Assembly: GCF_055900595.2 (NCBI RefSeq)
Contig: NZ_CM148325.1
DNA: 64,000 nt
Reading direction: 5' to 3' (one strand)
Shown here: one piece after another, positions 1 to 64,000 of the stretch
Position numbering within the stretch: the first letter of the stretch is position 1
Layout of the letters: every line of letters begins with the position of its first letter
The notes under the pieces: generated by a model
The model's input: only the letters and a program-made list of their open reading frames with translations
Database searches by the model: none
What the model was told of the DNA's origin: nothing
Program-made: the position numbers and the translations under genes

Positions 1-903
1 AACTGTCTACCGTCGTATGCGCTGGCGCAGTCAGCAAAAATTGTTCGCCATCCTTTTGGCTGCAATAAACAGACTCATCGGGCAAATAAACAAACAGTTG
101 CTGAACGCCTTGCTGATGCAACGCATTCACTGCGGCATTACGATCAGCATCGCGGGTTATCGGCTGGCCCCATAAAATTTCCAGCTCCGGCAAAGTGGGT
201 TTCAGAGTGTGAATATGCGCCAGCCAGTGTTTGATTTTGCCCGCTTTGAATTCTGAAACGGTATCGACAAACACCGGGATTTCATCAGCGAGGGTAAAGA
301 CCCACTCCAGCGCCTCGGCTGTCAGGTTGCAATCAGCCAGTACCACGCCCGCATGACGAAGTAAATCGCGCGACCCGTTCAGTAGTTGCGGTGTCAACTG
401 TTCCAGCAGATGGGTATCGTTAATCGCCAGCACGGTTTGATCGTCTCGATTGGCAATTGCCAGATACGTCGATGTGCTTTGACCATGTAAACGAACGCAG
501 CCGGAGACATTCACGCCGGCGCGGCGCGTTTCTTCCAGGAGCATTTCGCCATAAAAGTCATCGCCAATCACTGAAAGCAAATGGACGTCGCGGCCTAACA
601 GCGCCAGATTGTGGGCGATATTGCGTCCAACGCCGCCTGCCGAGCAATGAATTGTACCGGGATGAGAAGCCGCTTGCGGGTAACGGATATCCGCCATCCC
701 GCGAATATCCATATTGATTGTCCCCACCACTACGCAGTATTCCTGCTCGGTGAGAATGTAACCTTTGCCTTTAATCCGACCTTTGCGCATTAAATCCATA
801 ATATGCGCTGCAACACGCGAACGGCTGATTTGCAGCATATCCGCAATTTCGTTCTGCTGAATCAGCGGGTTACGCCTTAATATTGCAAGGATCTCCTTCT
901 CCC
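1..903 (-). CDS. yeiI: Sugar kinase with N-terminal HTH (YeiI), 5' portion; gene runs off window start
   Basis: Minus-strand frame translates MNNREKEILAILRRNPLIQQNEIADMLQISRSRV... from ATG complement at 901-903; position downstream of nfo as in K-12; not in ORF track because no stop in window. Confidence 0.8.
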
Positions 904-915
904 GGTTATTCATCT

Positions 916-1773
916 TCAGGCCACCGCTTTTTCAGTTTGTTGCGCTTTCAGCCAGGCGATCTCTTCTGCCCAGATATCCGGGTTGATGGTTTCAAGGATC
1001 AGCGGAATTCCGTCGAAACGGTTGTCCTGCATGATCCAGCGGAACGCATCATGACCGATATTGCCTTCACCGAGGCTATGATGGCGGTCAACGCGGCTGC
1101 CAAAGGTGCTTTTCGCATCGTTAAGGTGCATCCCGCGCAGATACTTAAAGCCGACAATACGGGCAAAATCCGCGAACGTTTTCTCGCATTCGGCTGGAGT
1201 ACGCAAATCATACCCGGCAGCGAAAGCATGGCAGGTATCAATGCAGACGCCGACGCGGGATTTATCTTCCACGCCGTCGATAATCGCCGCGAGATGTTCG
1301 AATTTAAACCCTAAGTTGCTGCCCTGACCGGCGGTATTTTCAATCACCGCTGTCACACCTTGAGTTTTATCCAGCGCAATGTTGATGGATTCGGCAATAC
1401 GCGCAAGGCAATCCTCTTCTGAAATCTGCATCAGATGGCTGCCAGGGTGGAAGTTGAGCAAAGAAAGCCCCAGCTGTTCGCAACGCTGCATTTCATCTAT
1501 AAACGCATCGCGCGATTTTTCCAGAGCTTCAGCGACCGGATGTCCGAGGTTAATCAGATAACTGTCGTGGGGAAGAATTTGCGCCGATGTGTAGTGATAT
1601 TTTTCACAGGCGGCTTTGAATTCATTGATGGTTTGCGTCGTGAGCGGTGCGGCACGCCACTGACGTTGGTTTTTGGTGAACAAGGCAAACGCGGTTGCGT
1701 CGATTTCGGCGGCGCGAATTGCGGCATTTGCCAGACCGCCAGCAGCACTAACGTGCGCTCCAATGTATTTCAT
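916..1773 (-). CDS. nfo: Endonuclease IV
   Basis: 285 aa [24 protein letters not shown]..., length and sequence match recalled Nfo; synteny. Confidence 0.95.
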
Positions 1774-1846
1774 GCGAGGACTCCTGTTAAACCCGCTGGA
1801 GGAAAACGGTAATGATAGCGGGTTAACAGGAGCAAGATGTAGTGGT

Positions 1847-2896
1847 TTATGCGATGACGCTTTGAATCACATAGTTAATCGCACCACCACCAACAATCAG
1901 CCAGGCAAACAGTACCAGAGCCATCAGCAGAGGTTTCGCCCCGGCTTTTTTCAGCGCGCTGACGTGAGTGGTCAGACCCAGCGCCGCCATCGCCATTGCC
2001 AGCAGGAAGGTATCCAGCGTTACCAGCATATTCACTACGCTCTGCGGTAACAGGTGGAACGAGTTAAAGATGGCAACGACGATGAACAAGATGGCAAACC
2101 ACGGAATAGTGATTTTGCTTTTCTCGCCGCTGTTCGCCCCAGACAGCTGTTTAACACGCGCCGCCAGCAGGATGAGGAACGGAGCCAGCATCATCACGCG
2201 CAGCATTTTGGAAATAACTGCTGCGTTTTCTGCATCCGGGCTGATGGCATGACCTGCCGCCACCACCTGCGCCACTTCGTGCACAGTAGAACCAATGTAG
2301 ATACCGAAAGTTTCCGGACTAAACCATTGAGACATCAGCGGATATATCGCCGGGTAGAGGAAAATCGCGACGGTACCGAAGATAACAACGGTTGCAACAG
2401 CCACGGTTACTTTACTGGCTTCCGCTTTCACTACCGGCTCAGTCGCCAGTACCGCGGCAGCACCACAGATACTGCTACCGGCACCGATCAACCAGCTGGT
2501 GTGCTTATCCAGACCAAACACTTTCTGCCCCAGGAAACAAGCCAGCAGGAAGGTACTGGACAGCGTCAGCACGTCAATGATGATCCCACTGATACCGACA
2601 TCGGCAATTTGCGAGAACGTCAGACGGAAGCCATAAAGAATGATACCCAGACGTAATAAATATTGCTTGGCAAACAGCACGCCACCGTCACAGCTTTTCC
2701 AGATGCGCGGATAGATGGTGTTGCCTAAAACCATCCCCAACAAGATTGCGAGGGTGAGGGCACTAAACCCGGCACCCGCAACCGCGGGAATGGAACCACC
2801 CCACAGGGCGACCCCGGTGATAACTGCACTCAGGGCTAACCCCGGAATAAAATGCCACAGTGTACGATGTTGTTTCTGTAAGGTGATATTCGTCAT
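1847..2896 (-). CDS. yeiH: Inner membrane protein YeiH (UPF0324 family)
   Basis: 349 aa hydrophobic ORF; divergent from LysR regulator yeiE as in K-12. Confidence 0.9.
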
Positions 2897-2949
2897 AACC
2901 CTCTCCTTTAACCGGGCATAAGGTTACGACTAACTGGTTTAAAAATAAA

Positions 2950-2973
2950 ATTGATTATATATTTATAATCAAT
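2950..2973. promoter_or_regulatory. Perfect 10-4-10 inverted repeat ATTGATTATA-TATT-TATAATCAAT in yeiH/yeiE divergent promoter (LysR-type T-N11-A-like site)
   Basis: Read directly in sequence; sits between divergent yeiH and LysR-family yeiE start codons. Confidence 0.55.
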
Positions 2974-2994
2974 CTTTATAAGTGGTAAGCGACT

Positions 2995-3876
2995 ATGCAC
3001 ATCACCCTCCGGCAGTTGGAAGTTTTTGCAGAAGTATTGAAAAGTGGATCAACCACCCAGGCGTCGGTGATGCTGGCGTTGTCGCAATCAGCAGTGAGCG
3101 CAGCCTTGACTGACCTGGAAGGGCAGCTTGGCGTGCAACTGTTTGATCGCGTGGGGAAAAGACTGGTTGTTAATGAACACGGGCGGCTGCTCTATCCGCG
3201 TGCGTTGGCACTGCTTGAACAGGCGATTGAAATCGAACAACTGTTTCGCGAAGACAACGGCGCGATTCGTATCTATGCCAGTAGTACTATCGGTAACTAC
3301 ATTCTGCCTGCAGTCATTGCCCGTTATCGCCATGATTATCCGCAGTTGCCGATTGAACTTAGCGTTGGGAACAGCCAGGACGTGATGCAAGCGGTGCTGG
3401 ATTTCCGCGTTGATATTGGCTTTATTGAAGGACCGTGCCACAGCACTGAAATCATCTCTGAACCGTGGCTGGAAGACGAGCTGGTGGTTTTCGCCGCGCC
3501 GACTTCGCCGTTGGCTCGTGGTCCGGTCACCTTAGAGCAGCTGGCTGCCGCGCCGTGGATCCTGCGTGAACGCGGTTCCGGCACGCGGGAGATTGTCGAT
3601 TATCTGTTGCTGTCACATTTACCGAAGTTTGAGATGGCAATGGAATTAGGTAACTCCGAGGCAATCAAACATGCGGTGCGTCATGGATTGGGAATTAGTT
3701 GCCTGTCGCGACGGGTCATTGAAGATCAATTGCAGGCAGGCACATTAAGTGAAGTTGCGGTCCCTCTGCCGCGCCTGATGCGTACGTTGTGGCGTATACA
3801 TCATCGGCAAAAACACCTTTCCAACGCGCTACGGCGCTTTCTGGACTATTGCGATCCCGCGAATGTACCGCGTTAA
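2995..3876 (+). CDS. yeiE: LysR-family transcriptional regulator YeiE
   Basis: 293 aa ORF with N-terminal HTH ([38 protein letters not shown]). Confidence 0.92.
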
Positions 3877-4080
3877 GTTGCTGTACAAGAACATGCTGGT
3901 GCTGTGTCGATTTCGTGACGCAGCGCCCGCAGCATGCATTCGCCAGAAAAGAGATTGGCTGCTTTACTTATAATCCCGGGGCGATCATGAAGGTGTCTTA
4001 TAACCGTGTATTTCTGCCGGAAGGATTGCCAATCGTCTGCTACAATCGCGCCTCATTTTTAAGATGGATAGCATTTTTGT

Positions 4081-5550
4081 ATGGTTTCCGAAACTAAAAC
4101 CACAGAAGCGCCGGGCTTACGCCGTGAATTAAAGGCGCGTCACCTGACGATGATTGCCATTGGCGGTTCCATCGGTACAGGTCTTTTTGTTGCCTCTGGC
4201 GCAACGATTTCTCAGGCAGGTCCGGGCGGGGCATTGCTCTCGTATATGTTGATTGGCCTGATGGTTTACTTCCTGATGACCAGTCTCGGTGAACTGGCCG
4301 CATATATGCCGGTTTCCGGTTCGTTTGCCACTTACGGTCAGAACTATGTTGAAGAAGGCTTTGGCTTCGCGCTGGGCTGGAACTACTGGTACAACTGGGC
4401 GGTGACTATCGCCGTTGACCTGGTTGCTGCGCAGCTGGTTATGAGCTGGTGGTTCCCGGATACACCCGGTTGGATCTGGAGTGCGCTGTTCCTCGGCGTT
4501 ATCTTCCTGCTGAACTACATTTCGGTCCGTGGCTTTGGTGAAGCAGAATACTGGTTCTCACTGATCAAGGTTACGACGGTTATTGTCTTTATTGTTGTCG
4601 GCGTGCTGATGATTATCGGTATCTTCAAAGGCGCACAGCCTGCGGGCTGGAGCAACTGGACAATCGGCGAAGCACCGTTTGCTGGTGGTTTTGCGGCGAT
4701 GATCGGCGTAGCTATGATTGTCGGCTTCTCTTTCCAGGGAACCGAGCTGATCGGTATTGCTGCAGGCGAGTCCGAAGATCCGGCGAAAAACATTCCACGC
4801 GCGGTACGTCAGGTGTTCTGGCGAATCCTGTTGTTCTATGTGTTCGCGATCCTGATCATCAGCCTGATTATTCCGTACACCGATCCGAGCCTACTGCGTA
4901 ATGATGTGAAAGACATCAGCGTCAGTCCGTTCACCCTGGTATTCCAACACGCGGGTCTGCTCTCTGCGGCGGCGGTGATGAACGCTGTTATTCTGACGGC
5001 GGTGCTGTCAGCGGGTAACTCCGGTATGTATGCGTCTACTCGTATGTTGTACACCCTGGCGTGTGACGGTAAAGCGCCGCGCATTTTCGCTAAATTGTCG
5101 CGTGGTGGCGTGCCGCGTAACGCGCTGTATGCGACGACGGTGATTGCCGGTCTGTGCTTCCTGACCTCGATGTTTGGTAACCAGACGGTATACCTGTGGT
5201 TGCTGAACACCTCTGGTATGACAGGCTTTATTGCCTGGCTGGGGATTGCGATTAGCCACTACCGCTTCCGTCGCGGTTACGTATTGCAGGGACACGACAT
5301 TAACGATCTGCCGTACCGTTCAGGCTTCTTCCCACTGGGGCCGATCTTCGCATTCATTCTGTGTCTGATTATTACTTTGGGCCAGAACTACGAAGCGTTC
5401 CTGAAAGACACCATTGACTGGGGCGGCGTAGCGGCAACATATATTGGTATCCCGCTGTTCCTGATTATCTGGTTCGGATACAAGCTGATTAAAGGAACTC
5501 ACTTCGTACGCTACAGCGAAATGAAGTTCCCGCAGAACGATAAGAAATAA
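4081..5550 (+). CDS. lysP: Lysine-specific permease (APC family)
   Basis: 489 aa ORF MVSETKTTEAPGLRRELKARHLTMIAIGGSIGTGLF...; length and sequence as recalled for LysP. Confidence 0.95.
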   Translation: MVSETKTTEAPGLRRELKARHLTMIAIGGSIGTGLFVASGATISQAGPGGALLSYMLIGLMVYFLMTSLGELAAYMPVSGSFATYGQNYVEEGFGFALGWNYWYNWAVTIAVDLVAAQLVMSWWFPDTPGWIWSALFLGVIFLLNYISVRGFGEAEYWFSLIKVTTVIVFIVVGVLMIIGIFKGAQPAGWSNWTIGEAPFAGGFAAMIGVAMIVGFSFQGTELIGIAAGESEDPAKNIPRAVRQVFWRILLFYVFAILIISLIIPYTDPSLLRNDVKDISVSPFTLVFQHAGLLSAAAVMNAVILTAVLSAGNSGMYASTRMLYTLACDGKAPRIFAKLSRGGVPRNALYATTVIAGLCFLTSMFGNQTVYLWLLNTSGMTGFIAWLGIAISHYRFRRGYVLQGHDINDLPYRSGFFPLGPIFAFILCLIITLGQNYEAFLKDTIDWGGVAATYIGIPLFLIIWFGYKLIKGTHFVRYSEMKFPQNDKK

Positions 5551-5571
5551 GTTTCCTCCCTTCTTTGCTAA

Positions 5572-5597
5572 GCCCTCTCAACCGAGAGGGCTTTTTT
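5572..5597 (+). terminator. Rho-independent terminator after lysP
   Basis: GCCCTCTC-AACC-GAGAGGGC hairpin followed by TTTTTT. Confidence 0.8.
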
Positions 5598-5648
5598 AAT
5601 TCTATTTCACTGACAAATCATGCGGATATAAATTTTAACATTTGGATT

Positions 5649-5674
5649 GATAATTGTTATCGTTTGCATTATCG
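5649..5674. promoter_or_regulatory. Fur-box-like sequence in cirA promoter region
   Basis: GATAATTGTTATCGTTTGCATTATCG resembles the GATAATGATAATCATTATC consensus; cirA is a classic Fur-repressed gene. Confidence 0.6.
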
Positions 5675-5842
5675 TTACGCCGAAATCAAAAAAGGCTGAC
5701 AAATCAGGGGCTGTTCCGGCTTTCTGGGATGATCACCTGCATACAAATAAGTCCACCGCGATGCTGCCGTACGCAAGGGGACGTGAAGAAGATGTGAGCG
5801 ATAACCCATTTTATTTTCGTAGTTACCTCATGGAGATATGGA

Positions 5843-7822
5843 ATGTTTAGGTTTAACCCCTTCGTACGGGTCGGGCTGTGTTTGTCCGCTATTTCTTGTG
5901 CATGGCCTGTGTTAGCGGTCGATGATGATGGCGAAACGATGGTTGTCACTGCATCTTCCGTTGAGCAAAACCTTAAAGATGCACCCGCCAGTATCAGCGT
6001 CATTACCCAGGAAGACCTGCAGCGAAAACCGGTACAGAATCTGAAGGATGTCCTCAAAGAAGTGCCTGGCGTACAACTGACGAACGAAGGGGATAACCGT
6101 AAGGGCGTTAGTATTCGTGGTCTTGACAGCAGCTACACCCTGATTCTCGTCGACGGTAAACGCGTTAACTCCCGCAATGCCGTCTTCCGCCACAATGATT
6201 TCGATCTGAACTGGATCCCGGTCGATTCCATCGAACGTATTGAAGTGGTCCGTGGCCCGATGTCGTCGCTGTACGGTTCCGATGCGCTCGGCGGTGTCGT
6301 GAATATCATCACCAAAAAAATCGGTCAGAAATGGTCGGGTACCGTTACTGTCGATACCACCATTCAGGAACATCGCGATCGCGGTGATACCTATAACGGT
6401 CAGTTCTTTACCAGCGGACCATTAATTGACGGCGTGCTGGGAATGAAAGCTTACGGCAGCCTGGCAAAACGTGAAAAGGATGACCCACAAAACTCAACGA
6501 CCACCGATACCGGAGAAACGCCGCGTATTGACGGATTCTCCAGCCGCGACGGCAATGTGGAATTTGCCTGGACACCGAATCAAAATCACGATTTTACTGC
6601 CGGATACGGTTTTGACCGTCAGGATCGTGATTCCGACTCGCTGGACAAAAACCGCCTGGAACGTCAGAACTACTCCGTCAGCCATAATGGGCGTTGGGAT
6701 TACGGCACCAGCGAACTGAAATACTACGGTGAGAAAGTCGAAAACAAAAATCCTGGCAACAGCAGCCCGATTACTTCCGAAAGCAATACGGTCGATGGTA
6801 AATACACGTTGCCACTGACGGCGATTAATCAGTTTGTTACGGTTGGCGGTGAATGGCGTCACGACAAACTTAGCGATGCAGTAAACCTGACCGGAGGAAC
6901 AAGCTCCAAAACGTCTGCCAGCCAGTACGCGCTGTTTGTGGAAGATGAATGGCGGATCTTCGAGCCGCTGGCGCTGACGACCGGCGTGCGTATGGACGAT
7001 CACGAAACCTACGGTGAACACTGGAGTCCTCGTGCCTACCTGGTTTACAACGCCACCGACACCGTAACGGTGAAAGGGGGCTGGGCAACGGCATTTAAAG
7101 CGCCTTCTCTGTTGCAACTTAGCCCTGACTGGACGAGCAATTCCTGCCGTGGCGCATGCAAGATTGTGGGTAGCCCGGATCTGAAACCTGAAACCAGCGA
7201 AAGTTGGGAGCTGGGGCTTTACTACATGGGTGAAGAAGGCTGGCTGGAAGGGGTTGAATCCAGCGTGACCGTTTTCCGCAACGATGTAAAAGATCGTATC
7301 AGCATCAGCCGTACGTCTGACGTCAATGCTGCTCCGGGCTACCAAAACTTTGTCGGTTTTACAGCGGACGGTGTGCCAGTATTCAGCTACTACAACGTTA
7401 ACAAAGCACGTATTCAGGGCGTGGAAACCGAACTGAAAATTCCGTTCAACGATGAATGGAAACTGTCGATCAACTACACCTACAACGATGGTCGTGATGT
7501 CAGCAACGGCGAAAACAAACCGTTGTCCGATCTGCCGTTCCATACTGCTAACGGTACGCTGGACTGGAAACCGCTGGCGCTGGAAGACTGGTCATTCTAT
7601 GTTTCCGGACACTATACCGGGCAGAAACGCGCCGACAGCGCGACGGCTAAAACTCCGGGCGGTTATACCATCTGGAATACCGGCGCGGCCTGGCAGGTGA
7701 CCAAAGACGTCAAACTGCGTGCGGGCGTGCTGAACCTTGGCGACAAGGATCTCAGTCGTGACGACTACAGCTATAACGAAGACGGACGTCGTTACTTTAT
7801 GGCAGTGGATTATCGCTTCTGA
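5843..7822 (+). CDS. cirA: TonB-dependent catecholate siderophore / colicin IA-IB receptor CirA
   Basis: 659 aa ORF with signal peptide [25 protein letters not shown], TonB-box region, C-terminal ...AVDYRF. Confidence 0.95.
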
Positions 7823-7832
7823 TGCGAAGATG

Positions 7833-7854
7833 CCCGGCGTCGATCCCGCCGGGC
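7833..7854. terminator. GC-rich hairpin after cirA (possible bidirectional terminator)
   Basis: GCCCGGCG-N6-CGCCGGGC, 8 bp stem; no strong T-run. Confidence 0.5.
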
Positions 7855-7880
7855 ATAATCCCAGAAATTCGCTTCTGGCT

Positions 7881-9203
7881 TTATAACCGATGAAATTTTG
7901 CCAGTAAGGCCAGTGAAAATGTTGTCAGCAAAATGGTAATGACTGCGTAAATATACACTCCTGACCATTCCCAACTGTTTTTCACCATAATAACTGGAAG
8001 CCCTGCCATTGCCGCGCCTAAATAACTAAACAAGCCCCTGAATCCAGTAATGGAACCTGCCGCATCTTTATGCGTAACATCAAGACACCCGACAGCGAAT
8101 AACATATGCGGTCCATACAATGCAAACCCCATGATTGTAAACAGAATAGCCGTTAATGTGTAGGAGACGTCCTGCACCAGCGGTACGAGAACGATGCAAA
8201 TACATAAAGCGATGGCAAAGATTAATCCTGTCATCCAGCGGTTACTTTTAAACATGAAATCGGACAAGTACCCCGCCAGTAATCCCCCAGCAAGTCCACC
8301 TGCTTCAAACCAGGATATAATGGAGTTCGCTTTAATCAGGCTCCAGTTATGAACCTGAGAATAATAAATTTGTGGCCAGTCATTGAGGATGGTGCGTGCA
8401 ATATAGACCGACATATCCCCGAGGATAATGAGCCAAACTAATGGGTTGGTAAGAATATATTTAACGAATATTTGCCAAAAACTGAGATCAACCGGACTTG
8501 CTTTAACTTGTGCAAGTTCTGTCGGGTCGTTGCGCCACTTACCGACGTTAGGCAAACCGAGCGTGCTGGGACGATCTTTTATCGTAAATAAGGCAACAAT
8601 CCCCATAATCAGTGAGATTACACCCGGAACATAAAAGCCCATCTTCCAGCTGCCACTAAAAGCAATAGCAAAGCTTGTCAGGAGAGGCGCAAGACTACCG
8701 CCAATATTATGCGCAGCTTCAACAACTGCCCACCAGCGTCCGCGTTCATTTTTCGAGAACCACGAGGCCATAATTTTTGCCATTGGCGGAAAACTGGTAC
8801 CCTGGAGAATAGCATTAAGGCTATACAGGATATAGAACGCAGCAACGCTGTCTGAAAAACCGAAAAGAATGTTAACAATACCGACGCCAATAAGTACGGG
8901 GCCAGTCATCGCTCGTGGGTTAATTTTATCGACTAACATGCCACCTACAAACTTCATGGAGCCATAAAGAATGTAAAAGACCGACGACATGATAGCGAAA
9001 TCTTGTGCGGTTAATGACGTATCCGTTAACATCGCTGGCATGGCCGCAGAGAAATTCTTGCGGGTTAAGTAAAATACGGCATAAGAGATAAATACAGAGG
9101 TGATGATTTCAATGCGAAATTTTTTATAAGTATGATCAACTTCTTCTTTTGGTTTGACCACCGGTTGGTCGGCCTGGCTGAAAATAAATTTTTTCAAACT
9201 CAT
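7881..9203 (-). CDS. MFS transporter of the organophosphate:Pi antiporter family (GlpT/UhpT/PgtP-like)
   Basis: 440 aa; N-terminal DHTYKKFRIEIITSVFISYAVFYLTRKNFSAAMP and WFSKNERGRWWAVVEAAHNIGGSLAPLL align by eye with the recalled GlpT sequence; not part of K-12 cirA-yeiG interval. Confidence 0.75.
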   Translation of the reverse strand: MSLKKFIFSQADQPVVKPKEEVDHTYKKFRIEIITSVFISYAVFYLTRKNFSAAMPAMLTDTSLTAQDFAIMSSVFYILYGSMKFVGGMLVDKINPRAMTGPVLIGVGIVNILFGFSDSVAAFYILYSLNAILQGTSFPPMAKIMASWFSKNERGRWWAVVEAAHNIGGSLAPLLTSFAIAFSGSWKMGFYVPGVISLIMGIVALFTIKDRPSTLGLPNVGKWRNDPTELAQVKASPVDLSFWQIFVKYILTNPLVWLIILGDMSVYIARTILNDWPQIYYSQVHNWSLIKANSIISWFEAGGLAGGLLAGYLSDFMFKSNRWMTGLIFAIALCICIVLVPLVQDVSYTLTAILFTIMGFALYGPHMLFAVGCLDVTHKDAAGSITGFRGLFSYLGAAMAGLPVIMVKNSWEWSGVYIYAVITILLTTFSLALLAKFHRL

Positions 9204-9235
9204 TGTGAGTTTCCTTTTCTGTGAACCTTATGGCG

Positions 9236-10123
9236 CTATAATTTTTCTTCTATAAAAAAGAGAAGCGACTCGAAACCATTAAAATTAATCTGGTCAGCAA
9301 TTTTTTCCCGGGTTTTAGGTTTTGCTTTCCATGCCACGCCATTTCCGGCATGCAAAAGCATAGGAATATCATTGGCACCATCTCCACAGGCAATGATGTT
9401 TTCACGGCAGATAGCTAACTCTGTCGCTAAATTTATCAGGGTTTGCTTTTTCTTTTCTGCATTCATAATAGGTAAGGTAATTGTATCAGTTAACAGATCT
9501 TCCTTAATGCGCACAGAGTTAGAAAATGCAAAATCAAGTTGATATTTTTCCTTCAATCGCTCAGTAAAAATATCCAAACCTCCAGATATAATTGCCGTCT
9601 TGAATCCTTTTTCTTTTAGTATGGGAAGAATAGTTTCAAGACCTGGTGAAAGAGTCATCTGTTCACAAACTTGATGCAATATATCTTTATGCGTTCCTTT
9701 AAGCATGGCAATTCGCCGGGTAAAACTGGTATCAAAATCGATTTTCCCTTCCATCGCTTCACGGGTCAGTGCGGTGATTTTTTCAGAGATGCCGAGTCTA
9801 CGGGCTATTTCATCGACACCTTCTTCTTCAACAAAGGTGGAATCCATATCAAAGGCAATAATTCCCTGATCCGGTAAGACCCTGGGTTTACGGAAAAAAT
9901 CAAACTGATGATTATCAGCACGGTGACGTAAACCAGCATAAAAAGCAGGGTTGGTAACATCATTTGGTAATACTAGCTTTAGATACTCTCTATTTATTTG
10001 CCTACTGTAATTCGTTGTTAGCGAAAACACCGAGGGGGAAATCTTTAAATGTTGCAGATAATCTTTCAGACATTTTTGGGTGATGTCGATGCCTGTTGGC
10101 GACAAGAAATAAATAATCGTCAT
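9236..10123 (-). CDS. HAD-superfamily phosphatase, SerB-like (phosphoserine phosphatase family)
   Basis: 295 aa; HAD motifs FDMDSTF (DxDST), ISGG, GDGANDIPML in SerB-like order; upstream of and likely co-transcribed with the transporter. Confidence 0.75.
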   Translation of the reverse strand: MTIIYFLSPTGIDITQKCLKDYLQHLKISPSVFSLTTNYSRQINREYLKLVLPNDVTNPAFYAGLRHRADNHQFDFFRKPRVLPDQGIIAFDMDSTFVEEEGVDEIARRLGISEKITALTREAMEGKIDFDTSFTRRIAMLKGTHKDILHQVCEQMTLSPGLETILPILKEKGFKTAIISGGLDIFTERLKEKYQLDFAFSNSVRIKEDLLTDTITLPIMNAEKKKQTLINLATELAICRENIIACGDGANDIPMLLHAGNGVAWKAKPKTREKIADQINFNGFESLLFFIEEKL

Positions 10124-10222
10124 TTACCGCTCCTTTTTATCTGCAATGATTATAATAAGATTTCGTAGAAGCTGATGTATCTGACAATCACAGTTGTGAA
10201 TGTTAAATAAAAGATAAAAAAG

Positions 10223-10276
10223 TACTTTTTTGATACTTTGAAATAATAAGATACTAAAAGTACCATTTTTGATATC
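10223..10276. promoter_or_regulatory. Two direct repeats GTAC(N1-2)TTTTTGATA(C/T) in divergent promoter of the islet (candidate operator)
   Basis: GTACTTTTTTGATAC at 10223-10237 and GTACCATTTTTGATATC at 10260-10276; AT-rich 209 bp intergenic region. Confidence 0.4.
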
Positions 10277-10332
10277 TTTACCAGGATATAAAGAATAACT
10301 ATTTTTCAACGTTGAAGGAATCATTTACAAAT

Positions 10333-11685
10333 ATGGAAAGCTGCATAGATATATTCAAGATAGTTATTGGTCCATCCAGTTCCCGCACAGTCGGGCCAAT
10401 GCGTGCGGCTTATAATTTTGTGTCACAATTGAAACAGCAAGAAATGTTACCTTTGTTGCGGAAAATTGATGTCGAACTTTATGGTGCGCTGTCATTAAGC
10501 CGCAAGTGCCATAATGTTGATGTGGCGATTTATCTCGGTTTGCAAGGACACTTACCTGACAGCGTTGACATTCGCATGGAAATGTCCGCCATCAGGCGTG
10601 CAGAAACTGAGGCGACGCTGGAAGTTATGCCTGGTGTCAACGTCAGTGTATCCATTCTTTCTAATCTACAAGCGCATCCGGGGCACCCTTATGCGATGAC
10701 ATTTCGTGCCAGAGATGACTGGTTTACACTTTATGAAGAAACCTGGTTTTCTATCGGCGACGGTCAAGTGCTAAAAGCAGGAGAGGCGATTATTCCTCCA
10801 TCAGTCACTCCACATCCTTTTGAATTCCAGAACGCAAACGAATTATTAAAACTTTGTCAGCAAAACGGATTATCTGTCGCGGCATTAATGATGAAAAACG
10901 AACTGCACTGCCAGACAGCAGCTTTTTTGCATGACGATCTTCATAAAAAATGGGAAGTAATGAAGGAGGCGGTTTATCGCGGGATGCATACAGAAGGATT
11001 ACTTCCAGGTCCGTTTCAGGTTAACCGTCGTGCCTGTGCTTTATATAAATCGTTGCAGTCAAAGGGGTTTTCCAATGACTTCCTGACTACGCTCAATTGG
11101 GTCAATACTTTTGCCATTGCGGTGAGCGAAGAAAATGCTGCGGGTGGACGTGTCGTGACAGCACCCACCAACGGCGCGAGCGGTATTATCCCGGCTGTAC
11201 TGTGCTGGTATGATAAATTCATTCACGAGCTTGATACATACTCCGTTACCCGCTTTTTACTGACCGCTGGTGCCATCGCCATTCTGTTCAAAAAAAATGC
11301 CTCTATTCTGGGTTCTGAAGTTGGATGTCAGGGGGAAATAGGTGTTGCCAGTTCAATGGCGGCAGCAGGATTAGCAGAACTTATGGGCGGGTCAGTGGCT
11401 CAGGTACTTAGCGCGGCAGAAATTGCGATGGAGCATCATTTAGGTTTGACCTGTGATCCAGTTGGCGGGCAGGTACAAATTCCTTGTATTGAACGAAATG
11501 CTATTTCAGCTGTGAAAGCTATCAACGCAACGACGATGGCGTTGAGTCGCATAAGCGAGCCGTGCATTACGCTGGATGAGATAATTTCCGCGATGTATGA
11601 AACCGGAAAGGATATGAGCGCTAAATACCGTGAAACTTATCATGGCTGTCTGAGCAAATTGCAGCCAAGAAAAAAGGATGCGTAA
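10333..11685 (+). CDS. L-serine dehydratase-like protein (single-chain Fe-S type, SdaA/SdaB/TdcG family)
   Basis: ORF track begins at TTG 10312; ATG at 10333 gives [23 protein letters not shown] matching recalled SdaA N-terminus [23 protein letters not shown]; about 450 aa. Confidence 0.8.
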
Positions 11686-11686
11686 G

Positions 11687-12076
11687 ATGAAATATAATAC
11701 GATGAATAACAACGAAATTATTTTATCACTGTGCGCTCGCATTAAAGAAACGCGTATCTCATTATCATTGACCCAACAGCAGTTAGCCGAGCGTGCATTG
11801 GTGGGCATAGCAACGGTCAAGCGGATTGAAAAGGGGGGAAGTTTAAATCTTGATACTCTCATTTCTCTTCTGCGCGCGCTGAATAAATTGCAAAATCTCG
11901 ATGCCATATTGTTCGAAGCAGAAATGCGTAATTTCAACGAAAATAGTTCCAGCGGCGAAGGGGCAGGGCGACTACAGGTACGCCAGCAACTGACAGATTT
12001 AAACCAGAAGTCTCCAGCCCCGCACGCAGATGACCATAATTTTAGTACGGCGCTGGAAAATACCCTCTGCTGGTGA
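11687..12076 (+). CDS. XRE-family helix-turn-helix transcriptional regulator
   Basis: 129 aa; HTH segment LSLTQQQLAERALVGIATVKRIEKG; AGGA 8 nt upstream of ATG 11687; follows sdaA-like stop directly. Confidence 0.65.
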   Translation: MKYNTMNNNEIILSLCARIKETRISLSLTQQQLAERALVGIATVKRIEKGGSLNLDTLISLLRALNKLQNLDAILFEAEMRNFNENSSSGEGAGRLQVRQQLTDLNQKSPAPHADDHNFSTALENTLCW

Positions 12077-12946
<870 letters not shown>

Positions 12947-13170
12947 TCATCATACCGTTTATTCAATGTGCTGTGAGTAACTTTCACTTCCGTATATACA
13001 TAACGATGTTTTAACATCTGCTGATGAAAGGCAGCGGCAATTACAATAATTATCGCTGTGAATACTGGATTATGTGCGCCGCCTCACGCACAATAATCAG
13101 GCTGTAAATCAGCTTAATAACTTTGCCCCCACGCAGGGCGGAGGCGTCACACCTGCAGGAGAAATCATAA

Positions 13171-13839
13171 ATGCCATCACTCAGTAAAGAAGCGGCCCTG
13201 GTTCATGAAGCGTTAGTTGCGCGAGGACTGGAAACACCGCTGCGCCCGCCCGTGCATGAAATGGATAACGAAACGCGCAAAAGCCTTATTGCTGGTCATA
13301 TGACCGAAATCATGCAGCTGCTGAATCTCGACCTGGCTGATGACAGTTTGATGGAAACGCCGCATCGCATCGCTAAAATGTATGTCGATGAAATTTTCTC
13401 CGGTCTGGATTACGCCAATTTCCCGAAAATCACCCTCATTGAAAACAAAATGAAGGTTGATGAAATGGTCACCGTGCGCGATATCACCCTGACCAGTACC
13501 TGTGAACACCATTTTGTTACCATCGATGGCAAAGCGACGGTGGCTTATATCCCGAAAGATTCGGTGATCGGTCTGTCAAAAATTAACCGTATCGTGCAGT
13601 TCTTTGCCCAGCGTCCGCAGGTGCAGGAACGTCTGACGCAGCAAATTCTCATTGCGCTACAAACGCTGCTGGGCACCAATAACGTGGCTGTCTCTATCGA
13701 TGCGGTACATTACTGCGTGAAGGCGCGCGGCATCCGCGATGCAACCAGTGCCACGACAACGACCTCTCTTGGTGGATTGTTCAAATCCAGTCAGAATACG
13801 CGCCACGAGTTTCTGCGCGCTGTGCGTCATCACAACTGA
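13171..13839 (+). CDS. folE: GTP cyclohydrolase I
   Basis: 222 aa [27 protein letters not shown]...; family signature CEHH. Confidence 0.95.
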
Positions 13840-13855
13840 TTAAAAGGCAGGAACC

Positions 13856-15013
13856 ATGGAGCGCAACGTCACGCTCGATTTTGTTCGCGGCGTCGCCATT
13901 CTGGGGATCCTGCTATTAAACATCAGCGCCTTTGGGTTACCAAAGGCGGCTTATCTCAATCCCGCCTGGTACGGCGCTATTACGCCGCAGGATGCATGGA
14001 CCTGGGCATTACTCGATCTCATCGGTCAGGTGAAATTCCTCACGCTTTTTGCGTTGCTGTTTGGTGCTGGCCTGCAAATGTTGCTACCCCGTGGCAAACG
14101 CTGGATCCAGTCGCGGTTAACACTGTTAGTCTTGTTGGGCTTTATTCACGGTTTATTGTTCTGGGACGGCGATATTCTGTTGGCTTACGGGCTGGTGGGC
14201 TTAATCTGTTGGCGGCTGGTGCGCGATGCGCCATCGGTAAAAAGCCTGTTTAATACCGGCGTCATGCTTTATCTGGTGGGGCTTGGCGTTTTGCTGTTGT
14301 TGGGGTTGATTTCAGACAGTCAGACCAGCCGCGCCTGGACGCCGGATGCATCGGCTATTTTGTATGAAAAATACTGGAAGCTTCATGGCGGCGTTGAAGC
14401 GATCGGTAACCGTGCCGATGGAGTTGGGAACAGTTTACTGGCACTGGGCGCACAGTATGGCTGGCAACTGGCAGGGATGATGCTAATTGGCGCGGCGCTG
14501 ATGCGCAGTGGCTGGCTGAAAGGGCAGTTTAGCTTGCGCCATTATCGGCGTACCGGTTTTGTGCTGGTGGCGATTGGGGTGATCATTAACCTTCCAGCGA
14601 TCGCCCTGCAATGGCGGCTGGACTGGGCATATCGCTGGTGCGCCTTCTTACTTCAGATGCCGCGGGAACTGAGTGCGCCGTTTCAGGCGGTTGGCTATGC
14701 GTCGCTGTTTTATGGTTTCTGGCCGCAATTGAGCCGCTTTAAGCTGGTGCTCGCGATCGCCTGCGTCGGACGGATGGCGCTGACCAACTATCTATTGCAA
14801 ACGCTGATTTGTACCACGCTTTTTTATCACCTCGGTTTGTTTATGCAGTTTGACCGTCTGGAATTGCTGGCGTTTGTTATTCCGGTATGGCTGGCGAATA
14901 TTCTCTTCTCTGTTATCTGGCTGCGTTACTTCCGTCATGGGCCGGTGGAATGGCTCTGGCGTCAGTTAACTTTACGTGCTGCCGGACCTGCATTATCTAA
15001 AACATCAAGATAA
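13856..15013 (+). CDS. yeiB: Inner membrane protein YeiB (DUF418)
   Basis: 385 aa polytopic membrane ORF immediately downstream of folE. Confidence 0.88.
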   Translation: MERNVTLDFVRGVAILGILLLNISAFGLPKAAYLNPAWYGAITPQDAWTWALLDLIGQVKFLTLFALLFGAGLQMLLPRGKRWIQSRLTLLVLLGFIHGLLFWDGDILLAYGLVGLICWRLVRDAPSVKSLFNTGVMLYLVGLGVLLLLGLISDSQTSRAWTPDASAILYEKYWKLHGGVEAIGNRADGVGNSLLALGAQYGWQLAGMMLIGAALMRSGWLKGQFSLRHYRRTGFVLVAIGVIINLPAIALQWRLDWAYRWCAFLLQMPRELSAPFQAVGYASLFYGFWPQLSRFKLVLAIACVGRMALTNYLLQTLICTTLFYHLGLFMQFDRLELLAFVIPVWLANILFSVIWLRYFRHGPVEWLWRQLTLRAAGPALSKTSR

Positions 15014-15154
15014 CGATCTGGATCACATTCATTAACAAAATGGTTGTAACCGTTTCCATTGCTGTGACTCGATTCACGAAGTCCTGAATTCAGTGCTGAC
15101 AAAATAGCCGCCAGCAAGCAGGCATTTACTGCAATCTCATAACAGGTAGTGAAT

Positions 15155-16195
15155 ATGATCACCATTCGTGATGTAGCGCGTCAGGCTGGCGTCTCTGTGG
15201 CAACGGTTTCCCGGGTGCTCAATAACAGCACGCTGGTCAGTGCCGACACGCGTGAAGCAGTAATGAAAGCAGTGAGCGAGCTGGATTATCGGCCAAACGC
15301 CAATGCCCAGGCGCTGGCAACTCAGGTTAGCGATACCATTGGCGTGGTGGTGATGGACGTTTCTGATGCGTTTTTCGGCGCGCTGGTAAAAGCGGTGGAT
15401 CTCGTCGCCCAGCAGCACCAGAAATATGTGCTAATAGGTAATAGCTATCATGAAGCGGAAAAAGAGCGTCATGCCATTGAGGTGTTAATTCGCCAGCGTT
15501 GTAACGCGTTGATTGTTCATTCAAAAGCGTTAAGCGATGATGAATTAGCGCAGTTTATGGATAACATTCCCGGTATGGTGTTAATCAACCGCGTTGTGCC
15601 AGGTTACGCCCATCGTTGCGTTTGCCTGGATAATCTCAGTGGTGCCCGAATGGCCACGCGCATGTTGCTCAATAATGGTCATCAACGTATTGGTTATCTT
15701 TCTTCCAGCCACGGCATTGAAGATGATGCCATGCGCAAAGCAGGCTGGATGAGTGCGTTGAAAGAGCAGGATATTATTCCGTCGGAAAGCTGGATTGGCA
15801 CTGGCACCCCGGACATGCCAGGCGGTGAGGCGGCGATGGTTGAACTGCTGGGGCGCAATCTACACCTTACCGCTGTATTTGCATACAACGACAATATGGC
15901 CGCTGGCGCACTGACGGCATTAAAAGATAATGGTATTGCGATTCCGTTACATCTCTCAATCATCGGTTTCGATGATATTCCCATCGCTCGTTACACCGAC
16001 CCACAATTAACGACCGTGCGTTATCCTATTGCTTCGATGGCAAAATTAGCTACCGAACTGGCCTTACAAGGGGCAGCAGGCAACATTGATCCTCACGCCA
16101 GCCACTGTTTTATGCCGACGTTAGTGCGTCGCCATTCTGTCGCAACGCGCCAGAATGCGGCAGCGATCACTAACTCAACAAATCAGTCGATGTAA
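15155..16195 (+). CDS. galS: LacI/GalR-family repressor GalS (mgl-gal isorepressor)
   Basis: ATG at 15155 gives [24 protein letters not shown] (346 aa); ORF track starts at GTG two codons upstream. Confidence 0.93.
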
Positions 16196-16205
16196 CCGCT
16201 TTCAA
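16190..16205. promoter_or_regulatory. GalR/GalS operator-like site overlapping galS stop codon
   Basis: ATGTAACCGCTTTCAA matches GTGKAANCGNTTNCAC core. Confidence 0.65.
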
Positions 16206-16207
16206 TC

Positions 16208-16223
16208 TGTGAGTGATTTCACA
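16208..16223. promoter_or_regulatory. CRP-binding-site consensus TGTGA-N6-TCACA upstream of mglB
   Basis: TGTGAGTGATTTCACA read directly; mgl operon is CRP-activated. Confidence 0.7.
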
Positions 16224-16474
16224 GTATATTAACAATGCGATAGCTATGATTGCACCGTTCTAACGCTGTAACCTGCATGTAACAGTGAATCATCACTTTC
16301 ACCGAGGTAATAGCGTCATAACAACAATTAAAGCCGTTTTCTGGAGCGTTACCGGGCATGGAAGAACGAATTTTAAAAAGTGAGCTTCGGCGTTCAGTAA
16401 CACTTCATTAACTCTACTGCCCCGCCGAGCATTTATCTCAAGCACTACCCTGCATAAGAAAAACCGGAGATACC

Positions 16475-17473
16475 ATGAATAAGAAGGTGTTAACCCTGTC
16501 TGCTGTAATGGCCAGTATGTTATTCGGTGCCACTGCACACGCTGCTGATACCCGTATTGGTGTAACAATCTATAAGTACGACGATAACTTTATGTCTGTT
16601 GTGCGCAAGGCTATCGAACAAGATGCGAAAGCCGCGCCAGATGTTCAGCTGCTGATGAATGATTCTCAGAATGACCAGTCCAAGCAGAACGATCAGATCG
16701 ACGTATTGCTGGCGAAAGGGGTGAAGGCACTGGCAATCAACCTGGTTGACCCGGCAGCTGCGGGTACGGTGATTGAGAAAGCGCGTGGGCAAAACGTGCC
16801 GGTGGTTTTCTTTAACAAAGAACCGTCTCGTAAGGCGCTGGATAGCTACGATAAAGCCTACTATGTTGGCACTGACTCCAAAGAGTCCGGCATTATTCAG
16901 GGCGATTTGATTGCTAAGCATTGGGCGGCAAACCAGGGTTGGGATCTCAACAAAGACGGTCAGATTCAATTCGTACTGCTGAAAGGTGAACCGGGCCATC
17001 CGGATGCAGAAGCACGCACCACTTACGTGATTAAAGAGCTGAACGACAAAGGCATCAAAACTGAACAGTTACAGTTAGATACCGCTATGTGGGATACCGC
17101 TCAGGCGAAAGATAAGATGGACGCCTGGCTGTCTGGCCCGAACGCCAACAAAATCGAAGTGGTTATCGCCAACAACGATGCGATGGCAATGGGCGCAGTA
17201 GAAGCACTGAAAGCACACAACAAGTCCAGCATTCCAGTGTTTGGTGTCGATGCGCTGCCAGAAGCTCTGGCACTGGTGAAATCCGGTGCACTGGCGGGCA
17301 CCGTATTGAACGACGCTAACAACCAGGCGAAAGCGACTTTTGATCTGGCGAAAAACCTGGCCGATGGCAAAGGTGCGGCTGATGGTACCAACTGGAAAAT
17401 CGACAACAAAGTGGTCCGCGTACCTTACGTTGGCGTAGATAAAGACAACCTGGCTGAATTCAGCAAGAAATAA
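16475..17473 (+). CDS. mglB: Galactose/glucose ABC transporter periplasmic binding protein
   Basis: 332 aa with signal peptide [23 protein letters not shown]. Confidence 0.95.
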
Positions 17474-17481
17474 GACTGATT

Positions 17482-17510
17482 GGGCGCAGTCATTTACTGC
17501 GCCCTTATTG
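17482..17510 (+). terminator. Intra-operon hairpin between mglB and mglA (partial terminator/attenuator)
   Basis: GGGCGCAGT-CATTT-ACTGCGCCC followed by TTATTG. Confidence 0.6.
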
Positions 17511-17533
17511 TATGGCCAACAAGGTAAAATTAT

Positions 17534-19054
17534 ATGGTCAGCTCAACGACTCCGTCTTCCGGGGAATACTTGTTGGAAATGAGCGGTATCAACAAGTCTT
17601 TTCCGGGTGTTAAGGCACTTGATAACGTTAATTTAAAAGTCCGGCCACATTCTATCCATGCATTAATGGGGGAAAACGGCGCAGGAAAATCAACATTATT
17701 AAAATGCCTGTTTGGTATTTATCAAAAAGACTCCGGCACCATTTTGTTCCAGGGTAAAGAGATCGATTTTCATTCTGCCAAAGAAGCACTGGAAAATGGT
17801 ATTTCGATGGTACACCAGGAATTAAACCTGGTATTACAACGTTCGGTGATGGACAACATGTGGCTGGGGCGATATCCCACCAAAGGCATGTTTGTCGATC
17901 AGGACAAAATGTACCGCGAAACCAAAGCGATTTTTGATGAGCTGGATATTGATATCGATCCGCGTGCGCGCGTCGGCACATTATCCGTTTCGCAAATGCA
18001 GATGATCGAAATCGCCAAAGCGTTTTCCTATAACGCGAAAATTGTGATTATGGATGAACCGACATCTTCGTTAACTGAAAAAGAGGTCAATCATCTTTTC
18101 ACTATTATTCGTAAATTAAAAGAGCGCGGTTGCGGTATTGTTTATATCTCGCATAAAATGGAAGAAATCTTCCAGTTATGTGATGAAGTCACCGTATTGC
18201 GCGACGGTCAGTGGATCGCTACCGAACCGCTGGCAGGGCTAACGATGGACAAGATCATCGCCATGATGGTTGGACGCTCTCTTAACCAGCGTTTCCCTGA
18301 CAAAGAAAACAAGCCGGGCGAAGTGATTCTGGAAGTGCGTAATCTGACGTCGCTGCGCCAGCCGTCGATTCGCGATGTCTCGTTTGATCTGCATAAAGGG
18401 GAGATCCTCGGTATTGCCGGTCTGGTGGGGGCGAAACGTACCGATATTGTTGAGACGTTATTTGGTATTCGCGAGAAATCGGCTGGCACCATTACGTTGC
18501 ACGGTAAAAAGATCAATAACCATAACGCTAACGAAGCCATAAACCACGGATTTGCACTGGTAACTGAAGAGCGCCGCTCAACGGGAATTTATGCCTATCT
18601 GGATATTGGCTTTAACTCGTTAATTTCCAATATCCGCAACTACAAAAATAAAGTTGGCTTGCTGGATAACTCGCGGATGAAAAGCGATACCCAGTGGGTA
18701 ATTGATTCGATGCGGGTAAAAACGCCGGGACATCGTACGCAAATTGGTTCACTCTCCGGCGGTAATCAGCAAAAGGTAATTATTGGGCGCTGGCTGCTTA
18801 CGCAACCAGAAATATTAATGCTCGATGAACCAACGCGCGGTATTGATGTCGGAGCGAAGTTTGAAATTTATCAGTTAATTGCCGAACTGGCGAAGAAAGG
18901 CAAGGGGATTATTATTATTTCCTCCGAAATGCCAGAGTTGTTAGGGATAACAGACCGTATTCTGGTCATGAGCAATGGTCTCGTTTCCGGAATTGTCGAT
19001 ACAAAAACAACAACGCAAAACGAAATTCTGCGTCTTGCGTCTTTGCACCTTTAA
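17534..19054 (+). CDS. mglA: Galactose/methyl-galactoside ABC transporter ATP-binding protein (tandem ABC domains)
   Basis: 506 aa; Walker [10 protein letters not shown] and second ABC domain. Confidence 0.95.
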
Positions 19055-19069
19055 GATTAGGGGCCTCCC

Positions 19070-20080
19070 ATGAGTGCGTTAAATAAGAAAAGTTTTCTTA
19101 CTTACCTGAAAGAGGGCGGTATTTACGTCGTTCTTTTAGTTTTGCTGGCGATTATTATTTTCCAGGACCCAACTTTTTTAAGTCTGTTGAACTTAAGTAA
19201 TATTCTCACCCAGTCATCGGTGCGTATTATTATCGCGCTTGGTGTGGCAGGATTAATTGTCACCCAGGGGACCGACCTTTCTGCGGGACGTCAGGTAGGG
19301 CTGGCAGCCGTGGTGGCAGCGACGTTATTGCAGTCCATGGATAACGCTAACAAAGTATTCCCGGAAATGGCGACGATGCCGATTGCGCTGGTAATTCTGA
19401 TTGTCTGTGCCATTGGCGCGGTGATCGGTTTGATCAACGGCCTGATTATCGCTTATCTCAACGTGACGCCATTCATTACCACGCTCGGCACGATGATTAT
19501 CGTCTACGGCATCAACTCGCTCTATTACGACTTTGTCGGGGCGTCGCCAATTTCTGGTTTTGACAGTGGTTTCTCTACCTTTGCTCAGGGCTTTGTTGCG
19601 CTGGGGAGCTTCCGTCTCTCTTACATCACTTTCTACGCGTTGATTGCGGTGGCATTCGTCTGGGTGTTGTGGAACAAAACCCGTTTCGGTAAGAACATTT
19701 TTGCCATTGGCGGTAACCCGGAAGCGGCGAAAGTTTCTGGTGTCAACGTTGGCCTGAACCTGCTGATGATCTACGCGTTGTCTGGTGTGTTCTATGCCTT
19801 TGGCGGGATGTTAGAAGCCGGCCGTATCGGCTCTGCCACCAACAACCTCGGCTTTATGTATGAGCTGGATGCTATCGCAGCGTGTGTGGTGGGCGGTGTA
19901 TCGTTCAGCGGTGGTGTAGGGACGGTGATTGGTGTGGTGACCGGGGTAATTATCTTTACCGTCATCAACTATGGCCTGACGTATATCGGCGTAAACCCAT
20001 ACTGGCAGTACATCATCAAAGGGGCGATTATTATCTTCGCCGTAGCGCTGGATTCACTGAAATACGCGCGTAAGAAATGA
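19070..20080 (+). CDS. mglC: Galactose ABC transporter permease
   Basis: 336 aa polytopic membrane ORF following mglA. Confidence 0.93.
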   Translation: MSALNKKSFLTYLKEGGIYVVLLVLLAIIIFQDPTFLSLLNLSNILTQSSVRIIIALGVAGLIVTQGTDLSAGRQVGLAAVVAATLLQSMDNANKVFPEMATMPIALVILIVCAIGAVIGLINGLIIAYLNVTPFITTLGTMIIVYGINSLYYDFVGASPISGFDSGFSTFAQGFVALGSFRLSYITFYALIAVAFVWVLWNKTRFGKNIFAIGGNPEAAKVSGVNVGLNLLMIYALSGVFYAFGGMLEAGRIGSATNNLGFMYELDAIAACVVGGVSFSGGVGTVIGVVTGVIIFTVINYGLTYIGVNPYWQYIIKGAIIIFAVALDSLKYARKK

Positions 20081-20092
20081 TGTGAATGTGGG

Positions 20093-20140
20093 TATTGCCG
20101 GATGCGCCGCATCCGGCAATCGGTGCCAAATGCCGGATGC
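20093..20140. repeat. REP-like palindromic element downstream of mglC
   Basis: GCCGGATGCGCCGCATCCGGCAA ... GCCGGATGCG motifs. Confidence 0.7.
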
Positions 20141-20150
20141 GTCTCTGATT

Positions 20151-21386
20151 TTACAACGTTACCGGGTGTTCTTTCTCTCCCTTCTTAAACTTCACTTCCC
20201 CGAGATCAATACAACCAACCGGGCAAACATGACCACAAAGCAGACAACCCACGCACTTCTCGGTATTACAATGCGGTGTGCGCGTTTTCTCGCTCCATTC
20301 CATCGCCTGGTGACCGCCGTCGTAACAGGAAATATAACAGCGTCCACAGCCAACACATTTATCGAGATTGATATGGGGATAGACGATATAGCTACGGTCT
20401 AAATCTTCCGCCGGGACAATATTGTGATTCGCCAGACCTACCATCTCCTGCAACGAATCAAATCCCTGATCGGCGAGATAATGCGATAACCCGCTCGCCA
20501 TATCTTCCACTATCCGATACCCGTACTGCATAATGCCGGTGGTCACCTGTAACGTTGCTGCGCCGAGCAATAAAAACTCCGCAGCATCTTCCCAGGTTTC
20601 AATACCGCCGATACCGCTGATCGGGAAATCGCGCAGCTCTGGATGGGTGCGCATTTGCTGAATAAAGCGTAGGGCGATCGGTTTTACCGCTTTACCGGAA
20701 TATCCGGAAATACTCGATTTACCGTTAACGATCGGCATACCAATTTTCTGATTAAGATCGATATTGGTAATGGATTTAACGGTGTTAATCGCCGCAATGC
20801 CATCTGCGCCGCCGCGTTTTGCCGCCAGCGCCACTTCGCACATATCACCGATATTTGGCGTCATCTTCGCCAGCATCGGCAGCTTAGAACCGCGTTTCAC
20901 CGCCCGACAATATTTTTCTACCAGTTCCGGGCTTTGCCCGACATCACTACCCATCGCATGAGAAGTCATTTGCGGACAGGAGAAGTTACACTCGATCATA
21001 TCGGCGCCAGCTTCTTGCACTAGCCGCGCCAGATCCTCCCACTGCTGTTCATTTTCGCCCATGATCGAAGCTATCAATACTTTGTCCGGATAATCTTCTT
21101 TCAGCCGACGCAGGGCGGCCAGATTCTCCTCCAGAGGATGTTCGGCAATCTGCTCCATATTTTTGAAGCCGATAAAACCGGTATCTTCTTTCACCAGATG
21201 ATCAAAACGTGGTGAGACTTCGTTGGCGATAAAAAAGCCGATCGTTTTAAATACCACGCCACCCCAGCCCGTGTCGTAGGCTTTGGCGCACATCTCATAG
21301 CAGTTGCCTACCGGCGAAGAAGAGAGGCAGAACGGGTTGGGAAACTTCACGCCGCAAAAGGTAATCGAAAGATCTTTCGTTAACAT
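20151..21386 (-). CDS. preA: NAD-dependent dihydropyrimidine dehydrogenase subunit PreA
   Basis: [26 protein letters not shown]...; C-terminal 4Fe-4S cysteine clusters; start taken at second Met of ORF. Confidence 0.9.
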
Positions 21387-22618
21387 GAGCAAGCTCCCTC
21401 TAAATAGTGATGAATCGCCTCGGCGGCTTCTTTCCCGGTTTTCACGGCATAAACCACGGTTTTGTCACCCTCAACAATATCGCCAGCAGCAAAGACTTGC
21501 GGGTCGCGGGTCTGGTAATTTTGTGTTTTGATGGTGTTACGCTGCGGCTCTAACTCCGCAAAGGCATCCAGTCTGGCATGCTGACCGACGGCGAGAATAA
21601 TTTTATCTGCCGCCATCGTCAGTTCGCCCGGTAAGCGTACATGCTTAAACGTGACTTTATTGCCTTCCACGGCCACTGGTGTGAATCCATCGATGATCGA
21701 AACGCCCAACTCCCGGGCGCTGGCAAACTCTTTTTCGCTTGCCGGAAACTCATCTAACTCTTCACGTGCTACGCAGGTTACCGCCTGACAGCCGAGAACT
21801 TTCAGCGTGCTGGCAACGTCCATCGCGACATCACCGCCGCCGATAATTAATGCGCTTTGTGGAATGCTGATATCGCCCTGCGCCTGCCGTGCACGTTGCA
21901 AGAAGTCGACGGCAATCTCAACGTCGCTATGCTCAAACAGCGGTAGCCCGGAACCGCCCGACAACCCTACGGTGACAAGTACTGCGCGGTTTTCCGCTTT
22001 CAGTTGCTCCAGGGTGAGTACTTTACCGATTTCGTTATTGCACTTAATGGTCACCCCCATTTTTTCGATACGGGCGATCTCTGCATCCAGCACGGTTTGC
22101 GGCAAACGAAATTGCGGAATACCGTTACACAGCCAGCCACCGGGTTGCGCTTCTTTTTCATAAATAGTGACGTCGTACCCCATATTTGTCAGCGTCACGC
22201 TGGCCTGCAATCCAGCAGGACCTGCGCCAATAATGGCGACTTTGCCGAGCGTTTTAGTACCAGGCTGATAAATTTCCATCCCGGTTTGTTGTTCAAAATC
22301 AGTGATAAAACGCTGTAAGCGACCGATATCAATGGGATCATCAACACCGGCACGGGTACAACCGCTTTGACATAATTTCTCCGTCGGGCACACTCTGGCA
22401 CAAACGGCACCGAGGGCATTATTTTCGCGAATTGTCTCGGCAGCGCCTTTAAAATTACGAAAGTAGATTGAGCGTATAAATTTCCCCGGATCGGTTTGTG
22501 CCGGGCAAGCCTGACTACAGGGCGCGTCGTGACATAATAAACAGCGAGAGGCTTCTTTAATCGCCAGTAAAGGCGTAAAAGCCGGAGTGAGTTCATCCAG
22601 ATAATTTTGTTGCGGCAT
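21380..22618 (-). CDS. preT: Dihydropyrimidine dehydrogenase subunit PreT
   Basis: 412 aa [14 protein letters not shown]...; FAD/NAD Rossmann GAGPAG; overlaps preA start (coupling). Confidence 0.9.
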
Positions 22619-22650
22619 GTGATCTTCCTTAATGCTATGAGTAATTAAGG

Positions 22651-22780
22651 CGAACGCTAAATATACTCGTCATACTTCAAGTTGCATGTGCTGCGTCTGC
22701 GTTAGCTCACCCCAGTCACTTGTCGCCTTCCTGCAACTCGAATTATTTAGAGCATAAATATTGCTTGCTGATATTAAGGC
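22651..22780. repeat. ERIC (IRU) intergenic repeat
   Basis: Contains GTCATACTTCAAGTTGCA ... GCTCACCCCAGTCACTT core recognised from ERIC consensus (reverse orientation). Confidence 0.7.
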
Positions 22781-22803
22781 TAAGCGTGTGGGGAAATTTA
22801 AAC

Positions 22804-22819
22804 TGTGAAAGCATTCACA
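22804..22819. promoter_or_regulatory. Perfect CRP half-site pair TGTGA-AAGCAT-TCACA upstream of preTA
   Basis: Read directly; about 190 bp upstream of preT start codon. Confidence 0.55.
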
Positions 22820-22904
22820 AATAGCTGCGGTTCAGAATGTTATATCCGCAGCTTATTGACTGAAGTAATAATTATTCTCAATAATTAACAGGGGAGGGAC
22901 AATA

Positions 22905-23981
<1,077 letters not shown>

Positions 23982-24013
23982 TGATGCGACGTTTATCAGT
24001 GTGTCAGACCTGA

Positions 24014-24940
<927 letters not shown>

Positions 24941-25069
24941 GGCGTTGCCTCATAATCATGTAATGGGATAACAGTTTACGAACCCGTTATGGCTTTATAT
25001 GTGATCTGAATCTCATTAATTGTGCAACGAATGAAACTTACATCAAAAATGCGCGACGCATCGCAAATT

Positions 25070-26196
<1,127 letters not shown>

Positions 26197-26290
26197 TTAA
26201 TTCGTAAAACGTGCTACCGATCACATTAAGAATTCTCAGCATAGTTGAATTACAGGGAAGTAACATCGGGCGAGTGCCCAGTTCAGCACA

Positions 26291-27199
26291 CTAATTCTGC
26301 TGTAAAAAGTGCAGAAACTGACTTAAAGCATAAGAAGGCGTTTCGTTATTACGCCAAAACACACCGACGCTGCCTTTCTGTTCAATCTTTGGCAGGTTGA
26401 GGATCACCAGTTGCCCCTGGCTGGCATAACGTTGCGCCAGGCGTAATGACAAAATAGAGATCATATTGCTGCTTTGTAACAGGTTGGTACTGACGTTCAT
26501 CGACGCCGACTCAATCGTGTTTTCTGGCAGCATCACGCCGTGGTCTACCAGCGCATTATCAATGCTGATGCGGATGGGGGTACCTGTCGGCCAGACTATC
26601 CACCGCCAGTTAGCAAGATCATTCCAGCTGAGGGTGGCGTATTTCGCCAGTGGATGCTCAGGACGGGCGACAAAGCATACCGGCTCGGTGTAGAGCACGC
26701 GATAATTCAGCGGCAGCTGCAACGCGCGACCGCCAATTCGCCCAACCACCACATCGATAGAACCTGCCAACAGATCTTGCAGCAATGGGGTCATCACCTT
26801 CTCTTCGATATTCAGGTGTAGAGTTGGCATCTCCTTGAGCAAATGCAAAATCGCCTGGGATACGCAGTCAGTGGCGACGGGAGAACAGCCAATTTTCAGA
26901 CTGCCGACCAGTCCACCTTGTTTAAAGCGAGCCAGTTCATATTGCGATCTTTCCATGTCATTGATTAACCGTTGGGCATGTTGCAATAACAATTTGCCGC
27001 CTTCAGTAGGACGAAGTCCTTTGCTGTGCCGCTCAAAAAGTGTGAGTTCGATCTCATCTTCGAGTTGTGACAACCATTTCGACAGCGCAGGCTGGGTGAT
27101 ATTCATCATCCGCGCGACATGGGTCAGATTGCCCTGTTCACCCAGCGCCACCAGCATTTGCAGGTGATGTAGTTTTAGTTTTTGCGCCCAGTTCGCCAT
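26291..27199 (-). CDS. mhbR: LysR-family regulator of the 3-hydroxybenzoate/gentisate cluster
   Basis: HTH LTHVARMMNITQPALSKWLSQLE; start placed at MANWAQ (ATG 27197-27199) preceded by GGAGG; divergent from catabolic operon. Confidence 0.75.
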   Translation of the reverse strand: MANWAQKLKLHHLQMLVALGEQGNLTHVARMMNITQPALSKWLSQLEDEIELTLFERHSKGLRPTEGGKLLLQHAQRLINDMERSQYELARFKQGGLVGSLKIGCSPVATDCVSQAILHLLKEMPTLHLNIEEKVMTPLLQDLLAGSIDVVVGRIGGRALQLPLNYRVLYTEPVCFVARPEHPLAKYATLSWNDLANWRWIVWPTGTPIRISIDNALVDHGVMLPENTIESASMNVSTNLLQSSNMISILSLRLAQRYASQGQLVILNLPKIEQKGSVGVFWRNNETPSYALSQFLHFLQQN

Positions 27200-27325
27200 T
27201 TGCCATAACCTCCAGGTTATCTCTCTGTCCGAAATGCCATTGTACATCTCATCTCTTTAATTACATTATCGCAACATACATAAAACAAAAGAAACATCTA
27301 CCTTACCTGCACTGAGGCATTTACT

Positions 27326-28684
27326 ATGACTCAACGACGTGATTTACAAGCACTGATCGATGCTGCTCCGGTCGGCAAGATGCAGTGGCGCGTTATCATC
27401 TGCTGTTTTCTGGTGGTAATGCTCGATGGTTTTGACACCGCGGCTATCGGATTTATCGCCCCTGATATTCGCACTCACTGGCAACTCACCGCAGGCGATC
27501 TCGCCCCGCTTTTTGGCGCGGGTCTGCTGGGATTAACCGCAGGCGCACTGCTTTGTGGCCCGTTGTCCGATCGCTTTGGTCGCAAGCGGGTGATTGAGCT
27601 GTGCGTCTTTTTGTTTGGCGCGTTAAGCCTCGCCTCGGCTTTCTCACCGGATCTGCAAACGCTGGTCTTCCTGCGCTTTCTCACCGGCCTGGGTCTGGGC
27701 GGCGCGATGCCGAACACCATCACCATGACCTCGGAATATCTGCCTGCCCGCCGCCGAGGCGCGCTGGTGACGCTGATGTTTTGCGGCTTTACGCTGGGTT
27801 CGGCGTTTGGCGGGATTGTCAGCGCACAGCTGGTGCCGGTGATTGGCTGGCACGGCATTCTGGTGTTGGGTGGCGTGTTACCGCTGATGCTGTTTGTCGC
27901 ACTGCTGGTAGTTCTGCCGGAATCGCCACGCTGGCAGGTGCGCCGCCAGCTACCGCAGGCGGTGATTGCGAAAACCGTCAGCGCCATCACCCGCGAGCGT
28001 TATGTCGATACCCACTTTTATCTCATTGAATCAGCCTCCGTTACAAAAGGCAGCATTCGTCAACTGTTTATGGGACGTCAGTTACCCATCACGTTGATGT
28101 TGTGGGTAGTGTTCTTTATGAGCCTGCTGATTATTTACCTGCTCTCAAGCTGGATGCCGACGCTACTGAACCATCGCGGCATCGACCTGCAACACGCGTC
28201 CTGGGTCACCGCCGCGTTCCAGATTGGTGGTACGTTAGGCGCGCTGGCGCTGGGCGTGCTGATGGATAAGTTCAATCCTTTCCGCGTGCTGGCGCTGAGC
28301 TATGCCGTAGGCGCTGTATGCATCGTGATGATTGGCTTAAGCCAGGATGGATTATGGCTGATGGCGCTGGCGATTTTCGGCACCGGCATTGGCATTAGCG
28401 GATCTCAGGTGGGGTTGAACGCGTTGACCGCAACGCTCTACCCAACGCAAAGCCGCGCCACGGGCGTGAGCTGGTCAAACGCCGTAGGCCGCTGCGGCGC
28501 GATTGTCGGCTCGCTTTCTGGCGGCCTGATGATGGCGATGAATTTCTCTTTCGACACCCTGTTTTTCATTATCGCTGTGCCCGCGGCGATCAGTGCGGTG
28601 ATGTTAAGCCTGCTGATCACCGTGGTTCGCCAGTCGACCTCTGTCCCTGACTCACTGCCTCGCGCAGGCATTGTGAACGAATAA
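27326..28684 (+). CDS. mhbT: MFS aromatic-acid transporter (3-hydroxybenzoate/gentisate transporter-like)
   Basis: 452 aa; MFS signature [12 protein letters not shown]; first gene of operon. Confidence 0.75.
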
Positions 28685-28695
28685 GGAGCATCCTA

Positions 28696-29724
28696 ATGAC
28701 TGATAACAATCAAAAAAGCCGCGAGCAATTTTATCAGCATATTTCCGGGCAAAACCTGACCCCGCTGTGGGAGTCACTGCACCACCTGGTGCCGAAAACG
28801 CCCAACGCCAACTGTGCGCCAGCGTACTGGAATTATCAGGAGATCCGCCCGCTGCTGCTGGAGAGCGGCAGCCTGATTGGCGCGAAAGAAGCTGTGCGTC
28901 GTGTGCTGGTACTGGAAAACCCGGCGCTGCGCGGGCAGTCTTCCATCACCGCGACTTTGTATGCTGGTTTGCAACTGATCATGCCGGGCGAAGTGGCACC
29001 GAGTCATCGTCATAACCAATCGGCGCTGCGTTTTATTGTTGAAGGCAAAGGGGCATTTACCGCCGTTGATGGCGAACGCACGCCAATGAATGAGGGCGAT
29101 TTTATCCTGACCCCACAATGGCGCTGGCACGATCACGGTAACCCTGGCGACGAACCGGTTATCTGGCTCGATGGGCTGGATCTGCCATTAGTGAACACTC
29201 TGGGCTGCGGTTTTGCCGAAGATTACCCGGAAGAGCAACAACCGGTAACGCGTAAAGAGGGCGATTATCTGCCACGTTACGCTGCCAATATGTTGCCGCT
29301 GCGCCATCAGACCGGGAACTCCTCACCCATCTTTAACTACCGTTATGACCGTAGCCGCGAAGTGCTGCACGATTTAACCCGCCTGGGCGATGCCGATGAG
29401 TGGGATGGCTACAAAATGCGCTACGTCAACCCGGTCACCGGCGGCTATCCGATGCCGTCGATGGGCGCTTTCCTGCAACTGCTGCCGAAAGGGTTCGCCT
29501 CACGCGTGGCGCGTACTACTGACAGCACCATCTATCACGTGGTGGAAGGCGACGGGCAGGTCACTATCGGCAATGAAACCTTCAGCTTTAGTGCAAAAGA
29601 TCTCTTTGTGGTGCCGACCTGGCACGGCGTGTCGTTCCAGACCACGCAAGATACCGTTTTATTCAGTTTTTCGGACAGACCGGTACAAGAAGCCCTGGGG
29701 CTGTTCCGCGAAGCGCGTTATTAA
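28696..29724 (+). CDS. mhbD: Gentisate 1,2-dioxygenase (bicupin)
   Basis: 342 aa; cupin His motifs ([13 protein letters not shown]..., [10 protein letters not shown]); RBS AAGGAG. Confidence 0.8.
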
Positions 29725-29739
29725 TTTGGGAGAGAGAAA

Positions 29740-30441
29740 ATGACTCAATATGTATTCGAACCACAAGCGCCCGTTACCGTACCGGTTGTTGGCGGTGATG
29801 AACAATTCCCCGTGCGCCGCGTTTACTGCGTCGGGCGTAACTATGCCGCCCACGCCCGCGAAATGGGCTTTGATCCGGATCGTGAACCCCCCTTCTTCTT
29901 CTGCAAACCAGCAGATGCCGTTGTTCCGGTCGCCGCTGGCGAAACGCTGGCGCTGCCGTATCCGGCGCAGACCGATAACTATCATTACGAAATTGAACTG
30001 GTGGTGGCGATTGGTAAAAAGGGCAGCGATATCCCACTGGAAAAGGCCCATGAATATGTCTGGGGTTATGCCACAGGCCTTGATATGACGCGCCGGGACC
30101 GTCAAATGGAAATGCGTCAGATGGGCCGCCCGTGGGAAATCGGCAAAGCATTTGATCTCTCGGCCCCCATCGCACCGCTGCACAAAGCCAGCGAAACCGG
30201 CGGTATTGATAACGCACCAATCTGGTTACAGGTAAACGGTGAAGATCACCAGCGCAGCGATATTCGTCATCTCATCTGGTCAGTGAATGAAACCATCAGC
30301 TACCTGTCAGGCTTCTTTGAACTGCAACCGGGCGATCTGATCTTCACTGGTACGCCAGAAGGGGTGGGCCCGGTAGTGAAAGGTGATGTGATCACGGGCA
30401 ACGTCGAGGGCTTAACCCCTATCGCGGTGAAGATTGTCTGA
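29740..30441 (+). CDS. mhbH: Fumarylpyruvate hydrolase (FAH family)
   Basis: 233 aa FAH-family protein [41 protein letters not shown]. Confidence 0.75.
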
Positions 30442-30446
30442 GGTGC

Positions 30447-31094
30447 ATGATGAAGCTGTACAGTTTTTTTAATAGTTCAGCATCGTACCGGGTACGCATT
30501 GCGCTGGCGCTGAAAGGCATTAATTACCAGACCGAAGGGGTGAATATCCGTATTGGTCAGCAAAATGAACTGGCCTATCGGCGGATGAATCCTGTCGGGC
30601 TGGTGCCGACGCTGCTGACTGACGAGGGCGAGTCACTCGGTCAGTCGCTGGCGATTATTGACTGGCTGGATCGTCACTACCCGCAAGTTCCGCTGGTGCC
30701 GCAGGAAGAACCGGCCCGCAACAAGGTGCTGGAAATTGTCTATGCCATCGCTTGTGATATTCATCCATTGAATAACCTGCGCGTGCTGCGCTACCTGACC
30801 GAAGAGCTGAACGTCAGTGAAGAAGAGAAAAAACGCTGGTATGCGCACTGGATCCAGCAAGGGTTAAGCGCGGTGGAACAGCTACTGCGCCAGAGCCAGT
30901 CGGGGCAATTTTGTGTGGGTGAGACGCCGACGCTGGCAGACTGCTGCCTTGTTCCGCAGTGGGCGAACGCGCTACGTATGAACTGCGATCTGAGTGGATA
31001 TCCGCGCTGCAAAGCGGTGTACGACGCCTGCACACAACTGCCAGCGTTCATTGCCGCAGCGCCAGAAAATCAACAAGATAAAATTTCAGCCTGA
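30447..31094 (+). CDS. mhbI: Maleylpyruvate isomerase (GST-zeta-like)
   Basis: about 214 aa GST-fold MKLYSFFNSSASYRVRIALALKGINY; start could be 30447 or 30450. Confidence 0.75.
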   Translation: MMKLYSFFNSSASYRVRIALALKGINYQTEGVNIRIGQQNELAYRRMNPVGLVPTLLTDEGESLGQSLAIIDWLDRHYPQVPLVPQEEPARNKVLEIVYAIACDIHPLNNLRVLRYLTEELNVSEEEKKRWYAHWIQQGLSAVEQLLRQSQSGQFCVGETPTLADCCLVPQWANALRMNCDLSGYPRCKAVYDACTQLPAFIAAAPENQQDKISA

Positions 31095-31108
31095 CCAGGA
31101 GAACCATA

Positions 31109-32302
31109 ATGACTAAAGTGACACGCGCAGTAATTGTGGGAGGCGGGATCGGCGGTGCGGCAACTGCGCTGTCACTGGCCCGCCAGGGGATCAAAGTGGT
31201 GCTGCTGGAAAAGGCGCATGAGATCGGTGAGATCGGCGCAGGCATCCAGTTGGGGCCAAACGCGTTTTCGGCGTTGGATAGTCTTGGTGTTGGCGAAATC
31301 GCCCGCCAGCGCGCGGTGTTTACCGATCACATCACCATGATGGATGCGGTGAACGCCGAAGAAGTGGTGCGTATTGAAACCGGGCAGGCCTTTCGTGACC
31401 ATTTCGGCGGCCCTTACGCGGTGATCCATCGCGTTGATATTCATGCCTCGGTATGGGAAGCGGTACTGACGCATCCGGACGTGGAGTATCACACCTCCAC
31501 AAACGTCGTTGATATTCGCGAGACGCCGGACGATGTCACCGTTTTCGACGATCGAGGTAATAGCTGGAGCGGCGATATTTTGATTGGCTGTGATGGCGTG
31601 AAGTCAGTGGTGCGCCAGAGCTTATTAGGCGATGCGCCGCGCGTCACCGGTCATGTGGTCTACCGTGCGGTTATCGATTGTGCGGATATGCCGGAAGATT
31701 TACGTATTAATGCGCCGGTATTGTGGGCGGGTCCGCACTGTCACCTGGTGCATTATCCTTTGCGCGGCGGCAAGCAGTATAACCTGGTGGTGACATTCCA
31801 CAGTCGCCACCAGGAAGAGTGGGGCGTGAAGGATGGCAGTAAAGAGGAAGTGCTCTCTTACTTTGAAGGGATTCACCCCCGTCCGCGCCAGATGCTGGAT
31901 AAACCGACTTCATGGCGACGCTGGTCAACCGCTGACCGTGAACCGGTGGCGAAGTGGGGAACGAAGCGCATAACGCTTGTGGGCGATGCGGCTCATCCGG
32001 TGGCGCAATATATGGCACAAGGTGCCTGTATGGCGCTGGAAGATGCAGTAACGCTGGGTAAGGCGCTGGCGCAGTGTGAGGGTGATGCGGCGCAAGCTTT
32101 TGCGCTGTATGAGTCGGTACGTATTCCGCGTACCGCGCGCATCGTCTGGTCGACCCGTGAAATGGGGCGGGTTTATCACGCCGCAGGGGTAGAACGTCAG
32201 GTACGTAATCTGCTGTGGAAAGGGAAATCGCAGGCAGAGTTTTATCGCGGCATGGAGTGGCTGTACGGCTGGAAAGAAGATAACTGTCTGCAACCACGCT
32301 GA
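31109..32302 (+). CDS. mhbM: 3-hydroxybenzoate 6-hydroxylase (FAD-dependent aromatic monooxygenase)
   Basis: 397 aa; FAD-binding VIVGGGIGGAATALSLARQGIKVVLLEK and GDAAHP motif. Confidence 0.8.
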   Translation: MTKVTRAVIVGGGIGGAATALSLARQGIKVVLLEKAHEIGEIGAGIQLGPNAFSALDSLGVGEIARQRAVFTDHITMMDAVNAEEVVRIETGQAFRDHFGGPYAVIHRVDIHASVWEAVLTHPDVEYHTSTNVVDIRETPDDVTVFDDRGNSWSGDILIGCDGVKSVVRQSLLGDAPRVTGHVVYRAVIDCADMPEDLRINAPVLWAGPHCHLVHYPLRGGKQYNLVVTFHSRHQEEWGVKDGSKEEVLSYFEGIHPRPRQMLDKPTSWRRWSTADREPVAKWGTKRITLVGDAAHPVAQYMAQGACMALEDAVTLGKALAQCEGDAAQAFALYESVRIPRTARIVWSTREMGRVYHAAGVERQVRNLLWKGKSQAEFYRGMEWLYGWKEDNCLQPR

Positions 32303-32317
32303 GTACTTCTTACCCAA

Positions 32318-32378
32318 TCAGGTGCACGGACGGTCCCCTCGCCCCTTTGGGGAGAGGGTTAGGGTGAGGGGAAAAATC
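32318..32378. repeat. GC-rich imperfect palindromic repeat (BoxC-like)
   Basis: CCCCTCGCCCCTTTGGGGAGAGGGTTAGGGTGAGGGG; family assignment from memory only. Confidence 0.35.
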
Positions 32379-32420
32379 TTGCCCGAATTAATCAGTAAGT
32401 CAGTTTGTCTGCAAACACCA

Positions 32421-32448
32421 GAGGCGCTAACATAGCGCCTCATTTTTG
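32421..32448 (+). terminator. Hairpin plus T-run (terminator of mhb operon and/or IS200 left-end read-through terminator)
   Basis: GAGGCGCT-AACAT-AGCGCCTC followed by ATTTTTG. Confidence 0.65.
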
Positions 32449-32590
32449 TGCACAGAAAACCCCCAGCTAGGCTGGGGGTTCCGGAAAGCTTTCAGCTTTG
32501 AGCCAGTTATTAAAACCCCTTTTGATTTGTTAAAACACCTTGCGGTCTGGCAACTGCAAGTGTCAAACAAGAAATCAAAAGGGGGTCCCA

Positions 32591-33049
32591 ATGGGGGACG
32601 AAAAGAGCTTAGCGCACACCCGCTGGAACTGTAAATATCACATAGTTTTTGCGCCGAAATACCGAAGACTGGCGTTTTACGGAGAGAAGCGTAGGGCGAT
32701 AGGCAGTATTTTGAGAAAGCTGTGTGAGTGGAAAAGCGTACGGATTCTGGAAGCAGAGTGCTGCGCAGATCATATCCATATGCTTGTGGAAATCCCACCC
32801 AAAATGAGCGTATCCGGCTTTATGGGATATCTGAAAGGGAAAAGCAGTCTGATGCTTTACGAGCAGTTTGGGGATTTGAAATTCAAATACAGAAACAGGG
32901 AGTTCTGGTGCCGAGGGTACTATGTCGATACGGTGGGTAAGAACACGGCGAAGATACAGGACTACATAAAGCACCAGCTTGAAGAGGATAAAATGGGGGA
33001 GCAGTTATCGATTCCATATCCGGGCAGCCCGTTTACGGGCCGTAAGTAA
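32591..33049 (+). CDS. tnpA: IS200 transposase TnpA (HUH/Y1)
   Basis: MGDEKSLAHTRWNCKYHIVFAPKYRRLAFYGEKRRAIGSILRKLCEWKSVRILEAECCADHIHMLVEIPPK...; ORF track start lies further upstream. Confidence 0.9.
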   Translation: MGDEKSLAHTRWNCKYHIVFAPKYRRLAFYGEKRRAIGSILRKLCEWKSVRILEAECCADHIHMLVEIPPKMSVSGFMGYLKGKSSLMLYEQFGDLKFKYRNREFWCRGYYVDTVGKNTAKIQDYIKHQLEEDKMGEQLSIPYPGSPFTGRK

Positions 33050-33173
33050 CGAAGTTGAATGCAAATGTCAGATCGTATGCGCCTGTTAGGGCACGGCTGG
33101 TAACAGAGCCTTACAGGCGCATTTGAAAAACCTCCGGCTATGCCGGAGGATATTTATTTTTGCGGGTGATGAT

Positions 33174-34121
33174 ATGCGTGTGTTACTGGCACCGATGGAG
33201 GGTGTACTCGACTCTCTGGTGCGTGAATTGCTGACCGAAGTTAACGACTACGATCTGTGCATCACCGAGTTTGTCCGCGTGGTGGATCAACTGCTGCCGG
33301 TAAAAGTTTTTCATCGCATTTGCCCGGAGCTACAAAACGCCAGCCGAACGCCATCCGGTACGCTGGTGCGCGTGCAATTGCTGGGGCAGTTCCCACAATG
33401 GCTGGCAGAGAACGCCGCCCGTGCGGTGGAGTTAGGTTCCTGGGGTGTGGATCTTAATTGCGGCTGTCCGTCGAAAACGGTTAACGGTAGCGGCGGCGGG
33501 GCGACACTACTCAAAGATCCTGAACTCATCTACCAGGGTGCAAAAGCGATGCGTGAAGTTGTACCGGCGCATTTGCCCGTCAGTGTGAAAGTGCGTCTGG
33601 GCTGGGACAGCGGTGAGAAGAAATTTGAAATCGCCGATGCGGTTCAACAGGCTGGCGCTACGGAGTTGGTGGTGCATGGGCGGACAAAAGAGCAGGGGTA
33701 CCGCGCGGAGCATATTGACTGGCAGGCGATTGGCGAGATTCGCCAACGGCTGAATATTCCGGTGATTGCCAACGGTGAAATCTGGGACTGGCAGAGCGCG
33801 CAACAGTGTATGGCGATCAGCGGCTGTGACGCGGTGATGATTGGTCGCGGAGCGCTCAATATTCCCAATCTGAGCCGAGTGGTAAAATATAACGAACCGC
33901 GAATGCCGTGGCCGGAGGTGGTTGCTTTGCTACAAAAATATACCCGTCTGGAAAAGCAGGGCGATACTGGGTTATATCACGTTGCGCGGATTAAACAGTG
34001 GTTGAGTTATTTGCGTAAAGAATACGATGAAGCAACGGAATTATTTCAGCATGTTCGGGTGTTGAATAATTCCCTTGATATTGCAAGGGCTATTCAGACC
34101 ATTGATATCGAGAAACTCTAA
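33174..34121 (+). CDS. dusC: tRNA-dihydrouridine synthase C
   Basis: [36 protein letters not shown]... (315 aa from ATG 33174); Dus family. Confidence 0.92.
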
Positions 34122-34493
34122 GAAACCATAGTGATGTTTTTTGACAATGTGTTAGCTCTTTATCAATAGGCCGCACGGTTGTTTGGTGGCGTCAAAATCG
34201 CCGAGGCGTTCCCTGAAGGCCGGGGCAGCCCATATGGATGTGGGCTGAGGGCGCGTTTTACAGGGATGTTACCTCGCGCCCGACCCGGTAGCCGTAAGGG
34301 ATAAGCCGAGGGCACCGCGCAGCGGCGATTTTGTTCGCCAGAGCCCGGGGGTGCAGGGGGCGGCGGCGACTGGTCGCCCCCTGCGCGCTCCTTGCGCTAG
34401 TGATTATATGAAGCAATGCACATGACAGGAGCGCAACAGGATGAGAGACTGAAATATTCTCGTTATTTTCGGATCTGATGACGTTAATTAATT

Positions 34494-34577
34494 TTAAAAT
34501 ATCATCTTAAATACGCCAGTCACCACCAGTAGTCCAATCAGGAAAATAATCAATACAGCCCAGAGTATAATTTTCAT
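34494..34577 (-). CDS. yohP: Small membrane protein YohP (27 aa)
   Basis: Minus-strand ATG..TAA encodes MKIILWAVLIIFLIGLLVVTGVFKMIF, matching the recalled YohP sequence; below ORF-track size cutoff. Confidence 0.85.
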   Translation of the reverse strand: MKIILWAVLIIFLIGLLVVTGVFKMIF

Positions 34578-34800
34578 TGGCGTTCCTTTATTTGTGAGTG
34601 TCGAATAAGTATAGGAAAAAACGAAGCCCTTTGCCGTTACTCATAAGTGATTAAGATAAATCGGAGAATATCATTCACTTACTGTATATTTTTCTGAATA
34701 TGTCGTTTTATTGCCACTGATGTATTGCCACGCGAAACTAAAAAATATATTGCATCACACGGTAATCTCCGCGCACCTTTTCTTACCTGACTATTCCTCC

Positions 34801-36237
34801 ATGAATCGTGATTCCTTTTACCCAGCCATCGCCTGTTTTCCTCTGTTACTGATGCTGGCCGGGTGTGCGCCTATGCATGAAACCCGCCAGGCGTTAAGCC
34901 AGCAAACACCCGCTGCGCAAGTTGACACCGCATTACCTACGGCGCTGAAAAATGGTTGGCCAGACAGCCAATGGTGGCTGGAGTATCACGATAATCAACT
35001 CACTTCATTAATTAACTATGCACTGCAGAACGCACCGGATATGCAGGTGGCTGAACAGCGCATTCAGCTGGCTGAAGCCCAGGCGAAGGCAGTTGCCACT
35101 CAGGATGGCCCTCAGATCGATTTTTCTGCGGATATGGAGCGGCAAAAAATGTCGGCAGAAGGGCTAATGGGGCCGTTTGCTCTGAACGATCCTGCCGCAG
35201 GTACGACCGGTCCGTGGTACACCAACGGTACTTTTGGCTTAACGGCGGGCTGGCATCTCGATATCTGGGGAAAGAATCGGGCGGAGGTAACTGCTCGCCT
35301 GGGTACGGTTAAAGCACGAGCGGCGGAACGCGAGCAAACCCGCCAATTGCTGGCTGGCAGCGTTGCCCGCCTTTACTGGGAGTGGCAAACCCAGGCAGCG
35401 TTAAACACTGTTTTGCAGCAAATCGAAAAAGAGCAGAACACCATTATCGCGACCGATCGCCAGCTATATCAGAACGGGATTACTTCTTCAGTTGAAGGTG
35501 TGGAAACCGATATTAATGCCAGCAAGACCCGGCAGCAGCTCAACGATGTCGTGGGAAAAATGAAAATTATTGAGGCACGGTTAAGCGCACTTACAAATCA
35601 CCAGATAAAGTCATTGAAGCTTAAACCGGTTGAGTTGCCGAAAGTGGCAAGTCAGCTTCCTGATGAACTGGGGTATTCATTGCTGGCACGGCGGGCAGAT
35701 TTGCAGGCAGCGCATTGGTACGTTGAGTCATCGTTAAGCACCATTGATGCGGCAAAAGCGGCATTTTACCCTGACATCAACCTGATGGCCTTCCTGCAAC
35801 AGGATGCGTTGCACTTAAGCGATTTGTTCCGTCATTCCGCGCAGCAAATGGGCGTTACGGCAGGCCTGACGCTACCCATTTTCGATAGTGGTCGTCTTAA
35901 CGCCAACCTCGATATTGCAAAAGCCGAAAGCAACTTGTCTATCGCCAGCTACAACAAAGCGGTGGTTGAAGCGGTGAATGACGTGGCGCGGGCAGCCAGT
36001 CAGGTTCAGACGCTGGTGGAGAAAAACCAGCATCAGGCGCAAATTGAGCGCGATGCCTTGCGTGTGGTAGGTCTTGCGCAGGCCCGCTTTAACGCGGGTA
36101 TCATTGCTGGTTCCCGCGTCAGCGAAGCCAGGATCCCGGCGCTGCGTGAGCGGGCCAATGGCCTGTTATTGCAAGGGCAGTGGCTGGATGCCTCCATTCA
36201 ACTCACTGGTGCGTTGGGCGGGGGGTACAAACGCTGA
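34801..36237 (+). CDS. mdtQ: Outer-membrane efflux lipoprotein (NodT/OprM family); uninterrupted here
   Basis: Start taken at MNRDSFYPAIACFPLLLMLAGC (lipobox LAGC); weak RBS so start uncertain; ORF track starts at TTG 34711. Confidence 0.75.
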   Translation: MNRDSFYPAIACFPLLLMLAGCAPMHETRQALSQQTPAAQVDTALPTALKNGWPDSQWWLEYHDNQLTSLINYALQNAPDMQVAEQRIQLAEAQAKAVATQDGPQIDFSADMERQKMSAEGLMGPFALNDPAAGTTGPWYTNGTFGLTAGWHLDIWGKNRAEVTARLGTVKARAAEREQTRQLLAGSVARLYWEWQTQAALNTVLQQIEKEQNTIIATDRQLYQNGITSSVEGVETDINASKTRQQLNDVVGKMKIIEARLSALTNHQIKSLKLKPVELPKVASQLPDELGYSLLARRADLQAAHWYVESSLSTIDAAKAAFYPDINLMAFLQQDALHLSDLFRHSAQQMGVTAGLTLPIFDSGRLNANLDIAKAESNLSIASYNKAVVEAVNDVARAASQVQTLVEKNQHQAQIERDALRVVGLAQARFNAGIIAGSRVSEARIPALRERANGLLLQGQWLDASIQLTGALGGGYKR

Positions 36238-36289
36238 TGATATACGCCTTCTATACTTAACGTTTATTCAGCGTTAAGTGGAGAACTCG

Positions 36290-37051
36290 ATGGTACAGGT
36301 CGCGATTATTACCGCTTCCGATTCGGGGATCGGCAAAGAGTGCGCGTTATTACTGGCGCAGCAGGGTTTTGATATTGGTATTACCTGGCACTCAGATGAA
36401 GAAGGGGCAAAAGATACCGCGCGTGAGGTGGTTAGCCACGGCGTACGTGCGGAGATGGTGCAGCTCGATCTCGGTAAACTGCCAGAGGGGGCACTGGCGC
36501 TGGAGAAACTTATTCAACGGCTGGGGCGCATCGATGTACTCGTGAATAATGCGGGCACAATGACCAAAGCGCCGTTTCTTGATATGGCTTTCGATGAGTG
36601 GCGCAAGATTTTTACCGTTGATGTTGATGGTGCATTTTTATGCTCGCAAATTGCGGCCCGCCAGATGGTGAAACAAGGGCAGGGCGGTCGCATCATCAAC
36701 ATTACGTCGGTACATGAGCATACGCCGCTGCCGGATGCCAGCGCCTATACAGCTGCTAAACATGCACTCGGTGGGCTAACCAAAGCGATGGCGCTTGAGC
36801 TGGTCAGGTATAAGATTTTGGTGAATGCAGTCGCGCCTGGGGCTATCGCCACACCAATGAATGGCATGGATGACGGCGACGTGAAGCCCGACGCGGAGCC
36901 TTCGATTCCCCTGCGGCGTTTCGGCGCAACGCATGAGATTGCCAGCCTGGTGGCGTGGTTATGCTCTGAAGGCGCAAATTACACCACCGGGCAGTCGTTA
37001 ATTGTCGATGGTGGCTTTATGCTGGCGAATCCGCAGTTCAACCCAGAATAG
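36290..37051 (+). CDS. yohF: Short-chain dehydrogenase/reductase YohF
   Basis: MVQVAIITASDSGIGKECALLLAQQGF...; SDR motifs TASDSGIG and YxxxK. Confidence 0.9.
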   Translation: MVQVAIITASDSGIGKECALLLAQQGFDIGITWHSDEEGAKDTAREVVSHGVRAEMVQLDLGKLPEGALALEKLIQRLGRIDVLVNNAGTMTKAPFLDMAFDEWRKIFTVDVDGAFLCSQIAARQMVKQGQGGRIINITSVHEHTPLPDASAYTAAKHALGGLTKAMALELVRYKILVNAVAPGAIATPMNGMDDGDVKPDAEPSIPLRRFGATHEIASLVAWLCSEGANYTTGQSLIVDGGFMLANPQFNPE

Positions 37052-37091
37052 CACAGTGAGGTGCGTGGTTATTTCAATGGGTAATATTTGG

Positions 37092-37175
37092 TAGGCATGA
37101 TAAGACGTGCAAGCGTCGCATCAGGCATGGTGCGACGGATGTCGGATGCGGCGCAAACCGCCTTATCCGAGGCAA
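37092..37175. repeat. REP-like palindromic elements between yohF and yohD
   Basis: GCATCAGGCATGGTGCGACGGATGTCGGATGCGGCGCAAACCGCCTTATCCGAGGC. Confidence 0.65.
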
Positions 37176-37180
37176 TGGTT

Positions 37181-37759
37181 TTACGCCTGATCATCCGGCT
37201 TTTTCTTCCCGCGCCGTTTCAGCCACCAGCGCACGCCAACCACCAGAACCACGACCAGAATCAACCAGACCCAGTGCTTCAAATGCTGGTCGAGATTGTG
37301 CAACCACGGCGCAATCACCTGACCACCAGCATAACCGATAGTGGTAAAAATCAACGCCCAGGCAAATGCGCCGAGAATATTCAGCGGCAGAAAGATTTTC
37401 GGCGGCAGCTGGCTGGCACCAATCAGCGTCGGGCCAATGACCCGAAAGCCATACATAAAACGCGTACCAATGACAAACAGATACGGATGGCGCTGGATAA
37501 GTTTCTGCGCCCGCTCAATTTTATCCTGATGTTTCGAGAAACGGCGTAATAGCTTGCCGCCAAAGCGCCGCCCGCACAGATAAAGCACCTGGTCGCCAAT
37601 CATGCCGCCAAGCGCCACAGAAAGTACCACCAGCGGGAACTTTAATAACCCCTGATGTGCCGCAACGCCTCCCAGCAACGTCACGGTTTCACCTTCCGCC
37701 AGACTTCCGAGCACCAGCGCAGCATAACCATATTGTGAGATGAGTGTATTGAGATCCAT
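37181..37759 (-). CDS. yohD: DedA-family inner membrane protein YohD
   Basis: MDLNTLISQYGYAALVLGSLAEGETV... (192 aa from internal ATG). Confidence 0.88.
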   Translation of the reverse strand: MDLNTLISQYGYAALVLGSLAEGETVTLLGGVAAHQGLLKFPLVVLSVALGGMIGDQVLYLCGRRFGGKLLRRFSKHQDKIERAQKLIQRHPYLFVIGTRFMYGFRVIGPTLIGASQLPPKIFLPLNILGAFAWALIFTTIGYAGGQVIAPWLHNLDQHLKHWVWLILVVVLVVGVRWWLKRRGKKKPDDQA

Positions 37760-37928
37760 AGGCCCGTCTGTCTCCCTTTGGTTGCTTGTAAGCATACACC
37801 CTGTGAATCATTCACGCTGAAAAAGGACGCTCATCAGACGGTGCAAATTCTATGAATGCACAAAAAATAATCACAAGCTGACTTATACTTGAACTGTCAG
37901 GTTCATGAACTCACAACAAGGGGGCGGT

Positions 37929-38516
37929 ATGAGCCATGTCTGGGGACTGTTTTCCCATCCCGATCGTGAAATGCAGGTGATTAATCGCGAAAACGAAACG
38001 ATTTCTCACCATTACACCCACCACGTTTTGCTGATGGCGGCGATTCCGGTGATTTGCGCCTTCATTGGCACCACACAAATTGGCTGGAATTTTGGCGATG
38101 GCACCATCCTGAAGTTATCCTGGTTTACCGGACTGGCGCTGGCCGTCTTGTTTTATGGCGTTATGCTGGCTGGGGTCGCGGTGATGGGGCGGGTCATCTG
38201 GTGGATGGCGCGCAATTATCCGCAGCGTCCGTCACTTGCGCACTGCATGGTCTTTGCGGGCTACGTTGCAACTCCGCTGTTTTTAAGCGGTCTGGTGGCG
38301 CTTTATCCGCTGGTCTGGTTGTGTGCGCTGGTCGGCACGGTGGCGCTGTTTTACACCGGCTACCTGCTTTATCTCGGTATTCCGAGCTTCCTGAATATCA
38401 ACAAAGAGGAAGGCCTTAGCTTCTCCAGTTCGACGCTGGCGATTGGCGTGCTGGTACTGGAAGTGCTGCTCGCCCTTACCGTTATACTATGGGGCTACGG
38501 TTATCGTTTGTTCTAG
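37929..38516 (+). CDS. yohC: Yip1-family inner membrane protein YohC
   Basis: MSHVWGLFSHPDREMQVINRENETISHHY... (195 aa). Confidence 0.88.
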   Translation: MSHVWGLFSHPDREMQVINRENETISHHYTHHVLLMAAIPVICAFIGTTQIGWNFGDGTILKLSWFTGLALAVLFYGVMLAGVAVMGRVIWWMARNYPQRPSLAHCMVFAGYVATPLFLSGLVALYPLVWLCALVGTVALFYTGYLLYLGIPSFLNINKEEGLSFSSSTLAIGVLVLEVLLALTVILWGYGYRLF

Positions 38517-38689
38517 CAAGTTCTTTTGCGTTGCATTGCTGGCGTAAATGTCAGCAATGCAGCATTTCCTCACGATTCTCCTTTGACGATCGCACTTTTT
38601 GCTCGTTATGATGGCGTTGCTAGCCTCAGTAAATCCTTACTCCGGCGGTGCGCAACCTGTGCGCGTGAACCACTATCTGAATGCTCATC

Positions 38690-39622
38690 ATGCCGAAATT
38701 TCGAGTTTCTTTATTTAGCCTGGCCCTGATGCTGGCTGTGCCTTTTGCACCGCAGGCCGTTGCGAAAACGGCAGCCGCTACCACCGCTTCACAGCCGGAA
38801 ATTGCCTCCGGTAGCGCGATGATTGTTGATCTGAATACCAACAAAGTGATCTATTCGAACCACCCGGATTTGGTGCGTCCGATTGCGTCTATCAGTAAAT
38901 TAATGACCGCGATGGTTGTGCTGGATGCACGATTGCCGCTGGATGAAAAACTGAAAGTGGATATCAGCCAGACGCCGGAGATGAAAGGGGTCTATTCGCG
39001 CGTACGACTGAACAGCGAAATCAGCCGTAAAGATATGCTGTTGCTGGCGCTGATGTCTTCAGAAAACCGCGCGGCGGCAAGCCTTGCGCACCATTATCCC
39101 GGTGGTTACAAAGCCTTTATTAAGGCGATGAATGCGAAAGCGAAATCGCTCGGAATGAACAACACGCGCTTTGTTGAACCGACCGGATTGTCGGTGCATA
39201 ACGTTTCAACTGCCCGTGACTTAACCAAACTGCTCATTGCCAGCAAACAATATCCGTTGATTGGTCAGTTAAGTACTACCAGGGAAGATATGGCAACCTT
39301 CTCTAACCCGACGTATACGCTGCCGTTCCGCAATACTAACCATCTGGTGTATCGCGATAACTGGAATATTCAGTTAACCAAAACGGGCTTTACCAATGCG
39401 GCGGGCCATTGTCTGGTGATGCGTACGGTTATCAATAATAAACCGGTAGCGTTGGTGGTGATGGACGCGTTTGGCAAATATACCCATTTTGCCGATGCCA
39501 GCCGCCTGCGTACCTGGATTGAAACCGGTAAAGTGATGCCTGTTCCGGCAGCAGCGTTGAGCTATAAAAAACAAAAAGCCGCCCAGATGGCGGCGGCGGG
39601 GCAGACGGCACAGAACGATTAA
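38690..39622 (+). CDS. pbpG: D-alanyl-D-alanine endopeptidase (PBP7)
   Basis: [25 protein letters not shown] signal peptide; SxxK motif [14 protein letters not shown]; 310 aa. Confidence 0.92.
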
Positions 39623-39624
39623 GG

Positions 39625-39795
39625 GTAGGCAGGATAAGGCGTTTACGCCGCATCAGGCATTCGGAGCACAATGCCTGATGCGATGCTTGCGCATCTTATC
39701 AGGCCTACAAACGTGACGCGTCCGTAGGCAGGATAAGGCGTTCACGCCGCATCCGGCATTCGGTGCACGATGCCTGATGCGATGCTTCTATTTGC
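39625..39795. repeat. Cluster of REP elements (BIME-like) between pbpG and dld
   Basis: Repeated GCCTGATGCGATGCTT / GGCAGGATAAGGCGTTTACGCCGCATC units in alternating orientation. Confidence 0.85.
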
Positions 39796-39814
39796 ATCAG
39801 GCATCCAGCCGTAT

Positions 39815-41530
39815 TTACTCCACTTCCTGCCAGTTTTTCCGCTTACTGGTTTTACCGATCCCCGGATTCATGCTGTTGGTCGGATCGTTCTCGCGATAGA
39901 ACTTCTGCAACGTCTCCGGTGCTTTATACAAATGACCGACGTTATGCTCGGCAGGGTATTGCGCGCCGCGCTGCTGTAGCAGTTCCAGCATCTGTTCTTT
40001 CAACGCATGCACATCCACGCCTTTTTTAACGATGTAATCCTGATGGAAGACATAGCACATAAAATGGCCGTAATAGAGCTTGTGCACCAACTGACTGTCG
40101 ATCTCCGGCGGTAAATGCTCATACCACTCGGTGTCGTTACGCCGCAGAGCGATATCCAGCGCCAGAATGTCTTCGACTTCATCGGAATGCACCGCCTGAT
40201 AACGAATTGCTGCGCCCGCAGCGGCGAAACGGTGTAAAAACGCTTTGCTGCCTTCCTCCGGCGTACAGACAAAGAAATCGCCCTCGGCCTGTTTGAAATA
40301 ATCCACCAGCCACGATTTTGCTTCACCGACGCCATCGCCCGCCATTTTTAACAGCAGATGATGTTCATATTTATCGCGCCAGTTTTTCATGCGCGGCGGT
40401 AAATGGCTGGGGAACAGGTGACCGAATTTTTGCATCGCACGGTCGGTAAAATGCGGACGGAAGAATTTCACTTTCTCCAGCATCGCATCGGTGCGTCCCT
40501 TGAGATTAAAGAAGAACGGCATCTTGTCGGTGCCTAACTTATCAATCATCAGGAAGGTGTCTTTGCCGTATTTTTCCGCAATATCGTAGATATCCCGGTG
40601 CATATATTCCCCGGCAACCGGCAGATTTTCGAAATTAGCCAGAATATGACGGCGGATTTCGGTCAGTACTTCCGGCTGGTTGGTGCCGATATAAAACACC
40701 TGCTGATTTTTTTCTGCTTCGAAGGTATCAAGACGTACCGCAAAGACGGCCAGTTTACCGGCGCAACCGGAGGATTCAAACAGGCGATCCGGGTCGGCGT
40801 TATAACGTGCTGGTGTGTCGGCTTCAATATCACGAACGCGGTGGACATAGTCATAATCGTGGGCGTGACGACCATCGTGGCGCACATCGTCATCTTTGAT
40901 GCGATCGTCATCCAGCTTGCTAAGGATCTGCTCCGGCGTTTCGCCGAGATCAATCCCCAGATGGTTCACCAGCGTCAGTTTGCCGTCTTCATTTATACGC
41001 GCGAATAACGACATTTCGGTATACGCCGGGCCACGCTGTACCAGCGAGCCGCCGGAGTTGTTACAAATACCGCCGATGACTGATGCGCCTATACACGATG
41101 ATCCAATCACTGAGTGCGGTTCGCGTCCCAGCGGTTTGAGAGCTTTTTCCAGCGAATAGAGTGTGGTGCCAGGATATGCCAGCACCTGTTCGCCCTTGCC
41201 GAGAACATGTAGTTTGTCGAGACGCAGGGTGCTGATGATCACGATATCGCGATCATAGTCGTTACCGTTTGGCGTCGAGCCTTCGGTCAGGCCGGTATTA
41301 GCGGCTTGCATCAGAATAATTTTGTCGGCGGTGACGCAGGCTTTCAGCACCCGCCACAATTCCAGTAGTGAGCCAGGGAAAACGACAGCCAGCGCGTCGC
41401 CCTGACCAGAACGGAAGCCCTTGCGATAGCGGGCCGTTTTTGCGGGATCGGTGAGCAGGTGTGAATGACCGACCAGACGGGCAAGTTCATTCAAAAAGGC
41501 TTTATTATCAGTTGTTGTCATGGAAGACAT
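39815..41530 (-). CDS. dld: FAD-dependent membrane D-lactate dehydrogenase
   Basis: MSSMTTTDNKAFLNELARLVG... 571 aa from internal ATG; matches recalled Dld. Confidence 0.93.
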   Translation of the reverse strand: MSSMTTTDNKAFLNELARLVGHSHLLTDPAKTARYRKGFRSGQGDALAVVFPGSLLELWRVLKACVTADKIILMQAANTGLTEGSTPNGNDYDRDIVIISTLRLDKLHVLGKGEQVLAYPGTTLYSLEKALKPLGREPHSVIGSSCIGASVIGGICNNSGGSLVQRGPAYTEMSLFARINEDGKLTLVNHLGIDLGETPEQILSKLDDDRIKDDDVRHDGRHAHDYDYVHRVRDIEADTPARYNADPDRLFESSGCAGKLAVFAVRLDTFEAEKNQQVFYIGTNQPEVLTEIRRHILANFENLPVAGEYMHRDIYDIAEKYGKDTFLMIDKLGTDKMPFFFNLKGRTDAMLEKVKFFRPHFTDRAMQKFGHLFPSHLPPRMKNWRDKYEHHLLLKMAGDGVGEAKSWLVDYFKQAEGDFFVCTPEEGSKAFLHRFAAAGAAIRYQAVHSDEVEDILALDIALRRNDTEWYEHLPPEIDSQLVHKLYYGHFMCYVFHQDYIVKKGVDVHALKEQMLELLQQRGAQYPAEHNVGHLYKAPETLQKFYRENDPTNSMNPGIGKTSKRKNWQEVE

Positions 41531-41725
41531 TTTCCACTCCTTGTGGTGGCGAAAAAATATCACAAACTAGCATAGCGCCTTGTATGACAATTCAGCGAGT
41601 GAATATTTTGAAAATTCAGACAATAAACTGAGCATTCTTTTTCTCTCTCCATCATGCTTATGGCAAACTACGGTTTTTGCACCATTTTCGCTGCCTCGTC
41701 GGGCAACAGAGGAAGAATAATCCAT

Positions 41726-44023
41726 ATGAAATGGCTATGTTCAGTAGGTATCGCGGTGAGTCTGGCCCTGCAACCAGCACTGGCGGATGATTTATTCGGT
41801 AACCATCCATTAACGCCTGAAGCGCGTGATGCGTTCGTCACCGAACTGCTCAAGAAAATGACAGTTGATGAGAAAATTGGTCAGCTGCGCTTAATCAGCG
41901 TCGGCCCGGATAACCCGAAAGAGGCGATCCGCGAGATGATCAAAGACGGGCAGGTTGGAGCGATTTTCAACACCGTAACCCGTCAGGATATCCGCGCCAT
42001 GCAGGATCAGGTGATGGAACTGAGCCGCCTGAAAATTCCTCTTTTCTTTGCTTACGACGTGCTGCACGGTCAGCGCACGGTGTTCCCGATTAGCCTCGGT
42101 CTGGCCTCGTCTTTTAACCTCGATGCGGTGAAAACGGTCGGGCGTGTCTCTGCTTATGAAGCCGCAGATGATGGCCTGAACATGACCTGGGCACCGATGG
42201 TCGATGTCTCGCGCGATCCGCGCTGGGGACGTGCTTCCGAAGGTTTTGGGGAAGATACGTATCTCACTTCGATTATGGGTAAGACTATGGTGGAAGCGAT
42301 GCAGGGTAAAAGCCCGGCAGATCGCTACTCGGTGATGACCAGCGTCAAACACTTTGCCGCTTACGGCGCGGTAGAAGGTGGTAAAGAGTACAACACCGTC
42401 GATATGAGTCCGCAGCGCCTGTTTAACGACTATATGCCGCCGTACAAAGCGGGGCTGGATGCAGGCAGCGGCGCGGTGATGGTGGCGCTGAACTCGCTGA
42501 ACGGCACGCCAGCCACCTCCGACTCTTGGCTGCTGAAAGATGTTCTGCGCGACCAGTGGGGCTTTAAAGGCATCACCGTTTCCGATCACGGCGCAATCAA
42601 AGAGCTGATTAAACATGGCACGGCGGCAGACCCGGAAGATGCGGTGCGCGTGGCACTGAAATCCGGCATCAACATGAGTATGAGCGACGAGTATTACTCG
42701 AAGTATCTGCCTGGGTTGATCAAATCCGGCAAAGTGACGATGGAAGAGCTGGATGACGCTGCCCGTCATGTACTGAACGTGAAATATGATATGGGGTTGT
42801 TTAACGACCCGTACAGCCATCTCGGTCCGAAAGAGTCTGACCCGGTGGATACCAATGCCGAAAGCCGCCTGCACCGCAAAGAAGCGCGTGAAGTGGCACG
42901 CGAAAGCCTGGTGTTGCTGAAAAACCGTCTCGAAACGTTACCGCTGAAAAAATCAGCCACCATTGCGGTGGTTGGGCCACTGGCGGACAGCAAACGTGAC
43001 GTGATGGGCAGCTGGTCCGCAGCCGGTGTTGCCGATCAATCCGTGACCGTACTGACCGGGATTAAAAATGCCGTCGGTGAAAACGGTAAAGTGCTGTACG
43101 CCAAAGGGGCGAACGTTACCAGTGACAAAGGCATTATCGATTTCCTGAATCAGTATGAAGAGGCGGTCAAAGTCGATCCGCGTTCGCCCCAAGAGATGAT
43201 TGATGAAGCGGTGCAAACCGCAAAACAATCTGATGTGGTGGTGGCTGTGGTCGGTGAAGCTCAGGGGATGGCGCACGAGGCTTCCAGCCGTACCGATATT
43301 ACTATTCCACAAAGCCAACGTGACTTGATTGCGGCGCTGAAAGCCACCGGTAAACCGCTGGTGCTGGTGCTGATGAACGGACGTCCACTGGCGCTGGTGA
43401 AAGAAGATCAGCAGGCTGATGCGATTCTGGAAACCTGGTTTGCGGGGACTGAAGGCGGTAATGCGATTGCCGATGTGTTGTTTGGCGATTACAACCCGTC
43501 GGGCAAGCTGCCGATGTCCTTCCCGCGTTCTGTCGGGCAGATCCCGGTGTACTACAGCCATCTGAATACCGGTCGGCCGTATAATGCCGACAAGCCGAAC
43601 AAATACACTTCGCGTTATTTTGATGAAGCTAACGGGGCGCTGTATCCGTTCGGCTATGGTCTGAGCTATACCACCTTCACCGTCTCTGATGTGAAACTTT
43701 CTGCGCCGACCATGAAGCGTGACGGCAAAGTGACCGCCAGTGTGCAGGTGACGAACACCGGTAAGCGCGAAGGGGCGACGGTAGTGCAGATGTACTTGCA
43801 GGATGTGACCGCTTCCATGAGTCGTCCGGTGAAGCAACTGAAAGGCTTTGAGAAAATCACCCTGAAACCGGGCGAAACTCAGACCGTCAGCTTCCCGATC
43901 GATATTGAGGCGCTGAAGTTCTGGAATCAACAGATGAAATATGACGCCGAGCCTGGCAAGTTCAATGTCTTCATCGGCACCGATTCCGCGCGCGTTAAGA
44001 AAGGCGAGTTTGAATTGCTGTAA
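41726..44023 (+). CDS. bglX: Periplasmic beta-glucosidase (GH3)
   Basis: MKWLCSVGIAVSLALQPALA signal peptide; 765 aa GH3. Confidence 0.93.
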   Translation: MKWLCSVGIAVSLALQPALADDLFGNHPLTPEARDAFVTELLKKMTVDEKIGQLRLISVGPDNPKEAIREMIKDGQVGAIFNTVTRQDIRAMQDQVMELSRLKIPLFFAYDVLHGQRTVFPISLGLASSFNLDAVKTVGRVSAYEAADDGLNMTWAPMVDVSRDPRWGRASEGFGEDTYLTSIMGKTMVEAMQGKSPADRYSVMTSVKHFAAYGAVEGGKEYNTVDMSPQRLFNDYMPPYKAGLDAGSGAVMVALNSLNGTPATSDSWLLKDVLRDQWGFKGITVSDHGAIKELIKHGTAADPEDAVRVALKSGINMSMSDEYYSKYLPGLIKSGKVTMEELDDAARHVLNVKYDMGLFNDPYSHLGPKESDPVDTNAESRLHRKEAREVARESLVLLKNRLETLPLKKSATIAVVGPLADSKRDVMGSWSAAGVADQSVTVLTGIKNAVGENGKVLYAKGANVTSDKGIIDFLNQYEEAVKVDPRSPQEMIDEAVQTAKQSDVVVAVVGEAQGMAHEASSRTDITIPQSQRDLIAALKATGKPLVLVLMNGRPLALVKEDQQADAILETWFAGTEGGNAIADVLFGDYNPSGKLPMSFPRSVGQIPVYYSHLNTGRPYNADKPNKYTSRYFDEANGALYPFGYGLSYTTFTVSDVKLSAPTMKRDGKVTASVQVTNTGKREGATVVQMYLQDVTASMSRPVKQLKGFEKITLKPGETQTVSFPIDIEALKFWNQQMKYDAEPGKFNVFIGTDSARVKKGEFELL

Positions 44024-44029
44024 TGCTTT

Positions 44030-44160
44030 AGTCAGGGCGCGACGTCTGCGCCCTTTGCCTGATGCGTTGCGCTTATCAGGCCTTCAGGGGTTTTTAACCT
44101 CTTGAATTTTCGCTGTTTGTAGGCTGGATAAGGCGTTTACGCCGCATCCGGCAAGAAACG
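44030..44160. repeat. Terminator hairpin plus REP elements downstream of bglX
   Basis: GGGCGCGACGTCTGCGCCC hairpin; CCTGATGCGTTGCGCTTATCAGGCC; GTAGGCTGGATAAGGCGTTTACGCCGCATCCGGCA. Confidence 0.8.
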
Positions 44161-44295
44161 ACGGGCAAAATATGCCCTTTAAGTATTTATCTGATTCTGC
44201 AACTGAATCCTTCCGCTCAGGCTAACCCCGCCATTATCAACTATGCTTTTCTCTTAATTCGCTGAAAACAACAGTAAAAGAATGAGGAAAGCATC

Positions 44296-45213
44296 ATGCC
44301 ACTCTCAAAGCTCTGGGCAGGTTCACTGGTTTTGTTGGCAGCCGTGAGCCTGCCGCTACAGGCGGCTTCCCCCGTTAAAGTCGGTTCGAAAATCGATACC
44401 GAAGGCGCGCTACTCGGCAACATTATTTTGCAAGTGCTGGAAAGCCACGGCGTACCGACGGTGAATAAAGTCCAGTTGGGAACCACGCCGGTGGTGCGCG
44501 GGGCGATTACTTCCGGTGAACTGGATATCTATCCGGAATATACCGGCAATGGCGCGTTTTTCTTTAAAGATGAAAACGATGCGGCGTGGAAAAATGCCGG
44601 GCAAGGCTACGAGAAAGTCAAAAAGCTCGATGCAGAACAAAACAAGTTAATCTGGCTGACGCCTGCGCCTGCAAATAACACCTGGACCATCGCCGTGCGT
44701 CAGGATGTTGCAGAGAAAAACAAACTCACTTCGCTTGCCGACCTGAGTCGTTATCTGAAAGACGGTGGCACCTTCAAACTGGCGGCCTCAGCAGAGTTTA
44801 TCGAACGCGCCGATGCCTTACCCGCTTTTGAAAAAGCCTATGGCTTTAAGCTCAGTCAGGATCAGTTGCTGTCACTGGCCGGTGGCGACACTGCGGTGAC
44901 AATCAAAGCTGCTGCCCAGCAAACATCCGGCGTTAATGCGGCGATGGCTTACGGCACTGACGGCCCGGTCGCGGCGCTGGGGCTGCAAACCTTAAGCGAT
45001 CCGCAAGGCGTGCAACCTATCTACGCGCCTGCACCAGTGGTGCGTGAATCGGTGTTGAAGGAGTATCCGCAAATGGCACAGTGGCTACAGCCAGTCTTCG
45101 CCAGCCTCGATGCAAAAACATTGCAGCAACTGAATGCCAGCATTGCTGTGGAAGGTCTGGATGCCAAAAAAGTGGCTGCCGACTACCTGAAACAAAAAGG
45201 GTGGACGAAGTAA
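44296..45213 (+). CDS. osmF: Glycine betaine ABC transporter periplasmic binding protein
   Basis: 305 aa with signal peptide; first gene of osmF-yehYXW operon. Confidence 0.9.
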   Translation: MPLSKLWAGSLVLLAAVSLPLQAASPVKVGSKIDTEGALLGNIILQVLESHGVPTVNKVQLGTTPVVRGAITSGELDIYPEYTGNGAFFFKDENDAAWKNAGQGYEKVKKLDAEQNKLIWLTPAPANNTWTIAVRQDVAEKNKLTSLADLSRYLKDGGTFKLAASAEFIERADALPAFEKAYGFKLSQDQLLSLAGGDTAVTIKAAAQQTSGVNAAMAYGTDGPVAALGLQTLSDPQGVQPIYAPAPVVRESVLKEYPQMAQWLQPVFASLDAKTLQQLNASIAVEGLDAKKVAADYLKQKGWTK

Positions 45214-45219
45214 TTTCCC

Positions 45220-46377
45220 GTGACTTATTTCCGTATTAATCCTGTTCTGGCGCTGCTGCTGTTGCTGACGGCAATCGCAGCGGCGCTGCCGTTTATCAGT
45301 TACGCGCCTAATCGTTTAGTCTCTGGTGAGGGGCGTCATCTCTGGCAGTTGTGGCCGCAAACGATCTGGATGCTGGTGGGCGTATGTTGCGCCTGGCTGA
45401 CAGCCTGTTTTATTCCCGGTAGAAAAGGCAGCATTTTTGCACTCATCCTGGCGCAACTCGTCTTCGTGTTGCTGGTATGGGGGGCAGGAAAGGCGGCGAC
45501 ACAACTGGCGCAAAATGGCAGTGCGCTGGCGCGTACCAGCCTCGGCAGTGGTTTCTGGCTGGCTGCGGCGCTGGCACTGCTGGCCTGTAGCGATGCCATC
45601 CGCCGAATTTCCACGCATCCGCTGTGGCGCTGGTTGTTGCATATGCAGATTACCATCATTCCGCTGTGGTTGCTGTACTCCGGCACGCTTAACGATCTTT
45701 CGCTAATGAAAGAATACGCCAACCGTCAGGATGTGTTTAATGACGCGCTGGCGCAACATCTGACGTTGCTGTTTGGTGCGGTGCTGCCTGCGTTAGTGAT
45801 TGGTGTGCCGCTGGGCGTCTGGTGCTACTTTTCCACTGCGCGGCAGGGGGCGATTTTTTCTCTGCTGAATGTCATTCAGACCGTGCCTTCGGTGGCGCTC
45901 TTTGGCCTGTTGATTGCGCCGCTTGCCGCGCTGGTTACGGCCTTTCCGTGGCTGGGTAAGCTCGGCATAGCAGGAACCGGAATGACACCCGCACTGATTG
46001 CGCTGGTGCTCTATGCCTTGCTGCCGCTGGTGCGCGGTGTGGTAGTCGGCTTGAACCAGATCCCGCGCGATGTGCTGGAGAGCGCCAGAGCGATGGGCAT
46101 GAGCGGGGCGCAGCGATTCCTGCATGTTCAGTTACCGCTGGCGTTACCGGTATTTCTGCGCAGCCTGCGGGTGGTGATGGTGCAAACCGTCGGCATGGCG
46201 GTGATTGCGGCGTTAATCGGCGCAGGCGGTTTTGGTGCGCTGGTTTTCCAGGGGCTGCTAAGCAGTGCCATTGATTTAGTGTTGCTGGGGGTGATCCCGG
46301 TAATTGTTCTGGCGGTGCTGATCGACGCGCTGTTCGATTTGCTTATCGCACTGCTGAAGGTGAAACGTAATGATTGA
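45220..46377 (+). CDS. yehY: Glycine betaine ABC transporter permease
   Basis: 385 aa polytopic; GTG start. Confidence 0.88.
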
Positions 46378-47296
46378 ATTTAGCCATGTCAGCAAACTGT
46401 TCGGCACACAAAAAGCCGTTAACGATCTCAATCTCAATTTTCAGGAGGGGAGTTTTTCGGTGCTGATTGGTACATCAGGCTCCGGTAAATCCACCACTCT
46501 GAAAATGATTAACCGCCTGGTGGAGCATGACAGTGGCGTGATCCGCTTTGCCGGAGAAGAAATTCGCTCGCTGCCAGTGCTGGAGTTACGCCGCCGGATG
46601 GGCTATGCCATTCAATCTATTGGCCTGTTTCCCCACTGGAGCGTGGCGCAAAACATTGCTACTGTGCCGCAATTACAAAAATGGCCTCGGGCGCGGATCG
46701 ACGACCGTATTGACGAATTAATGGCGCTACTGGGGCTGGAGCCAAATTTGCGTGAGCGTTATCCGCATCAGCTTTCCGGCGGTCAGCAGCAACGTGTGGG
46801 AGTGGCGCGCGCACTGGCTGCCGATCCGCAAGTCTTATTGATGGATGAACCCTTTGGCGCACTGGACCCGGTAACGCGCGGCGCGTTGCAACAAGAGATG
46901 ACGCGTATTCACCGTTTGTTGGGGCGTACCATTGTGCTGGTCACTCATGATATTGATGAGGCGCTACGGCTGGCAGAACATCTGGTATTGATGGATCACG
47001 GTGAAGTGGTGCAGCAGGGCAATCCGCTGACGATGCTGACTCGTCCGGCGAATGATTTCGTCCGCCAGTTTTTTGGGCATAGTGAACTGGGGGTCCGCCT
47101 GCTTTCGTTACGTAGCGTGGCGGATTACGTGCGTCGCGAAGAACGGGCAGAAGGTGAGGCACTGGCAGAAGAGATGACGCTACGCGATGCGCTCTCCCTG
47201 TTTGTCGCGCGGGGTTGTGAAGTGCTGCCGGTGGTGAACACGCAGGGCGAGCCTTGCGGCACGCTGCATTTTCAGGATCTGCTGGTGGAGGCGTAA
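46370..47296 (+). CDS. yehX: Glycine betaine ABC transporter ATP-binding protein
   Basis: 308 aa; Walker [10 protein letters not shown]; 8 nt overlap with yehY. Confidence 0.92.
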
Positions 47297-47300
47297 GCGT

Positions 47301-48032
47301 ATGAAGATGTTGCGCGATCCGCTGTTCTGGCTCATTGCTTTGTTTGTGGCACTGATTTTCTGGCTGCCTTACAGCCAGCCGCTGTTTTCTGCCTTGTTCC
47401 CACAACTGCCACGCCCCGTTTATCAGCAAGAAAGTTTTGCTGCTCTGGCACTGGCTCATTTCTGGCTGGTGGGAATTTCGAGTTTGTTTGCGGTGATCAT
47501 TGGCACAGGTGCCGGAATTATTGTTACTCGCCCGTGGGGCGCGGAATTTCGCCCACTGGTGGAAACTATTGCCGCCGTTGGGCAGACTTTTCCGCCCGTT
47601 GCGGTGCTGGCGATTGCCGTTCCGGTGATTGGGTTTGGTCTGCAACCCGCGATTATCGCCTTGATCCTGTACGGTGTGCTGCCCGTCCTGCAGGCGACAC
47701 TTGCCGGGCTGGGAGCGATTGATGCCAGCGTGACAGAAGTTGCTAAGGGTATGGGAATGAGCCGTGGACAGCAACTGCGTAAGGTCGAGCTACCGCTGGC
47801 GGCTCCGGTGATTCTGGCGGGTGTGCGAACTTCGGTGATTATCAACATTGGTACGGCGACGATCGCCTCAACGGTAGGGGCCAGCACGCTGGGTACGCCC
47901 ATCATCATCGGGCTTAGCGGATTTAATACCGCGTATGTGATCCAGGGGGCGTTACTGGTGGCACTGGCGGCGATCATCGCAGACCGCCTGTTTGAAAGGC
48001 TGGTGCAGGCGCTTAGCCAGCACGCAAAATAA
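47301..48032 (+). CDS. yehW: Glycine betaine ABC transporter permease
   Basis: 243 aa membrane ORF. Confidence 0.9.
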
Positions 48033-48120
48033 AGGTATAACCTGCGAGCATGACGCCACCAATTCCGCCTAACGCCATAAAAAGGAACAGGGCGATGACC
48101 CCAATTTTAGCTATGCGCAT
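48013..48120 (-). CDS. yohO: Small membrane protein YohO (35 aa)
   Basis: Minus strand encodes [35 protein letters not shown]; 3' end overlaps yehW 3' end by 20 nt; below ORF-track cutoff. Confidence 0.75.
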
Positions 48121-48179
48121 AATGCACTCCTTATGTTAACGAAAGGATTGTACAGTAAAGCGCATTTGTTAACGAATCA

Positions 48180-48911
48180 TTAAATGCCGAGTGGGAAAAT
48201 ATCATGGCCTTGTTCCTGCCAACTGGTAAGTTGCTGCTGTTGGGCAGAGGTTCGATTTTCACCGCACCACACCAGCAATGTACGGCCTTCGAACAGTTCA
48301 GGGCGTAGTTGATTGAGCGAGTGGGCGAGGACATCAATGCGCCATCCTTGTTGACTGGCAATCCAGCCCTCTAGCCACAGACGGGTGGTATCCTGAATAT
48401 TCCAGCCAACCACCAGCGCATCTTTACCTTGTTTTTTACGTGCCGAAGCCAGACAAATGGCGATGTAGTTGATCAGTACGCCGTCGAGGATCGCCAGCAG
48501 CGCCTGGAGAGTCGGTTGTTGGCACTGAAGTCGTCGGCGCAGAGGAATAAACAGGTGCGTGGTGAGTGTCTGGGCGGGGTAATCCTGACCGCGCTCTTTG
48601 ATCCACGTTCGCAGGCTATGCAGATTGCCGCTTTGCAGGTAAGTCAGTAATGTTTCTTGCTGATCGCGCCAGCCGTTCTGCACATCAACATTTTCATTAC
48701 TGAGCAGCATTTTAACTTTGCTGACCTGCACGCCGTTGTCGATCCAGCGTTTGATCTCGCGGATCCGGTCAATATCGGCATCATTGAACAGCCGATGACC
48801 GCCGTCTGTCCGTTGCGGTTTCAGCAATCCGTAACGCCTCTGCCACGCGCGTAACGTGACAGGGTTAATATCACAAAGCAACGCCACTTCACCAATTGTG
48901 TAAAGCGCCAT
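48180..48911 (-). CDS. mlrA: MerR-family regulator MlrA (csgD activator)
   Basis: 243 aa MALYTIGEVALLCDINPVTLRAWQRRYGLLKPQRTDGGHRLF... Confidence 0.92.
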   Translation of the reverse strand: MALYTIGEVALLCDINPVTLRAWQRRYGLLKPQRTDGGHRLFNDADIDRIREIKRWIDNGVQVSKVKMLLSNENVDVQNGWRDQQETLLTYLQSGNLHSLRTWIKERGQDYPAQTLTTHLFIPLRRRLQCQQPTLQALLAILDGVLINYIAICLASARKKQGKDALVVGWNIQDTTRLWLEGWIASQQGWRIDVLAHSLNQLRPELFEGRTLLVWCGENRTSAQQQQLTSWQEQGHDIFPLGI

Positions 48912-49132
48912 CGTCTCACCCTTGCTCGCGAGGTCCCAGTTTAACTTTAGACGCAGTTTTGCGAACCAGGTAGTTTTGCCCGTTTTTTGTTCATCTATAG
49001 GGTGATTTTATTTTTGCCAGGCGATTTTGAGTGATCGTACTCACGAATTCTCATTTTTCTGCAAGAGTTCAAAGAAAGTTAAACGCAGGCAATGTATGTT
49101 ACGCGTTTTAAAGGGAAGTGTGGTTTGCGGGT

Positions 49133-50818
49133 ATGTACGATTTTAATCTGGTGTTGCTGCTGCTTCAGCAGATGTGCGTTTTTTTAGTCATTGCGTGGTT
49201 AATGAGTAAAACGCCATTATTCATACCGTTAATGCAGGTCACGGTTCGTCTGCCGCATAAATTTCTCTGCTACATCGTCTTTTCCATCTTCTGCATCATG
49301 GGCACCTGGTTTGGGCTGCATATTGACGATTCTATTGCCAATACCCGTGCGATAGGCGCGGTAATGGGCGGCTTACTCGGCGGTCCGGTCGTCGGTGGGC
49401 TGGTTGGTCTGACCGGCGGGTTACATCGATATTCGATGGGGGGCATGACCGCGCTAAGTTGCATGATCTCGACCATCGTTGAAGGATTGCTCGGCGGCCT
49501 GGTACACAGCATCCTGATCCGTCGCGGGCGCACTGATAAAGTCTTTAACCCCATTACCGCCGGTGCCGTCACGTTCGTCGCTGAAATGGTGCAAATGTTG
49601 ATCATCCTGGCGATCGCCCGACCTTATGAAGATGCGGTGCGTCTGGTGAGTAATATTGCTGCGCCAATGATGGTCACCAATACCGTCGGCGCGGCGCTGT
49701 TTATGCGTATATTGCTCGATAAACGCGCGATGTTTGAAAAATACACTTCGGCTTTTTCTGCTACTGCGCTGAAAGTGGCTGCCTCGACGGAAGGCATTTT
49801 GCGCCAGGGGTTTAACGAAGTGAACAGCATGAAAGTGGCACAGGTGCTGTATCAGGAGCTGGATATTGGTGCAGTCGCGATTACCGATCGAGAGAAATTG
49901 CTGGCCTTTACCGGAATTGGTGACGACCACCATTTACCCGGCAAACCGATTTCTTCGACTTATACCTTAAAAGCGATTGAAACCGGTGAAGTGGTCTACG
50001 CCGATGGCAACGAAGTGCCTTACCGTTGCTCGTTGCATCCGCAATGCAAACTGGGTTCGACGCTGGTAATTCCGTTGCGTGGTGAAAATCAGCGGGTGAT
50101 GGGTACCATCAAATTGTATGAAGCCAAAAACCGTTTATTCAGTTCAATCAACCGCACGCTGGGCGAGGGGATTGCGCAACTGCTTTCGGCGCAGATCCTC
50201 GCCGGGCAATATGAGCGGCAAAAAGCGATGCTCACCCAGTCAGAGATCAAACTGCTTCACGCCCAGGTGAACCCCCATTTTCTGTTCAATGCGCTTAACA
50301 CCATTAAAGCGGTGATCCGACGCGACAGCGAACAGGCCAGTCAGCTGGTGCAGTATCTTTCCACTTTTTTCCGTAAAAACTTAAAGCGGCCTTCGGAGTT
50401 TGTTACTCTCGCCGACGAAATTGAACATGTGAACGCTTATCTGCAAATTGAAAAGGAGCGCTTCCAGTCGCGGTTGCAGGTCAGCATTGCTATTCCGCAA
50501 GAATTATCCCAGCAGCAATTGCCCGCGTTTACCCTGCAACCGATTGTGGAAAACGCCATTAAACATGGGACATCACAACTGCTGGATACAGGGCGAGTAG
50601 CAATCAGCGCCCGACGTGAGGGGCAACATTTGATGCTGGAGATCGAAGACAATGCTGGCTTGTATCAACCGGTAACCAATGCCAGCGGGCTGGGGATGAA
50701 TCTGGTGGATAAGCGTTTACGTGAACGGTTTGGCGATGACTATGGGATAAGCGTCGCCTGTGAACCTGATAATTACACCCGAATAACGTTACGACTGCCA
50801 TGGAGGGACGAGGCATGA
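49133..50818 (+). CDS. btsS: LytS-type sensor histidine kinase (pyruvate-sensing BtsS/YehU)
   Basis: [26 protein letters not shown]...; 5TM-LytS, GAF, His kinase. Confidence 0.9.
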
Positions 50819-51534
50819 TTAAAGTCTTAATTGTCGATGACGAACCGTTAGCACGGGAGAACCTGCGCGTATTTTTGCAGGAGCAGAGTGATATTGAAAT
50901 TGTCGGCGAGTGTTCAAACGCTGTAGAAGGGATCGGCGCGGTGCATAAACTGCGCCCGGACGTGCTGTTCCTCGATATCCAGATGCCGCGCATCAGTGGT
51001 CTGGAAATGGTGGGAATGCTCGACCCGGAACATCGTCCGTATATCGTTTTTCTCACCGCGTTTGACGAATACGCCATTAAAGCCTTTGAAGAACATGCAT
51101 TTGATTATCTCCTGAAGCCAATTGATGAAGCGCGGCTGGAGAAAACGCTGGCGCGTTTGCGTCAGGAGCGCAGCAAGCAGGATGTTTCGCTGTTACCGGA
51201 AAATCAACAGGCGCTGAAATTTATCCCTTGTACGGGGCATAGTCGGATTTATTTGCTGCAAATGAGAGATGTAGCATTTGTCAGCAGTCGGATGAGCGGT
51301 GTCTACGTTACCAGCCACGAAGGGAAAGAAGGTTTTACCGAACTGACTTTGCGCACCCTGGAGAGCCGTACACCACTACTGCGCTGCCATCGTCAGTATC
51401 TGGTTAACCTCGCGCATTTACAGGAGATTCGCCTGGAAGATAACGGTCAGGCTGAGTTGATTTTGCGTAATGGTTTAACCGTCCCTGTCAGCCGCCGCTA
51501 TCTGAAAAGTTTAAAAGAGGCGATTGGCCTGTAA
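50815..51534 (+). CDS. btsR: LytTR-family response regulator BtsR/YehT
   Basis: [18 protein letters not shown]...; 4 nt overlap with btsS. Confidence 0.92.
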
Positions 51535-51580
51535 AAGACTGCTAAAATGGCTTTTTGCCTCATCAACACCTGAAGGCCTC

Positions 51581-52051
51581 ATGCTTAGTAATGATATTCT
51601 GCGCAGCGTGCGCTACATTTTGAAAGCCAATAATAACGACCTGGTGCGCATTCTGGCGCTGGGTAATGTCGAAGCCACTGCGGAACAGATCGCCGTCTGG
51701 CTACGCAAAGAAGACGAAGAAGGGTTTCAGCGTTGTCCGGACATTGTTCTGTCTTCATTCCTGAATGGCCTGATTTATGAAAAACGTGGCAAGGATGAGT
51801 CAGCGCCGGCACTGGAGCCGGAACGTCGCATTAATAACAACATCGTGCTGAAAAAATTACGTATCGCGTTTTCGCTGAAAACTGATGATATTCTGGCGAT
51901 CCTTACCGAACAGCAGTTCCGCGTTTCGATGCCGGAAATTACGGCGATGATGCGTGCACCGGATCATAAAAACTTCCGCGAATGCGGCGATCAATTTTTA
52001 CGTTATTTTTTGCGTGGACTGGCAGCGCGCCAGCATGTGAAGAAAAGCTAA
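51581..52051 (+). CDS. yehS: DUF1456 protein YehS
   Basis: MLSNDILRSVRYILKANNNDLVRILALG... (156 aa from internal ATG). Confidence 0.85.
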   Translation: MLSNDILRSVRYILKANNNDLVRILALGNVEATAEQIAVWLRKEDEEGFQRCPDIVLSSFLNGLIYEKRGKDESAPALEPERRINNNIVLKKLRIAFSLKTDDILAILTEQQFRVSMPEITAMMRAPDHKNFRECGDQFLRYFLRGLAARQHVKKS

Positions 52052-52060
52052 GACGGGCAT

Positions 52061-52087
52061 GGCGGCCATGCGAAAAACATGGCCGCC
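52061..52087. terminator. Bidirectional hairpin terminator between convergent yehS and yehR
   Basis: GGCGGCCATG-CGAAAAA-CATGGCCGCC, perfect 10 bp stem. Confidence 0.75.
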
Positions 52088-52093
52088 GACAGA

Positions 52094-52555
52094 TTATTTC
52101 ACTTCTTTAAAACCAGCGGCTTTCATCACCAGTTCCATTTGCGCCATAGTGATACCTTTTTTGGCATCTTCAGCAGAAACGTTGATACCTGAAATACCCT
52201 GCAGGGCTTTAAAATCAACTTTTTCCATATCGATAGTCACGTTTTCCTGAGCATAAGTATCGGTAAAGGTTAATTTTTCTTCAACGCCAGGGATATTTTT
52301 ATATTTGGCACTTAACGGCTCAAGTGTCTTGGCAGCATCTTCTTTGGTGGTTGCACCAATGGAGGCAAATTGAATTTTGGTTTCAGAAGATTGCTTAAGA
52401 ACCTTGTCACCTTTGTAGACATAGGTAATAGCAATTTCAGTACCGTTCAGATTAGCGCTAAATTTCTTCGATTCTTCTTTGTCACCGCAGCCAGCAAGAG
52501 AGAAAACCAGAACAGATGCAACAACAAGGGAAAACAGCTTATTGAAAGCCTTCAT
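52094..52555 (-). CDS. yehR: Lipoprotein YehR (DUF1307)
   Basis: MKAFNKLFSLVVASVLVFSLAGC (lipobox) ...; 153 aa. Confidence 0.88.
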   Translation of the reverse strand: MKAFNKLFSLVVASVLVFSLAGCGDKEESKKFSANLNGTEIAITYVYKGDKVLKQSSETKIQFASIGATTKEDAAKTLEPLSAKYKNIPGVEEKLTFTDTYAQENVTIDMEKVDFKALQGISGINVSAEDAKKGITMAQMELVMKAAGFKEVK

Positions 52556-52686
52556 GTAAAACTCCATTTTATTTAATCAAGGAACTGGTGACCACACCAG
52601 GGGCCATATAGGATATGCCTAATACCTTGGCGTGAGCAGTCCGGAACTGGAGTAGAACTCTTTGTAAAAAGCACTATTTGTCCTTG

Positions 52687-55051
52687 TTACTCAAGCAAGG
52701 TTAATAATTGTTCGCAAAGCAAAACGCAGTTATTCATTGCATCTCCCCGTGCCTCGCCTTCTGTATTACGAAATTGTCCCAACACATGTGCCAGCCGATA
52801 AAAACCCACCGCAGTGAGGTCATTCGCCAGCAACTCTGCCTGACCAATAGCACTCTGTTCCTGATAGCGCCAGCCGTTATGGAGCAGTTGAATAAGTAAC
52901 GCCTGGCAGCGCATCAGCAACTGATGAGCGGTAGACGGCACAGGCAAAACGCTGGCAGAAGGTAGCGGTGCCACAGGCGCAGTTTCTGCGTCCAGCGCCC
53001 AGGCGAGGGTTTGCGTCATCATTACTCGTGGTTCCAGTGTCAATTGCCCCTCAGCAAAATTGATAAACCCAGAAACCAGACTAACGGGATCTTCTGTTTG
53101 TTGTAACAGAGCTGCCATGCGTTCAACAGCAAAGGGCGCACTGGCTGAAGCTGGCAGTGATAACGTCAGCACATTATCTTCACCTTCGCCACTGATTACC
53201 TGCGCATTCTGCTTTCAGCGCGGGGAAATCGAAACGTAACAGGGCCTCAACTGCGCTTTGTGGCATTATTTTTTTTTCGTATTGTTCTTCTCCGGTTCTG
53301 CTCCATTCCTTAAACCCCAGTAGCCAAAGGATTTGCTGTTCTGGCGTTAAAGGGATGAAAGACGTTTCCCAGCTTTCCTTTTCAATTAGTGGCAGATCGG
53401 TAAATAAGGTTTGCTGTGATGCCTGATATTTCGCGATTTCACTGAATCTGGATATGTCAGTGTGACTGATTAACTCTGTAATTCCAGGTGTGATGTCAGT
53501 GACGGAAGGGATGGGAAGTACCGGTAAATCAAATACGGGTATTACATTCTTTTTCTTATTTATTGCCCACGGTGGAGCGACAAGCAGCTCTGGCAACATA
53601 TCCGCAGTGGCATACTCACATTCTTCAGCGACTGACTGAGGACGACATTCAGATAATATGCCTGCCGCCTTAGCATTAACCCAGGGAATGACGTCGCATA
53701 CTAACTCTGGCGTGACGGTAACCAGTTTGACAAGCGCGTTGCGCCACTGTGCGTCTTCATGTATTGCCAGCAAAGTTGCATAAGCGGCAATAGCCGCAGC
53801 GGGATGTTTTTGGCAGGCTTTGCTTAAGTATTCCAGGTGCTTTTTCTTGCTATTTACACCGAGGATCAGAATTTGAATCGCATCCGGGTGATTCGTTTTC
53901 CATAGCCATTTGACAAGATCTTCAGTCTCGCTGATGCGCTCGAAGAGATAAGTGGGATTGTCAGAATGCTCTTCCACAAACTCAGTAAGTATCCGGCTTA
54001 CACCGCGCACGCCATTATTCGCCAGCAACATTGCCAGATAAGCGCGAAAATCACGATGCAATGGTGGGAAGTCGTATTTTTCGGTTGTAGTGGGAGCAGC
54101 GTCATTGGTTACCACCAGTCTTAACCAGGTCATCGCAGGGACGTTTTGATCTGCATAATGTAGCGCCATAGCATTGGCAATATCCGGGCGTTCAGGGATC
54201 AGTAATGCAGCAAAAGGTTGCCGTGCGGGGGATAGCGTCGGAATAGCAGTAAGCACTTTATCCACACAGCGTTGCCACTCATCTTCTGAAGCGAGTGAAA
54301 GATGATGACATAGACGTTGATGCCAACTCGGTAGCGATTCTGCTTCGTGATTAGGTGGAATGATGGTGGTTACTGCGCCTTTTACTGGTTTATATTTGAG
54401 TTGAAGAGCGAGAAGGGCGATTTCAACGGCACTTTCCAGACCACAGCGAATGACTAAGTCATCGACCAGTTCATCTTGAGAGTAAGAGTTCCAAAAGCCC
54501 CAGAGCAATGCTGCATCAGATTGCGCACTCCCTGTCGGTTGATTACCCTGAACTCGCATTTGTAACTCAGCAAAAGCCTGCTGCCAGTTTTCTGGATAAG
54601 AGCGGTAATTATTGTCGGGGTCATATGCCCTCGTGTTATTCGCGATGCGCTTCCATATTTGGCCATCTTTGTGCAGATAATTGATATCTCTGGGGCGAGA
54701 GCGATGTGGAAAAGCAAATCGGTTAATATCGTCGGTTAGCGGAATGGCTGCATCATCAGCCAGCCATGGGCGTTTGTTTTTACTCTCAGGTGAAGTTTCA
54801 ACTTCAGGAGTGACTTTGGTGACGGGGGGGATATGTACGTTTGCCGAAGCGTCTTCCACATAGCCTTTTTTCGTTTTCTCAGCGATAAGCTTCAGTTCCG
54901 CTTTTTCCGCCGCCGCAGCATCCGCAAAGCTTTTTATCTGGCTTTGCCCTTGGGTGCCAACTTTTCCCCAACTGATATGCAACTCGTTACCTTGCTGCCC
55001 CACCGCCCAGAATTTATGCGATTTTTCGTCCTGATAGATATAACTCTTCAT
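52687..55051 (-). pseudogene. molR/yehQ-like gene with N-terminal WGR domain, split into 623 aa and 161 aa ORFs by an apparent +1 frameshift near 53173-53205
   Basis: N-terminus SHKFWAVGQQGNELHISWGKVGTQGQ is WGR-like; two same-strand ORFs overlap in different frames with a 30 nt window where a single indel would fuse them. Confidence 0.55.
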
Positions 55052-55191
55052 CCGCGTTCCCTGTATTTATATCCAGTTATAAGCGGATGCTAGCAGTTAA
55101 TGAAAAAAATTAAGAGCGTTGAACAAACAAGAAAACAACTTTAGGAATTCATAAAGAAAAGGCGCTGTCGATGCAGCGCCTTGAAGGGGGA

Positions 55192-57225
55192 TTATTTCAC
55201 CTGATGGCCCGGTTTAGCACCGGCATCCGGGCTTAGCAGGAAGATATCTTTCCCGCCAGGACCGGCAGCCATCACCATGCCTTCGGAGATACCGAAGCGC
55301 ATTTTACGTGGTGCCAGGTTAGCCACCATAATGGTGTGACGACCAATCAGTGCCTGCGGATCCGGGTAAGCAGAACGAATGCCGGAGAAGACATTGCGTT
55401 TTTCACCGCCGAGATCCAGCGTCAGGCGCAGCAGTTTGTCAGAACCTTCAACAAACTCTGCGTTTTCGATCAACGCCACGCGCAGGTCAACTTTGGCGAA
55501 GTCGTCAAAGGTGATGGTTTCCTGAATCGGATCATCTGCCAGCGGGCCAGTAACTGGTGCGGCAGTGGCTTTCACTTCTTCTTTAGATGCTTCCACCAGT
55601 GCTTCAACCTGCTTCATGTCAATACGGTTATACAGCGCCTTGAACGGATTCACTTTGTGGCCCAGCAGCGGTTGCTGGATACCATGCCAGGTCAGTTCCG
55701 TATTGAGGAATGCTTCTGCACGCTCGGTCAGTTTCGGCAGTACCGGCTTCAGGTAAGTCATCAGCACGCGGAACAGGTTTATGCCCATCGAGCAAATTGC
55801 CTGCAGGTCGGCATCGCGGCCTTCCTGTTTCGCCACCACCCACGGAGCCTGTTCATCGACATAGCGGTTAGCCAGATCAGCCAGCGCCATAATTTCGCGC
55901 ACTGCTTTACCAAATTCGCGGCTTTCCCATGCTTCACCAATCACTTCAGCGGCATCCGTGAAGGTTTTGTACAACTGCGGGTCAGCCAGTTCGCTTGCCA
56001 ACACGCCGTCAAAACGCTTGTTGATAAAGCCCGCGTTACGGGATGCCAGGTTTACAACCTTATTAACGATATCGGCATTCACGCGCTGGACGAAATCCTC
56101 GAGGTTGAGATCGATATCATCAATGCGCGAAGAGAGTTTCGCAGTGTAGTAGTAACGCAGGCTGTCAGCGTCAAAATGATTCAGCCAGGTGCTGGCTTTA
56201 ATAAAGGTGCCGCGAGACTTGGACATCTTCGCGCCGTTCACCGTTACATAGCCGTGAACAAACAGGTTGGTCGGCTTGCGGAAGTTGCTACCTTCCAACA
56301 TGGCAGGCCAGAACAGGCTGTGGAAGTAAACAATATCTTTACCGATGAAGTGGTACAGCTCGGCGGTGGAGTCTTTCTTCCAGTATTCATCGAAGCTTAC
56401 GCTGTCGCCGCGCTTGTCACACAGATTCTTGAAAGAACCCATGTAGCCAATCGGTGCGTCCAGCCAGACGTAGAAATATTTGCCCGGCGCGTTCGGAATT
56501 TCAAAACCGAAGTAAGGGGCGTCGCGGGAGATATCCCATTGTTGCAGGCCAGATTCAAACCACTCCTGCATTTTGTTTGCCACCTGCTCCTGCAACGCAC
56601 CGCTGCGGGTCCATGCCTGCAGCATTTCGCTGAAAGAGGGCAGATCAAAGAAGAAGTGTTCAGAATCACGCATTACCGGGGTAGCGCCAGAAACCACCGA
56701 TTTCGGCTCGATCAGTTCAGTCGGGCTGTAGGTCGCGCCGCAGACTTCGCAGTTATCGCCGTATTGATCCGGGGATTTACATTTCGGGCAGGTGCCTTTT
56801 ACAAAACGGTCCGGCAGGAACATGCCTTTTTCCGGATCGTACAGCTGAGAGATGGTGCGGTTTTTAATAAAACCGTTTTCTTTCAGGCGAGAGTAGATAA
56901 GTTCTGACAACTGGCGGTTCTCTTCGCTGTGCGTCGAGTGATAGTTGTCATAGCTGATGTTAAAGCCTGCGAAATCAGTCTGATGCTCCTGACTCATTTC
57001 GCCAATCATCTGCTCCGGAGTGATACCAAGCTGCTGAGCTTTCAACATGATTGGTGTACCGTGGGCATCGTCGGCGCAGATGAAGTTGACCTCGTGGCCG
57101 CGCATTCGCTGGTAACGGACCCAGACATCAGCCTGGATGTGCTCCAGCATATGGCCGAGGTGGATTGAGCCGTTAGCGTACGGCAGTGCGCACGTCACCA
57201 GAATTTTCTTCGCGACTTGAGTCAT
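55192..57225 (-). CDS. metG: Methionyl-tRNA synthetase
   Basis: [28 protein letters not shown]... (HIGH motif), KMSKS present; 677 aa. Confidence 0.96.
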
Positions 57226-57356
57226 AGTAGGCATTACTTCTTAATAGTGAAAAGGGGTTAGATAGTACCAAATGGGAAAATGTTAAGTAAGTACTTCTCT
57301 ATATTCTTCAGGTAAACTATCAGCTGATGGTTTATCTATACAAAAAAGGAGTCGGG

Positions 57357-58466
57357 ATGAACGAACAATCCCAGGCCAAATCACCAGAAGCCTTGCGCGC
57401 AATGGTCGCCGGGACACTGGCCAATTTTCAGCACCCAACCCTGAAGCATAACCTCACCACGCTGAAAGCGTTGCACCATGTCGCCTGGATGGACGACACG
57501 TTGCATGTGGAACTGGTTATGCCATTCGTCTGGCATAGCGCGTTCGAAGAGTTAAAAGAGCAATGTAGCGCTGAACTGCTGCGCATCACCGGGGCGAAAG
57601 CTATCGACTGGAAACTGTCGCACAATATCGCCACCTTAAAACGCGTGAAGAATCAGCCGGGAATTAACGGCGTGAAGAACATCATTGCGGTCAGCTCCGG
57701 TAAAGGCGGCGTGGGTAAATCCTCCACGGCGGTAAATCTGGCGCTGGCACTGGCGGCGGAAGGGGCGAAAGTCGGCATTCTGGACGCCGATATCTACGGC
57801 CCATCAATACCCACCATGCTGGGCGCAGAAAATCAGCGTCCAACTTCGCCGGACGGTACCCATATGGCACCGATTATGTCTCATGGACTGGCAACCAATT
57901 CAATTGGTTATCTGGTCACTGACGACAATGCGATGGTGTGGCGTGGTCCGATGGCGAGCAAGGCGTTAATGCAGATGTTGCAGGAAACCTTGTGGCCGGA
58001 TCTCGACTATCTGGTGCTTGATATGCCGCCAGGCACCGGTGACATTCAATTGACACTGGCACAAAACATTCCAGTAACTGGCGCGGTAGTGGTCACCACC
58101 CCGCAGGACATTGCGTTGATCGATGCGAAAAAAGGCATTGTGATGTTCGAGAAAGTCGAGGTTCCGGTGCTCGGTATTGTCGAGAACATGAGTGTGCATA
58201 TTTGCAGTAACTGTGGTCACCATGAACCGATTTTCGGTACCGGTGGTGCAGAGAAACTGGCCGAGAAATACCACACGCAGTTGCTGGGGCAGATGCCGTT
58301 ACACATCTCCTTACGTGAAGATCTCGATAAAGGCACGCCAACGGTTATCAGCCGTCCGGAGAGCGAATTTACTGCTATCTACCGCCAGCTGGCTGACCGC
58401 GTTGCAGCCCAGCTTTATTGGCAGGGAGAAGTCATTCCTGGCGAGATTTCCTTCCGCGCGGTCTGA
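57357..58466 (+). CDS. apbC: Fe-S cluster carrier ATPase ApbC/Mrp
   Basis: MNEQSQAKSPEALRAMV...; P-loop SGKGGVGKSS; CxxC motif. Confidence 0.93.
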   Translation: MNEQSQAKSPEALRAMVAGTLANFQHPTLKHNLTTLKALHHVAWMDDTLHVELVMPFVWHSAFEELKEQCSAELLRITGAKAIDWKLSHNIATLKRVKNQPGINGVKNIIAVSSGKGGVGKSSTAVNLALALAAEGAKVGILDADIYGPSIPTMLGAENQRPTSPDGTHMAPIMSHGLATNSIGYLVTDDNAMVWRGPMASKALMQMLQETLWPDLDYLVLDMPPGTGDIQLTLAQNIPVTGAVVVTTPQDIALIDAKKGIVMFEKVEVPVLGIVENMSVHICSNCGHHEPIFGTGGAEKLAEKYHTQLLGQMPLHISLREDLDKGTPTVISRPESEFTAIYRQLADRVAAQLYWQGEVIPGEISFRAV

Positions 58467-58496
58467 CGCGTATTAACCTTTTTGGTTGTTTTTCGT

Positions 58497-58537
58497 ACAC
58501 CGCAGAGATGTTACATTGATGCGGTGTATTTGTTTTT
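58497..58537 (+). terminator. Rho-independent terminator after apbC
   Basis: ACACCGCA-N15-TGCGGTGT followed by ATTTGTTTTT. Confidence 0.7.
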
Positions 58538-58728
58538 GCCGCATTAATGAACACTTATTTAATGCTGCGAATATTCTGCGGACCTTCGTCCGAAACTCTA
58601 TAAAGTCGATTGATTGTACAGGCAATGCTTCATTATCATCCTTCGTGGCTGTGTAGTGGATGTACAGCTATAGTTTGTTATGCACTCATTCTATCCAGGC
58701 ATAACCTTTACTACAGGGATAACGTTCA

Positions 58729-59010
58729 ATGAATAAGTACTGGCTGTCAGGAATTATTTTTCTTGCCTATGGAATGGCTTCTCCCGCGTTCTCTTTACAG
58801 ACTGCCACATTAACGATTAATGGCAGGATCAGTCCCCCAACATGCAGTATGGCAATGGTTAATGGTCAACCTCAACAGCATTGTGGTCAGTTAACGTATA
58901 ATGTTGATACTCGTCATCAGGTTTCTTCGCCAGTTAAAGGTGTGACGACAGAAGTGGTTGTTGCAGGTAGTGATAGCAAACGTCGAATCGTGTTAAATCG
59001 CTACGATTAA
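58729..59010 (+). CDS. yehE: DUF2574 small secreted protein YehE
   Basis: 93 aa with signal peptide MNKYWLSGIIFLAYGMASPAFS. Confidence 0.8.
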   Translation: MNKYWLSGIIFLAYGMASPAFSLQTATLTINGRISPPTCSMAMVNGQPQQHCGQLTYNVDTRHQVSSPVKGVTTEVVVAGSDSKRRIVLNRYD

Positions 59011-59305
59011 TTTGCCACCCTGGTTTTTTAAGCGGATTTAGAAAGCTGAAATCATTCGTGTGAATGATTTAAGCTTTTTTATTGATATTAATAATACCAT
59101 TTAAAAAAATCTGCATTAATTAATAGATGTGATAAATATTTAATATGCTTAAGTATTTGTTGTATTTATATTGCAATAGTTAATTTGTTTTAAATCAATA
59201 AAACAATATGTTTACATTGCGGCAACTTTTTTGATGTGAGAAATTTGTTTCCAAGAGATACAGACTCTTAACAACCAAAAAATAAATTTTATTAAGGAAC
59301 ATATT

Positions 59306-59848
59306 ATGAAACGTTCAATTATTGCTGCCGCTGTCTTTTCTTCTTTTTTTATGAGCGCTGGGGTATTTGCCGCAGACGTTGATACCGGAACATTAACCAT
59401 TAAAGGGAATATTGCAGAATCTCCGTGTAAATTCGAAGCGGGTGGTGATTCAGTAAGTATTAATATGCCAACTGTACCAACCACTGTCTTTGAAGGTAAA
59501 GCTAAATACTCGACCTATGATGATGCAGTCGGTGTAACCAGCAGCATGTTAAAAATTAGCTGTCCGAAAGAAGTTGCTGGTGTAAAACTCTCGTTGATTA
59601 CCAACGATAAAATAACCGGAAACGATAAGGCGATAGCCAGTAGCAACGATACCGTGGGGTACTATCTCTATTTAGGTGATAACAGCGATGTCCTGGATGT
59701 TTCTGCACCTTTTAACATTGAGAGTTATAAAACAGCGGAAGGTCAATATGCTATTCCGTTTAAAGCAAAATACCTGAAGCTGACAGATAATTCAGTGCAA
59801 TCAGGTGATGTGTTATCTTCTCTGGTTATGCGTGTGGCGCAGGATTAA
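59306..59848 (+). CDS. yehD: Fimbrial major subunit (chaperone-usher Yeh fimbriae)
   Basis: 180 aa; signal peptide MKRSIIAAAVFSSFFMSAGVFA; fimbrin-like. Confidence 0.85.
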   Translation: MKRSIIAAAVFSSFFMSAGVFAADVDTGTLTIKGNIAESPCKFEAGGDSVSINMPTVPTTVFEGKAKYSTYDDAVGVTSSMLKISCPKEVAGVKLSLITNDKITGNDKAIASSNDTVGYYLYLGDNSDVLDVSAPFNIESYKTAEGQYAIPFKAKYLKLTDNSVQSGDVLSSLVMRVAQD

Positions 59849-59884
59849 TAAATAAAATTTCAAATTTCTCCAGGTAATAAACAT

Positions 59885-59910
59885 GGCCGCTATCCCCATG
59901 GCGGCCTTTT
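59885..59910 (+). terminator. Hairpin plus T-run after yehD (attenuator before chaperone/usher genes)
   Basis: GGCCGC-N10-GCGGCC followed by TTTT. Confidence 0.6.
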
Positions 59911-59928
59911 AATTTAAGAGGCATTAAG

Positions 59929-60603
59929 ATGAAAGGATTATTAGCTTTACTCATTTCTTCTATGGTCCTTCCTGCGCATGCCGGAATTGTTATCTACGGG
60001 ACGCGCATTATTTACCCGGCAGAAAATAAAGAAGTGATGGTGCAGTTGATGAACCAGGGAAACCGTTCTTCGCTGCTGCAGGCGTGGATTGATGATGGCG
60101 ATACGTCGTTACCACCAGAAAAAATTCAGGTTCCTTTCATGTTAACGCCACCAGTGGCCAAAATAGGGGCAAATTCCGGGCAGCAAGTAAAAATCAAAAT
60201 TATGTCGAATAAACTGCCCACTAATAAAGAGAGCATTTTTTATCTGAATGTTCTGGATATTCCACCAAATAGTCCAGAGCAAGAGGGCAAGAATGCACTG
60301 AAATTTGCAATGCAAAACAGAATCAAATTGTTTTACCGGCCTGCGGGTATTGCACCGGTAAATAAAGCGACATTTAAAAAGTTACTGGTAAATCGCAGTG
60401 GCAATGGATTGGTGATAAAAAATGACTCAGCAAATTGGGTAACGATTTCGGATGTCAAAGCTAATAATGTCAAAGTCAATTATGAAACTATTATGATTGC
60501 CCCCTTAGAAAGTCAGAGTATTAATGTCAAAAGTAATAATGCGAATAACTGGTATCTGACCATTATCGATGACCATGGCAACTATATTAGTGACAAAATT
60601 TAA
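59929..60603 (+). CDS. yehC: Periplasmic fimbrial chaperone (PapD-like)
   Basis: 224 aa; signal peptide; RBS AAGAGG. Confidence 0.85.
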   Translation: MKGLLALLISSMVLPAHAGIVIYGTRIIYPAENKEVMVQLMNQGNRSSLLQAWIDDGDTSLPPEKIQVPFMLTPPVAKIGANSGQQVKIKIMSNKLPTNKESIFYLNVLDIPPNSPEQEGKNALKFAMQNRIKLFYRPAGIAPVNKATFKKLLVNRSGNGLVIKNDSANWVTISDVKANNVKVNYETIMIAPLESQSINVKSNNANNWYLTIIDDHGNYISDKI

Positions 60604-60618
60604 TTGCAGGAGCTGCCT

Positions 60619-63099
60619 ATGTTGAGAATGACCCCACTTGCATCAGCAATCGTAGCGTTATTGCTCGGCATTGAAGCTTATGCAGCTGAAGAAACCTTTG
60701 ATACCCATTTTATGATAGGTGGAATGAAAGACCAGCAGGTTGCAAATATTCGTCTTGATGATAATCAACCCTTGCCGGGGCAGTATGACATCGATATTTA
60801 TGTCAATAAGCAATGGCGCGGGAAATATGAGATTATTGTTAAAGACAACCCGCAAGAAACATGTTTATCAAGGGAAATTATCAAGCGGTTAGGCATTAAT
60901 ACCGATAACTTTGCCAGCGGTAAGCAATGTTTAACATTTGAGCAACTTGTTCACGGTGGGAGCTATACCTGGGATATCGGAGTTTTTCGTCTCGATTTCA
61001 GTGTACCGCAGGCGTGGGTGGAAGAACTGGAAAGTGGCTATGTTCCACCGGAAAACTGGGAGCGGGGTATTAATGCGTTTTATACCTCTTATTATGTGAG
61101 TCAGTATTACAGCGACTATAAAGCGTCGGGTAATAGCAAGAGTACATATGTACGTTTTAACAGCGGGTTAAACTTACTGGGGTGGCAACTGCATTCTGAT
61201 GCCAGTTTAAGTAAAACAAATAGCAATCCAGGGGTGTGGAAAAGCAATACCCTGTATCTGGAACGTGGATTTGCCCAACTTCTCGGCACGCTTCGCGTGG
61301 GTGATATGTACACATCAAGCGATATTTTTGATTCTGTTCGCTTCAGCGGTGTGCGGTTGTTTCGTGATATGCAGATGTTGCCTAACTCGAAACAAAATTT
61401 TACTCCACGGGTGCAGGGGATTGCTCAGAGTAACGCGCTGGTAACTATTGAACAGAACGGTTTTGTGGTTTATCAGAAAGAGGTTCCTCCTGGCCCGTTT
61501 GCGATTACAGATTTGCAGTTGGCCGGTGGTGGAGCAGATCTTGATGTCAGCGTGAAAGAGGCGGACGGTTCGGTAACCACCTATCTGGTGCCTTATGCAG
61601 CAGTGCCGAATATGCTGCAACCCGGCGTGTCGAAATATGATTTTGCGGCAGGTCGTAGCCATATTGAAGGGGCGAGCAAACAAAGTGATTTTGTTCAGGC
61701 GGGTTATCAGTATGGTTTTAATAACTTATTGACGCTGTATGGCGGATCGATGGTCGCGAATAATTATTACGCGTTCACTTTGGGGACTGGCTGGAATACA
61801 CGCATTGGTGCCATTTCCGTCGATGCCACGAAGTCGCATAGTAAACAAGACAACGGCGATGTGTTTGACGGGCAAAGTTATCAAATTGCCTACAACAAAT
61901 TTGTGAGCCAAACGTCGACGCGTTTTGGTCTGGCGGCCTGGCGTTATTCGTCGCGTGATTACCGGACATTTAACGATCACGTTTGGGCAAACAATAAAGA
62001 TAATTATCGCCGTGATGAAAACGATATCTATGACATTGCCGATTATTACCAGAACGATTTTGGCCGTAAAAATAGCTTTTCTGCCAATATGAGCCAGTCA
62101 TTGCCAGAAGGCTGGGGTTCTGTGTCCTTAAGTACGTTATGGCGAGATTACTGGGGGCGTAGCGGCAGCAGTAAGGATTATCAGTTGAGTTATTCCAACA
62201 ACCTGCGACGGATAAGCTATACCCTCGCGGCAAGCCAGGCTTATGACGAGAATCATCATGAAGAGAAACGTTTTAATATTTTTATAGCGATTCCCTTTGA
62301 TTGGGGTGATGACGTTACGACGCCTCGTCGGCAAATATATATATCTAACTCAACGACGTTTGATGATCAGGGGTTTGCCTCAAATAATACGGGATTATCG
62401 GGAACCGTTGGAAGCCGGGATCAATTTAACTATGGGGTCAACTTAAGTCATCAGCATCAGGGAAATGAAACGACAGCTGGCGCGAATTTGACCTGGAACG
62501 CGCCGGTTGCGACAGTGAATGGCAGTTATAGTCAGTCGAGTGCTTATCGACAAGCTGGAGCCAGTATTTCAGGGGGCATTGTCGCCTGGTCGGGTGGCGT
62601 TAATCTGGCGAACCGTCTTTCCGAAACGTTTGCTGTGATGAATGCGCCAGGAATTAAAGATGCTTATGTCAATGGGCAAAAATATCGCACAACAAACCGT
62701 AATGGAGTGGTGGTATACGACGGAATGACACCTTATCGGGAAAATCACCTGATGCTGGATGTGTCGCAAAGCGATAGCGAAGCAGAATTACGTGGCAACC
62801 GGAACATTGCCGCCCCTTTTCGCGGCGCGGTTGTACTGGTTAATTTTGATACCGATCAGCGCAAGCCCTGGTTTATAAAAGCGTTAAGAACGGATGGGCA
62901 ACCATTAACGTTTGGTTATGAAGTCAATGATATCCATGGTCATAATATTGGCGTTGTCGGCCAGGGAAGCCAGTTATTTATTCGCACCAATGAAGTACCG
63001 CCATCGGTTAATGTAGCAATTGATAAGCAACAAGGGCTTTCATGCACAATCACCTTCGGTAAAGAGATTGATGAAAGTAGAAATTATATTTGCCAGTAA
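60619..63099 (+). CDS. yehB: Fimbrial outer-membrane usher
   Basis: MLRMTPLASAIVALLLGIEAYA...; 826 aa usher. Confidence 0.9.
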   Translation: MLRMTPLASAIVALLLGIEAYAAEETFDTHFMIGGMKDQQVANIRLDDNQPLPGQYDIDIYVNKQWRGKYEIIVKDNPQETCLSREIIKRLGINTDNFASGKQCLTFEQLVHGGSYTWDIGVFRLDFSVPQAWVEELESGYVPPENWERGINAFYTSYYVSQYYSDYKASGNSKSTYVRFNSGLNLLGWQLHSDASLSKTNSNPGVWKSNTLYLERGFAQLLGTLRVGDMYTSSDIFDSVRFSGVRLFRDMQMLPNSKQNFTPRVQGIAQSNALVTIEQNGFVVYQKEVPPGPFAITDLQLAGGGADLDVSVKEADGSVTTYLVPYAAVPNMLQPGVSKYDFAAGRSHIEGASKQSDFVQAGYQYGFNNLLTLYGGSMVANNYYAFTLGTGWNTRIGAISVDATKSHSKQDNGDVFDGQSYQIAYNKFVSQTSTRFGLAAWRYSSRDYRTFNDHVWANNKDNYRRDENDIYDIADYYQNDFGRKNSFSANMSQSLPEGWGSVSLSTLWRDYWGRSGSSKDYQLSYSNNLRRISYTLAASQAYDENHHEEKRFNIFIAIPFDWGDDVTTPRRQIYISNSTTFDDQGFASNNTGLSGTVGSRDQFNYGVNLSHQHQGNETTAGANLTWNAPVATVNGSYSQSSAYRQAGASISGGIVAWSGGVNLANRLSETFAVMNAPGIKDAYVNGQKYRTTNRNGVVVYDGMTPYRENHLMLDVSQSDSEAELRGNRNIAAPFRGAVVLVNFDTDQRKPWFIKALRTDGQPLTFGYEVNDIHGHNIGVVGQGSQLFIRTNEVPPSVNVAIDKQQGLSCTITFGKEIDESRNYICQ

Positions 63100-63114
63100 T
63101 AGTCAGGTGGTTCT

Positions 63115-64000
63115 ATGAAAATTCGCATAATGCTATTTATATTAACGATGATGGTTATGCCTGTGAGCTATGCAGCATGTTATAGTGAGTTATCTGTTCA
63201 GCACAATTTGATTGTTCAGGGGGATTTTGCACTTACTCAAACACAAATGGCAACATATGAGCATAATTTTAATGATTCGTCATGCGTGAGTACAAATACT
63301 ATCACCCCTATGAGCCCGTCGGATGTTATTGTTGGACTTTATAACGATACCATTAAATTAAATTTACATTTTGAATGGACCAATAAAAACAACATCACGT
63401 TGTCAAATAATCAGACCAGTTTCACCAATGGTTATTCGGTAACGGTGACACCTGCGGCCAGTAATGCAAAAGTGAATGTTTCTGCGGGGGGCGGCGGTTC
63501 AGTGATGATTAATGGTGTTGCGACATTATCCAGTGCTTCATCATCGACACGCGGGAGTGCTGCAGTACAATTTTTACTGTGTTTATTCGGTGGCAAGTCA
63601 TGGGATGCATGTGTAAATAGCTACAGAAATGCATTGGCACAAAATGCAGGTGTCTATTCCTTTAATCTGACATTGTCATACAACCCGATAACCACAACCT
63701 GCAAACCGGACGATTTATTAATTACTTTAGAGAGTATTCCCGTTTCACAATTACCTGCTACAGGTAACAAAGCAACAATAAATAGTAACAAAGGGGATAT
63801 TGTTCTGCGTTGTAAAAACTTATTAGGTCAACAAAATCAAACATCACGGAAAATGCAGGTGTATTTATCAAGTTCTGACTTGTTAACCAACAGCAACACA
63901 ATACTGAAAGGTGCGGAAGATAATGGTGTAGGATTTATTCTTGAAAGTAATGGTTCTCCAGTCACACTTTTAAATATCACTAACAGCAGTAAAGAATACA
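63115..64000 (+). CDS. yehA: Fimbrial adhesin-like subunit YehA, 5' portion (runs off window end)
   Basis: MKIRIMLFILTMMVMPVSYA signal peptide; no stop within window. Confidence 0.8.
   Translation, partial: MKIRIMLFILTMMVMPVSYAACYSELSVQHNLIVQGDFALTQTQMATYEHNFNDSSCVSTNTITPMSPSDVIVGLYNDTIKLNLHFEWTNKNNITLSNNQTSFTNGYSVTVTPAASNAKVNVSAGGGGSVMINGVATLSSASSSTRGSAAVQFLLCLFGGKSWDACVNSYRNALAQNAGVYSFNLTLSYNPITTTCKPDDLLITLESIPVSQLPATGNKATINSNKGDIVLRCKNLLGQQNQTSRKMQVYLSSSDLLTNSNTILKGAEDNGVGFILESNGSPVTLLNITNSSKEY

Follow-up and report, generated by a model that had tools for sequence, protein, structure and literature searches.

Escherichia coli K-12 carries yohJ and dusC side by side, as the original prediction had it, and in MG1655 the two genes are separated by 238 bp. 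In the 64-kb window analysed here (the whole 64,000-nucleotide stretch of DNA), six genes lie between them, which raises the questions of what these genes do and whether they were gained by one set of strains or lost by the other. We are confident that the cluster is the E. coli orthologue of mhbRTDHIM of Klebsiella M5a1, a vertically inherited resident of the yohJ–dusC slot that has been deleted in K-12-type strains. The pathway is an already known one, by which enteric bacteria degrade 3-hydroxybenzoate and gentisate, both of them plant-derived acids.

Six intact genes of mhb type

The genes occupy positions 26291–32302 in the order mhbR (divergent), mhbT, mhbD, mhbH, mhbI and mhbM, with the predicted coordinates and strands. 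All six open reading frames are uninterrupted and have the lengths of their RefSeq-annotated orthologues. On the minus strand, mhbR (26291–27199) encodes a LysR-type activator of 302 amino acids counted from the ATG at 27199. The longest open reading frame reaches 27247, and the ATG at 27199 is the likely translation start; the RefSeq version of the gene is 909 bp, and GGAGG precedes this ATG at a 9-nt spacing. The plus strand carries mhbT (27326–28684), for an aromatic acid:H+ symporter of the major facilitator superfamily (MFS) and putative 3-hydroxybenzoate importer; mhbD, also called gtdA (28696–29724), for gentisate 1,2-dioxygenase (GDO); mhbH (29740–30441), for a fumarylpyruvate hydrolase of the FAH family; mhbI, also called maiA (30447–31094, with a RefSeq start at 30450), for a glutathione-dependent maleylpyruvate isomerase of the zeta class of glutathione S-transferases (GST); and mhbM (31109–32302), for an FAD-dependent 3-hydroxybenzoate 6-monooxygenase.

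MhbD scores 600.5 bits against the curated gentisate 1,2-dioxygenase model TIGR02272 (cutoff 442.1), shares 98% identity with PDB 2D40 across all of its 342 residues and retains His104, His106 and His145. The original prediction had named the lack of a gentisate-dioxygenase bicupin signature as a finding that would count against it, and MhbD has two Cupin_2 domains in addition to passing the GDO model. PDB 2D40 is the E. coli O157:H7 enzyme, the structure of which was solved as that of a gentisate 1,2-dioxygenase (Adams et al. 2006, as given in a citing paper). Betaproteobacterial GDOs in the compared set are 56–66% identical to MhbD.

MhbI also passes its model (TIGR01262, maiA; 309 bits, cutoff 171) and matches the maleylpyruvate isomerase NagL (2jl4/2v6k) with 166 bits. 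MhbM exceeds the cutoff of NF006021, the 3-hydroxybenzoate 6-monooxygenase model, by a wide margin (758 against 459 bits); among PDB entries it is closest to 4bjy (269 bits), the 3HB6H of Rhodococcus jostii RHA1, which carries the deposited name 'probable salicylate monooxygenase'. Together with the RefSeq names, which agree, these matches bear out the predicted mhbRTDHIM-type route for 3-hydroxybenzoate via gentisate.

MhbT, MhbH and MhbR pass no curated NCBIfam cutoff and are therefore assigned specific roles by orthology and context. MhbT scores 424 bits with PcaK and 379 bits with the AAHS subfamily model TIGR00895, both under cutoff, and its orthologues carry the RefSeq name '3-hydroxybenzoate transporter MhbT'. 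Its translation has a DGFD motif in TM1, a feature described in the literature (PMC5566891). MhbH has only FAH-family matches, all under cutoff, and its best PDB matches are 6j5y (379 bits) and 4maq, a 'putative fumarylpyruvate hydrolase' (248 bits). The best match of MhbR is PcaQ, at 183 bits against a cutoff of 303.8, which makes it a PcaQ-like LysR-type regulator, a relative rather than PcaQ itself.

The characterised counterpart is the cluster of Klebsiella 'pneumoniae' M5a1, listed in the NCBI taxonomy as K. michiganensis M5al, for which the LysR-type activator MhbR and the 3-hydroxybenzoate transporter MhbT have been described (PMC3572157, PMC5566891). Its six genes correspond to the present ones in identity, order and orientation. 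The K. michiganensis type strain (L024), which served as a proxy for M5a1 in sequence comparison, has the cluster in the same yohJ–dusC slot, with the same conserved operator and the same 126-bp spacer. Protein identities to this other species are 85–91%, for example 85% for MhbR, 87% for MhbT and 91% for MhbH. E. coli alleles differ by a dispersed repeat after mhbM, and the present strain also by an IS200 copy.

A closer relative is the gentisate cluster of E. coli O157:H7, which occupies the same locus within this species, is 95.3% identical in nucleotide sequence across the cluster, encodes proteins 97–99% identical to the present ones and lacks the downstream IS200. The nag operon of Ralstonia sp. 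U2 and the gtd operon of Cupriavidus necator H16 share the gentisate core of GDO, glutathione-dependent isomerase and FAH-family hydrolase, but in another gene order and with much lower identity. The C. necator system is inducible by maleylpyruvate, according to the title of the paper on it.

A conserved operator candidate upstream of mhbR

The predicted ATAACC-N4-GGTTAT inverted repeat is real and does overlap the mhbR ribosome-binding region, although it lies at 27205–27220, 2 nt from the predicted position of about 27203–27218. The repeat, ATAACC-TCCA-GGTTAT, is perfect and is the sole match in the 64-kb window, for which chance alone predicts 0.10 matches at one mismatch or fewer. Read on the minus strand the region is ATAACCTGGAGGTTAT-GGCAA-ATG, and the repeat thus includes the mhbR Shine-Dalgarno sequence GGAGG. 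In an alignment of 23 taxa it is nearly invariant, whereas the remainder of the mhbR–mhbT spacer is variable. Among the 52 loci in which an mhbR–mhbT junction exists, 50 have ATAAC-N6-GTTAT at this position; of the two exceptions, L039 has a variant arm and L050 has no match.

The published operator of PcaQ, ATAACC-TCCT-GGTTAA, is identical to the repeat at 14 of 16 positions. PcaQ regulates the protocatechuate regulon of Agrobacterium and Sinorhizobium from a divergent regulator–operon layout that mhb shares; MhbR differs in controlling a gentisate rather than a protocatechuate operon and in its effector. Near-invariance wherever an MhbR-type regulator is present, together with the match to the PcaQ operator, makes MhbR binding the most likely role of the repeat.

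Alternatively, the repeat could be a palindrome that arose by chance, or it could fold in the mRNA into a hairpin that masks the mhbR Shine-Dalgarno sequence and thereby exerts translational control, with no protein operator involved. Its arms are short, at six bases each, it contains GGAGG, and the mRNA could pair as a 6-bp stem in the centroid structure. However, the fold is no better than that of shuffled sequence (z = −0.55, with a hairpin of about −3 kcal/mol), and the variants ATAACT, GATTAT and ATAACCC have no compensating change in the opposite arm. Conservation over 16 bp far exceeds what a Shine-Dalgarno sequence requires. Moreover, Saezia has a second ATAAC-N6-GTTAT copy ahead of a second mhbT, where it does not serve as a ribosome-binding site, and this copy and the PcaQ operator match also speak against these two readings, which we regard as very unlikely.

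Divergent promoters probably lie at 27236–27278, where the taxon alignment has two invariant blocks. One, GCCATTGTACA (27236–27246), reads TACAAT on the minus strand and is a candidate −10 element for mhbR; the other, GCAACATA (27271–27278), is a candidate −10 element for mhbT. A sigma-70 consensus scan of this region gave no match at threshold, and the hexamers are weak. The lack of such a match is common for activator-dependent promoters.

The K-12 arrangement is the derived state

The original prediction read the cluster as an accessory metabolic island. Accessory it is, being present in 611 of 5,426 complete E. coli genomes (11%), where RefSeq names include mhbT, gtdA, maiA and 3-hydroxybenzoate 6-monooxygenase. 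A junction of K-12 type, with an identity of at least 97.8%, is shared by 4,918 of the 5,426. The window has a rarer allele of the cluster, since no more than 8 among 619 matching records are at least 99% identical to it. The segment missing from K-12-type strains corresponds to 26233–32416, in place of which K-12 has roughly 105–120 bp of unrelated filler.

What did not hold is the direction of change implied by an island: that a minority of strains gained it between yohJ and dusC and that the K-12 state is ancestral. Besides the low carriage, several observations would suit such an acquisition. GC content is 55–58% in the cluster and 44–53% in the immediate flanks, which alone could hint at a foreign origin. 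Mobile copies also exist: the same six genes are found in an IS-rich island adjoining cadC in O145 RM8843 and on a virulence plasmid with heat-stable enterotoxin and enterohaemolysin genes, with 26 plasmid places carrying the cluster in all. Serratia and Trabulsiella have it at other sites, at 88–90% identity. Yet the O145 copy includes part of an E. coli-specific repeat that lies downstream of mhbM, and the native E. coli locus must therefore be its source rather than its product.

The slot itself is occupied in E. albertii, in a cryptic Escherichia lineage and in at least nine other enterobacterial genera. Synteny of the form cdd–yohK–yohJ–[mhb]–dusC extends over 28 loci from Escherichia, Citrobacter, Kluyvera, Klebsiella, Raoultella, Pseudocitrobacter, Pluralibacter, Shimwellia, Entomohabitans and others; the 80 loci compared include neither Salmonella nor E. 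fergusonii, so the ancestral-state argument is non-exhaustive. Mhb and flank protein identities correlate (r = 0.97), and nucleotide identity to O157:H7 is 93.4–97.4% in the cluster and 95.0–97.9% in the flanks. No integrase, tRNA, or flanking or direct repeats were found at the cluster borders.

K-12 also keeps the sequence from CTTTAATCCGCTGACC to the terminator; in E69, E. albertii and Citrobacter this sequence starts 3–5 nt beyond the stop codon of mhbM. A site that had never been occupied would lack such a downstream spacer and terminator, and the retained operon terminator hairpin is a deletion scar. Outgroup occupancy, divergence that tracks the flanks, clean borders and this scar together identify the K-12 arrangement as the derived, deleted state. 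The acquisition reading is largely refuted, and we consider it very improbable. About 90% of E. coli, K-12 among them, share one type of deletion, which excised the cluster precisely; the present lineage kept it.

Proposed pathway and its regulation

In the retained operon, MhbT would bring 3-hydroxybenzoate into the cell, and MhbM, an FAD/NADH monooxygenase, would hydroxylate it at C6 to gentisate. MhbD, an Fe2+ bicupin dioxygenase, would open the ring to give maleylpyruvate, which MhbI would isomerize to fumarylpyruvate with glutathione, and MhbH would hydrolyse the product to fumarate and pyruvate. We infer the substrates of MhbT, MhbH and MhbI, as well as activity in the present strain. 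The PcaQ-like MhbR most likely binds ATAACC-N4-GGTTAT, a site that overlies the mhbR 5′ leader and Shine-Dalgarno sequence and precedes the likely start of mhbT transcription by about 55–75 bp. Binding would activate mhbTDHIM with an aromatic effector and repress mhbR itself. The operon ends at the hairpin at 32421–32441.

The genes might alternatively be retained in a cryptic, unexpressed state or serve another substrate (gentisate only, or another substituted salicylate or hydroxybenzoate), with no working 3-hydroxybenzoate pathway. Our literature search found no report of E. coli growth on 3-hydroxybenzoate, most E. coli have lost the cluster, the specificities of transporter and hydrolase are inferred, and insertional inactivation is known, since the near-identical strain AST85 has an IS200 within gtdA. 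A cryptic cluster is nevertheless at odds with six intact reading frames, with a regulatory region as conserved as in genera with a functional pathway, and with the flank-like divergence and near-identity of the proteins to those of O157:H7, which indicate purifying selection. The O157:H7 enzyme was, in addition, solved as a gentisate 1,2-dioxygenase. A cluster without a working 3-hydroxybenzoate pathway is therefore unlikely, and we favour the complete route.

Elements between mhbM and dusC

Two elements in the mhbM–dusC interval, a dispersed repeat and an IS200 copy, had gone unmentioned in the original prediction. The repeat (32320–32375) is GC-rich, about 56 bp long and inserted in the mhbM–dusC spacer of E. 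coli alleles; almost every E. coli genome has unannotated sites that match it, and it is absent from this spacer in E. albertii, E69 and Citrobacter. Beyond it a scan detected the operon terminator on the plus strand (32421–32447), the hairpin GAGGCGCTAACATAGCGCCTC followed by a T-run, which is conserved after mhbM in all outgroups and persists in K-12 despite loss of the operon. The IS200 copy (about 32448–33156, plus strand) sits between this terminator and the dusC start at 33174, with tnpA at 32591–33049 (NF033573, 143.9 bits). Its boundaries come from alignment with strain Z0117EC0005 (L086), in which the locus is 100% identical but free of the IS, and the T-run leaves them uncertain to within about 3 nt. 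The IS200 is a strain-specific addition outside the pathway.

Gene content and predicted pathway

The six genes between yohJ and dusC follow the order mhbR (divergent), mhbT, mhbD, mhbH, mhbI and mhbM, and all of their reading frames are intact at exactly the coordinates of the original prediction. They encode a LysR regulator (mhbR, longest reading frame 26291–27247, minus strand), an MFS transporter (mhbT, 27326–28684), a dioxygenase of 342 amino acids (mhbD, 28696–29724), an FAH-family hydrolase of 233 amino acids (mhbH, 29740–30441), a GST-like protein of 215 amino acids (mhbI, 30447–31094) and a flavoprotein monooxygenase of 397 amino acids (mhbM, 31109–32302), with mhbT to mhbM on the plus strand and none of the six interrupted. 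The cluster is flanked by yohJ, yohK and cdd on the left and by dusC and mdtQ on the right. In this window mdtQ (34801–36237) is an intact open reading frame of 478 amino acids; the K-12 MG1655 annotation lists it as a pseudogene.

Protein identities were assigned from curated equivalog models (NCBI family models, with scores in bits compared with the cutoff of each model), matches in the PDB and syntenic orthologues. MhbD passes the gentisate 1,2-dioxygenase model TIGR02272 (600.5 bits versus a cutoff of 442.1) and shares 98% identity along its full length with the E. coli O157:H7 gentisate 1,2-dioxygenase in PDB entry 2D40, a structure credited to Adams et al. 2006 (PMC10306065). Alignment with 2D40 shows the iron-site residues His104, His106 and His145 in MhbD, and the bicupin signature that the original prediction had set as a check on the dioxygenase is found as two Cupin_2 domains. 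MhbM likewise passes the 3-hydroxybenzoate 6-monooxygenase model NF006021 (758 bits versus 459); its best PDB match, 4bjy, was deposited as a ‘probable salicylate monooxygenase’, and we take it to be the Rhodococcus 3-hydroxybenzoate 6-hydroxylase. MhbI passes TIGR01262, a model for maleylacetoacetate/maleylpyruvate isomerases (309 bits versus 171), and, as a zeta-class GST, matches the maleylpyruvate isomerase NagL (2jl4) at 166 bits. Given its gene context, the substrate of MhbI is presumably maleylpyruvate rather than maleylacetoacetate.

The remaining proteins score below the cutoffs of their nearest models. MhbH belongs to the FAH family, with a best curated model score of 155 versus a cutoff of 201; among solved structures it is nearest to 6j5y and to 4maq (‘putative fumarylpyruvate hydrolase’), and it is 91% identical to the product of the syntenic Klebsiella gene. 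MhbT falls just under the cutoff of the AAHS subfamily model (379 versus 418.6) and scores 424 versus 770 with the PcaK model, carries a DGFD sequence that matches the DGxD motif of the AAHS family, and is 87% identical to its counterpart in Klebsiella michiganensis; RefSeq names its orthologues MhbT. MhbR, which is transcribed divergently from mhbT, is a LysR-family protein that is nearest to the PcaQ model and 85% identical to its K. michiganensis orthologue.

The mhbRTDHIM cluster was characterised in Klebsiella ‘pneumoniae’ M5a1, where MhbR is described as a LysR-type activator (PMC3572157). NCBI taxonomy lists M5a1 as K. michiganensis M5al, and we used the K. michiganensis type strain as a stand-in for M5a1 in the comparison. 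The type strain has the same six-gene order, also between yohJ and dusC, with 85–91% protein identity, and K. oxytoca carries the six genes in the order seen in the window. Of 5,426 complete E. coli genomes, 611 (O157:H7 and O55:H7 among them) carry RefSeq annotations for these six genes, under names such as mhbT, gtdA (mhbD), maiA (mhbI) and 3-hydroxybenzoate 6-monooxygenase.

By the established biochemistry of these protein families, MhbT would import 3-hydroxybenzoate, which MhbM would hydroxylate to gentisate. MhbD would then open the gentisate ring to give maleylpyruvate, the glutathione-using MhbI would convert maleylpyruvate to fumarylpyruvate, and MhbH would hydrolyse fumarylpyruvate to fumarate and pyruvate. 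Judged from sequence, the original assignment to a 3-hydroxybenzoate/gentisate pathway is right. Our literature search returned nothing useful on the growth of E. coli on gentisate or 3-hydroxybenzoate, or on the phylogroup distribution of the cluster. The pathway is already known and annotated, and the practical value of this correct annotation is limited; the new points, which are modest, concern the direction of the event at this site, the identity of the operator and the existence of mobile copies. The locus may bear on the use of plant- or gut-derived phenolic acids (3-hydroxybenzoate and gentisate) in animal hosts.

The cluster is ancestral at the yohJ–dusC site

The original prediction observed that yohJ and dusC are neighbours in K-12, which is accurate (the MG1655 spacer is 238 bp), and concluded from the absence of the cluster there that it is an accessory island in the window. 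We scanned one genome per bacterial species, which yielded 80 loci on which the flank and cluster proteins of the window were placed. The arrangement cdd-yohK-yohJ-mhbRTDHIM-dusC recurs in E. albertii, in E69 (listed as E. coli but from a cryptic Escherichia lineage), in many Citrobacter species and in Kluyvera, the Klebsiella oxytoca group, Raoultella, Pseudocitrobacter, Pluralibacter, Shimwellia, Entomohabitans and several unnamed Enterobacteriaceae, with mdtQ 3′ of dusC in most of these loci. Altogether, 28 loci, from Escherichia and a wide range of other genera, have the cluster at the orthologous site.

An island acquired horizontally would account for the K-12 arrangement, and the cluster does show a modest shift in GC content (55–58%, versus 44–53% in the immediate flanks). 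However, its divergence is coupled to that of its neighbours: over the 28 loci with all ten genes, the mean identity of the six Mhb proteins correlates with that of the four flank proteins at r = 0.97, with a mean difference of 0.9 points. A similar amount of divergence separates the window from O157:H7 in the cluster (93.4–97.4% nucleotide identity per gene) and in the flanks (95.0–97.9%). Furthermore, no integrase, tRNA, direct repeats or insertion sequence (IS) pair is present at the borders (26197–26290 and 32303–32447). The occupied site in relatives, the coupled divergence and the lack of mobility signatures at the borders, together with the scar in K-12 described below, contradict the island reading. 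The mhb cluster is ancestral at the yohJ–dusC site, and its absence from K-12 does not imply insertion in other strains, an easy mistake that this annotation corrects.

Some loci depart from the common arrangement. Serratia (four loci) and Trabulsiella (three loci) carry mhbRTDHIM outside the cdd-yohKJ and dusC context, with proteins 88–90% identical to those of E. coli; in Serratia, this identity is higher than expected under vertical descent, which suggests transfer from Enterobacteriaceae. A metagenome-assembled contig labelled ‘Collinsella sp.’ (L048) encodes proteins 97–99% identical to those of the E. coli cluster, and thus almost certainly represents E. coli DNA that contaminates an actinobacterial bin; it lacks mhbH and mhbI, with mhbD cut at residue 251 and mhbM directly after. 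In Kluyvera and relatives (L009, L012, L020, L021, L027 and L051), the mhbR–mhbT spacer is about 170 bp, compared with 126 bp elsewhere, owing to about 43 bp inserted immediately before mhbT, and the mhbM–dusC interval is 1.5–2 kb longer.

K-12 retains a scar of the lost operon

In E69, E. albertii and Citrobacter, alignment of the junctions reveals that the mhbM stop codon is followed within 3–5 nucleotides by CTTTAATC, then by a GGCGCTA(A/C)CATAGCGCC hairpin, a T-run and the start of dusC. K-12 keeps exactly that stretch (CTTTAATCCGCTGACCATAGGCGCTAACATAGCGCCTCATTTTTTT) ahead of dusC, where there is no upstream gene for the hairpin to terminate. The retention of this mhbM-downstream stretch without its gene makes the junction alignment decisive that K-12 carries the predicted terminator of a lost operon. 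At the left breakpoint, homology between K-12 and the window ends 58 bp past the mhbR stop codon (26232/26233), and the K-12-type deletion takes out exactly mhbR to mhbM. Between the two ends lies a filler of about 105 bp in the middle of the K-12 yohJ–dusC spacer (4431–4552 of the K-12 comparison locus), which has no match in 87 loci except for a 14-nucleotide stretch that belongs to the mhbM-downstream spacer. The filler contains a palindrome (AGAGGGATTGC...GCAATCCCTCT).

The K-12-type junction is found with at least 97.8% identity in 4,918 of the 5,426 genomes, and is split into two places in about 507, as occupancy of the native site would give. Most E. coli share one deletion type, and what happened at this site is loss from K-12-type strains rather than insertion in the window. 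For an ancestral catabolic operon, the locus offers a clean case of loss through a single shared deletion type: most E. coli lack the cluster, and lineages such as O157:H7, O55:H7 and the window strain have kept it.

A conserved PcaQ-type repeat between mhbR and mhbT

The inverted repeat ATAACC-TCCA-GGTTAT at 27205–27220 is the sole such site in the 64-kb window, where 0.10 sites with up to one mismatch are expected by chance. The original prediction recognized both the repeat and its overlap with the mhbR ribosome-binding region, although the position it gave is off by two nucleotides. The likely mhbR start is an ATG at 27199, which is the RefSeq start in 909-bp mhbR orthologues and the point at which LysR-family alignments begin. 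A GGAGG sequence precedes this codon at good spacing, and the repeat, which reads ATAACCTGGAGGTTAT-GGCAA-ATG on the minus strand, therefore overlaps the mhbR ribosome-binding site.

Alignment of the mhbR 5′ end and the mhbR–mhbT spacer from 23 taxa shows that conservation is highest in the 16-bp repeat, where ATAAC is invariant and GGTTAT almost invariant; synonymous sites in mhbR and most of the spacer, by contrast, are variable. Of the 52 loci with an mhbR–mhbT junction, 50 have the pattern ATAAC-N6-GTTAT 5–7 nucleotides from the mhbR start, among them those of the distant genera Xenorhabdus, Limnobaculum and Prodigiosinella; the exceptions are Shimwellia, whose right arm reads GATTAT, and Leminorella, which has no match. 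Variovorax-type loci, in which no MhbR-type regulator was seen, have no match to the pattern at all.

This conservation could reflect translation of mhbR or recognition of the DNA by a regulator. Saezia, which has two mhbT genes, carries a second copy of the repeat ahead of the second transporter gene, where it cannot be the mhbR ribosome-binding site. An RNA hairpin over the ribosome-binding site was also considered and rejected, with a z-score of −0.55 relative to shuffled sequences and variants in the arms that are not compensated. The PcaQ operator used in a published biosensor reads ATAACC-TCCT-GGTTAA (PMC7970624). The window repeat is identical to it at 14 of 16 positions, and PcaQ is also the nearest named family of MhbR. 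Most likely, the repeat is a conserved PcaQ-type operator and the recognition site of MhbR, which makes it a ready target for studies of MhbR regulation or for a 3-hydroxybenzoate/gentisate biosensor.

Two further blocks between the repeat and mhbT are invariant in the 23-taxon alignment: GCCATTGTACA at 27236–27246, which reads TACAAT on the mhbR strand, and GCAACATA at 27271–27278. A consensus scan for sigma-70 promoters gave no match in the mhbR–mhbT spacer, and it is conservation that would place promoter elements at 27236–27278. If these blocks are promoter elements, the centre of the operator would fall 55–75 bp upstream of where mhbT transcription starts, and just downstream of the mhbR start site. 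PcaQ-type activators are expected to bind about 55–80 bp upstream of the start site, and such a placement is the usual LysR-type geometry for activation combined with autorepression. The operator distance would fit the PcaQ-type rule only under this promoter assignment.

Mobile copies and strain-specific insertions

With the cluster present in 611 genomes, roughly 100 must hold a copy away from the native site, and a total of 26 cluster places are on plasmids. In O145 strain RM8843 (8001–14116 of locus L084), the cluster resides in an island adjoining cadC that is rich in IS3, IS66 and ISEc60 elements, and strain NCTC9100 has an IS30-truncated remnant of this island version. On plasmid pMFDS1019527, IS fragments flank the cluster, and genes for heat-stable enterotoxin and enterohaemolysin lie nearby.

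In the O145 copy, the match to the window spans 26239–32354, and the right end falls inside a dispersed, GC-rich repeat some 56 bp long (CGGTCCCCTCGCCCCTTTGGGGAGAGGGTTAGGGTGAGGGG, 32320–32375), which has unannotated matches in nearly all E. coli genomes. This repeat follows mhbM in the window and in O157:H7, and is absent from E. albertii, E69, Citrobacter and the K-12 scar. Because the repeat follows mhbM in E. coli alleles alone, the O145 copy, which ends in it, derives from a native-site cluster of E. coli. The left end of this copy is 6 nucleotides from the K-12 deletion breakpoint. This proximity, the precision of the K-12 deletion and the copies on virulence plasmids could be read to mean that the module is prone to precise excision and mobilisation, with the native operon captured by mobile elements and co-selected with virulence genes in ruminant-associated E. 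coli, but we consider that reading very unlikely.

The window allele is rare: among 619 matching records, just 8 are at least 99% identical to it. In strain Z0117EC0005 the cluster is 100% identical and the mhbM–dusC interval is only 159 bp. Alignment with this locus delimits a 709-bp IS200 element in the window (about 32448–33156, tnpA 32591–33049), which is specific to the window strain and absent from the otherwise identical Z0117EC0005 locus. The element lies directly past the T-run of the terminator, and 17 bp separate it from the dusC start codon (33174); it spares the six mhb genes and the terminator, parts dusC from its upstream DNA, and may alter dusC transcription. In AST85, a near-identical strain, an IS200 element is located inside gtdA (6500–8239 of locus L003), and the dioxygenase is inactivated.

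Follow-up and report, generated by a model that had tools for sequence, protein, structure and literature searches.

Within the window, that is, the whole stretch of 64,000 nucleotides analysed here (contig NZ_CM148325.1), a GC-rich palindromic sequence lies in non-coding, intergenic DNA between the stop codon of mhbM (32302) and dusC. The gene mhbM, whose identical counterpart RefSeq names 3-hydroxybenzoate 6-monooxygenase, is the last gene of an accessory module (window ~26000-32415) that comprises a LysR regulator, mhbT, gtdA, a fumarylacetoacetate hydrolase-family gene, maiA and mhbM itself; compared with K-12, these six genes stand between yohJ and dusC and replace about 120 nt of K-12 intergenic sequence. 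An earlier reading made from the letters alone, herein called the sequence-only reading, had placed the palindrome between mhbM and an IS200 element at 32318-32378, and this placement is confirmed by the end of the open reading frame at 32302 and the start of IS200C at about 32448. The features of the locus, all on the plus strand, are as follows.

31109-32302, plus strand: mhbM, 3-hydroxybenzoate 6-monooxygenase, a 397-aa FAD monooxygenase
32322-32373, plus strand: full BoxC unit of about 52 nt, with the left flank GTGCAC-GGAC-GGTC, the 36-nt core, and AA on the right
32336-32371, plus strand: TMECO/PIT core, type A with one mismatch, CCCTCGCCCCTTTGGGGAGAGGGTTAGGGTGAGGGG, recognised by the consensus regex and by identity with MG1655 copies
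32336-32344, plus strand: block 1, the C-rich 9-mer CCCTCGCCC, the pyrimidine strand of the hairpin
32345-32349, plus strand: loop 1, CTTTG, the most variable part among copies
32350-32358, plus strand: block 2, the G-rich 9-mer GGGAGAGGG, complementary to block 1 in 8/9 positions, with one G/A mismatch ("mm")
32359-32361, plus strand: loop 2, TTA (type A; type B has CCG)
32362-32371, plus strand: block 3, the G-rich 9-mer GGGTGAGGG (32362-32370) and an invariant G
32335-32371, plus strand: the string quoted by the sequence-only reading, CCCCTCGCCCC (32335-32345), TTT, GGGGAGAGGG (32349-32358), TT and AGGGTGAGGGG (32361-32371)
32421-32447, plus strand: terminator-like hairpin GAGGCGCTAACATAGCGCCTC (32421-32441 in the terminator scan) with its T-run (T7)
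~32448-33159, plus strand: IS200C, 712 bp, with ends ambiguous by a few T, delimited by comparison with the empty site (alleles L001/L002) and recognised by Y1_Tnp and STnc490

The distance from the mhbM stop codon is 19 nt to the unit and 33 nt to its core. On the right side of the module, the sequence becomes homologous to K-12 again from about window 32415, shortly ahead of the hairpin GAGGCGCTAACATAGCGCCTC; the BoxC is therefore part of the accessory module and lies some 45 nt within its right boundary. The terminator-like hairpin, 49 nt downstream of the BoxC stem, is in turn part of the K-12-type backbone upstream of dusC and not of BoxC. An arrangement with a BoxC at both ends of the module was considered and rejected, the left junction next to yohJ having none. 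As a separate observation, the strong hairpin and its T7 run precede the start codon of dusC by only about 10 nt and have the orientation of that gene (window 32421-32447 and 33160-33176); they are present also in K-12 (6386-6440 of the fetched locus, minus strand), where the upstream yohJ is divergent, and may be an attenuator, a leftover or a landing pad for IS200.

As to its architecture, window 32322-32376 reads GTGCACGGACGGTCCCCTCGCCCCTTTGGGGAGAGGGTTAGGGTGAGGGGAAAAA, and the palindrome quoted earlier as CCCCTCGCCCC-TTT-GGGGAGAGGG-TT-AGGGTGAGGGG is real, being found exactly at 32335-32371. The repeat search detects an outer inverted repeat, TCCCCTCGCCC and GGGTGAGGGGA, at 32334-32344 and 32362-32372 with 91% complementarity, while block 1 CCCTCGCCC is complementary in 8/9 positions to each of GGGAGAGGG and GGGTGAGGG. 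Since a single C block matches both G blocks, the two pairings are alternatives and not nested; of the "nested imperfect inverted repeats" that had been described, the inverted repeats thus stand and the nesting has to be replaced by alternative pairings in a triplex-type arrangement. In fact the window copy has the same layout as the published three-block "intrastrand triplex".

The family of this element has been named several times, from BoxC in the 1990s to PIT (potential intrastrand triplex) in 2000 and TMECO in the work of Holder et al. (2015, PMC4666352), where 23 copies are catalogued in MG1655 and a second loop of TTA or CCG separates type A from type B. The consensus of that study, 5'-CCCTCNCCC-N3-6-GGGNGAGGG-N3-GGGNGAGGG[G/T/C]-3', has a single match in the 64-kb window, at 32336-32370 on the plus strand and with G at 32371. 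Moreover, the 36-nt core CCCTCGCCCCTTTGGGGAGAGGGTTAGGGTGAGGGG (32336-32371) is letter for letter that of MG1655 copies 7, 11 and 15 in Table 1 of PMC4666352, and the window copy is classed as type "A mm", with TTA as loop 2 and one G/A mismatch between blocks 1 and 2. The homology to K-12 copies was checked and holds beyond the 9-mer blocks. Even the non-folding control oligonucleotide of that study corresponds to the window sequence with four G-to-C changes (PMC4666352). An independent survey also counts BoxC among the known repeat families of E. coli, quoting a size of 56 bp and 32 copies from the literature (PMC2267715). Sharing with BoxC/PIT/TMECO type A the core, the consensus, the TTA of loop 2, the flanks, the intergenic site and the multi-copy chromosomal spread, the palindrome is, with essential certainty, an ordinary copy of this already known family. 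The sequence-only reading, which had cautiously called it "BoxC-like" and of an E. coli intergenic family, was therefore right, as the identity with copies 7, 11 and 15 and the multi-copy result below attest. The element itself shows no difference from the catalogued BoxC; what differs is that the window copy sits in an accessory mhb module absent from K-12, and therefore lies outside the 23 K-12 loci of PMC4666352. In the RefSeq annotation the window BoxC is unannotated, so that an annotation as a BoxC/TMECO repeat is due, and labels such as terminator, sRNA or small ORF are misreadings.

The extent of the unit was drawn from a flank profile, for which the window copy and 10 fetched K-12 loci with type-A copies were aligned in register. 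In these 11 aligned copies the flanks are conserved from -14 to +3 around the core, with the left consensus G-GC-CG-AC-GGTC, in which positions -5, -3, -2 and -1 are invariant, and with an invariant G on the right followed by AA in 9/11 copies. Paralogous megablast matches obtained with a longer query cover the window from 32320/32322 to 32373/32377. The profile gives a unit of about 52 nt, both it and the megablast matches agree with the classical 56-bp BoxC, and the coordinates 32318-32378 proposed from sequence alone agree with them as well.

A BLASTN count of copies in E. coli genomes, as the sequence-only reading had suggested, finds a multi-copy and not a single-copy sequence: of 5426 complete E. 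coli genomes, 5424 are hit by window 32300-32400, at 17 places each in the median and 31 at most, and 84,929 of all the places are chromosomal as against 51 on plasmids. The mhb module itself was observed at 26 places on plasmids. For the 23-nt G-rich half with 3 mismatches allowed, 100 shuffles of the window give 0 matches, and the 64-kb window holds no second match. In the wider collections, matches are almost nil among 50,697 phage records (5) and few among 72,556 plasmid records (448), several of these plasmid records being of chromosome size. For example, several of the "plasmid" records with BoxC (NZ_OL790696.1, NZ_CP141089.1 and others) are E. coli replicons of 4.7-4.9 Mb, and the "Campylobacter phage" records MG065686.1 and MG065691.1 (174 kb) have three BoxC-like places each at 94% identity. 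These two phage records and the plasmid records of 4.7-4.9 Mb seem to reflect contaminated or mislabelled database entries and not a biological presence of BoxC.

Beyond E. coli, the consensus pattern was scanned against a collection with one genome per species, in which at least 3 organisms matched, a figure that speaks of breadth and is not a taxonomic census. In the betaproteobacterium Mitsuaria chitosanitabida, at least 150 copies of the three-block core are present in the fetched loci, many of them as inverted doublets; among the matches listed, 13 copies belong to a Methylomirabilota MAG and 3 to Ca. Contendobacter. Across these taxa the three blocks are alike and the loops and flanks are species-specific, again among the matches listed: the Mitsuaria copies have CT on the left, a fixed loop GCTTGC and the right flank TCTTCGGG, those of E. 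coli GGTC...TTA...GAA. Microcystis is another genome rich in copies. The Mitsuaria doublets are often 80-230 nt apart, an arrangement that is REPIN-like, and in K-12 inverted doublets occur at 5 sites (PMC4666352). These distant matches agree with the published report of the G/C-rich motif in more than 260 prokaryotic genomes (PMC4666352). The family poses a minor puzzle, in that its 36-nt motif of three blocks is kept in taxa as distant as E. coli, Burkholderiales and Methylomirabilota.

With regard to folding, ViennaRNA, by which only hairpins are modelled, predicts an RNA hairpin of -31.1 kcal/mol for 68 nt with an 11-pair G/C-rich stem, and a DNA hairpin of -10.1 kcal/mol for 55 nt. Block 3 is the preferred Watson-Crick partner of block 1 in these predicted hairpins, whereas it is the third strand in the published triplex model (PMC4666352). 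Compared with dinucleotide-preserving shuffles, the folding energy shows no significant gain (z = -1.75 for the RNA, -1.60 for the opposite strand and -1.0 for the DNA), and therefore the statement that the element is more than chance rests on its recurrence and copy number. Experimentally, CD and NMR support a purine-motif intrastrand triplex in single-stranded oligonucleotides of both type A and type B in vitro, and the folded element stops DNA polymerase in vitro; its duplex form is B-DNA, a stable triplex in vivo was undetected by DMS footprinting, and PIT elements were found without effect on promoter, terminator or conjugation (all PMC4666352). A comparison with H-DNA, i.e. triplex-forming mirror repeats, is instructive: both have purine and pyrimidine blocks able to make G*G:C triplets and both are linked to polymerase pausing and instability, whereas BoxC is an intrastrand three-block arrangement for which one strand suffices and H-DNA is a long homopurine mirror repeat formed under supercoiling.

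The variation of the locus among strains was then considered. The 3' end of mhbM is present in 612 of the 5426 genomes, and the window-type downstream sequence, in the yohJ-dusC context, in 366, so that mhbM has another continuation in about 246. In strains such as 2013C-4282, the same 101 nt (32300-32400) are 100% identical, and dusC follows mhbM after 160 nt without an insertion sequence. Two alleles of the dusC context, L001 and L002, are 5.3% diverged; all three 9-mer blocks are the same in both, the differences within the core affecting loop 1 and the last G. In this pair, local hypervariability was not seen at BoxC, the 7 differences per 100 nt being unremarkable against a regional mean of 5.1 and a maximum of 14. 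Strain E100341 carries the whole mhb module in a different, IS-rich island next to yfjI-type genes. There the sequence is homologous to the window (91% over the query's first 155 nt) only as far as the interior of a decayed BoxC, so that what remains is the left flank and a decayed first half, GCGCACGGGTGATCTCCTTGCCCTTCGGAGAGGAG, followed by unrelated sequence. Such a breakpoint is consistent with the published association with instability, in which loci carrying the element were more variable than control intergenic sites in 56 E. coli genomes (PMC4666352), as one anecdote without statistical support. The window copy fits the consensus perfectly, even though strains differ by 5-9% in the module that hosts it.

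The neighbouring IS200C deserves separate attention. Its tnpA (32591-33049) is matched by Pfam Y1_Tnp with E=8e-37, and its leader at 32458-32581 by Rfam STnc490 over its full length. The insertion is found within the T-run that follows the terminator-like hairpin, at 76 nt from the end of the BoxC core, and none of the complete RefSeq genomes of E. coli has the exact junction of mhb module and IS200 seen in the window. That T-run also harbours IS200C in strains with neither mhb module nor BoxC, namely B19374 and 98192 (L135, 2460-3260, and L136), and in one of these two the T-run is split differently, which to judge from the sequences points to probably independent insertions. In strain 7/2, IS200C stands between creD and arcA after another hairpin, GGCGCTAA..AGCGCC, with T8. 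A targeting of IS200 driven by BoxC is thus rejected, as the same T-run is used without BoxC and a different hairpin with its T-run at creD-arcA; since IS200C lands in hairpin T-runs without BoxC, the target is the terminator-like T-tract and not BoxC.

As for what the element does at this place, we hold with high confidence that it is a BoxC copy as a dispersed non-coding repeat, functionless or selfish and prone to instability, which would be carried passively in the 3' untranslated region of mhb. Its core statement of no function and proneness to instability, taken by itself, receives a modest preference. Mechanistically, whenever one strand becomes single, in the lagging-strand template, a transcription bubble or mRNA, the C block would pair with one of the G blocks as a hairpin, and in DNA the other G block could dock on this hairpin to give a purine-motif triple helix. 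A transient hairpin or triplex in single-stranded DNA may then render its neighbourhood prone to small deletions, decay and rearrangement joints. At the window locus, the element would be passively transcribed in the 3' untranslated stretch between the mhbM stop and the terminator-like hairpin, and the window BoxC probably has no locus-specific regulatory role. To our knowledge, no function has ever been proven for BoxC, and in the literature searched there were no functional papers on BoxC/PIT/TMECO later than PMC4666352 (2015). "Functionless" is accordingly a default and not a demonstration, and the conservation of the three blocks across phyla is hard to reconcile with pure neutrality. What the locus adds to the published link with local genome instability is one module boundary inside a BoxC.

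Several other explanations have to be weighed against this passive carriage of a repeat, and a positive test supports none of those that invoke an mRNA stabiliser, a REPIN-like element or a G-quadruplex. That BoxC is a non-autonomous mobile element of the REPIN or MITE kind, copied by a trans-acting enzyme, or is kept uniform by gene conversion, would account for loops and flanks that are common to the copies of one genome and different between E. coli and Mitsuaria, for the inverted doublets frequent in Mitsuaria and present at 5 sites in K-12, and for the perfect consensus copy in a 5-9% diverged module. However, the alignment of 11 copies shows neither target-site duplications nor terminal inverted repeats, we know of no associated transposase, and the possibility remains an unlikely one. 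In addition, the published survey found no association with mobile elements, and most loci are stable across E. coli strains (PMC4666352). The perfect consensus despite the divergence of the module, together with a module that ends in BoxC in both chromosomal contexts with homology breaking inside the element, is also the reason to consider that BoxC copies serve as active joints for assembling accessory gene modules. This we regard as improbable; if true, it would be in line with exchange among dispersed BoxC copies by recombination or gene conversion, or with a REPIN-like mobilisation by some enzyme, and it could also account for the three-block core being kept across phyla. Another proposal starts from the transcript. 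Some REP elements have been shown to protect transcripts from 3'-to-5' exonucleases, and BoxC as a 3'-UTR RNA hairpin might likewise shield the mhb transcript from them: as the core follows the mhbM stop by 33 nt and precedes the terminator-like hairpin, sense transcription is expected, the 11-pair stem is predicted to be strong (the above -31.1 kcal/mol), and in 10/11 loci (window and 10 of K-12) the element is downstream of at least one stop codon. Yet the RNA fold is no better than that of shuffles (z = -1.75), orientation is uninformative in convergent intergenic regions, one of the four co-directional cases is antisense (pstA-pstB), and the published survey has no orientation or distance bias and no transcription effect (PMC4666352), which leaves the shielding doubtful, slightly more so than the mobile element.

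Alternatively, the G-rich strand, whether as DNA or as mhb mRNA, could adopt a G-quadruplex as the relevant structure instead of the hairpin or triplex. In fact the pattern of four G-tracts of at least 3 with loops of 1-7 nt is matched at 32349-32371 (GGGGAGAGGGTTAGGGTGAGGGG), by four G-tracts with 3-nt loops, as the sole canonical G-quadruplex motif in the 64-kb window; nevertheless the NMR imino-proton pattern of the full oligonucleotide was argued to favour a triplex over a quadruplex (PMC4666352), and the G blocks are subject to competition from the complementary C block beside them, so that we give this structure little chance. An intrinsic terminator of the mhb operon would be in keeping with a G/C-rich stem just downstream of the last gene and is nonetheless very improbable and rejected here, as the stem is followed by AAAAATC and no T-run, the scan calls a proper hairpin with T-run at 32421-32447 instead, and PIT elements were without terminator activity (PMC4666352). 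Finally, there is a 41-aa ATG ORF on the minus strand (32318-32443) that spans the element, and one might take the palindrome for part of it or for a product of chance; both are scarcely credible, for the paralogous copies count in thousands with none arising by chance in shuffles, so that chance is already refuted by the copy number, and the ORF would be frameshifted by the indels of one base that distinguish allele L001 from L002 within it.

Other known RNA and repeat families were also searched for at the locus. With the covariance models of Rfam 15 at E<=1 over window 31000-34500, no family is detected at BoxC, and only STnc490 and a weak AgvB appear elsewhere. The latter, an sRNA model match at 34411-34471 on the minus strand after dusC, scores 22.9 bits compared with a gathering score of 56 (E=0.31) and is most likely a chance match. 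The repeats most easily confused with BoxC are REP/BIME, which are likewise short, intergenic, imperfectly palindromic, multi-copy and often downstream of genes, whereas their sequences are unrelated to it. Furthermore, REPs have a dedicated RAYT transposase and known protein partners, while for BoxC we know of neither transposase nor protein partner. A fuzzy search with the REP consensus GCC[G/T]GATGCG[G/A]CG[C/T]...CTTATC[C/A]GGCCTAC finds none at 32318-32378, and a REP/BIME identity of the palindrome is rejected. Elsewhere in the window, clusters of REP/BIME matches on both strands, which are ordinary REP elements, are observed in other intergenic regions, at 20097-20145, 24015-24048, 37091-37154, 39625-39785 and 44057-44152. 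In the K-12 yohJ-dusC region, a different small hairpin, GAGAGGGATTGCAGTTTGCAGCAATCCCTCT (6440-6480 of the fetched locus), is observed in the place of the mhb module.

Follow-up and report, generated by a model that had tools for sequence, protein, structure and literature searches.

The closest described relatives of the element analysed here are the IS200 elements of Salmonella enterica and Escherichia coli (IS200C and its relatives), with which it shares a 152-aa tnpA, a length of about 707-711 bp, the absence of terminal inverted repeats, a left-end hairpin, a 5'UTR stem-loop and the STnc490/art200 region; nothing structural differs between them. IS1541 of Yersinia is about 85% identical to IS200. 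Odaert et al., writing in 1998 in J Bacteriol 180:178, are said to have found that 8 of 14 IS1541 sites in Y. pestis have terminator-like stem-loops, and to have proposed these as hot spots. Unlike the IS200 in our window (the whole 64,000-nucleotide stretch of DNA that was analysed), IS1541 is present at high copy number in Y. pestis. In Y. pestis and Y. pseudotuberculosis IS1541 has the same organisation as IS200 and also expresses STnc490 (PMC4513863), and in Yersinia it is found between pheL and pheA, a region that in other enterobacteria holds the pheA transcription-attenuation signals (PMC3082878). For IS200 itself a left-end terminator, a stem-loop which masks the Shine-Dalgarno sequence, art200/STnc490 and the 5'tnpA sRNA have been described (PMC4513863; PMC5435999; 10.1101/2024.06.26.600842), and its tnpA is weakly expressed and multiply repressed.

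IS608 of Helicobacter pylori and ISDra2 of Deinococcus radiodurans encode homologous Y1 HUH TnpA proteins and carry tnpB, which the IS200 in the window lacks. In IS608 the hairpins bound by TnpA are subterminal and lie on a single strand, and the cleavage sites pair with tetranucleotides, one of which stands 5' of each hairpin. After excision the single-stranded circle enters the lagging-strand template 3' of the target tetranucleotide, with no duplication (PMC5934647; PMC6006769). The IS608 and ISDra2 targets are TTAC and TTGAT and a neighbouring hairpin is not reported to be needed, whereas the target in the window is a T-rich ...TT a few nt 3' of a host hairpin. Group IIC introns (bacterial class C), the known parallel for terminator homing, home to positions just 3' of the stem-loop in a Rho-independent terminator or an attC site and recognise structure plus a very short sequence (PMC7923331). 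However these introns, as retroelements built on a ribozyme and a reverse transcriptase, are related to IS200 neither in sequence nor in chemistry, and the analogy is one of target choice only. The RAYT/TnpA-REP proteins have a related Y1 fold and are likewise associated with intergenic hairpins (PMC3333891). In contrast to IS200, whose adjacent hairpins are mutually unrelated and form no repeat family, RAYTs are domesticated genes that occur in single copy with REPs on either side.

At the locus in the window we found an intact IS200 of the IS200/IS605 family, TnpA-only group, in which tnpA is the sole open reading frame with a family match. Between its left end and the stop codon of the 3-hydroxybenzoate 6-monooxygenase gene (which ends at 32302) there are 145 bp, and it thus lies downstream of the gentisate cluster as the initial annotation had stated. 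The element, its ends and the host sequence that it interrupts are as follows.

32421 to 32441, + strand: host terminator-like hairpin GAGGCGCTA-ACA-TAGCGCCTC, the insertion target (identified from empty sites L004 and L005 and from K-12)
32442 to 32447, + strand: A followed by five T's, the 5' part of the split T-tract, its last T's being the putative left cleavage/target site
32448 to 33158, + strand: IS200 element, 711 bp, GTGCACAG...GGATATTTATT (from the limits of homology among independent copies)
32456 to 32459, + strand: AAAA, candidate left guide 5' of the core left-end stem (by analogy with IS608)
32458 to 32480, + strand: left-end hairpin AACCCCCAGC-TAG-GCTGGGGGTT (from folding, positions 1-23 of the Rfam STnc490 model, and PMC4513863)
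33131 to 33149, + strand: right-end hairpin CCTCCGGC-TAT-GCCGGAGG, identical in all copies whatever the flank
33150 to 33158, + strand: right-end tail ATATTTATT, where homology stops in every copy
33159 to 33161, + strand: TTT, remainder of the host T-tract on the 3' side of the IS (from comparison with the empty site)

The ends were mapped by aligning the window with L001, which carries a copy at the same dusC site, with L002, which carries one between fdnI and yddM, and with L003, a prophage with a copy between lom and a tail-fibre gene. We found that the four IS200 copies at these three loci share only the sequence from G32448 to T33158, and every complete IS200 copy compared was 709-711 bp long. 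Multi-copy alignment and empty sites therefore give an extent of 32448-33158 in place of the 32410-33160 first reported. An alignment of IS200 and a comparison with the uninterrupted dusC leader had been suggested at that stage as checks, and together they fixed both ends.

The left terminus of the 711-bp element reads GTGCACAG and the right terminus ATATTTATT. There are no terminal inverted repeats, and both ends instead have a subterminal hairpin on the same strand, 10 nt from the left end and 9 nt from the right end, with stems that are alike (CCCCCAGC/GCTGGGGG on the left, CCTCCGGC/GCCGGAGG on the right). The left-end hairpin occupies nt 11-33 of the element; it corresponds to the bidirectional terminator described at "nt 12-34" of IS200, and is presumed to be the left hairpin that TnpA binds. 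The right-end hairpin, which resembles it, is preceded by AAAAA (33126-33130), scores as terminator-like on both strands and is missing from the empty sites. The last bases of the right-end tail, TATT, are the presumed right cleavage site. At the other end, by analogy with IS608, the AAAA at 32456-32459 is a candidate left guide; (G)AAAA is conserved in nearly all of the 75 elements surveyed below. All four hairpins noted initially were present and fold far better than shuffled sequences (z = -6.5, -4.3 and -6.1).

The empty sites read GAGGCGCTAACATAGCGCCTC-A-TTTTTTT-GCGGGTGATGAT-ATG(dusC). The hairpin at 32421-32441 has a 9-bp stem with six G:C pairs and a loop of 3, is followed by A and seven T's in the empty site, and is predicted to be terminator-like by sequence criteria. 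Since it is present both in the empty sites and in K-12, it is host DNA and not part of the IS. In L002 and L003 a hairpin and T-run also stand to the left of the element, but these are unrelated in sequence. An Rfam scan of the K-12 dusC leader matched no family.

Comparison of the junctions placed the insertion within the T-tract. The window reads five T's, the element, then TTT-GCGGG; L001 reads seven T's, the element, then GCGGG, with no duplication; and the empty site reads seven T's and GCGGG. The T's flanking the element thus number eight in the window versus seven in the closest empty sites. The extra T is possibly due to homopolymer slippage, to an unsampled allele with eight T's, or to right-end cleavage that slipped by one base at the previous donor site. 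A strictly precise insertion does not predict it. The L001 type, found in six genomes, has IS200C in the same T-tract at a different register, and this annotated IS200C is 29 nt from the window copy (29 of 711 positions differ). The comparison shows that a diverged IS200 variant has entered the same 7-nt T-tract independently, as a second insertion. We are confident that the window holds an intact IS200 inserted, apparently without target duplication, in the T-tract of the dusC-leader hairpin of a gentisate-island E. coli.

The transposase was compared with protein families and solved structures.

32591 to 33049, + strand: tnpA, encoding a 152-aa Y1 HUH transposase with HUH motif H61-I62-H63 and catalytic residues Y125 and Q129

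TnpA matches Pfam Y1_Tnp with E = 9e-37, the match covering model positions 2-121 of 121, and NCBIfam transpos_IS200 (NF033573; 144 bits, cutoff 55), while its score against NCBIfam REP_Tyr_transpos (30 bits) is below the cutoff of 80. It is homologous to the TnpA of ISHp608 and of ISDra2 (E = 3e-19 and 5e-16). With these matches, a full open reading frame and both ends intact, the initial assignment to an IS200-family element with an intact Y1/HUH TnpA stands. HIHML (aa 61-65) and RGYYV (aa 108-112), the two motifs on which that assignment had drawn, are both present, but RGYYV is not catalytic: Y125 (in IQDYIKHQ) and Q129 align with the Y...Q of the solved IS200-family structures 2EC2 and 2F4F. 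On this alignment the catalytic tyrosine is Y125 and not one in RGYYV. A Y125F TnpA served as the catalytically dead control construct in Ellis 2015 (PMC4513863).

We found that the window copy is one nt different, at 33093, from the copy between fdnI and yddM in E. coli strain 144, and 1-2 nt from the annotated E. coli copies L002 and L003. The TnpA protein is identical to that of the strain 144 copy and is neither truncated nor frameshifted, the flaw that was named at the outset as telling against the assignment. The single-nucleotide difference together with the identical protein argues for recent movement within E. coli. This is an ordinary, already known element of modest interest, for which the boundaries and the catalytic residue are corrected here.

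The initial annotation had further taken the element to mark the boundary of the island. We found that K-12, which is without the gentisate island, has the hairpin and seven T's directly before dusC. The island junction is therefore to the left of the host hairpin, and the IS is to the right of it, on the core side that is shared with K-12. An IS-free junction, with the monooxygenase gene next to dusC (at least 80% of length), was present in 503 of 5,426 complete E. coli genomes, and in eight of these 503 the flanks were identical to the window at 589 of 590 positions, without the IS. An IS200 at the dusC site was present in only 6 of the 5,426 genomes, in every case the 4%-diverged IS200C, and the window variant was not found at the exact dusC site in any of the 5,426. 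The boundary claim does not hold in view of the 503 IS-free junctions and of a hairpin, T-tract and dusC common to K-12. As judged from these genomes, the IS200 at dusC was added recently, is polymorphic and does not serve as an island marker.

The gene to the right of the insertion is dusC.

33174 to 34121, + strand: dusC, tRNA dihydrouridine(16) synthase (NCBIfam PRK10550, 693 bits)

Its start at 33174 is the start annotated in L004 and in K-12. The distance between element and dusC, put at 50-60 bp before, is 15 nt to this ATG, and the 15 nt carry the ribosome-binding region. A consensus scan of 32200-33300, including the right end of the IS, found no sigma-70-like promoter, which is a weak negative. 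Because just 15 nt are left before the ATG and the right end of the IS has no promoter, it is reasonable to suppose from the sequence that the IS separates dusC from upstream transcription signals. Even in the uninterrupted site, however, dusC has a terminator-like hairpin 15 nt ahead of its ATG; the state to compare with is thus no simple promoter, and the native arrangement is itself unusual. After the insertion the host hairpin retains a tail of T5-G-T, and it is likely that the host terminator stays largely intact, with five T's and then GTG. The IS is likely shielded from incoming transcription by the host terminator and its own left-end hairpin, and the right-end hairpin with its T-rich tail likely rebuilds a terminator-like signal before dusC. 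Thus dusC keeps its ribosome-binding region and start codon and probably depends on read-through for its transcription.

We surveyed 75 unique left junctions of IS200 relatives, taken from one genome per species and from viral contigs (Enterobacterales, Vibrio, Sutterella, Clostridia, Negativicutes and prophages). Terminators were called with RNAfold, and other TTTT runs in the same loci and random positions served as controls. This call replaced an earlier perfect-stem hairpin finder that under-counted (51/63) and mixed in right-end hairpins. A terminator-like hairpin with a T-rich tail was present at the left flank in 69 of 75 junctions (92%) versus 27.8% of other TTTT runs and 3.9% of random positions. 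With the stricter threshold of MFE <= -15 kcal/mol the same criterion gave 76% versus 1.9% and 0.1% (Fisher p = 1e-73 for 76% versus 1.9%). The median MFE of the 40-nt flank was -18.9 kcal/mol for IS200, -5.2 for other TTTT runs and -6.2 for random positions. Among the six junctions that failed the terminator criteria, five still had a hairpin and one (L069) a weak one.

The position of the junction relative to the hairpin was also constrained. On the top strand the order at the surveyed junctions was always hairpin, T-run, IS left end. At 60 of 75 sites the junction lay 5-9 nt (mode 6) past the last G:C pair, and 63 of 75 left flanks ended in TT, the last four nucleotides being TTTT in 36, TATT in 8, TGTT in 7 and TCTT in 6. 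In a Colibacter genome three copies (L077-L079) follow three unrelated hairpins. We had considered that the hairpin is carried along by the IS and rejected this, as the flanking hairpins are unrelated even within that one genome. Our data show that left ends of the IS200 group are strongly associated with terminator-like hairpins, from Enterobacterales to Clostridia. In the literature searchable in full text we found no explicit statement of terminator targeting by IS200 or IS1541. The breadth and precision of the association are the only point of wider interest here, and in principle it has probably been seen before.

On the analogy of IS608 and ISDra2, TnpA would bind both subterminal hairpins, which are alike, on the top strand, and the AAAA(A) 5' of each hairpin would act as a guide. 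It would pair with T-rich cleavage sites, which are the T-run of the host at the left end and TATT at the right. The layout of two hairpins, AAAA, T-run and TATT would make an AAAA guide with T-rich targets the natural reading of this analogy. The single-stranded circle would then enter the lagging-strand template 3' of ...TT, in most cases 5-9 nt past the G:C stem of a host hairpin. GC skew of the + strand, which is also the strand of tnpA, stays positive across nearly all of the window; from the skew, at this one locus, the top strand of the IS would be the lagging-strand template.

The 4-nt rule is silent on why a hairpin should stand beside the T-run. The geometry of the host hairpin and T-run would resemble that of the element's own right end, and mimicry of this right end by a terminator on single-stranded DNA is the best idea at hand. 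The right end is a hairpin that leads into a 9-nt T-rich tail with TT last. In L121 two IS200 copies stand in tandem, the second directly against the first one's right end, which fits such mimicry. We tentatively propose, at somewhat less than even confidence, that the IS200 group is terminator-homing, in that TnpA or the synaptic complex recognises a host hairpin and T-rich tail that mimic the right end (hairpin plus ATATTTATT). Since insertions in coding sequence are known (hisD984, cited in PMC4513863), a hairpin is not obligatory.

A different account of the survey is that IS200 inserts at T-rich tetranucleotides almost anywhere and that the association with terminators reflects the survival of neutral insertions. 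Natural copies are survivors, IS200 transposes so rarely that old insertions dominate, and coding-sequence insertions of the hisD984 type were selected in the laboratory (PMC4513863); moreover 28% of ordinary TTTT runs in the same loci also follow some hairpin. However neutrality would permit any intergenic position in both orientations, whereas the junctions lie inside or at the end of a T-tract, 5-9 nt from a stem in 60 of 75 cases and in a fixed orientation. Two diverged IS200 variants inserted independently in the same 7-nt tract, and the dusC site precedes a ribosome-binding site and so is not obviously neutral. We therefore consider this account unlikely, and survivorship may still contribute to the enrichment for terminators.

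The interior of the element carries the regulatory features described for IS200.

32510 to 32599, - strand: predicted STnc490/art200 region (from homology to the description in PMC4513863 and the RF01405 match)
32516 to 32584, + strand: stem-loop in the tnpA 5'UTR, with the Shine-Dalgarno sequence AAGGGGGT (32579-32586) paired in it (from folding, Rfam and nt 69-138 of PMC4513863)
33077 to 33122, + strand: interior imperfect palindrome ATGCGCCTGT...ACAGGCGCAT 3' of tnpA (from folding; conserved in E. coli copies)

The 5'UTR stem-loop corresponds to nt 69-137 of the element, and Rfam RF01405 (STnc490) has a full-length match at 32458-32581 (146.4 bits, gathering score 56). This match is on the sense strand, and art200 is described as antisense. 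The sole difference from the strain 144 copy, at 33093, falls in the inner part of the interior palindrome. The sRNA region is fully conserved in the window copy, as would be expected if the element were a domesticated relic that no longer moves and matters for its RNA (the 5'tnpA sRNA and art200), and not a transposon that moved recently. We think this improbable, slightly more so than survival of neutral insertions: relatives with flanks identical at 589 of 590 positions and no IS indicate a presence/absence polymorphism, a copy one nt different is found at another locus, and the open reading frame, the catalytic residues and both ends are intact. A role as RNA and mobility are also not mutually exclusive.

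The anatomy first proposed, in which the IS runs from about 32410 to about 33130 with the upstream hairpin as its own 5' end and the CCTCCGGC hairpin as host spacer before dusC, is refuted by the empty-site comparison and has next to no chance of being right, for although the sequence alone shows a hairpin and T-run on each side and the IS200 left end is described as carrying a terminator (PMC4513863), the CCCCCAGC hairpin is that terminator (nt 12-34), empty sites and K-12 also have the upstream hairpin, in whose place an unrelated one stands at each of the other two loci, and the CCTCCGGC hairpin (33131-33149) is identical in all copies, absent from empty sites and thus the right end of the IS. 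A sequence-only reading of IS200 ends takes the host terminator as IS and the real right end as host, and such a misreading shifts both ends by about 30 bp.

The insertion in the window itself matters little, being a known IS at a polymorphic site before a non-essential tRNA-modification gene. The survey points to site choice by structure in the smallest autonomous bacterial transposon, the structure being the hairpin and T-tract of an intrinsic terminator. If terminator-homing is true, a structure-reading layer would be added to the 4-nt guide rule of IS608, and the target would be a safe harbour in which the host terminator is preserved and another is rebuilt at the right end of the IS. Choice by structure would explain why IS200 copies are intergenic and well tolerated, and it would make IS200 a simple system for structure-guided integration of single-strand DNA.

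The uninterrupted dusC leader, as found in E. coli K-12, carries a terminator-like hairpin and a T7 tract just 15 nt 5' of the ATG. The regions considered at this locus were as follows.

L086 (E. coli K-12 dusC region) 2890-2980, minus strand: dusC leader, counterpart of window 32421-32447 plus 33159-33173
Window 32325-32378: G+C-rich intergenic repeat GGTCCCCTCGCCCCTTTGGGGAGAGGGTTAGGGTGAGGGG, situated between the stop codon of the monooxygenase gene and the hairpin of the dusC leader
Window 26291-32302: gentisate / 3-hydroxybenzoate cluster, assigned by ORF size and order

In the K-12 leader a second hairpin, GAGGGATTGC-AGTT-GCAATCCCTC, lies 5' of the terminator-like hairpin. We found no sigma-70-like promoter between these hairpins and dusC, and an Rfam search of the K-12 leader matched no family. 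The arrangement resembles a leader terminator or attenuator. At the insertion site the T's flanking the window IS200 (32443-32447 and 33159-33161) total 8, compared with 7 in the closest empty sites and in K-12. The IS200C element inserted in the same dusC site shows an exact T count (T7 on the left and 0 on the right).

The repeat upstream of the leader is a dispersed repeat, since the IS-free composite query spanning the island junction matches approximately 8 places per E. coli genome. We take it to be BoxC-like. It is missing in island strains of the type that carries IS200C at dusC. The cluster beside it takes the place of the 238-bp K-12 yohJ-dusC intergenic region, and is bordered by dusC on one side and by ORFs fitting K-12 yohK and cdd in size and order on the other. 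Its regulator-sized and transporter-sized ORFs are followed by ORFs that fit the order gtdA, fumarylacetoacetate-hydrolase family, maiA and monooxygenase of the IS200C-containing (L001) and empty-site (L004) E. coli loci.

Other IS200 copies were also compared. The viral contig IMGVR_UViG_2814123192_000002 contains a direct tandem of two copies (about 6163-6900), in which the left end of one copy adjoins ...GGATATTTATT of the other. The copies in L007 and L011 (5' of tnpA) and in L014 have decayed and lack the terminator that normally lies upstream: those of Citrobacter youngae and Enterobacter sp. break off within the left-end hairpin, and that of Vibrio plantisponsor has an internal deletion. 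In Clostridia relatives the left- and right-end hairpins are almost identical in sequence, for example AACCACGCGATAGTCGCGTGGTT and AACCACGCGTTAGACGCGTGGTT, and are more alike than the two end hairpins of the E. coli element. Their positions are:

L026 (Clostridia relative) 1071 and 1729: end hairpins
L029 (Clostridia relative) 1058 and 1725: end hairpins

The Rfam match to RF01405 (STnc490) at window 32458-32581 is on the tnpA-sense strand. STnc490/art200 was defined as antisense to the tnpA 5'UTR (Ellis 2015, PMC4513863), and the RF01405 model may have been constructed from the opposite strand.

Follow-up and report, generated by a model that had tools for sequence, protein, structure and literature searches.

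We analyzed a 64,000-nucleotide stretch of contig NZ_CM148325.1 (assembly GCF_055900595.2), referred to here as the window, and examined the spacer between dusC and yohP. The dusC gene occupies positions 33171-34121 on the + strand, with its stop at 34121 (NCBIfam equivalog NF007838, 692.8 bits), while yohP lies convergently downstream at 34494-34577 on the - strand (NCBIfam equivalog NF011345, 67.3 bits). The position of dusC identifies the locus and tells in which direction the replication fork travels. Beyond yohP, mdtQ (34801-36237) is intact and encodes 478 aa with a full-length match to NF008524 (1018 bits), unlike its counterpart in K-12 MG1655, which is an annotated pseudogene. Immediately upstream of dusC we found an IS200 copy (32458-33049), in which the 5' region RNA matched Rfam STnc490 at 32458-32581 (146 bits) and the transposase ORF (32591-33049) matched NCBIfam transpos_IS200. 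The same side of dusC holds yohJ/yohK in K-12 and gentisate-pathway genes in strain Z0117EC0005. This IS200 is unrelated to the spacer sequence.

The preliminary description of the spacer had placed a GC-rich, hairpin-dense segment at 34140-34450. Its location was right and its extent slightly offset, with the true unit running from about 34165 to 34440/34450. In 100-nt windows, GC content was 0.66-0.73 across 34200-34400 as against 0.31-0.39 in the flanks; the 224-bp core at 34179-34402 had 67% GC, the unit at 34165-34437 63.7% and the whole window 50.1%, so that the segment was indeed strongly GC-rich (64-67% against 50% window-wide). The longest ORFs overlapping 34140-34450 measured 52, 50 and 41 aa, in line with the earlier statement that none reaches 60 aa, and none of these three had a Pfam match. 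Neither the RefSeq/PGAP records nor the MG1655 record carried an annotated feature at the dusC-yohP repeat.

When positions 34101-34500 were compared by BLAST with the yohP-dusC spacer of K-12, the two were 98.0% identical over 400 bp. The K-12 spacer holds one of the two Replication Risk Sequences (RRS), GC-rich repeats of 222 bp that were described close to lysO and dusC, each about 650 kb from dif on its own side (PMC10287960, PMC11194060). The lysO RRS is inverted relative to the dusC copy and lies ~1.3 Mb from it, symmetrically about dif (Pham et al. 2023/2024), and we found this second K-12 copy, in lysO-aqpZ, to be 93% identical. Pham et al. defined RRS-dusC as the segment 58-281 bp downstream of dusC (PMC11194060 Methods), which corresponds to 34179-34402 (+) in the window. 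The segment at that position had the 67% GC given above and carried a G-quadruplex (G4) motif on one strand only. The published G4-forming motif GGGGGTGCAGGGGGCGGCGG (PMC11194060) matched exactly at 34347-34366 (+). It occurred once in the window, had no match elsewhere with up to two mismatches, and was matched in 0 of 100 shuffles. The published primer RRS-1F also matched exactly, at 34265. The locus, the coordinates relative to dusC, the G4 motif, the primer site, the GC content and the orientation are all shared with RRS-dusC, with no substantive difference between the two: the strain of the window carries the K-12 element.

These repeats carry an older name, TRIP1, from a 1999 catalogue (Rudd 1999), as noted in PMC11194060. 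Li et al. 2024 (PMC10888264) gave K-12 TRIP1c as 2229122-2229394 of NC_000913.3, which maps to a 273-bp unit at 34165-34437 (+), starting 44 bp past the dusC stop. The same source listed five E. coli TRIP1 types, namely a (aqpZ-ybjE), b (putP-ycdN), c (yohI-yohG), d (alx-sstT) and e (copA-ybaP), where yohI and yohG are synonyms of dusC and mdtQ. It described TRIP1a/b/c of K-12 as 146-273 bp long, with 62-65% GC and a stable predicted "double-Y" structure. The window unit is homologous to K-12 TRIP1c, has a GC content within that range and lies between dusC and mdtQ; its predicted structure, a multi-branched domain followed by two terminal hairpins and backed by covariation, agrees with the double-Y. 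Paralogues in aqpZ-lysO (TRIP1a) and alx-sstT (TRIP1d) were found independently, and both directions occurred at the a and c loci, as in that list. Paralogous copies, for which BLASTN had been proposed as a check, thus lie in aqpZ-lysO and alx-sstT and, by the published list, also in putP-efeU and copA-ybaP. Its sequence identifies the segment as RRS-dusC of E. coli and as the same element as TRIP1c. The earlier suggestion of a degenerate repeat family was therefore correct as to a repeat family and wrong as to "degenerate", as the family is the named TRIP1/RRS. The element is real and already known, having been catalogued in 1999 and functionally characterised in 2023-2026.

An nhmmer profile built from the unit alignment described below was used to determine the extent of the family and to search for copies. 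It matched 34181-34450 (+) with E=4e-76 over profile positions 18-286, and this was the only TRIP1/RRS copy in the 64-kb window. In the MFE and centroid structures, a long-range closing helix (34188-34339, +) was predicted to pair GGCGTCAAAATCGCCG (34188-34203) with CGGCGATTTTGTTCGCC (34323-34339) and thereby to enclose the multi-branched domain; compensatory changes were present in the corresponding alignment helices 1-2. A hairpin at 34226-34247 (+) pairs CAGCCCA with TGGGCTG around ATGGATG (a motif conserved by construction of our collection, see below), and in this helix, helix 5, both sides had changed in 6 of 9 pairs. The MFE and centroid folds also contained a hairpin at 34249-34281 (+) formed by GGGCGCG (34249) and CGCGCCC (34275), which extends by one pair the stem GGCGCG...CGCGCC pointed out earlier. 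The G-rich hairpin that had been singled out as a perfect stem, GCAGGGGGCG (34353) and CGCCCCCTGC (34375) around a 12-nt loop at 34353-34384 (+), was present at exactly those positions and, as helix 11, had both-side changes in 6 of 9 pairs. The G4 motif at 34347-34366 overlaps the 5' arm of this hairpin. Finally, a 3' hairpin at 34385-34434 (+) joins GCGCTCC (34385) to GGAGCGC (34428); this hairpin belongs to TRIP1c but is not part of the 222-bp RRS core. The predicted layout is thus a multi-branched domain, then the G-rich hairpin, then the 3' hairpin. The MFE of 34171-34440 was lower than that of 200 out of 200 dinucleotide shuffles on both strands, whether folded as DNA (z-scores -5.63 for the + strand and -5.23 for the - strand) or as RNA (-4.95 and -3.61, respectively). 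Since the MFE beat every shuffle, the density of hairpins in the segment is not a chance feature.

By megablast, 5425 of the 5426 complete E. coli genomes searched contained the segment, at a median of 3 and up to 8 places per genome; over the whole analysis the number of places ranged from 1 to 8-9. Paralogues in E. coli were seen between lysO and aqpZ and, in some strains, also between alx and sstT. In K-12, the alx-sstT spacer contained a BoxC-like repeat (CCCTCTCCC...GGGAGAGGG...GGGTGAGGG) instead of TRIP1d (locus L009, 4550-4940, versus locus L004, 2925-3539), so that this one spacer is occupied by different repeat families in different strains; the BoxC-like sequence did not align with the unit. 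Other repeats were found next to units in other genera. Klebsiella units were usually preceded by a REP-like palindrome, and Enterobacter units were followed by a BoxC-like sequence resembling the one in K-12 alx-sstT. A K. pneumoniae record filed as a plasmid (CP125156.1, 5.37 Mb) had the unit at 13 places, at one of which two units stood in tandem, 437 bp apart (L010, 2047-2332 and 2484-2769). An 88-kb E. coli plasmid, pMTY11352_3 (NZ_CP134387.1, L007), carried the chromosomal block poxB-hcr-hcp-lysO-aqpZ-ybjD-ybjX-macA, with a TRIP1a (5001-5172) that matched the family profile in its 3' part only, over ~170 bp at profile positions 117-287.

At most Citrobacter loci we observed two divergent units arranged head-to-head around an AT-rich spacer of ~70 bp (L012, 2140-2753; also L017, L023, L027, L028, L035, L037, L039, L044 and L050), and this composite recurred at several loci per genome. 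Each DNA strand thereby carries the G-rich strand of one unit. Three contigs from metagenome-assembled genomes labelled Desulfacinum (L021), "Proteobacteria bacterium" (L022) and Sporobacter termitidis (L045) held units of the Klebsiella or E. coli type, which likely stem from contamination or mis-binning. On L022, a partial inverted second unit lay 290 bp from the full one.

Scanning representative genomes with an exact pattern yielded 47 loci, 46 of which were family members, from Citrobacter, Enterobacter, Klebsiella, Pseudocitrobacter and Escherichia together with the three oddly labelled contigs; the remaining one (L042) was a chance match. Conservation of AAGGCCGGG, ATGGATG and AGGG in this collection is by construction, since they belong to the exact pattern used to collect it. 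We aligned 55 distinct units from Escherichia, Klebsiella, Citrobacter and Enterobacter with MAFFT, so that the alignment was fitted to no structure, and derived a consensus with RNAalifold. The consensus had 55 pairs, of which 26 showed changes on both sides; most of these compensatory changes distinguish subfamilies at genus level, so that the number of independent events is below the number of cells. The proportion of paired cells was 98.5%, as compared to 87.3% after shuffling and 36-48% when the 3' partners were slid. In the slid-partner controls only 2-7 pairs had both-side changes, and the covariation score was 0.04-0.09 as against 0.388 for the true pairing. The arms of the G-rich hairpin differed throughout between subfamilies and still paired (GCAGGGGGCG/CGCCCCCTGC versus GTAAAGGGCG/CGCCCTTTAC). 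Similarly, the 3' hairpin (helix 12) had changed from GCGCTCC/GGAGCGC to CGTTCAC/GTGAACG in Citrobacter and Enterobacter with pairing kept. Wobble pairs read on the G-rich strand comprised 122 G:T cells as against 14 A:C cells, which points to the G-rich strand as the selected single strand. The covariation analysis across Enterobacteriaceae that had been proposed as a check on the segment thus gave a strong result, and the compensatory evolution seen in these aligned units shows that the fold is under selection.

We compared the G-rich hairpin with the propensity to form a G4. The maximum G4Hunter score reached 1.76-2.1 in units from Escherichia and Klebsiella but stayed at 0.88-1.2 in most of those from Citrobacter and Enterobacter, several of which had just 2-3 G-runs in the G-rich arm. 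Across the genera the hairpin is preserved, whereas the propensity to form a G4 is lower in Citrobacter and Enterobacter. The 5' arm of the strongest hairpin coincides with the published "G4 site", so that the block attributed to this site may be due to the hairpin in part or altogether.

The orientation of the unit was examined in the window, in E. coli and across the genera. The G-rich strand and dusC share the + strand of the window, as they do in K-12, where the G4 strand is the lagging-strand template (PMC11194060). The flanks of the unit, 62.9 kb in all, had a GC skew of +0.038 on the + strand (z=6.8). The shared strand and the positive flank skew suggest that the lagging strand is templated by the G-rich strand in the window as well. 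Queries specific to each spacer indicated that the dusC allele was of the window type in 3310 E. coli genomes and inverted in 2000 (37%), for instance in E. coli W and O157:H7, and that the lysO allele was of the K-12 type in 4027 genomes and inverted in 896, with O157 again among the latter. Li et al. counted 2952 forward and 2789 reverse TRIP1c copies (PMC10888264), so the natural inverted alleles are no new finding. At both loci, alleles of opposite orientation were ~12% divergent and had different adjacent flanks, which indicates that the two forms are old alleles rather than flips; an invertible DNA switch was rejected on the same grounds. According to the RRS literature, the RecA/SSB peak seen in vivo was lost when RRS was inverted experimentally. 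The natural inversion sits uneasily with that loss and better with the in vitro result of 2026 given below. Across genera, the GC skew of the flanks relative to the unit was positive at 18 loci and negative at 28, and by this noisy proxy there was no consistent rule that places the G-rich strand on the lagging template.

In K-12, each RRS marks the start of a RecA/SSB peak that covers ~2 kb of the lagging-strand template; deletion of RRS removes these peaks, and an ectopic RRS with its G-rich strand as the lagging template creates new ones (Pham et al., PMC10287960, PMC11194060). Pol I, II and IV arrest at the "G4 site"/hairpin on the G-rich strand (RRS literature), and both RRS copies could be deleted from K-12 only with a compensating 200-kb amplification (PMC11194060). 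In single-molecule assays, a gap formed at nearly every encounter in the native orientation and in ~66% of encounters in the opposite one, where a weaker structure on the C-rich strand was responsible (Kusi-Appauh et al., bioRxiv 2026, 10.64898/2026.06.16.732529). The published experimental reading is one of a single-stranded-DNA structure that arises during replication, which was not among the options of the preliminary description (a structured RNA, a degenerate repeat family or a gene remnant).

RRS-dusC/TRIP1c acting through a single-strand fold at the time of replication is, in our view, very probably the best explanation overall. As the fork unwinds the region, the G-rich strand (+ in the window), being the lagging-strand template, would briefly become single-stranded and would fold very stably into a G4, GC hairpins or both. 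This fold would stop the lagging-strand polymerase, which would restart at the next primer and leave a gap of ~0.7-2 kb coated by SSB and RecA. Such gaps have been proposed to act like valves that relieve topological stress close to the Ter macrodomain borders. Counting against this explanation, copies are dispersed beyond the two Ter flanks, with up to 8-9 places in E. coli and 13 in the K. pneumoniae record. Being 98% identical to the K-12 copy and in the same orientation, the window copy would be expected to behave like it. The strong fold predicted for the single-stranded DNA (z -5.6) is consistent with gap triggering by RRS, and we infer that the covarying hairpins, beyond the G4 alone, form the obstacle. 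Our cross-genus comparisons and orientation data fit the 2026 report that the C-rich strand triggers gaps too. The only other programmed gap-forming element, according to the RRS authors, is the pilE G4 of Neisseria gonorrhoeae (PMC11194060; 10.64898/2026.06.16.732529). Both are G-rich, fold on one template strand and are associated with a gap or nick at replication. The pilE element, however, is unrelated in sequence, short, made of a G4 only and devoted to pilin antigenic variation, whereas RRS is a multi-helix unit of ~270 bp with covarying hairpins.

A precise, covarying multi-helix fold seems to exceed what a simple roadblock needs. We therefore considered whether selection acts on a specific ~270-nt multi-helix fold of the G-rich strand that goes beyond a G4 roadblock and is read by a factor or acts as RNA, so that the gap is one consequence among others. 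The reading is prompted by the 26 covarying pairs, the hairpin kept despite loss of G4 and the head-to-head units of Citrobacter. We regard it as tentative and, on balance, rather unlikely.

Alternatively, the unit could first and foremost encode a structured non-coding RNA, or belong to the transcripts of its neighbours as a structured part, with the replication gap as a side effect. The strong covariation across the four genera agrees with such an RNA, as do the column pairs 64/156 and 209/242, at which U:G was the commonest combination, and the excess of G:U over A:C (122:14 cells), a pattern typical of RNA helices. Folded as RNA, the + strand did better than the - strand (z -4.95 against -3.61), the Citrobacter units diverge from a common AT-rich spacer of ~70 bp as divergent genes would, and transcription is suggested by Li et al. 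too (PMC10888264). G:T wobble and strand asymmetry are, however, equally expected for a selected single-stranded-DNA fold of the G-rich strand. The Rfam scan proposed at the outset, run over 32000-35500 at E<=10, gave no family inside the unit (34165-34410), and a consensus scan beside the unit found neither a sigma-70 promoter nor an intrinsic terminator. An AgvB-like Rfam match at 34411-34471 on the - strand (22.9 bits against a gathering score of 56, E 0.31) was taken as chance. Upstream of the unit an AT-rich box was loosely common between genera, and the sequence there was otherwise unconserved. The orientation of the unit to neighbouring genes, moreover, varied by strain and locus. An RNA as the primary function thus appears quite improbable.

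About as doubtful to us is the proposal of a selfish or neutral intergenic repeat that spreads by recombination, spacer exchange or mobilisation and affects replication only incidentally. Several of the observations above are of the kind expected for such a repeat: the variable copy number (1 to 8-9 per E. coli genome, 13 in the K. pneumoniae record), the strain-specific presence in alx-sstT with a BoxC-like repeat in its place in K-12, the occurrence of both orientations at one locus with 12% divergence and different flanks, and the neighbouring REP-like repeats of Klebsiella and BoxC-like repeats of Enterobacter. Recombination between TRIP1a and TRIP1c has also been reported to produce 1.3-Mb inversions (PMC10888264). 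On the other hand, the compensatory evolution amounts to purifying selection on the fold, the unit is near-universal (5425 of 5426 genomes), and K-12 needs at least one copy or else the 200-kb amplification that compensates for the loss (PMC11194060). At the dusC, lysO and alx junctions, a small number inspected by eye, we saw no terminal inverted repeats, target-site duplications or transposase; the flanks of alternative alleles differed there as well. Derivation from a MITE or an insertion sequence (IS200/IS605, an IS110 bridge-RNA region, a retron or an omega-RNA) found no support at these few junctions, which showed no terminal repeats, duplications or associated genes.

A cis-acting element of the flanking transcripts, either a stabiliser or terminator in the 3' UTR of dusC/yohP or a leader whose Shine-Dalgarno sequence is sequestered, is very unlikely. 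The unit does begin 44 bp past dusC with no intrinsic terminator in between, and GCGCTCC (34385) can pair with GGAGCGC (34428), with an ATG 8 nt further on. However, the ORFs that follow the ATG are unconserved (MRD, MMNQHITTS and MLNTHIELKIPL, each ending in a stop), and the "Shine-Dalgarno" strand reads GTGAACG in Citrobacter and Enterobacter, paired with CGTTCAC. Since this strand changes with its helix partner, the GGAG is not a ribosome-binding site, and the leader idea (AGGAGCGC at 34428, then ATG) was rejected. The same unit, moreover, lies next to unrelated genes in sense or antisense and on either side of them.

REP elements are single imperfect palindromes of ~35 bp, present in hundreds of copies that are usually clustered. 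Palindromes of the REP/BIME type (GCCGGATG...CATCCGGC) lie at 20084-20147, 37088-37168, 39625-39788 and 44119-44182 and were the sole repeat families detected by the repeat search of the window; they are unrelated to the unit. REP/BIME sequences and their naRNA products share with the unit a GC-rich, palindromic, intergenic nature, dispersal in Enterobacteriaceae and proposed roles in chromosome organisation, but the unit is ~270 bp long, occurs in 1-13 copies and has no sequence in common with the REP families of the window. A decayed protein-coding gene, or membership of the REP/BIME, BoxC or ERIC families, has next to no chance of being right, although the segment is intergenic, GC-rich and palindrome-rich as REP/BIME are: its ORFs of at most 52 aa have no Pfam match and its substitutions are compensatory and not codon-like, which disposes of the gene remnant put forward earlier; it is multi-branched; the REP families (20084, 37088, 39625, 39724 and 44119) exclude it and it contains no such palindrome, just as the preliminary description had held in calling it no canonical REP; and the BoxC-like sequence of K-12 does not align with it.

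The discovery value of the segment is small, since the element was already catalogued and functionally characterised. Our main practical point concerns annotation: the records list no feature here, so scans of the sequence will find the element again. Beyond the published work, the cross-genus covariation, the hairpin kept despite the loss of G4 and the head-to-head pairs of Citrobacter make a modest addition. The TRIP1 study of Li et al. (PMC10888264) stays within E. coli and uses single-sequence RNAfold; a cross-genus alignment, covariation counts and the Citrobacter pairs do not appear in the part of it drawn on here. The structural conservation across genera should be of interest to researchers working on RRS. 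Taken together, the covarying hairpins, the weaker G4 and the unconserved orientation argue for treating hairpins and G4 separately, and the comparative data bear both on what blocks the polymerase and on what selection acts on. Chromosomal single-stranded-DNA structures with covariation support are rare, and the fold would be one of them if it acts as DNA.

Follow-up and report, generated by a model that had tools for sequence, protein, structure and literature searches.

A 27-codon minus-strand reading frame between dusC and mdtQ is the known Escherichia coli small-protein gene yohP

Introduction

Does a reading frame of only 27 codons, placed on the minus strand between dusC and mdtQ, encode a protein, and if so, which protein and with what role in the cell? 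The question is raised by a 64,000-nucleotide stretch of contig NZ_CM148325.1 (NCBI RefSeq assembly GCF_055900595.2), which is called the window in the following. A sequence-only reading of this stretch had proposed that the frame is the gene for the small membrane protein YohP, and that it had been missed by the list of open reading frames (ORFs) at hand. ORFs of this size are abundant, as 64 ORFs of at least 20 amino acids are listed in the 4 kb around yohP. A 27-codon ORF is thus within chance expectation, and the case for yohP must come from homology and selection.

Methods

Orthologues of yohP were searched for on genome contigs, using one genome per species, with a degenerate codon pattern in which NTN stood for the hydrophobic codons. 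Fixed in this pattern were the ATG, A-purine codons at positions 2 and 24, TGG at codon 6 (W6), GGN at codon 15 (G15) and, in 19 codons, T as the middle base. When applied to the window as a control, the pattern gave one match, with none expected. Only unforced columns were counted as evidence, and conservation at forced positions was excluded. The scan yielded 78 loci, a number to be read as a lower bound, as orthologues in which the hydrophobic register is not kept escape the pattern.

Results

Identification of the reading frame as yohP

The minus-strand ORF described by the sequence-only reading was confirmed at its position (Table 1), is also present in the mechanical ORF list of the region, and translates from its ATG to MKIILWAVLIIFLIGLLVVTGVFKMIF. 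The layout of the peptide, as read from the sequence, comprises a hydrophobic core of 21 residues (I3-F23) flanked by K2 and K24, with G15 in the middle of the helix and a further glycine, G21. Both family models cover residues 1-27 of the peptide: the NCBIfam equivalog NF011345, 'small membrane protein YohP', scores 67.3 bits at a curated cut-off of 58, and the Pfam family PF25659 (YohP) scores 50.6 bits at a cut-off of 27. At E<=10, the YohP family was the sole Pfam match for the peptide of the window.

Table 1 Features at and around yohP in the window.
Feature	Position	Strand	Remarks
3-hydroxybenzoate/gentisate catabolic cluster	~26000-32450		mhbT, 3-hydroxybenzoate 6-monooxygenase, gtdA, maiA, LysR regulator
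IS200 copy	32452-33163	as dusC	712 bp, into which a possible flanking duplication of 7 bp is counted; 10-17 bp before the dusC start (33174)
Rfam STnc490 match, 5' end of IS200 copy	32458-32581	+	146 bits
tnpA ORF of IS200 copy	32540-33049	+
dusC	33174-34121	+
dusC–yohP spacer repeat	34125-34425		GC-rich; no annotated feature
Inverted repeat, left arm	34353-34362		GCAGGGGGCG; perfect, 10 bp
Inverted repeat, right arm	34375-34384		CGCCCCCTGC
Weak Rfam AgvB match	34411-34471	-	downstream of yohP
Region past the yohP stop	34434-34493	-	without the hairpin seen in most other genera
σ70-like site	34478-34505	+	antisense to yohP
yohP CDS	34494-34577	-	27 codons + TAA stop, ATG start
Shine-Dalgarno sequence AAGGA	34584-34588	-	6 nt upstream of the yohP ATG, read from sequence
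Putative σS-type extended -10, C-TATACT (cCTATACTt)	34608-34614	-	ends 30 nt before the yohP ATG
mdtQ	34801-36237	+	intact, 478 codons, divergent from yohP
yohF	from 36278	+

All 27 residues are identical to those of K-12 YohP (b4679, YP_002791249.1), and the same protein is annotated by PGAP in the closest genome as 'small membrane protein YohP' (WP_000691708.1). The YohP sequence given in the sequence-only reading was therefore exactly right, and the comparison with annotated YohP by which the proposal could have failed returned a match at 27/27 identity. In a protein collection, the exact sequence carries the name 'protein YohP [Escherichia coli]' and is assigned to at least 1,000 contigs. 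A sequence search of the PDB with the YohP peptide found no solved structure.

The gene is close to universal in the species. At an identity of at least 95%, the 84-nt ORF was found in 5,397 of 5,426 complete E. coli genomes, in a single copy per genome and never on a plasmid, and all 19 of the full-length matches in evenly sampled rows were annotated as yohP. The 701-bp stretch around yohP matches 5,425 of the 5,426 genomes, with the best matches annotated as yohP and dusC. When 72,556 plasmids were searched by tblastn with YohP, no match was obtained, and there is hence no sign of mobility.

An alignment of the 341 bp around yohP from the window, K-12 and the closest genome showed a mean column identity of 99%. 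Within the ORF, K-12 and the window differ by a single base, a synonymous change at Gly15 that reads GGG in K-12 and GGA in the window, while the Shine-Dalgarno sequence and the -10 element are the same. The GGA allele is a minority allele in E. coli, since an exact match to the 84 nt of the window occurs in 20 of the 5,397 records.

The ORF is thus the E. coli gene yohP, and nothing argues against this identification. All features of YohP family membership that could be tested are present, i.e., model scores, identity, architecture, synteny and coding selection. As to the statement that the gene had been missed by the ORF track, this holds for the size cut-off of the first-stage list and fails for public annotation, in which yohP is annotated.

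Published properties of YohP and its proposed role

In K-12, the level of YohP carrying a chromosomal SPA tag and produced from its native promoter increases between early and late stationary phase, and is also raised in minimal medium, when oxygen is limiting and at higher pH; an induction by SDS/EDTA and H2O2 described earlier was not reproduced (PMC12719787). The Salmonella orthologue was first catalogued as the small RNA STnc1330. Its tagged protein is abundant in stationary phase and almost undetectable without rpoS (PMC5437024).

YohP is found in the inner-membrane vesicle fraction, is carbonate-resistant and takes up a mostly N-out/C-in orientation (PMC7549839). It forms SDS-resistant dimers, for which Gly15 is required and Gly21 is dispensable (PMC7549839). 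Insertion takes place post-translationally, with SRP and FtsY binding after release from the ribosome and subsequent transfer to SecYEG or YidC (PMC7549839). YohP does not reach the length of the ribosomal exit tunnel and is thus too short for co-translational targeting, so that SRP binds it only after release. In addition, the U-rich yohP mRNA binds to the membrane independently of translation via SecY and YidC, a binding to which its uracil content contributes and which allows SRP-independent insertion (PMC10066597).

[quoted passage not shown] YohP production also condenses the nucleoid, and the native level amounts to ~1,000 copies per cell (PMC12542507). The plasmid-expressed levels that give these effects match native stationary-phase levels (PMC12719787, PMC12542507). 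Deletion of yohP left growth normal with only minor changes in the proteome, and resulted in poorer survival of ciprofloxacin and H2O2 (PMC12719787).

That the depolarization and silencing phenotypes derive from premature, plasmid-driven expression in exponential phase is listed by the authors as a limitation (PMC12719787). From this premature expression, they propose that the native role of YohP would be a sublethal, protective 'metabolic silencing' or bet-hedging upon entry into stationary phase (PMC12719787). Judged from the identical ORF, Shine-Dalgarno sequence and promoter element, yohP of the strain analyzed here would be expressed and would act as in K-12. We are highly confident in the explanation as a whole, which takes yohP as the E. 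coli gene for a 27-residue single-pass inner-membrane protein; the mechanism with this proposed role is less well supported than the identification.

Gene neighborhood and a possible membrane partner

The order dusC (+), yohP (-), mdtQ (+), yohF (+) is the same in the window, in the closest genome, in K-12 MG1655 and in most of the 78 loci of other species, and the position of yohP has been given as between dusC and mdtQ (PMC12719787). Among the orthologous loci of other species, DusC is encoded nearby in 48 of 78, MdtQ in 45 and YohF in 38, with all three counts limited by the length of flank that each locus carries. In several genera, yohF directly adjoins yohP with no mdtQ between them (e.g., L009, L013, L015, L041 and L076). 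Within E. coli, mdtQ is a pseudogene in K-12 MG1655, whereas it is intact in the window and annotated in the closest genome as 'multidrug resistance outer membrane protein MdtQ'.

This arrangement bears on a second reading of YohP function, according to which the protein mainly modulates one larger membrane protein, as is the case for AcrZ, MgrB and MgtS, and the depolarization is a side effect of over-expression. MdtQ would perhaps be the partner, as the two genes are adjacent and divergent in the 45 loci of other species and mdtQ is intact in the window. Many characterized small membrane proteins do act through a partner (PMC12719787), the C-terminal half of YohP (GLLVVTGVFKMIF) is almost invariant across the orthologues, and the depolarization data come from premature expression. 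However, K-12 expresses an identical yohP although its mdtQ is a pseudogene, and there are genera in which yohP lies beside yohF and mdtQ is not found between them. Moreover, the plasmid-borne levels at which the effects occur are those reached natively in stationary phase, and the YohP literature reports no partner besides the insertion machinery. We consider it improbable that YohP works mainly in this manner.

By analogy with AcrZ, which modulates AcrB, the conserved divergent pairing of yohP and mdtQ could mean that YohP modulates efflux dependent on the outer-membrane channel MdtQ. Studies in K-12 would miss such a link, since mdtQ is a pseudogene there. We regard this narrower proposal as very unlikely.

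Beyond dusC, the window departs from K-12. While K-12 carries yohJK (yohJ-yohK) at this place, the window carries an IS200 copy followed by a 3-hydroxybenzoate/gentisate catabolic cluster. The IS200 copy is absent in the closest relatives, which match the region as two pieces of 100% identity; an end-to-end match, at 99.9%, was seen only in AST85 among the listed complete genomes. Its insertion so close to the start of dusC could uncouple this gene from its promoter; yohP is untouched. The stretch 26000-34200 is covered to at least 80% in just 504 of the 5,426 E. coli genomes, and this neighboring 8.2-kb stretch has matches of 99.9-100% in E. coli strains. The window is accordingly assigned to the E. 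coli chromosome. The spacer between dusC and yohP contains a GC-rich repeat with a median of three matching places per E. coli genome, which includes the inverted repeat listed in Table 1.

Expression signals and the question of an antisense RNA

Across the orthologues, the yohP upstream region has diverged between genera apart from two islands. One is the Shine-Dalgarno sequence, for which an SD-like tetramer at -16 to -4 is present in 77 of the 78 orthologous loci. The other is an element of the form C+TAnRCT, which 76 of 79 sequences carry 15-50 nt before the ATG, in most cases ending at 30-33 nt. It occurs in the form C-TA(T/C)(A/G)CT, with TATACT in 45 sequences and TACACT in 23. A cytosine at -13 before such a -10 hexamer is a hallmark of σS-dependent promoters. 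From this conservation across genera, we infer that C-TATACT is a σS-type promoter element of yohP, and its position predicts a 5' UTR of ~22-24 nt. Canonical σS features in the -10 region have been described for promoters of small genes in Salmonella (PMC5437024).

Scanning with a σ70 consensus did not pick up the yohP promoter, and the window gave no hit for a canonical terminator either. The sole site returned by the scan lies antisense to the gene (Table 1). This site is of interest for a third reading, in which yohP is the toxin of an unrecognized type I toxin-antitoxin pair, silenced by an antisense or adjacent small RNA as in tisB/istR, dinQ/agrB and ldrD/rdlD. The site would drive antisense transcription into yohP, and the depolarization of the membrane and condensation of the nucleoid by YohP are effects shared with TisB, DinQ and LdrD.

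The antisense site is, however, at chance level, with one found and 1.4 expected, and a comparable site is present in only 5 of the 78 orthologous loci. Type I toxin mRNAs have long structured leaders, whereas the predicted 5' UTR of yohP is short with an exposed Shine-Dalgarno sequence. With ~1,000 copies per cell, YohP is natively abundant, and its action is sublethal. In addition, the gene is a single chromosomal copy in each genome with no match on any of the plasmids searched, and none of the toxin families (Hok, Ldr, TisB, Ibs, ShoB, DinQ and others) matched in Pfam at E<=10. At the level of sequence signals, no small RNA that could serve as the antitoxin, either antisense to yohP or overlapping it, was found with a conserved promoter. 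Taken together, a type I toxin appears extremely unlikely, and the antisense RNA was rejected because its site is not conserved.

No Rfam family matches the yohP ORF, and no small RNA reaches threshold at the locus. The best hit, a weak match to AgvB (anti-GcvB sRNA) downstream of yohP, at 22.9 bits compared to a gathering score of 56 (E = 0.44), is most likely due to chance.

Downstream of the gene, the window differs from most of the other loci. A perfect, GC-containing hairpin starting at most 50 nt past the yohP stop is present in 54 of 77 orthologous loci, and in 29 of these it is followed by a T-rich tail. In the window, the corresponding region lacks such a hairpin, and the first 60 nt past the stop fold at -2.3 kcal/mol, the weakest value of all, compared to a mean of -21.7 kcal/mol. 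It is conceivable, though very unlikely, that loss of the post-stop hairpin in Escherichia has led to a long yohP 3' UTR that extends into the GC-rich repeat, and perhaps to different regulation.

Orthologues and coding selection

Of the 78 loci recovered by the codon pattern, 77 belong to Enterobacteriaceae, in genera including Citrobacter, Enterobacter, Salmonella, Kosakonia, Buttiauxella, Cedecea, Lelliottia, Franconibacter and Siccibacter, and one to Noviherbaspirillum. Several features that the pattern does not force are conserved throughout. The stop is at codon 28 in all 78 loci, G21 is invariant, and T20 is changed once, to serine. In 70 distinct DNA sequences, the entropy is 0.39 bits at free first codon positions compared to 1.10 bits at free third positions. 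Codon differences from the window comprise 814 synonymous versus 160 non-synonymous changes. The yohP orthologues are hence under purifying selection at the protein level.

The weakest of the alternative readings, a chance intergenic ORF or a non-coding small RNA (STnc1330) from which no protein is made, would suit the abundance of short ORFs in the region and the original listing of the Salmonella transcript (PMC5437024), but it is excluded by the codon-position pattern with its dominant third-position variation, by the fixed length of exactly 27 codons and by the detection of tagged protein from the native locus in E. coli (PMC12719787) and Salmonella (PMC5437024), with the conserved Shine-Dalgarno sequence and the lack of an Rfam family matching the ORF likewise speaking against it, and retains practically no probability.

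Two observations concern individual orthologues. In the betaproteobacterium Noviherbaspirillum aerium (locus L019, 1635-1714, minus strand), a 27-codon ORF encodes MKILLWLVVIIFLVGLLVVSGVLKLIF, is preceded by a GGAGG Shine-Dalgarno sequence and scores 40.5 bits with the Pfam YohP model, above the cut-off. No DusC, MdtQ or YohF is encoded near this ORF and no σS-type -10 element was found there. Either distant homology or horizontal transfer would account for this ORF. In six further loci from Kosakonia, Franconibacter and some Enterobacter-labeled genomes (L004, L020, L038, L044, L052 and L071), an in-frame ATG directly precedes the yohP ATG. YohP may comprise 28 residues (MMK...) in these loci, which would fit the 28 positions of the Pfam model.

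[quoted passage not shown]

Two predicted stem-loops in the coding RNA of yohP, at nt 10-25 and 30-78, have been discussed for membrane targeting (PMC10066597). The synonymous change of the window, G45A, falls into the second of these and shifts the predicted minimum-energy fold from -9.8 to -8.3 kcal/mol. We compared the two stems over 71 distinct sequences. For stem 10-25, pairing was seen in 35% of cells, which is no better than slid controls. Stem 30-78 is paired in 85%, mostly via invariant first and second codon positions, and only 34 of the 71 sequences form the pair 45-63. The third base of Gly15 varies freely (GGG in 35 sequences, GGC in 19, GGA in 9 and GGT in 8) while C63 is almost invariant, so there are no compensatory changes at this pair.

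Folding energies are no lower than those of synonymous-codon shuffles, with a mean z of +0.42. The uracil content of yohP is uniformly high at 0.37-0.49, as dictated by the hydrophobic codons. A special meaning of the GGA allele was therefore rejected, as the 71 orthologue sequences give no evidence of selection on the stems; no conservation could be detected for the predicted stem-loops that have been put forward for targeting of the mRNA to the membrane.

Discussion

The identification of yohP in the window is correct and already known, and the locus holds nothing new. Described years ago and part of the PGAP annotation of essentially every E. coli genome, the gene carries little weight as a discovery. 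The case does illustrate that the size cut-off of a first-stage ORF track hides known small-protein genes. ORFs below 50 codons should be compared with the NCBIfam and Pfam small-protein models before they are flagged. YohP serves as a model substrate for the insertion of very small membrane proteins. To its published description, the comparative data contribute independent support, if modest, for coding selection and for a putative σS-type promoter conserved across Enterobacteriaceae.

The effects of YohP on the cell invite comparison with type I toxins such as TisB, DinQ, LdrD and Hok, which are likewise small, hydrophobic peptides of the inner membrane, where they dissipate the membrane potential, and which also cause condensation of the nucleoid. 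In contrast to these, yohP shows no conserved antisense RNA signal, its predicted leader is short and open, its product is of high abundance with a sublethal effect, and no toxin family matches its sequence. YohP thus resembles type I toxins in effect yet fails their defining features.

A functional likeness is offered by YncL of E. coli, like YohP a stress-induced, single-pass protein, with a length of 31 amino acids, which also causes sublethal depolarization together with condensation of the nucleoid (PMC12542507). The families of YncL and YohP are unrelated in sequence.

The Salmonella orthologue YohP/STnc1330 shares with the window the length of 27 amino acids, the dusC–yohP–mdtQ context (L028 and L048) and a TATACT -10 hexamer preceded by a C, and its production depends on σS and stationary phase (PMC5437024). 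Compared with the protein of the window, the Salmonella orthologues carry a few substitutions, which are conservative and located in the N-terminal half. At the 3' flank, a GC-rich hairpin follows the stop in most non-Escherichia loci, which sets them apart from the window.

Follow-up and report, generated by a model that had tools for sequence, protein, structure and literature searches.

An intact mdtQ gene encoding a predicted outer-membrane efflux lipoprotein: its start codon, its conserved upstream region and the K-12 lesion

We analyse a stretch of 64,000 nucleotides (contig NZ_CM148325.1 of NCBI RefSeq assembly GCF_055900595.2, hereafter the window) and find that positions 34801-36237 very probably hold an intact, selectively maintained mdtQ gene (also called yohG), which encodes the predicted outer-membrane factor (OMF) exit duct of a tripartite efflux pump. 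The + strand reading frame runs without interruption to the stop codon ending at 36237. Its mechanical start, TTG 34711, gives 508 aa, the in-frame ATG at 34801 gives a 478-aa product and another ATG, at 34720, would give 505 aa. The gene and its immediate surroundings are as follows.

34494-34577, - strand: yohP, the neighbour before mdtQ
34801-36237, + strand: mdtQ (yohG) coding sequence, 478 codons plus stop, intact
34801-34866, + strand: predicted lipoprotein signal peptide MNRDSFYPAIACFPLLLMLAGC, with lipobox LAGC (L19-A20-G21-C22), Cys22 at 34864-34866 and Ala at +2
34948-34952, + strand: run of five A (A5) in codons K50-N51, complete here and shortened by the frameshift in K-12
36290-37051, + strand: yohF, an SDR oxidoreductase gene, the neighbour after mdtQ

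The initial annotation had proposed an intact mdtQ coding for a NodT/OprM-like outer-membrane efflux lipoprotein, and both parts of that proposal hold up. The frame is open to 36237 and the protein matches the NCBIfam MdtQ equivalog NF008524 end to end (1018.3 bits against a cutoff of 650, with residues 1-478 on profile positions 1-478 of 478); the NodT subfamily model TIGR01845 covers residues 16-475 (271.9 against a cutoff of 210.05), Pfam OEP (PF02321) matches two stretches as tandem repeats (107.6 bits against a cutoff of 22), and the N terminus carries the lipobox LAGC. We also considered whether the protein is MdtP, and rejected this identity: the score against NCBIfam NF007390, 350.9 bits, lies below the equivalog cutoff of 597, as expected of a paralogue. 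When the protein is searched against PDB sequences, the best match is VceC (1yc9) at 2.8e-39 over residues 51-477, followed by OprM, CmeC, SilC and CusC. An AlphaFold2 monomer model, made from an alignment of 25 orthologues, is of moderate quality overall (pLDDT 69.8); its long helices are confident, and segments 103-155 and 323-362, where the beta-barrel is expected, fall below a pLDDT of 50. A fold search of the PDB with this model returns 44 significant matches, every one of them an OMF channel, and in the predicted structure the helical parts of MdtQ thus show the OMF fold.

The N terminus is equally telling. M1, C22 and A23 are invariant in 25 MdtQ orthologues, down to a Burkholderiales protein at 32% identity, and the arrangement of a Met followed by a lipobox recurs in most of the related loci that we scanned. 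With Ala and not Asp at the +2 position, the Lol +2 rule would send the mature protein to the outer membrane. In the mechanism that we propose, the 478-aa precursor would be exported, lipidated on Cys22 and sorted to the outer membrane; there, by analogy with OprM, CusC and VceC, it would assemble as a trimeric channel and would serve a tripartite efflux pump as its exit duct.

The statement of the initial annotation that mdtQ is interrupted in K-12 proves correct. Aligned pairwise with the window gene, K-12 has one A fewer in the A5 run (A4), and this is the sole gap in the alignment; in K-12 the original frame reads K50, then M, and meets a stop 19 codons after K50. The MG1655 reference record lists mdtQ (b2139) as a 1436-nt pseudogene, and a K-12 O16:H48 derivative is flagged "frameshifted". 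Alignment of the window gene to K-12 and to orthologues reveals no hidden frameshift, and the K-12 frame is not intact. To count the two alleles we used short probes across the A-run, designed so that a 28-mer megablast word cannot fit within either flank by itself. Because the lesion lies in a homopolymer run, a classic place for sequencing error, one may argue that the intact frame is an assembly or sequencing artefact and that the real genome carries a K-12-like A4. We give this reading next to no weight: the probes find A5 in 5005 of 5426 independent complete E. coli genomes, an independently assembled genome with 99.9% identity over the locus also carries A5, and the A4 allele (355/5426) belongs, among the matches listed, mostly to K-12 or laboratory strains, besides a few isolates whose genomes are of similar size. 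Neither allele could be assigned in about 66 of the 5426 genomes, where the probe meets a SNP or the locus is missing. An in-frame mdtQ is therefore the norm in E. coli and K-12 is the exception; the pseudogene of K-12 arose when a single A dropped out of the A5 run at codons 50-51, a change restricted to that lineage. That the intact state is the usual one is already known: the literature says so (PMC11762307), and RefSeq annotates a near-identical gene as intact.

The initial annotation left the start codon uncertain. Comparison of the sequences upstream of the gene places it at ATG 34801, not TTG 34711, and in this reading the mechanical start over-extends mdtQ by 30 codons into a regulatory region, which divides as follows.

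34711-34800, + strand: mechanical 5' extension from TTG 34711 to the ATG, read here as non-coding 5' regulatory region and leader, outside the protein
34720-34745, + strand: conserved non-coding block ATGTATTGCCACGCG(A/T)AACTAAAAAA, 26 nt, nearly invariant
34761-34777, + strand: second conserved block GGTAATCTCCGCGCACC, containing TAATCT at 34763-34768
34778-34800, + strand: pyrimidine-rich leader, with no Shine-Dalgarno sequence directly before the ATG

The alternative, in which the true product is the 508-aa form from TTG 34711 or the 505-aa form from ATG 34720, draws on the absence of a Shine-Dalgarno sequence before ATG 34801 and on the frame being open from 34711 in E. coli. This open frame is, however, kept only in E. 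coli and in one or two other Escherichia loci among those examined. Upstream of the mdtQ Met, a stop closes the frame 3 codons away in both E. whittamii and Escherichia sp. E1V33, 11 codons away in E. albertii, and within 1-20 codons in most other genera. In the upstream alignment, indels fall between the conserved block at 34720-34745 and the ATG, and the block itself is nearly invariant even at what would be third codon positions; near-invariance at would-be wobble positions together with indels is typical of DNA or RNA elements and not of coding sequence. The substitution pattern agrees: relative to K-12 and CFT073, the extension has 3 nonsynonymous and 1 synonymous changes and the coding sequence 6 and 45 (Fisher p = 0.012), so that changes in the extension are mostly nonsynonymous. 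A 30-residue extension would moreover bury the signal peptide, the NF008524 profile begins at M1 of the 478-aa form, and PGAP annotates the ATG. Taken together, these observations leave the longer products a virtually nil probability, and we regard the 508/505-aa reading as effectively refuted.

The remark that ATG 34801 has a poor ribosome-binding site is accurate and does not discriminate between starts, since none of them has a Shine-Dalgarno sequence: TTG 34711 and ATG 34720 are equally without one, and the interaction energy with the anti-Shine-Dalgarno sequence is +0.7 kcal/mol for ATG 34801 and +0.1 to +1.2 over all candidate starts. In 12 mdtQ orthologues the energy runs from -2.2 to +0.9, and again none has a Shine-Dalgarno sequence. 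By comparison, six of eight neighbouring control genes lie at -5.6 to -10.5 (the other two are dusC at -3.8 and pbpG at +0.3), and the background mean over the window is -2.2. Shine-Dalgarno strength was thus tried as a means of choosing the start and found uninformative. What settles the uncertainty in favour of ATG 34801 is the invariance of M1 and C22, the upstream stops, the indels and the substitution pattern. A pyrimidine-rich leader lacking a Shine-Dalgarno sequence is a conserved trait of mdtQ, and its recurrence across the 12 orthologues suggests that a non-canonical or weak mode of translation initiation may itself be conserved.

Now we consider the region upstream of ATG 34801. The block at 34720-34745 is nearly invariant across 13 aligned sequences from Escherichia, Citrobacter, Salmonella and Phytobacter. 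Of 82 loci scanned, 49 have its core at a distance of 45-58 nt before the approximate start of mdtQ, and these span seven genera (Enterobacter, Lelliottia and Superficieibacter besides the four aligned); in most of the remaining loci, including those of Klebsiella, Kluyvera, Raoultella, Yokenella, Pluralibacter and Leclercia, the core was not found. Within E. coli the block is single-copy (a median of one place per genome) and 100% identical in 5334 of 5409 genomes, and in the window it occurs once against 0 expected by chance. A second genomic copy, which could mark a co-regulated partner, did not appear in the search of E. coli genomes, and no Rfam family matches the block or the leader. We infer from this conservation that the block is a candidate promoter or operator of mdtQ.

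One specific identity for the block can be set aside. Read against the 20-bp consensus of the marbox (the site of MarA, SoxS and Rob), it agrees at 10 of 14 specified positions, which is no better than chance; sites of equal score number six in the 223-bp intergenic region, where about 2.5 are expected by chance. In the second block, at 34761-34777, the pattern TAnnCT is kept across genera in the upstream alignment, and by eye TAATCT at 34763-34768 is a possible -10 hexamer. A sigma-70 scan called no promoter between yohP and mdtQ, with counts at the level of shuffled sequence, and according to a 2025 review the promoter of mdtQ still lacks experimental confirmation (PMC11762307). The lack of a sigma-70 call, together with the lack of a Shine-Dalgarno sequence, means that expression of mdtQ may be low or conditional.

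Several other features touch the same intergenic interval. The TRIP1c repeat, which mediates chromosomal rearrangements, is reported to lie 43 bp after dusC (yohI) and 363 bp before mdtQ (PMC10888264); these distances would put it at about 34165-34437 in the window. A weak Rfam match to AgvB on the - strand at 34411-34471 (22.9 bits, where the gathering score is 56, with E = 0.048), probably due to chance, overlaps the end of TRIP1c. In ETEC1722 an IS1 element (IS1B) is inserted between yohP and mdtQ.

Quantitative comparison of alleles shows how the gene has been evolving. The Nei-Gojobori dN/dS is 0.037 for the window against a frame-repaired K-12 gene, 0.067 for the window against CFT073 and 0.083 for CFT073 against K-12, with dS in these comparisons of 0.08-0.15. 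Such ratios indicate strong purifying selection on mdtQ, and values of 0.04-0.08 also imply that K-12 acquired its frameshift recently. Orthologues at 65-98% identity are present in about 80 species representatives of Enterobacteriaceae, from genera that include Escherichia, Citrobacter, Salmonella, Klebsiella, Kluyvera, Enterobacter and Raoultella, among others. The mdtQ locus of the window is 96.4% identical to K-12 at the nucleotide level; this matches the neighbourhood as a whole, which stands at about 96% (93.7-98.8% per feature, with dusC at 96.2%). Only 15 of 5422 matching E. coli genomes reach at least 99% identity at the mdtQ locus.

Purifying selection coexists with recurrent loss. 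Beyond K-12, mdtQ is inactivated in Salmonella Typhi and Paratyphi A. Other lesions in E. coli are sporadic. In PCN033 the 4 bp CAGT are duplicated at gene nt 1196, and the annotation there records a frameshift. EC14 lacks one base at gene nt 1416, which changes the final 7 residues and lengthens the protein to 491 aa, although its annotation treats the gene as intact; and in MRE162 most of the mdtQ locus is deleted. The gene is hence dispensable enough to be lost repeatedly, in K-12, PCN033, EC14, MRE162, Salmonella Typhi and Paratyphi A. Fragmentary copies occur in other genera as well: in Citrobacter koseri NCTC10786 the best segment covers the query from residue 112 onwards and the sequence upstream is in another frame, in C. 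amalonaticus AUH_CA_2023_1 the match ends at about residue 330, and Leclercia adecarboxylata NCTC13032 has a partial segment at 53% identity. These three may be pseudogenes.

These losses raise the question of whether mdtQ is intact but cryptic, a silent or barely expressed relic that is decaying in E. coli, with K-12 merely further along. The several independent inactivations in E. coli and Salmonella fit such a picture, as do the missing Shine-Dalgarno sequence, the silent sigma-70 scan, the lack of adjacent partner genes and the fact that the function of MdtQ has not been elucidated (PMC11762307). Nevertheless, dN/dS of 0.04-0.08 over the observed dS is incompatible with long-term neutrality, and the gene, its signal peptide and its upstream non-coding block are conserved across genera. 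Conservation extends to the leader without a Shine-Dalgarno sequence, and this points to a way of regulating the gene that is being maintained and not to decay. Orthologues are also transcribed and inducible: Salmonella yohG rises by 1.6 log2 under NaClO (PMC9065344) and 5.3-fold in a ciprofloxacin-selected strain (PMC5381912), and for K. pneumoniae ST258 a 479-aa YohG is listed with the reported outer-membrane proteins (PMC4404324). The 2025 review likewise counts mdtQ as a conserved part of the E. coli core genome, its pseudogene label notwithstanding (PMC11762307). We therefore consider a decaying relic very unlikely, and retain the reading of a selectively maintained gene.

If MdtQ is an exit duct, it would serve a pump, and no such partner can be identified from the genomic context. 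Across the Enterobacteriaceae loci examined, mdtQ always lies upstream of (yohF)-yohD-yohC-pbpG, and it holds the same position here; no adaptor or transporter gene was found beside it in any of these loci. MdtQ is thus an orphan OMF. Its neighbour yohF is missing at this position in many genera, and is for this reason not an obligatory partner. The 32%-identical Burkholderiales homologue lies in an operon of MarR, OMF, HlyD-family adaptor and MFS genes. This operon, along with the finding that the closest relatives of MdtQ are MdtP and VceC, makes a non-RND partner more likely than an RND one, and by this analogy the partner would be an EmrAB- or MdtNO-like non-RND pump encoded elsewhere.

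Taken one step further, we hold it possible, if rather doubtful, that in wild E. coli MdtQ is a second functional exit duct, expressed conditionally, which serves a non-RND pump and is controlled by some regulator through the block at 34720-34745 and the leader lacking a Shine-Dalgarno sequence. Were this true, decades of efflux genetics based on K-12 would have been blind to MdtQ because of the frameshift at codons 50-51. The same frameshift bears on the mdtQ-null phenotype that PMC11762307 cites from Sulavik et al. 2001. If the strain was K-12, that phenotype is unexplained, because the gene was already frameshifted at codons 50-51 before it was deleted; in that case a polar effect on yohF or measurement noise is a possible cause.

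Other observations concern the wider neighbourhood. In the CFT073 assembly, yohF (locus 2688-3449) is annotated as a pseudogene with an internal stop. Upstream of mdtQ in Klebsiella, Kluyvera and Raoultella we see ORFs resembling a bgl-type sugar operon and a methyltransferase-sized ORF, identified by size and N-terminal sequence only. Between yohJ and dusC, the window holds a complete 3-hydroxybenzoate/gentisate catabolic cluster at 26291-32302, made up of a LysR regulator (- strand), an MhbT-like aromatic-acid MFS transporter, gentisate 1,2-dioxygenase, an FAH-family hydrolase, maiA and 3-hydroxybenzoate 6-monooxygenase. This cluster is missing from K-12; of 5426 complete E. coli genomes 614 have it, O157:H7 among them. 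It is occasionally found on plasmids (26 places), and many Citrobacter, as well as S. diarizonae, likewise have the 3-hydroxybenzoate 6-monooxygenase gene upstream of dusC.

What follows for the use of the annotation is simple. The pseudogene label of K-12 is not to be transferred to other E. coli, in which mdtQ is usually in frame and, by the dN/dS estimates, under purifying selection; strains with an intact mdtQ, like this one and not K-12, are the right background in which to study MdtQ. The practical value of the result is small, as the noteworthy allele is that of K-12, already recorded in annotation and literature. Mildly new by-products are the precise start, the conserved leader without a Shine-Dalgarno sequence and the nearly invariant 26-nt upstream block.

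Finally, we compare the window gene with known systems. The closest counterpart is RefSeq MdtQ WP_001078154.1, the same gene in the same position with the same length of 478 aa and a single difference, V406 in the window for A406; residue 406 is not conserved in the MdtQ orthologue alignment and the V/A substitution is conservative. K-12 b2139 has the same neighbours, yohP and yohF, but its frame shifts where the window reads through. MdtP (YjcP) represents the closest paralogous family, also a NodT-type lipoprotein OMF, and its NF007390 profile matches MdtQ over nearly the full length; MdtP, however, is encoded in the mdtNOP operon with a presumed adaptor and transporter (PMC11762307), whereas mdtQ stands alone. 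VceC of Vibrio cholerae (1yc9) is the best match by sequence among solved structures and is among the top matches by fold, at an identity of only about 20%. VceC works with the VceAB pump, and no VceAB-like partner is adjacent to mdtQ. Similarly, the genes of the RND-associated OMF lipoproteins OprM, CusC, SilC, OprN and OprJ sit in pump operons, tolC being the exception, while mdtQ is alone. OprM, CusC, SilC, OprN, OprJ and TolC all have in common with MdtQ the two-repeat architecture and the OMF fold, which in MdtQ is predicted for the helical parts, at identities of 15-22% for the lipoprotein OMFs and 10-12% for TolC, which is not a lipoprotein, and OprM, CusC and SilC share with MdtQ the N-terminal lipidation that we predict for it.
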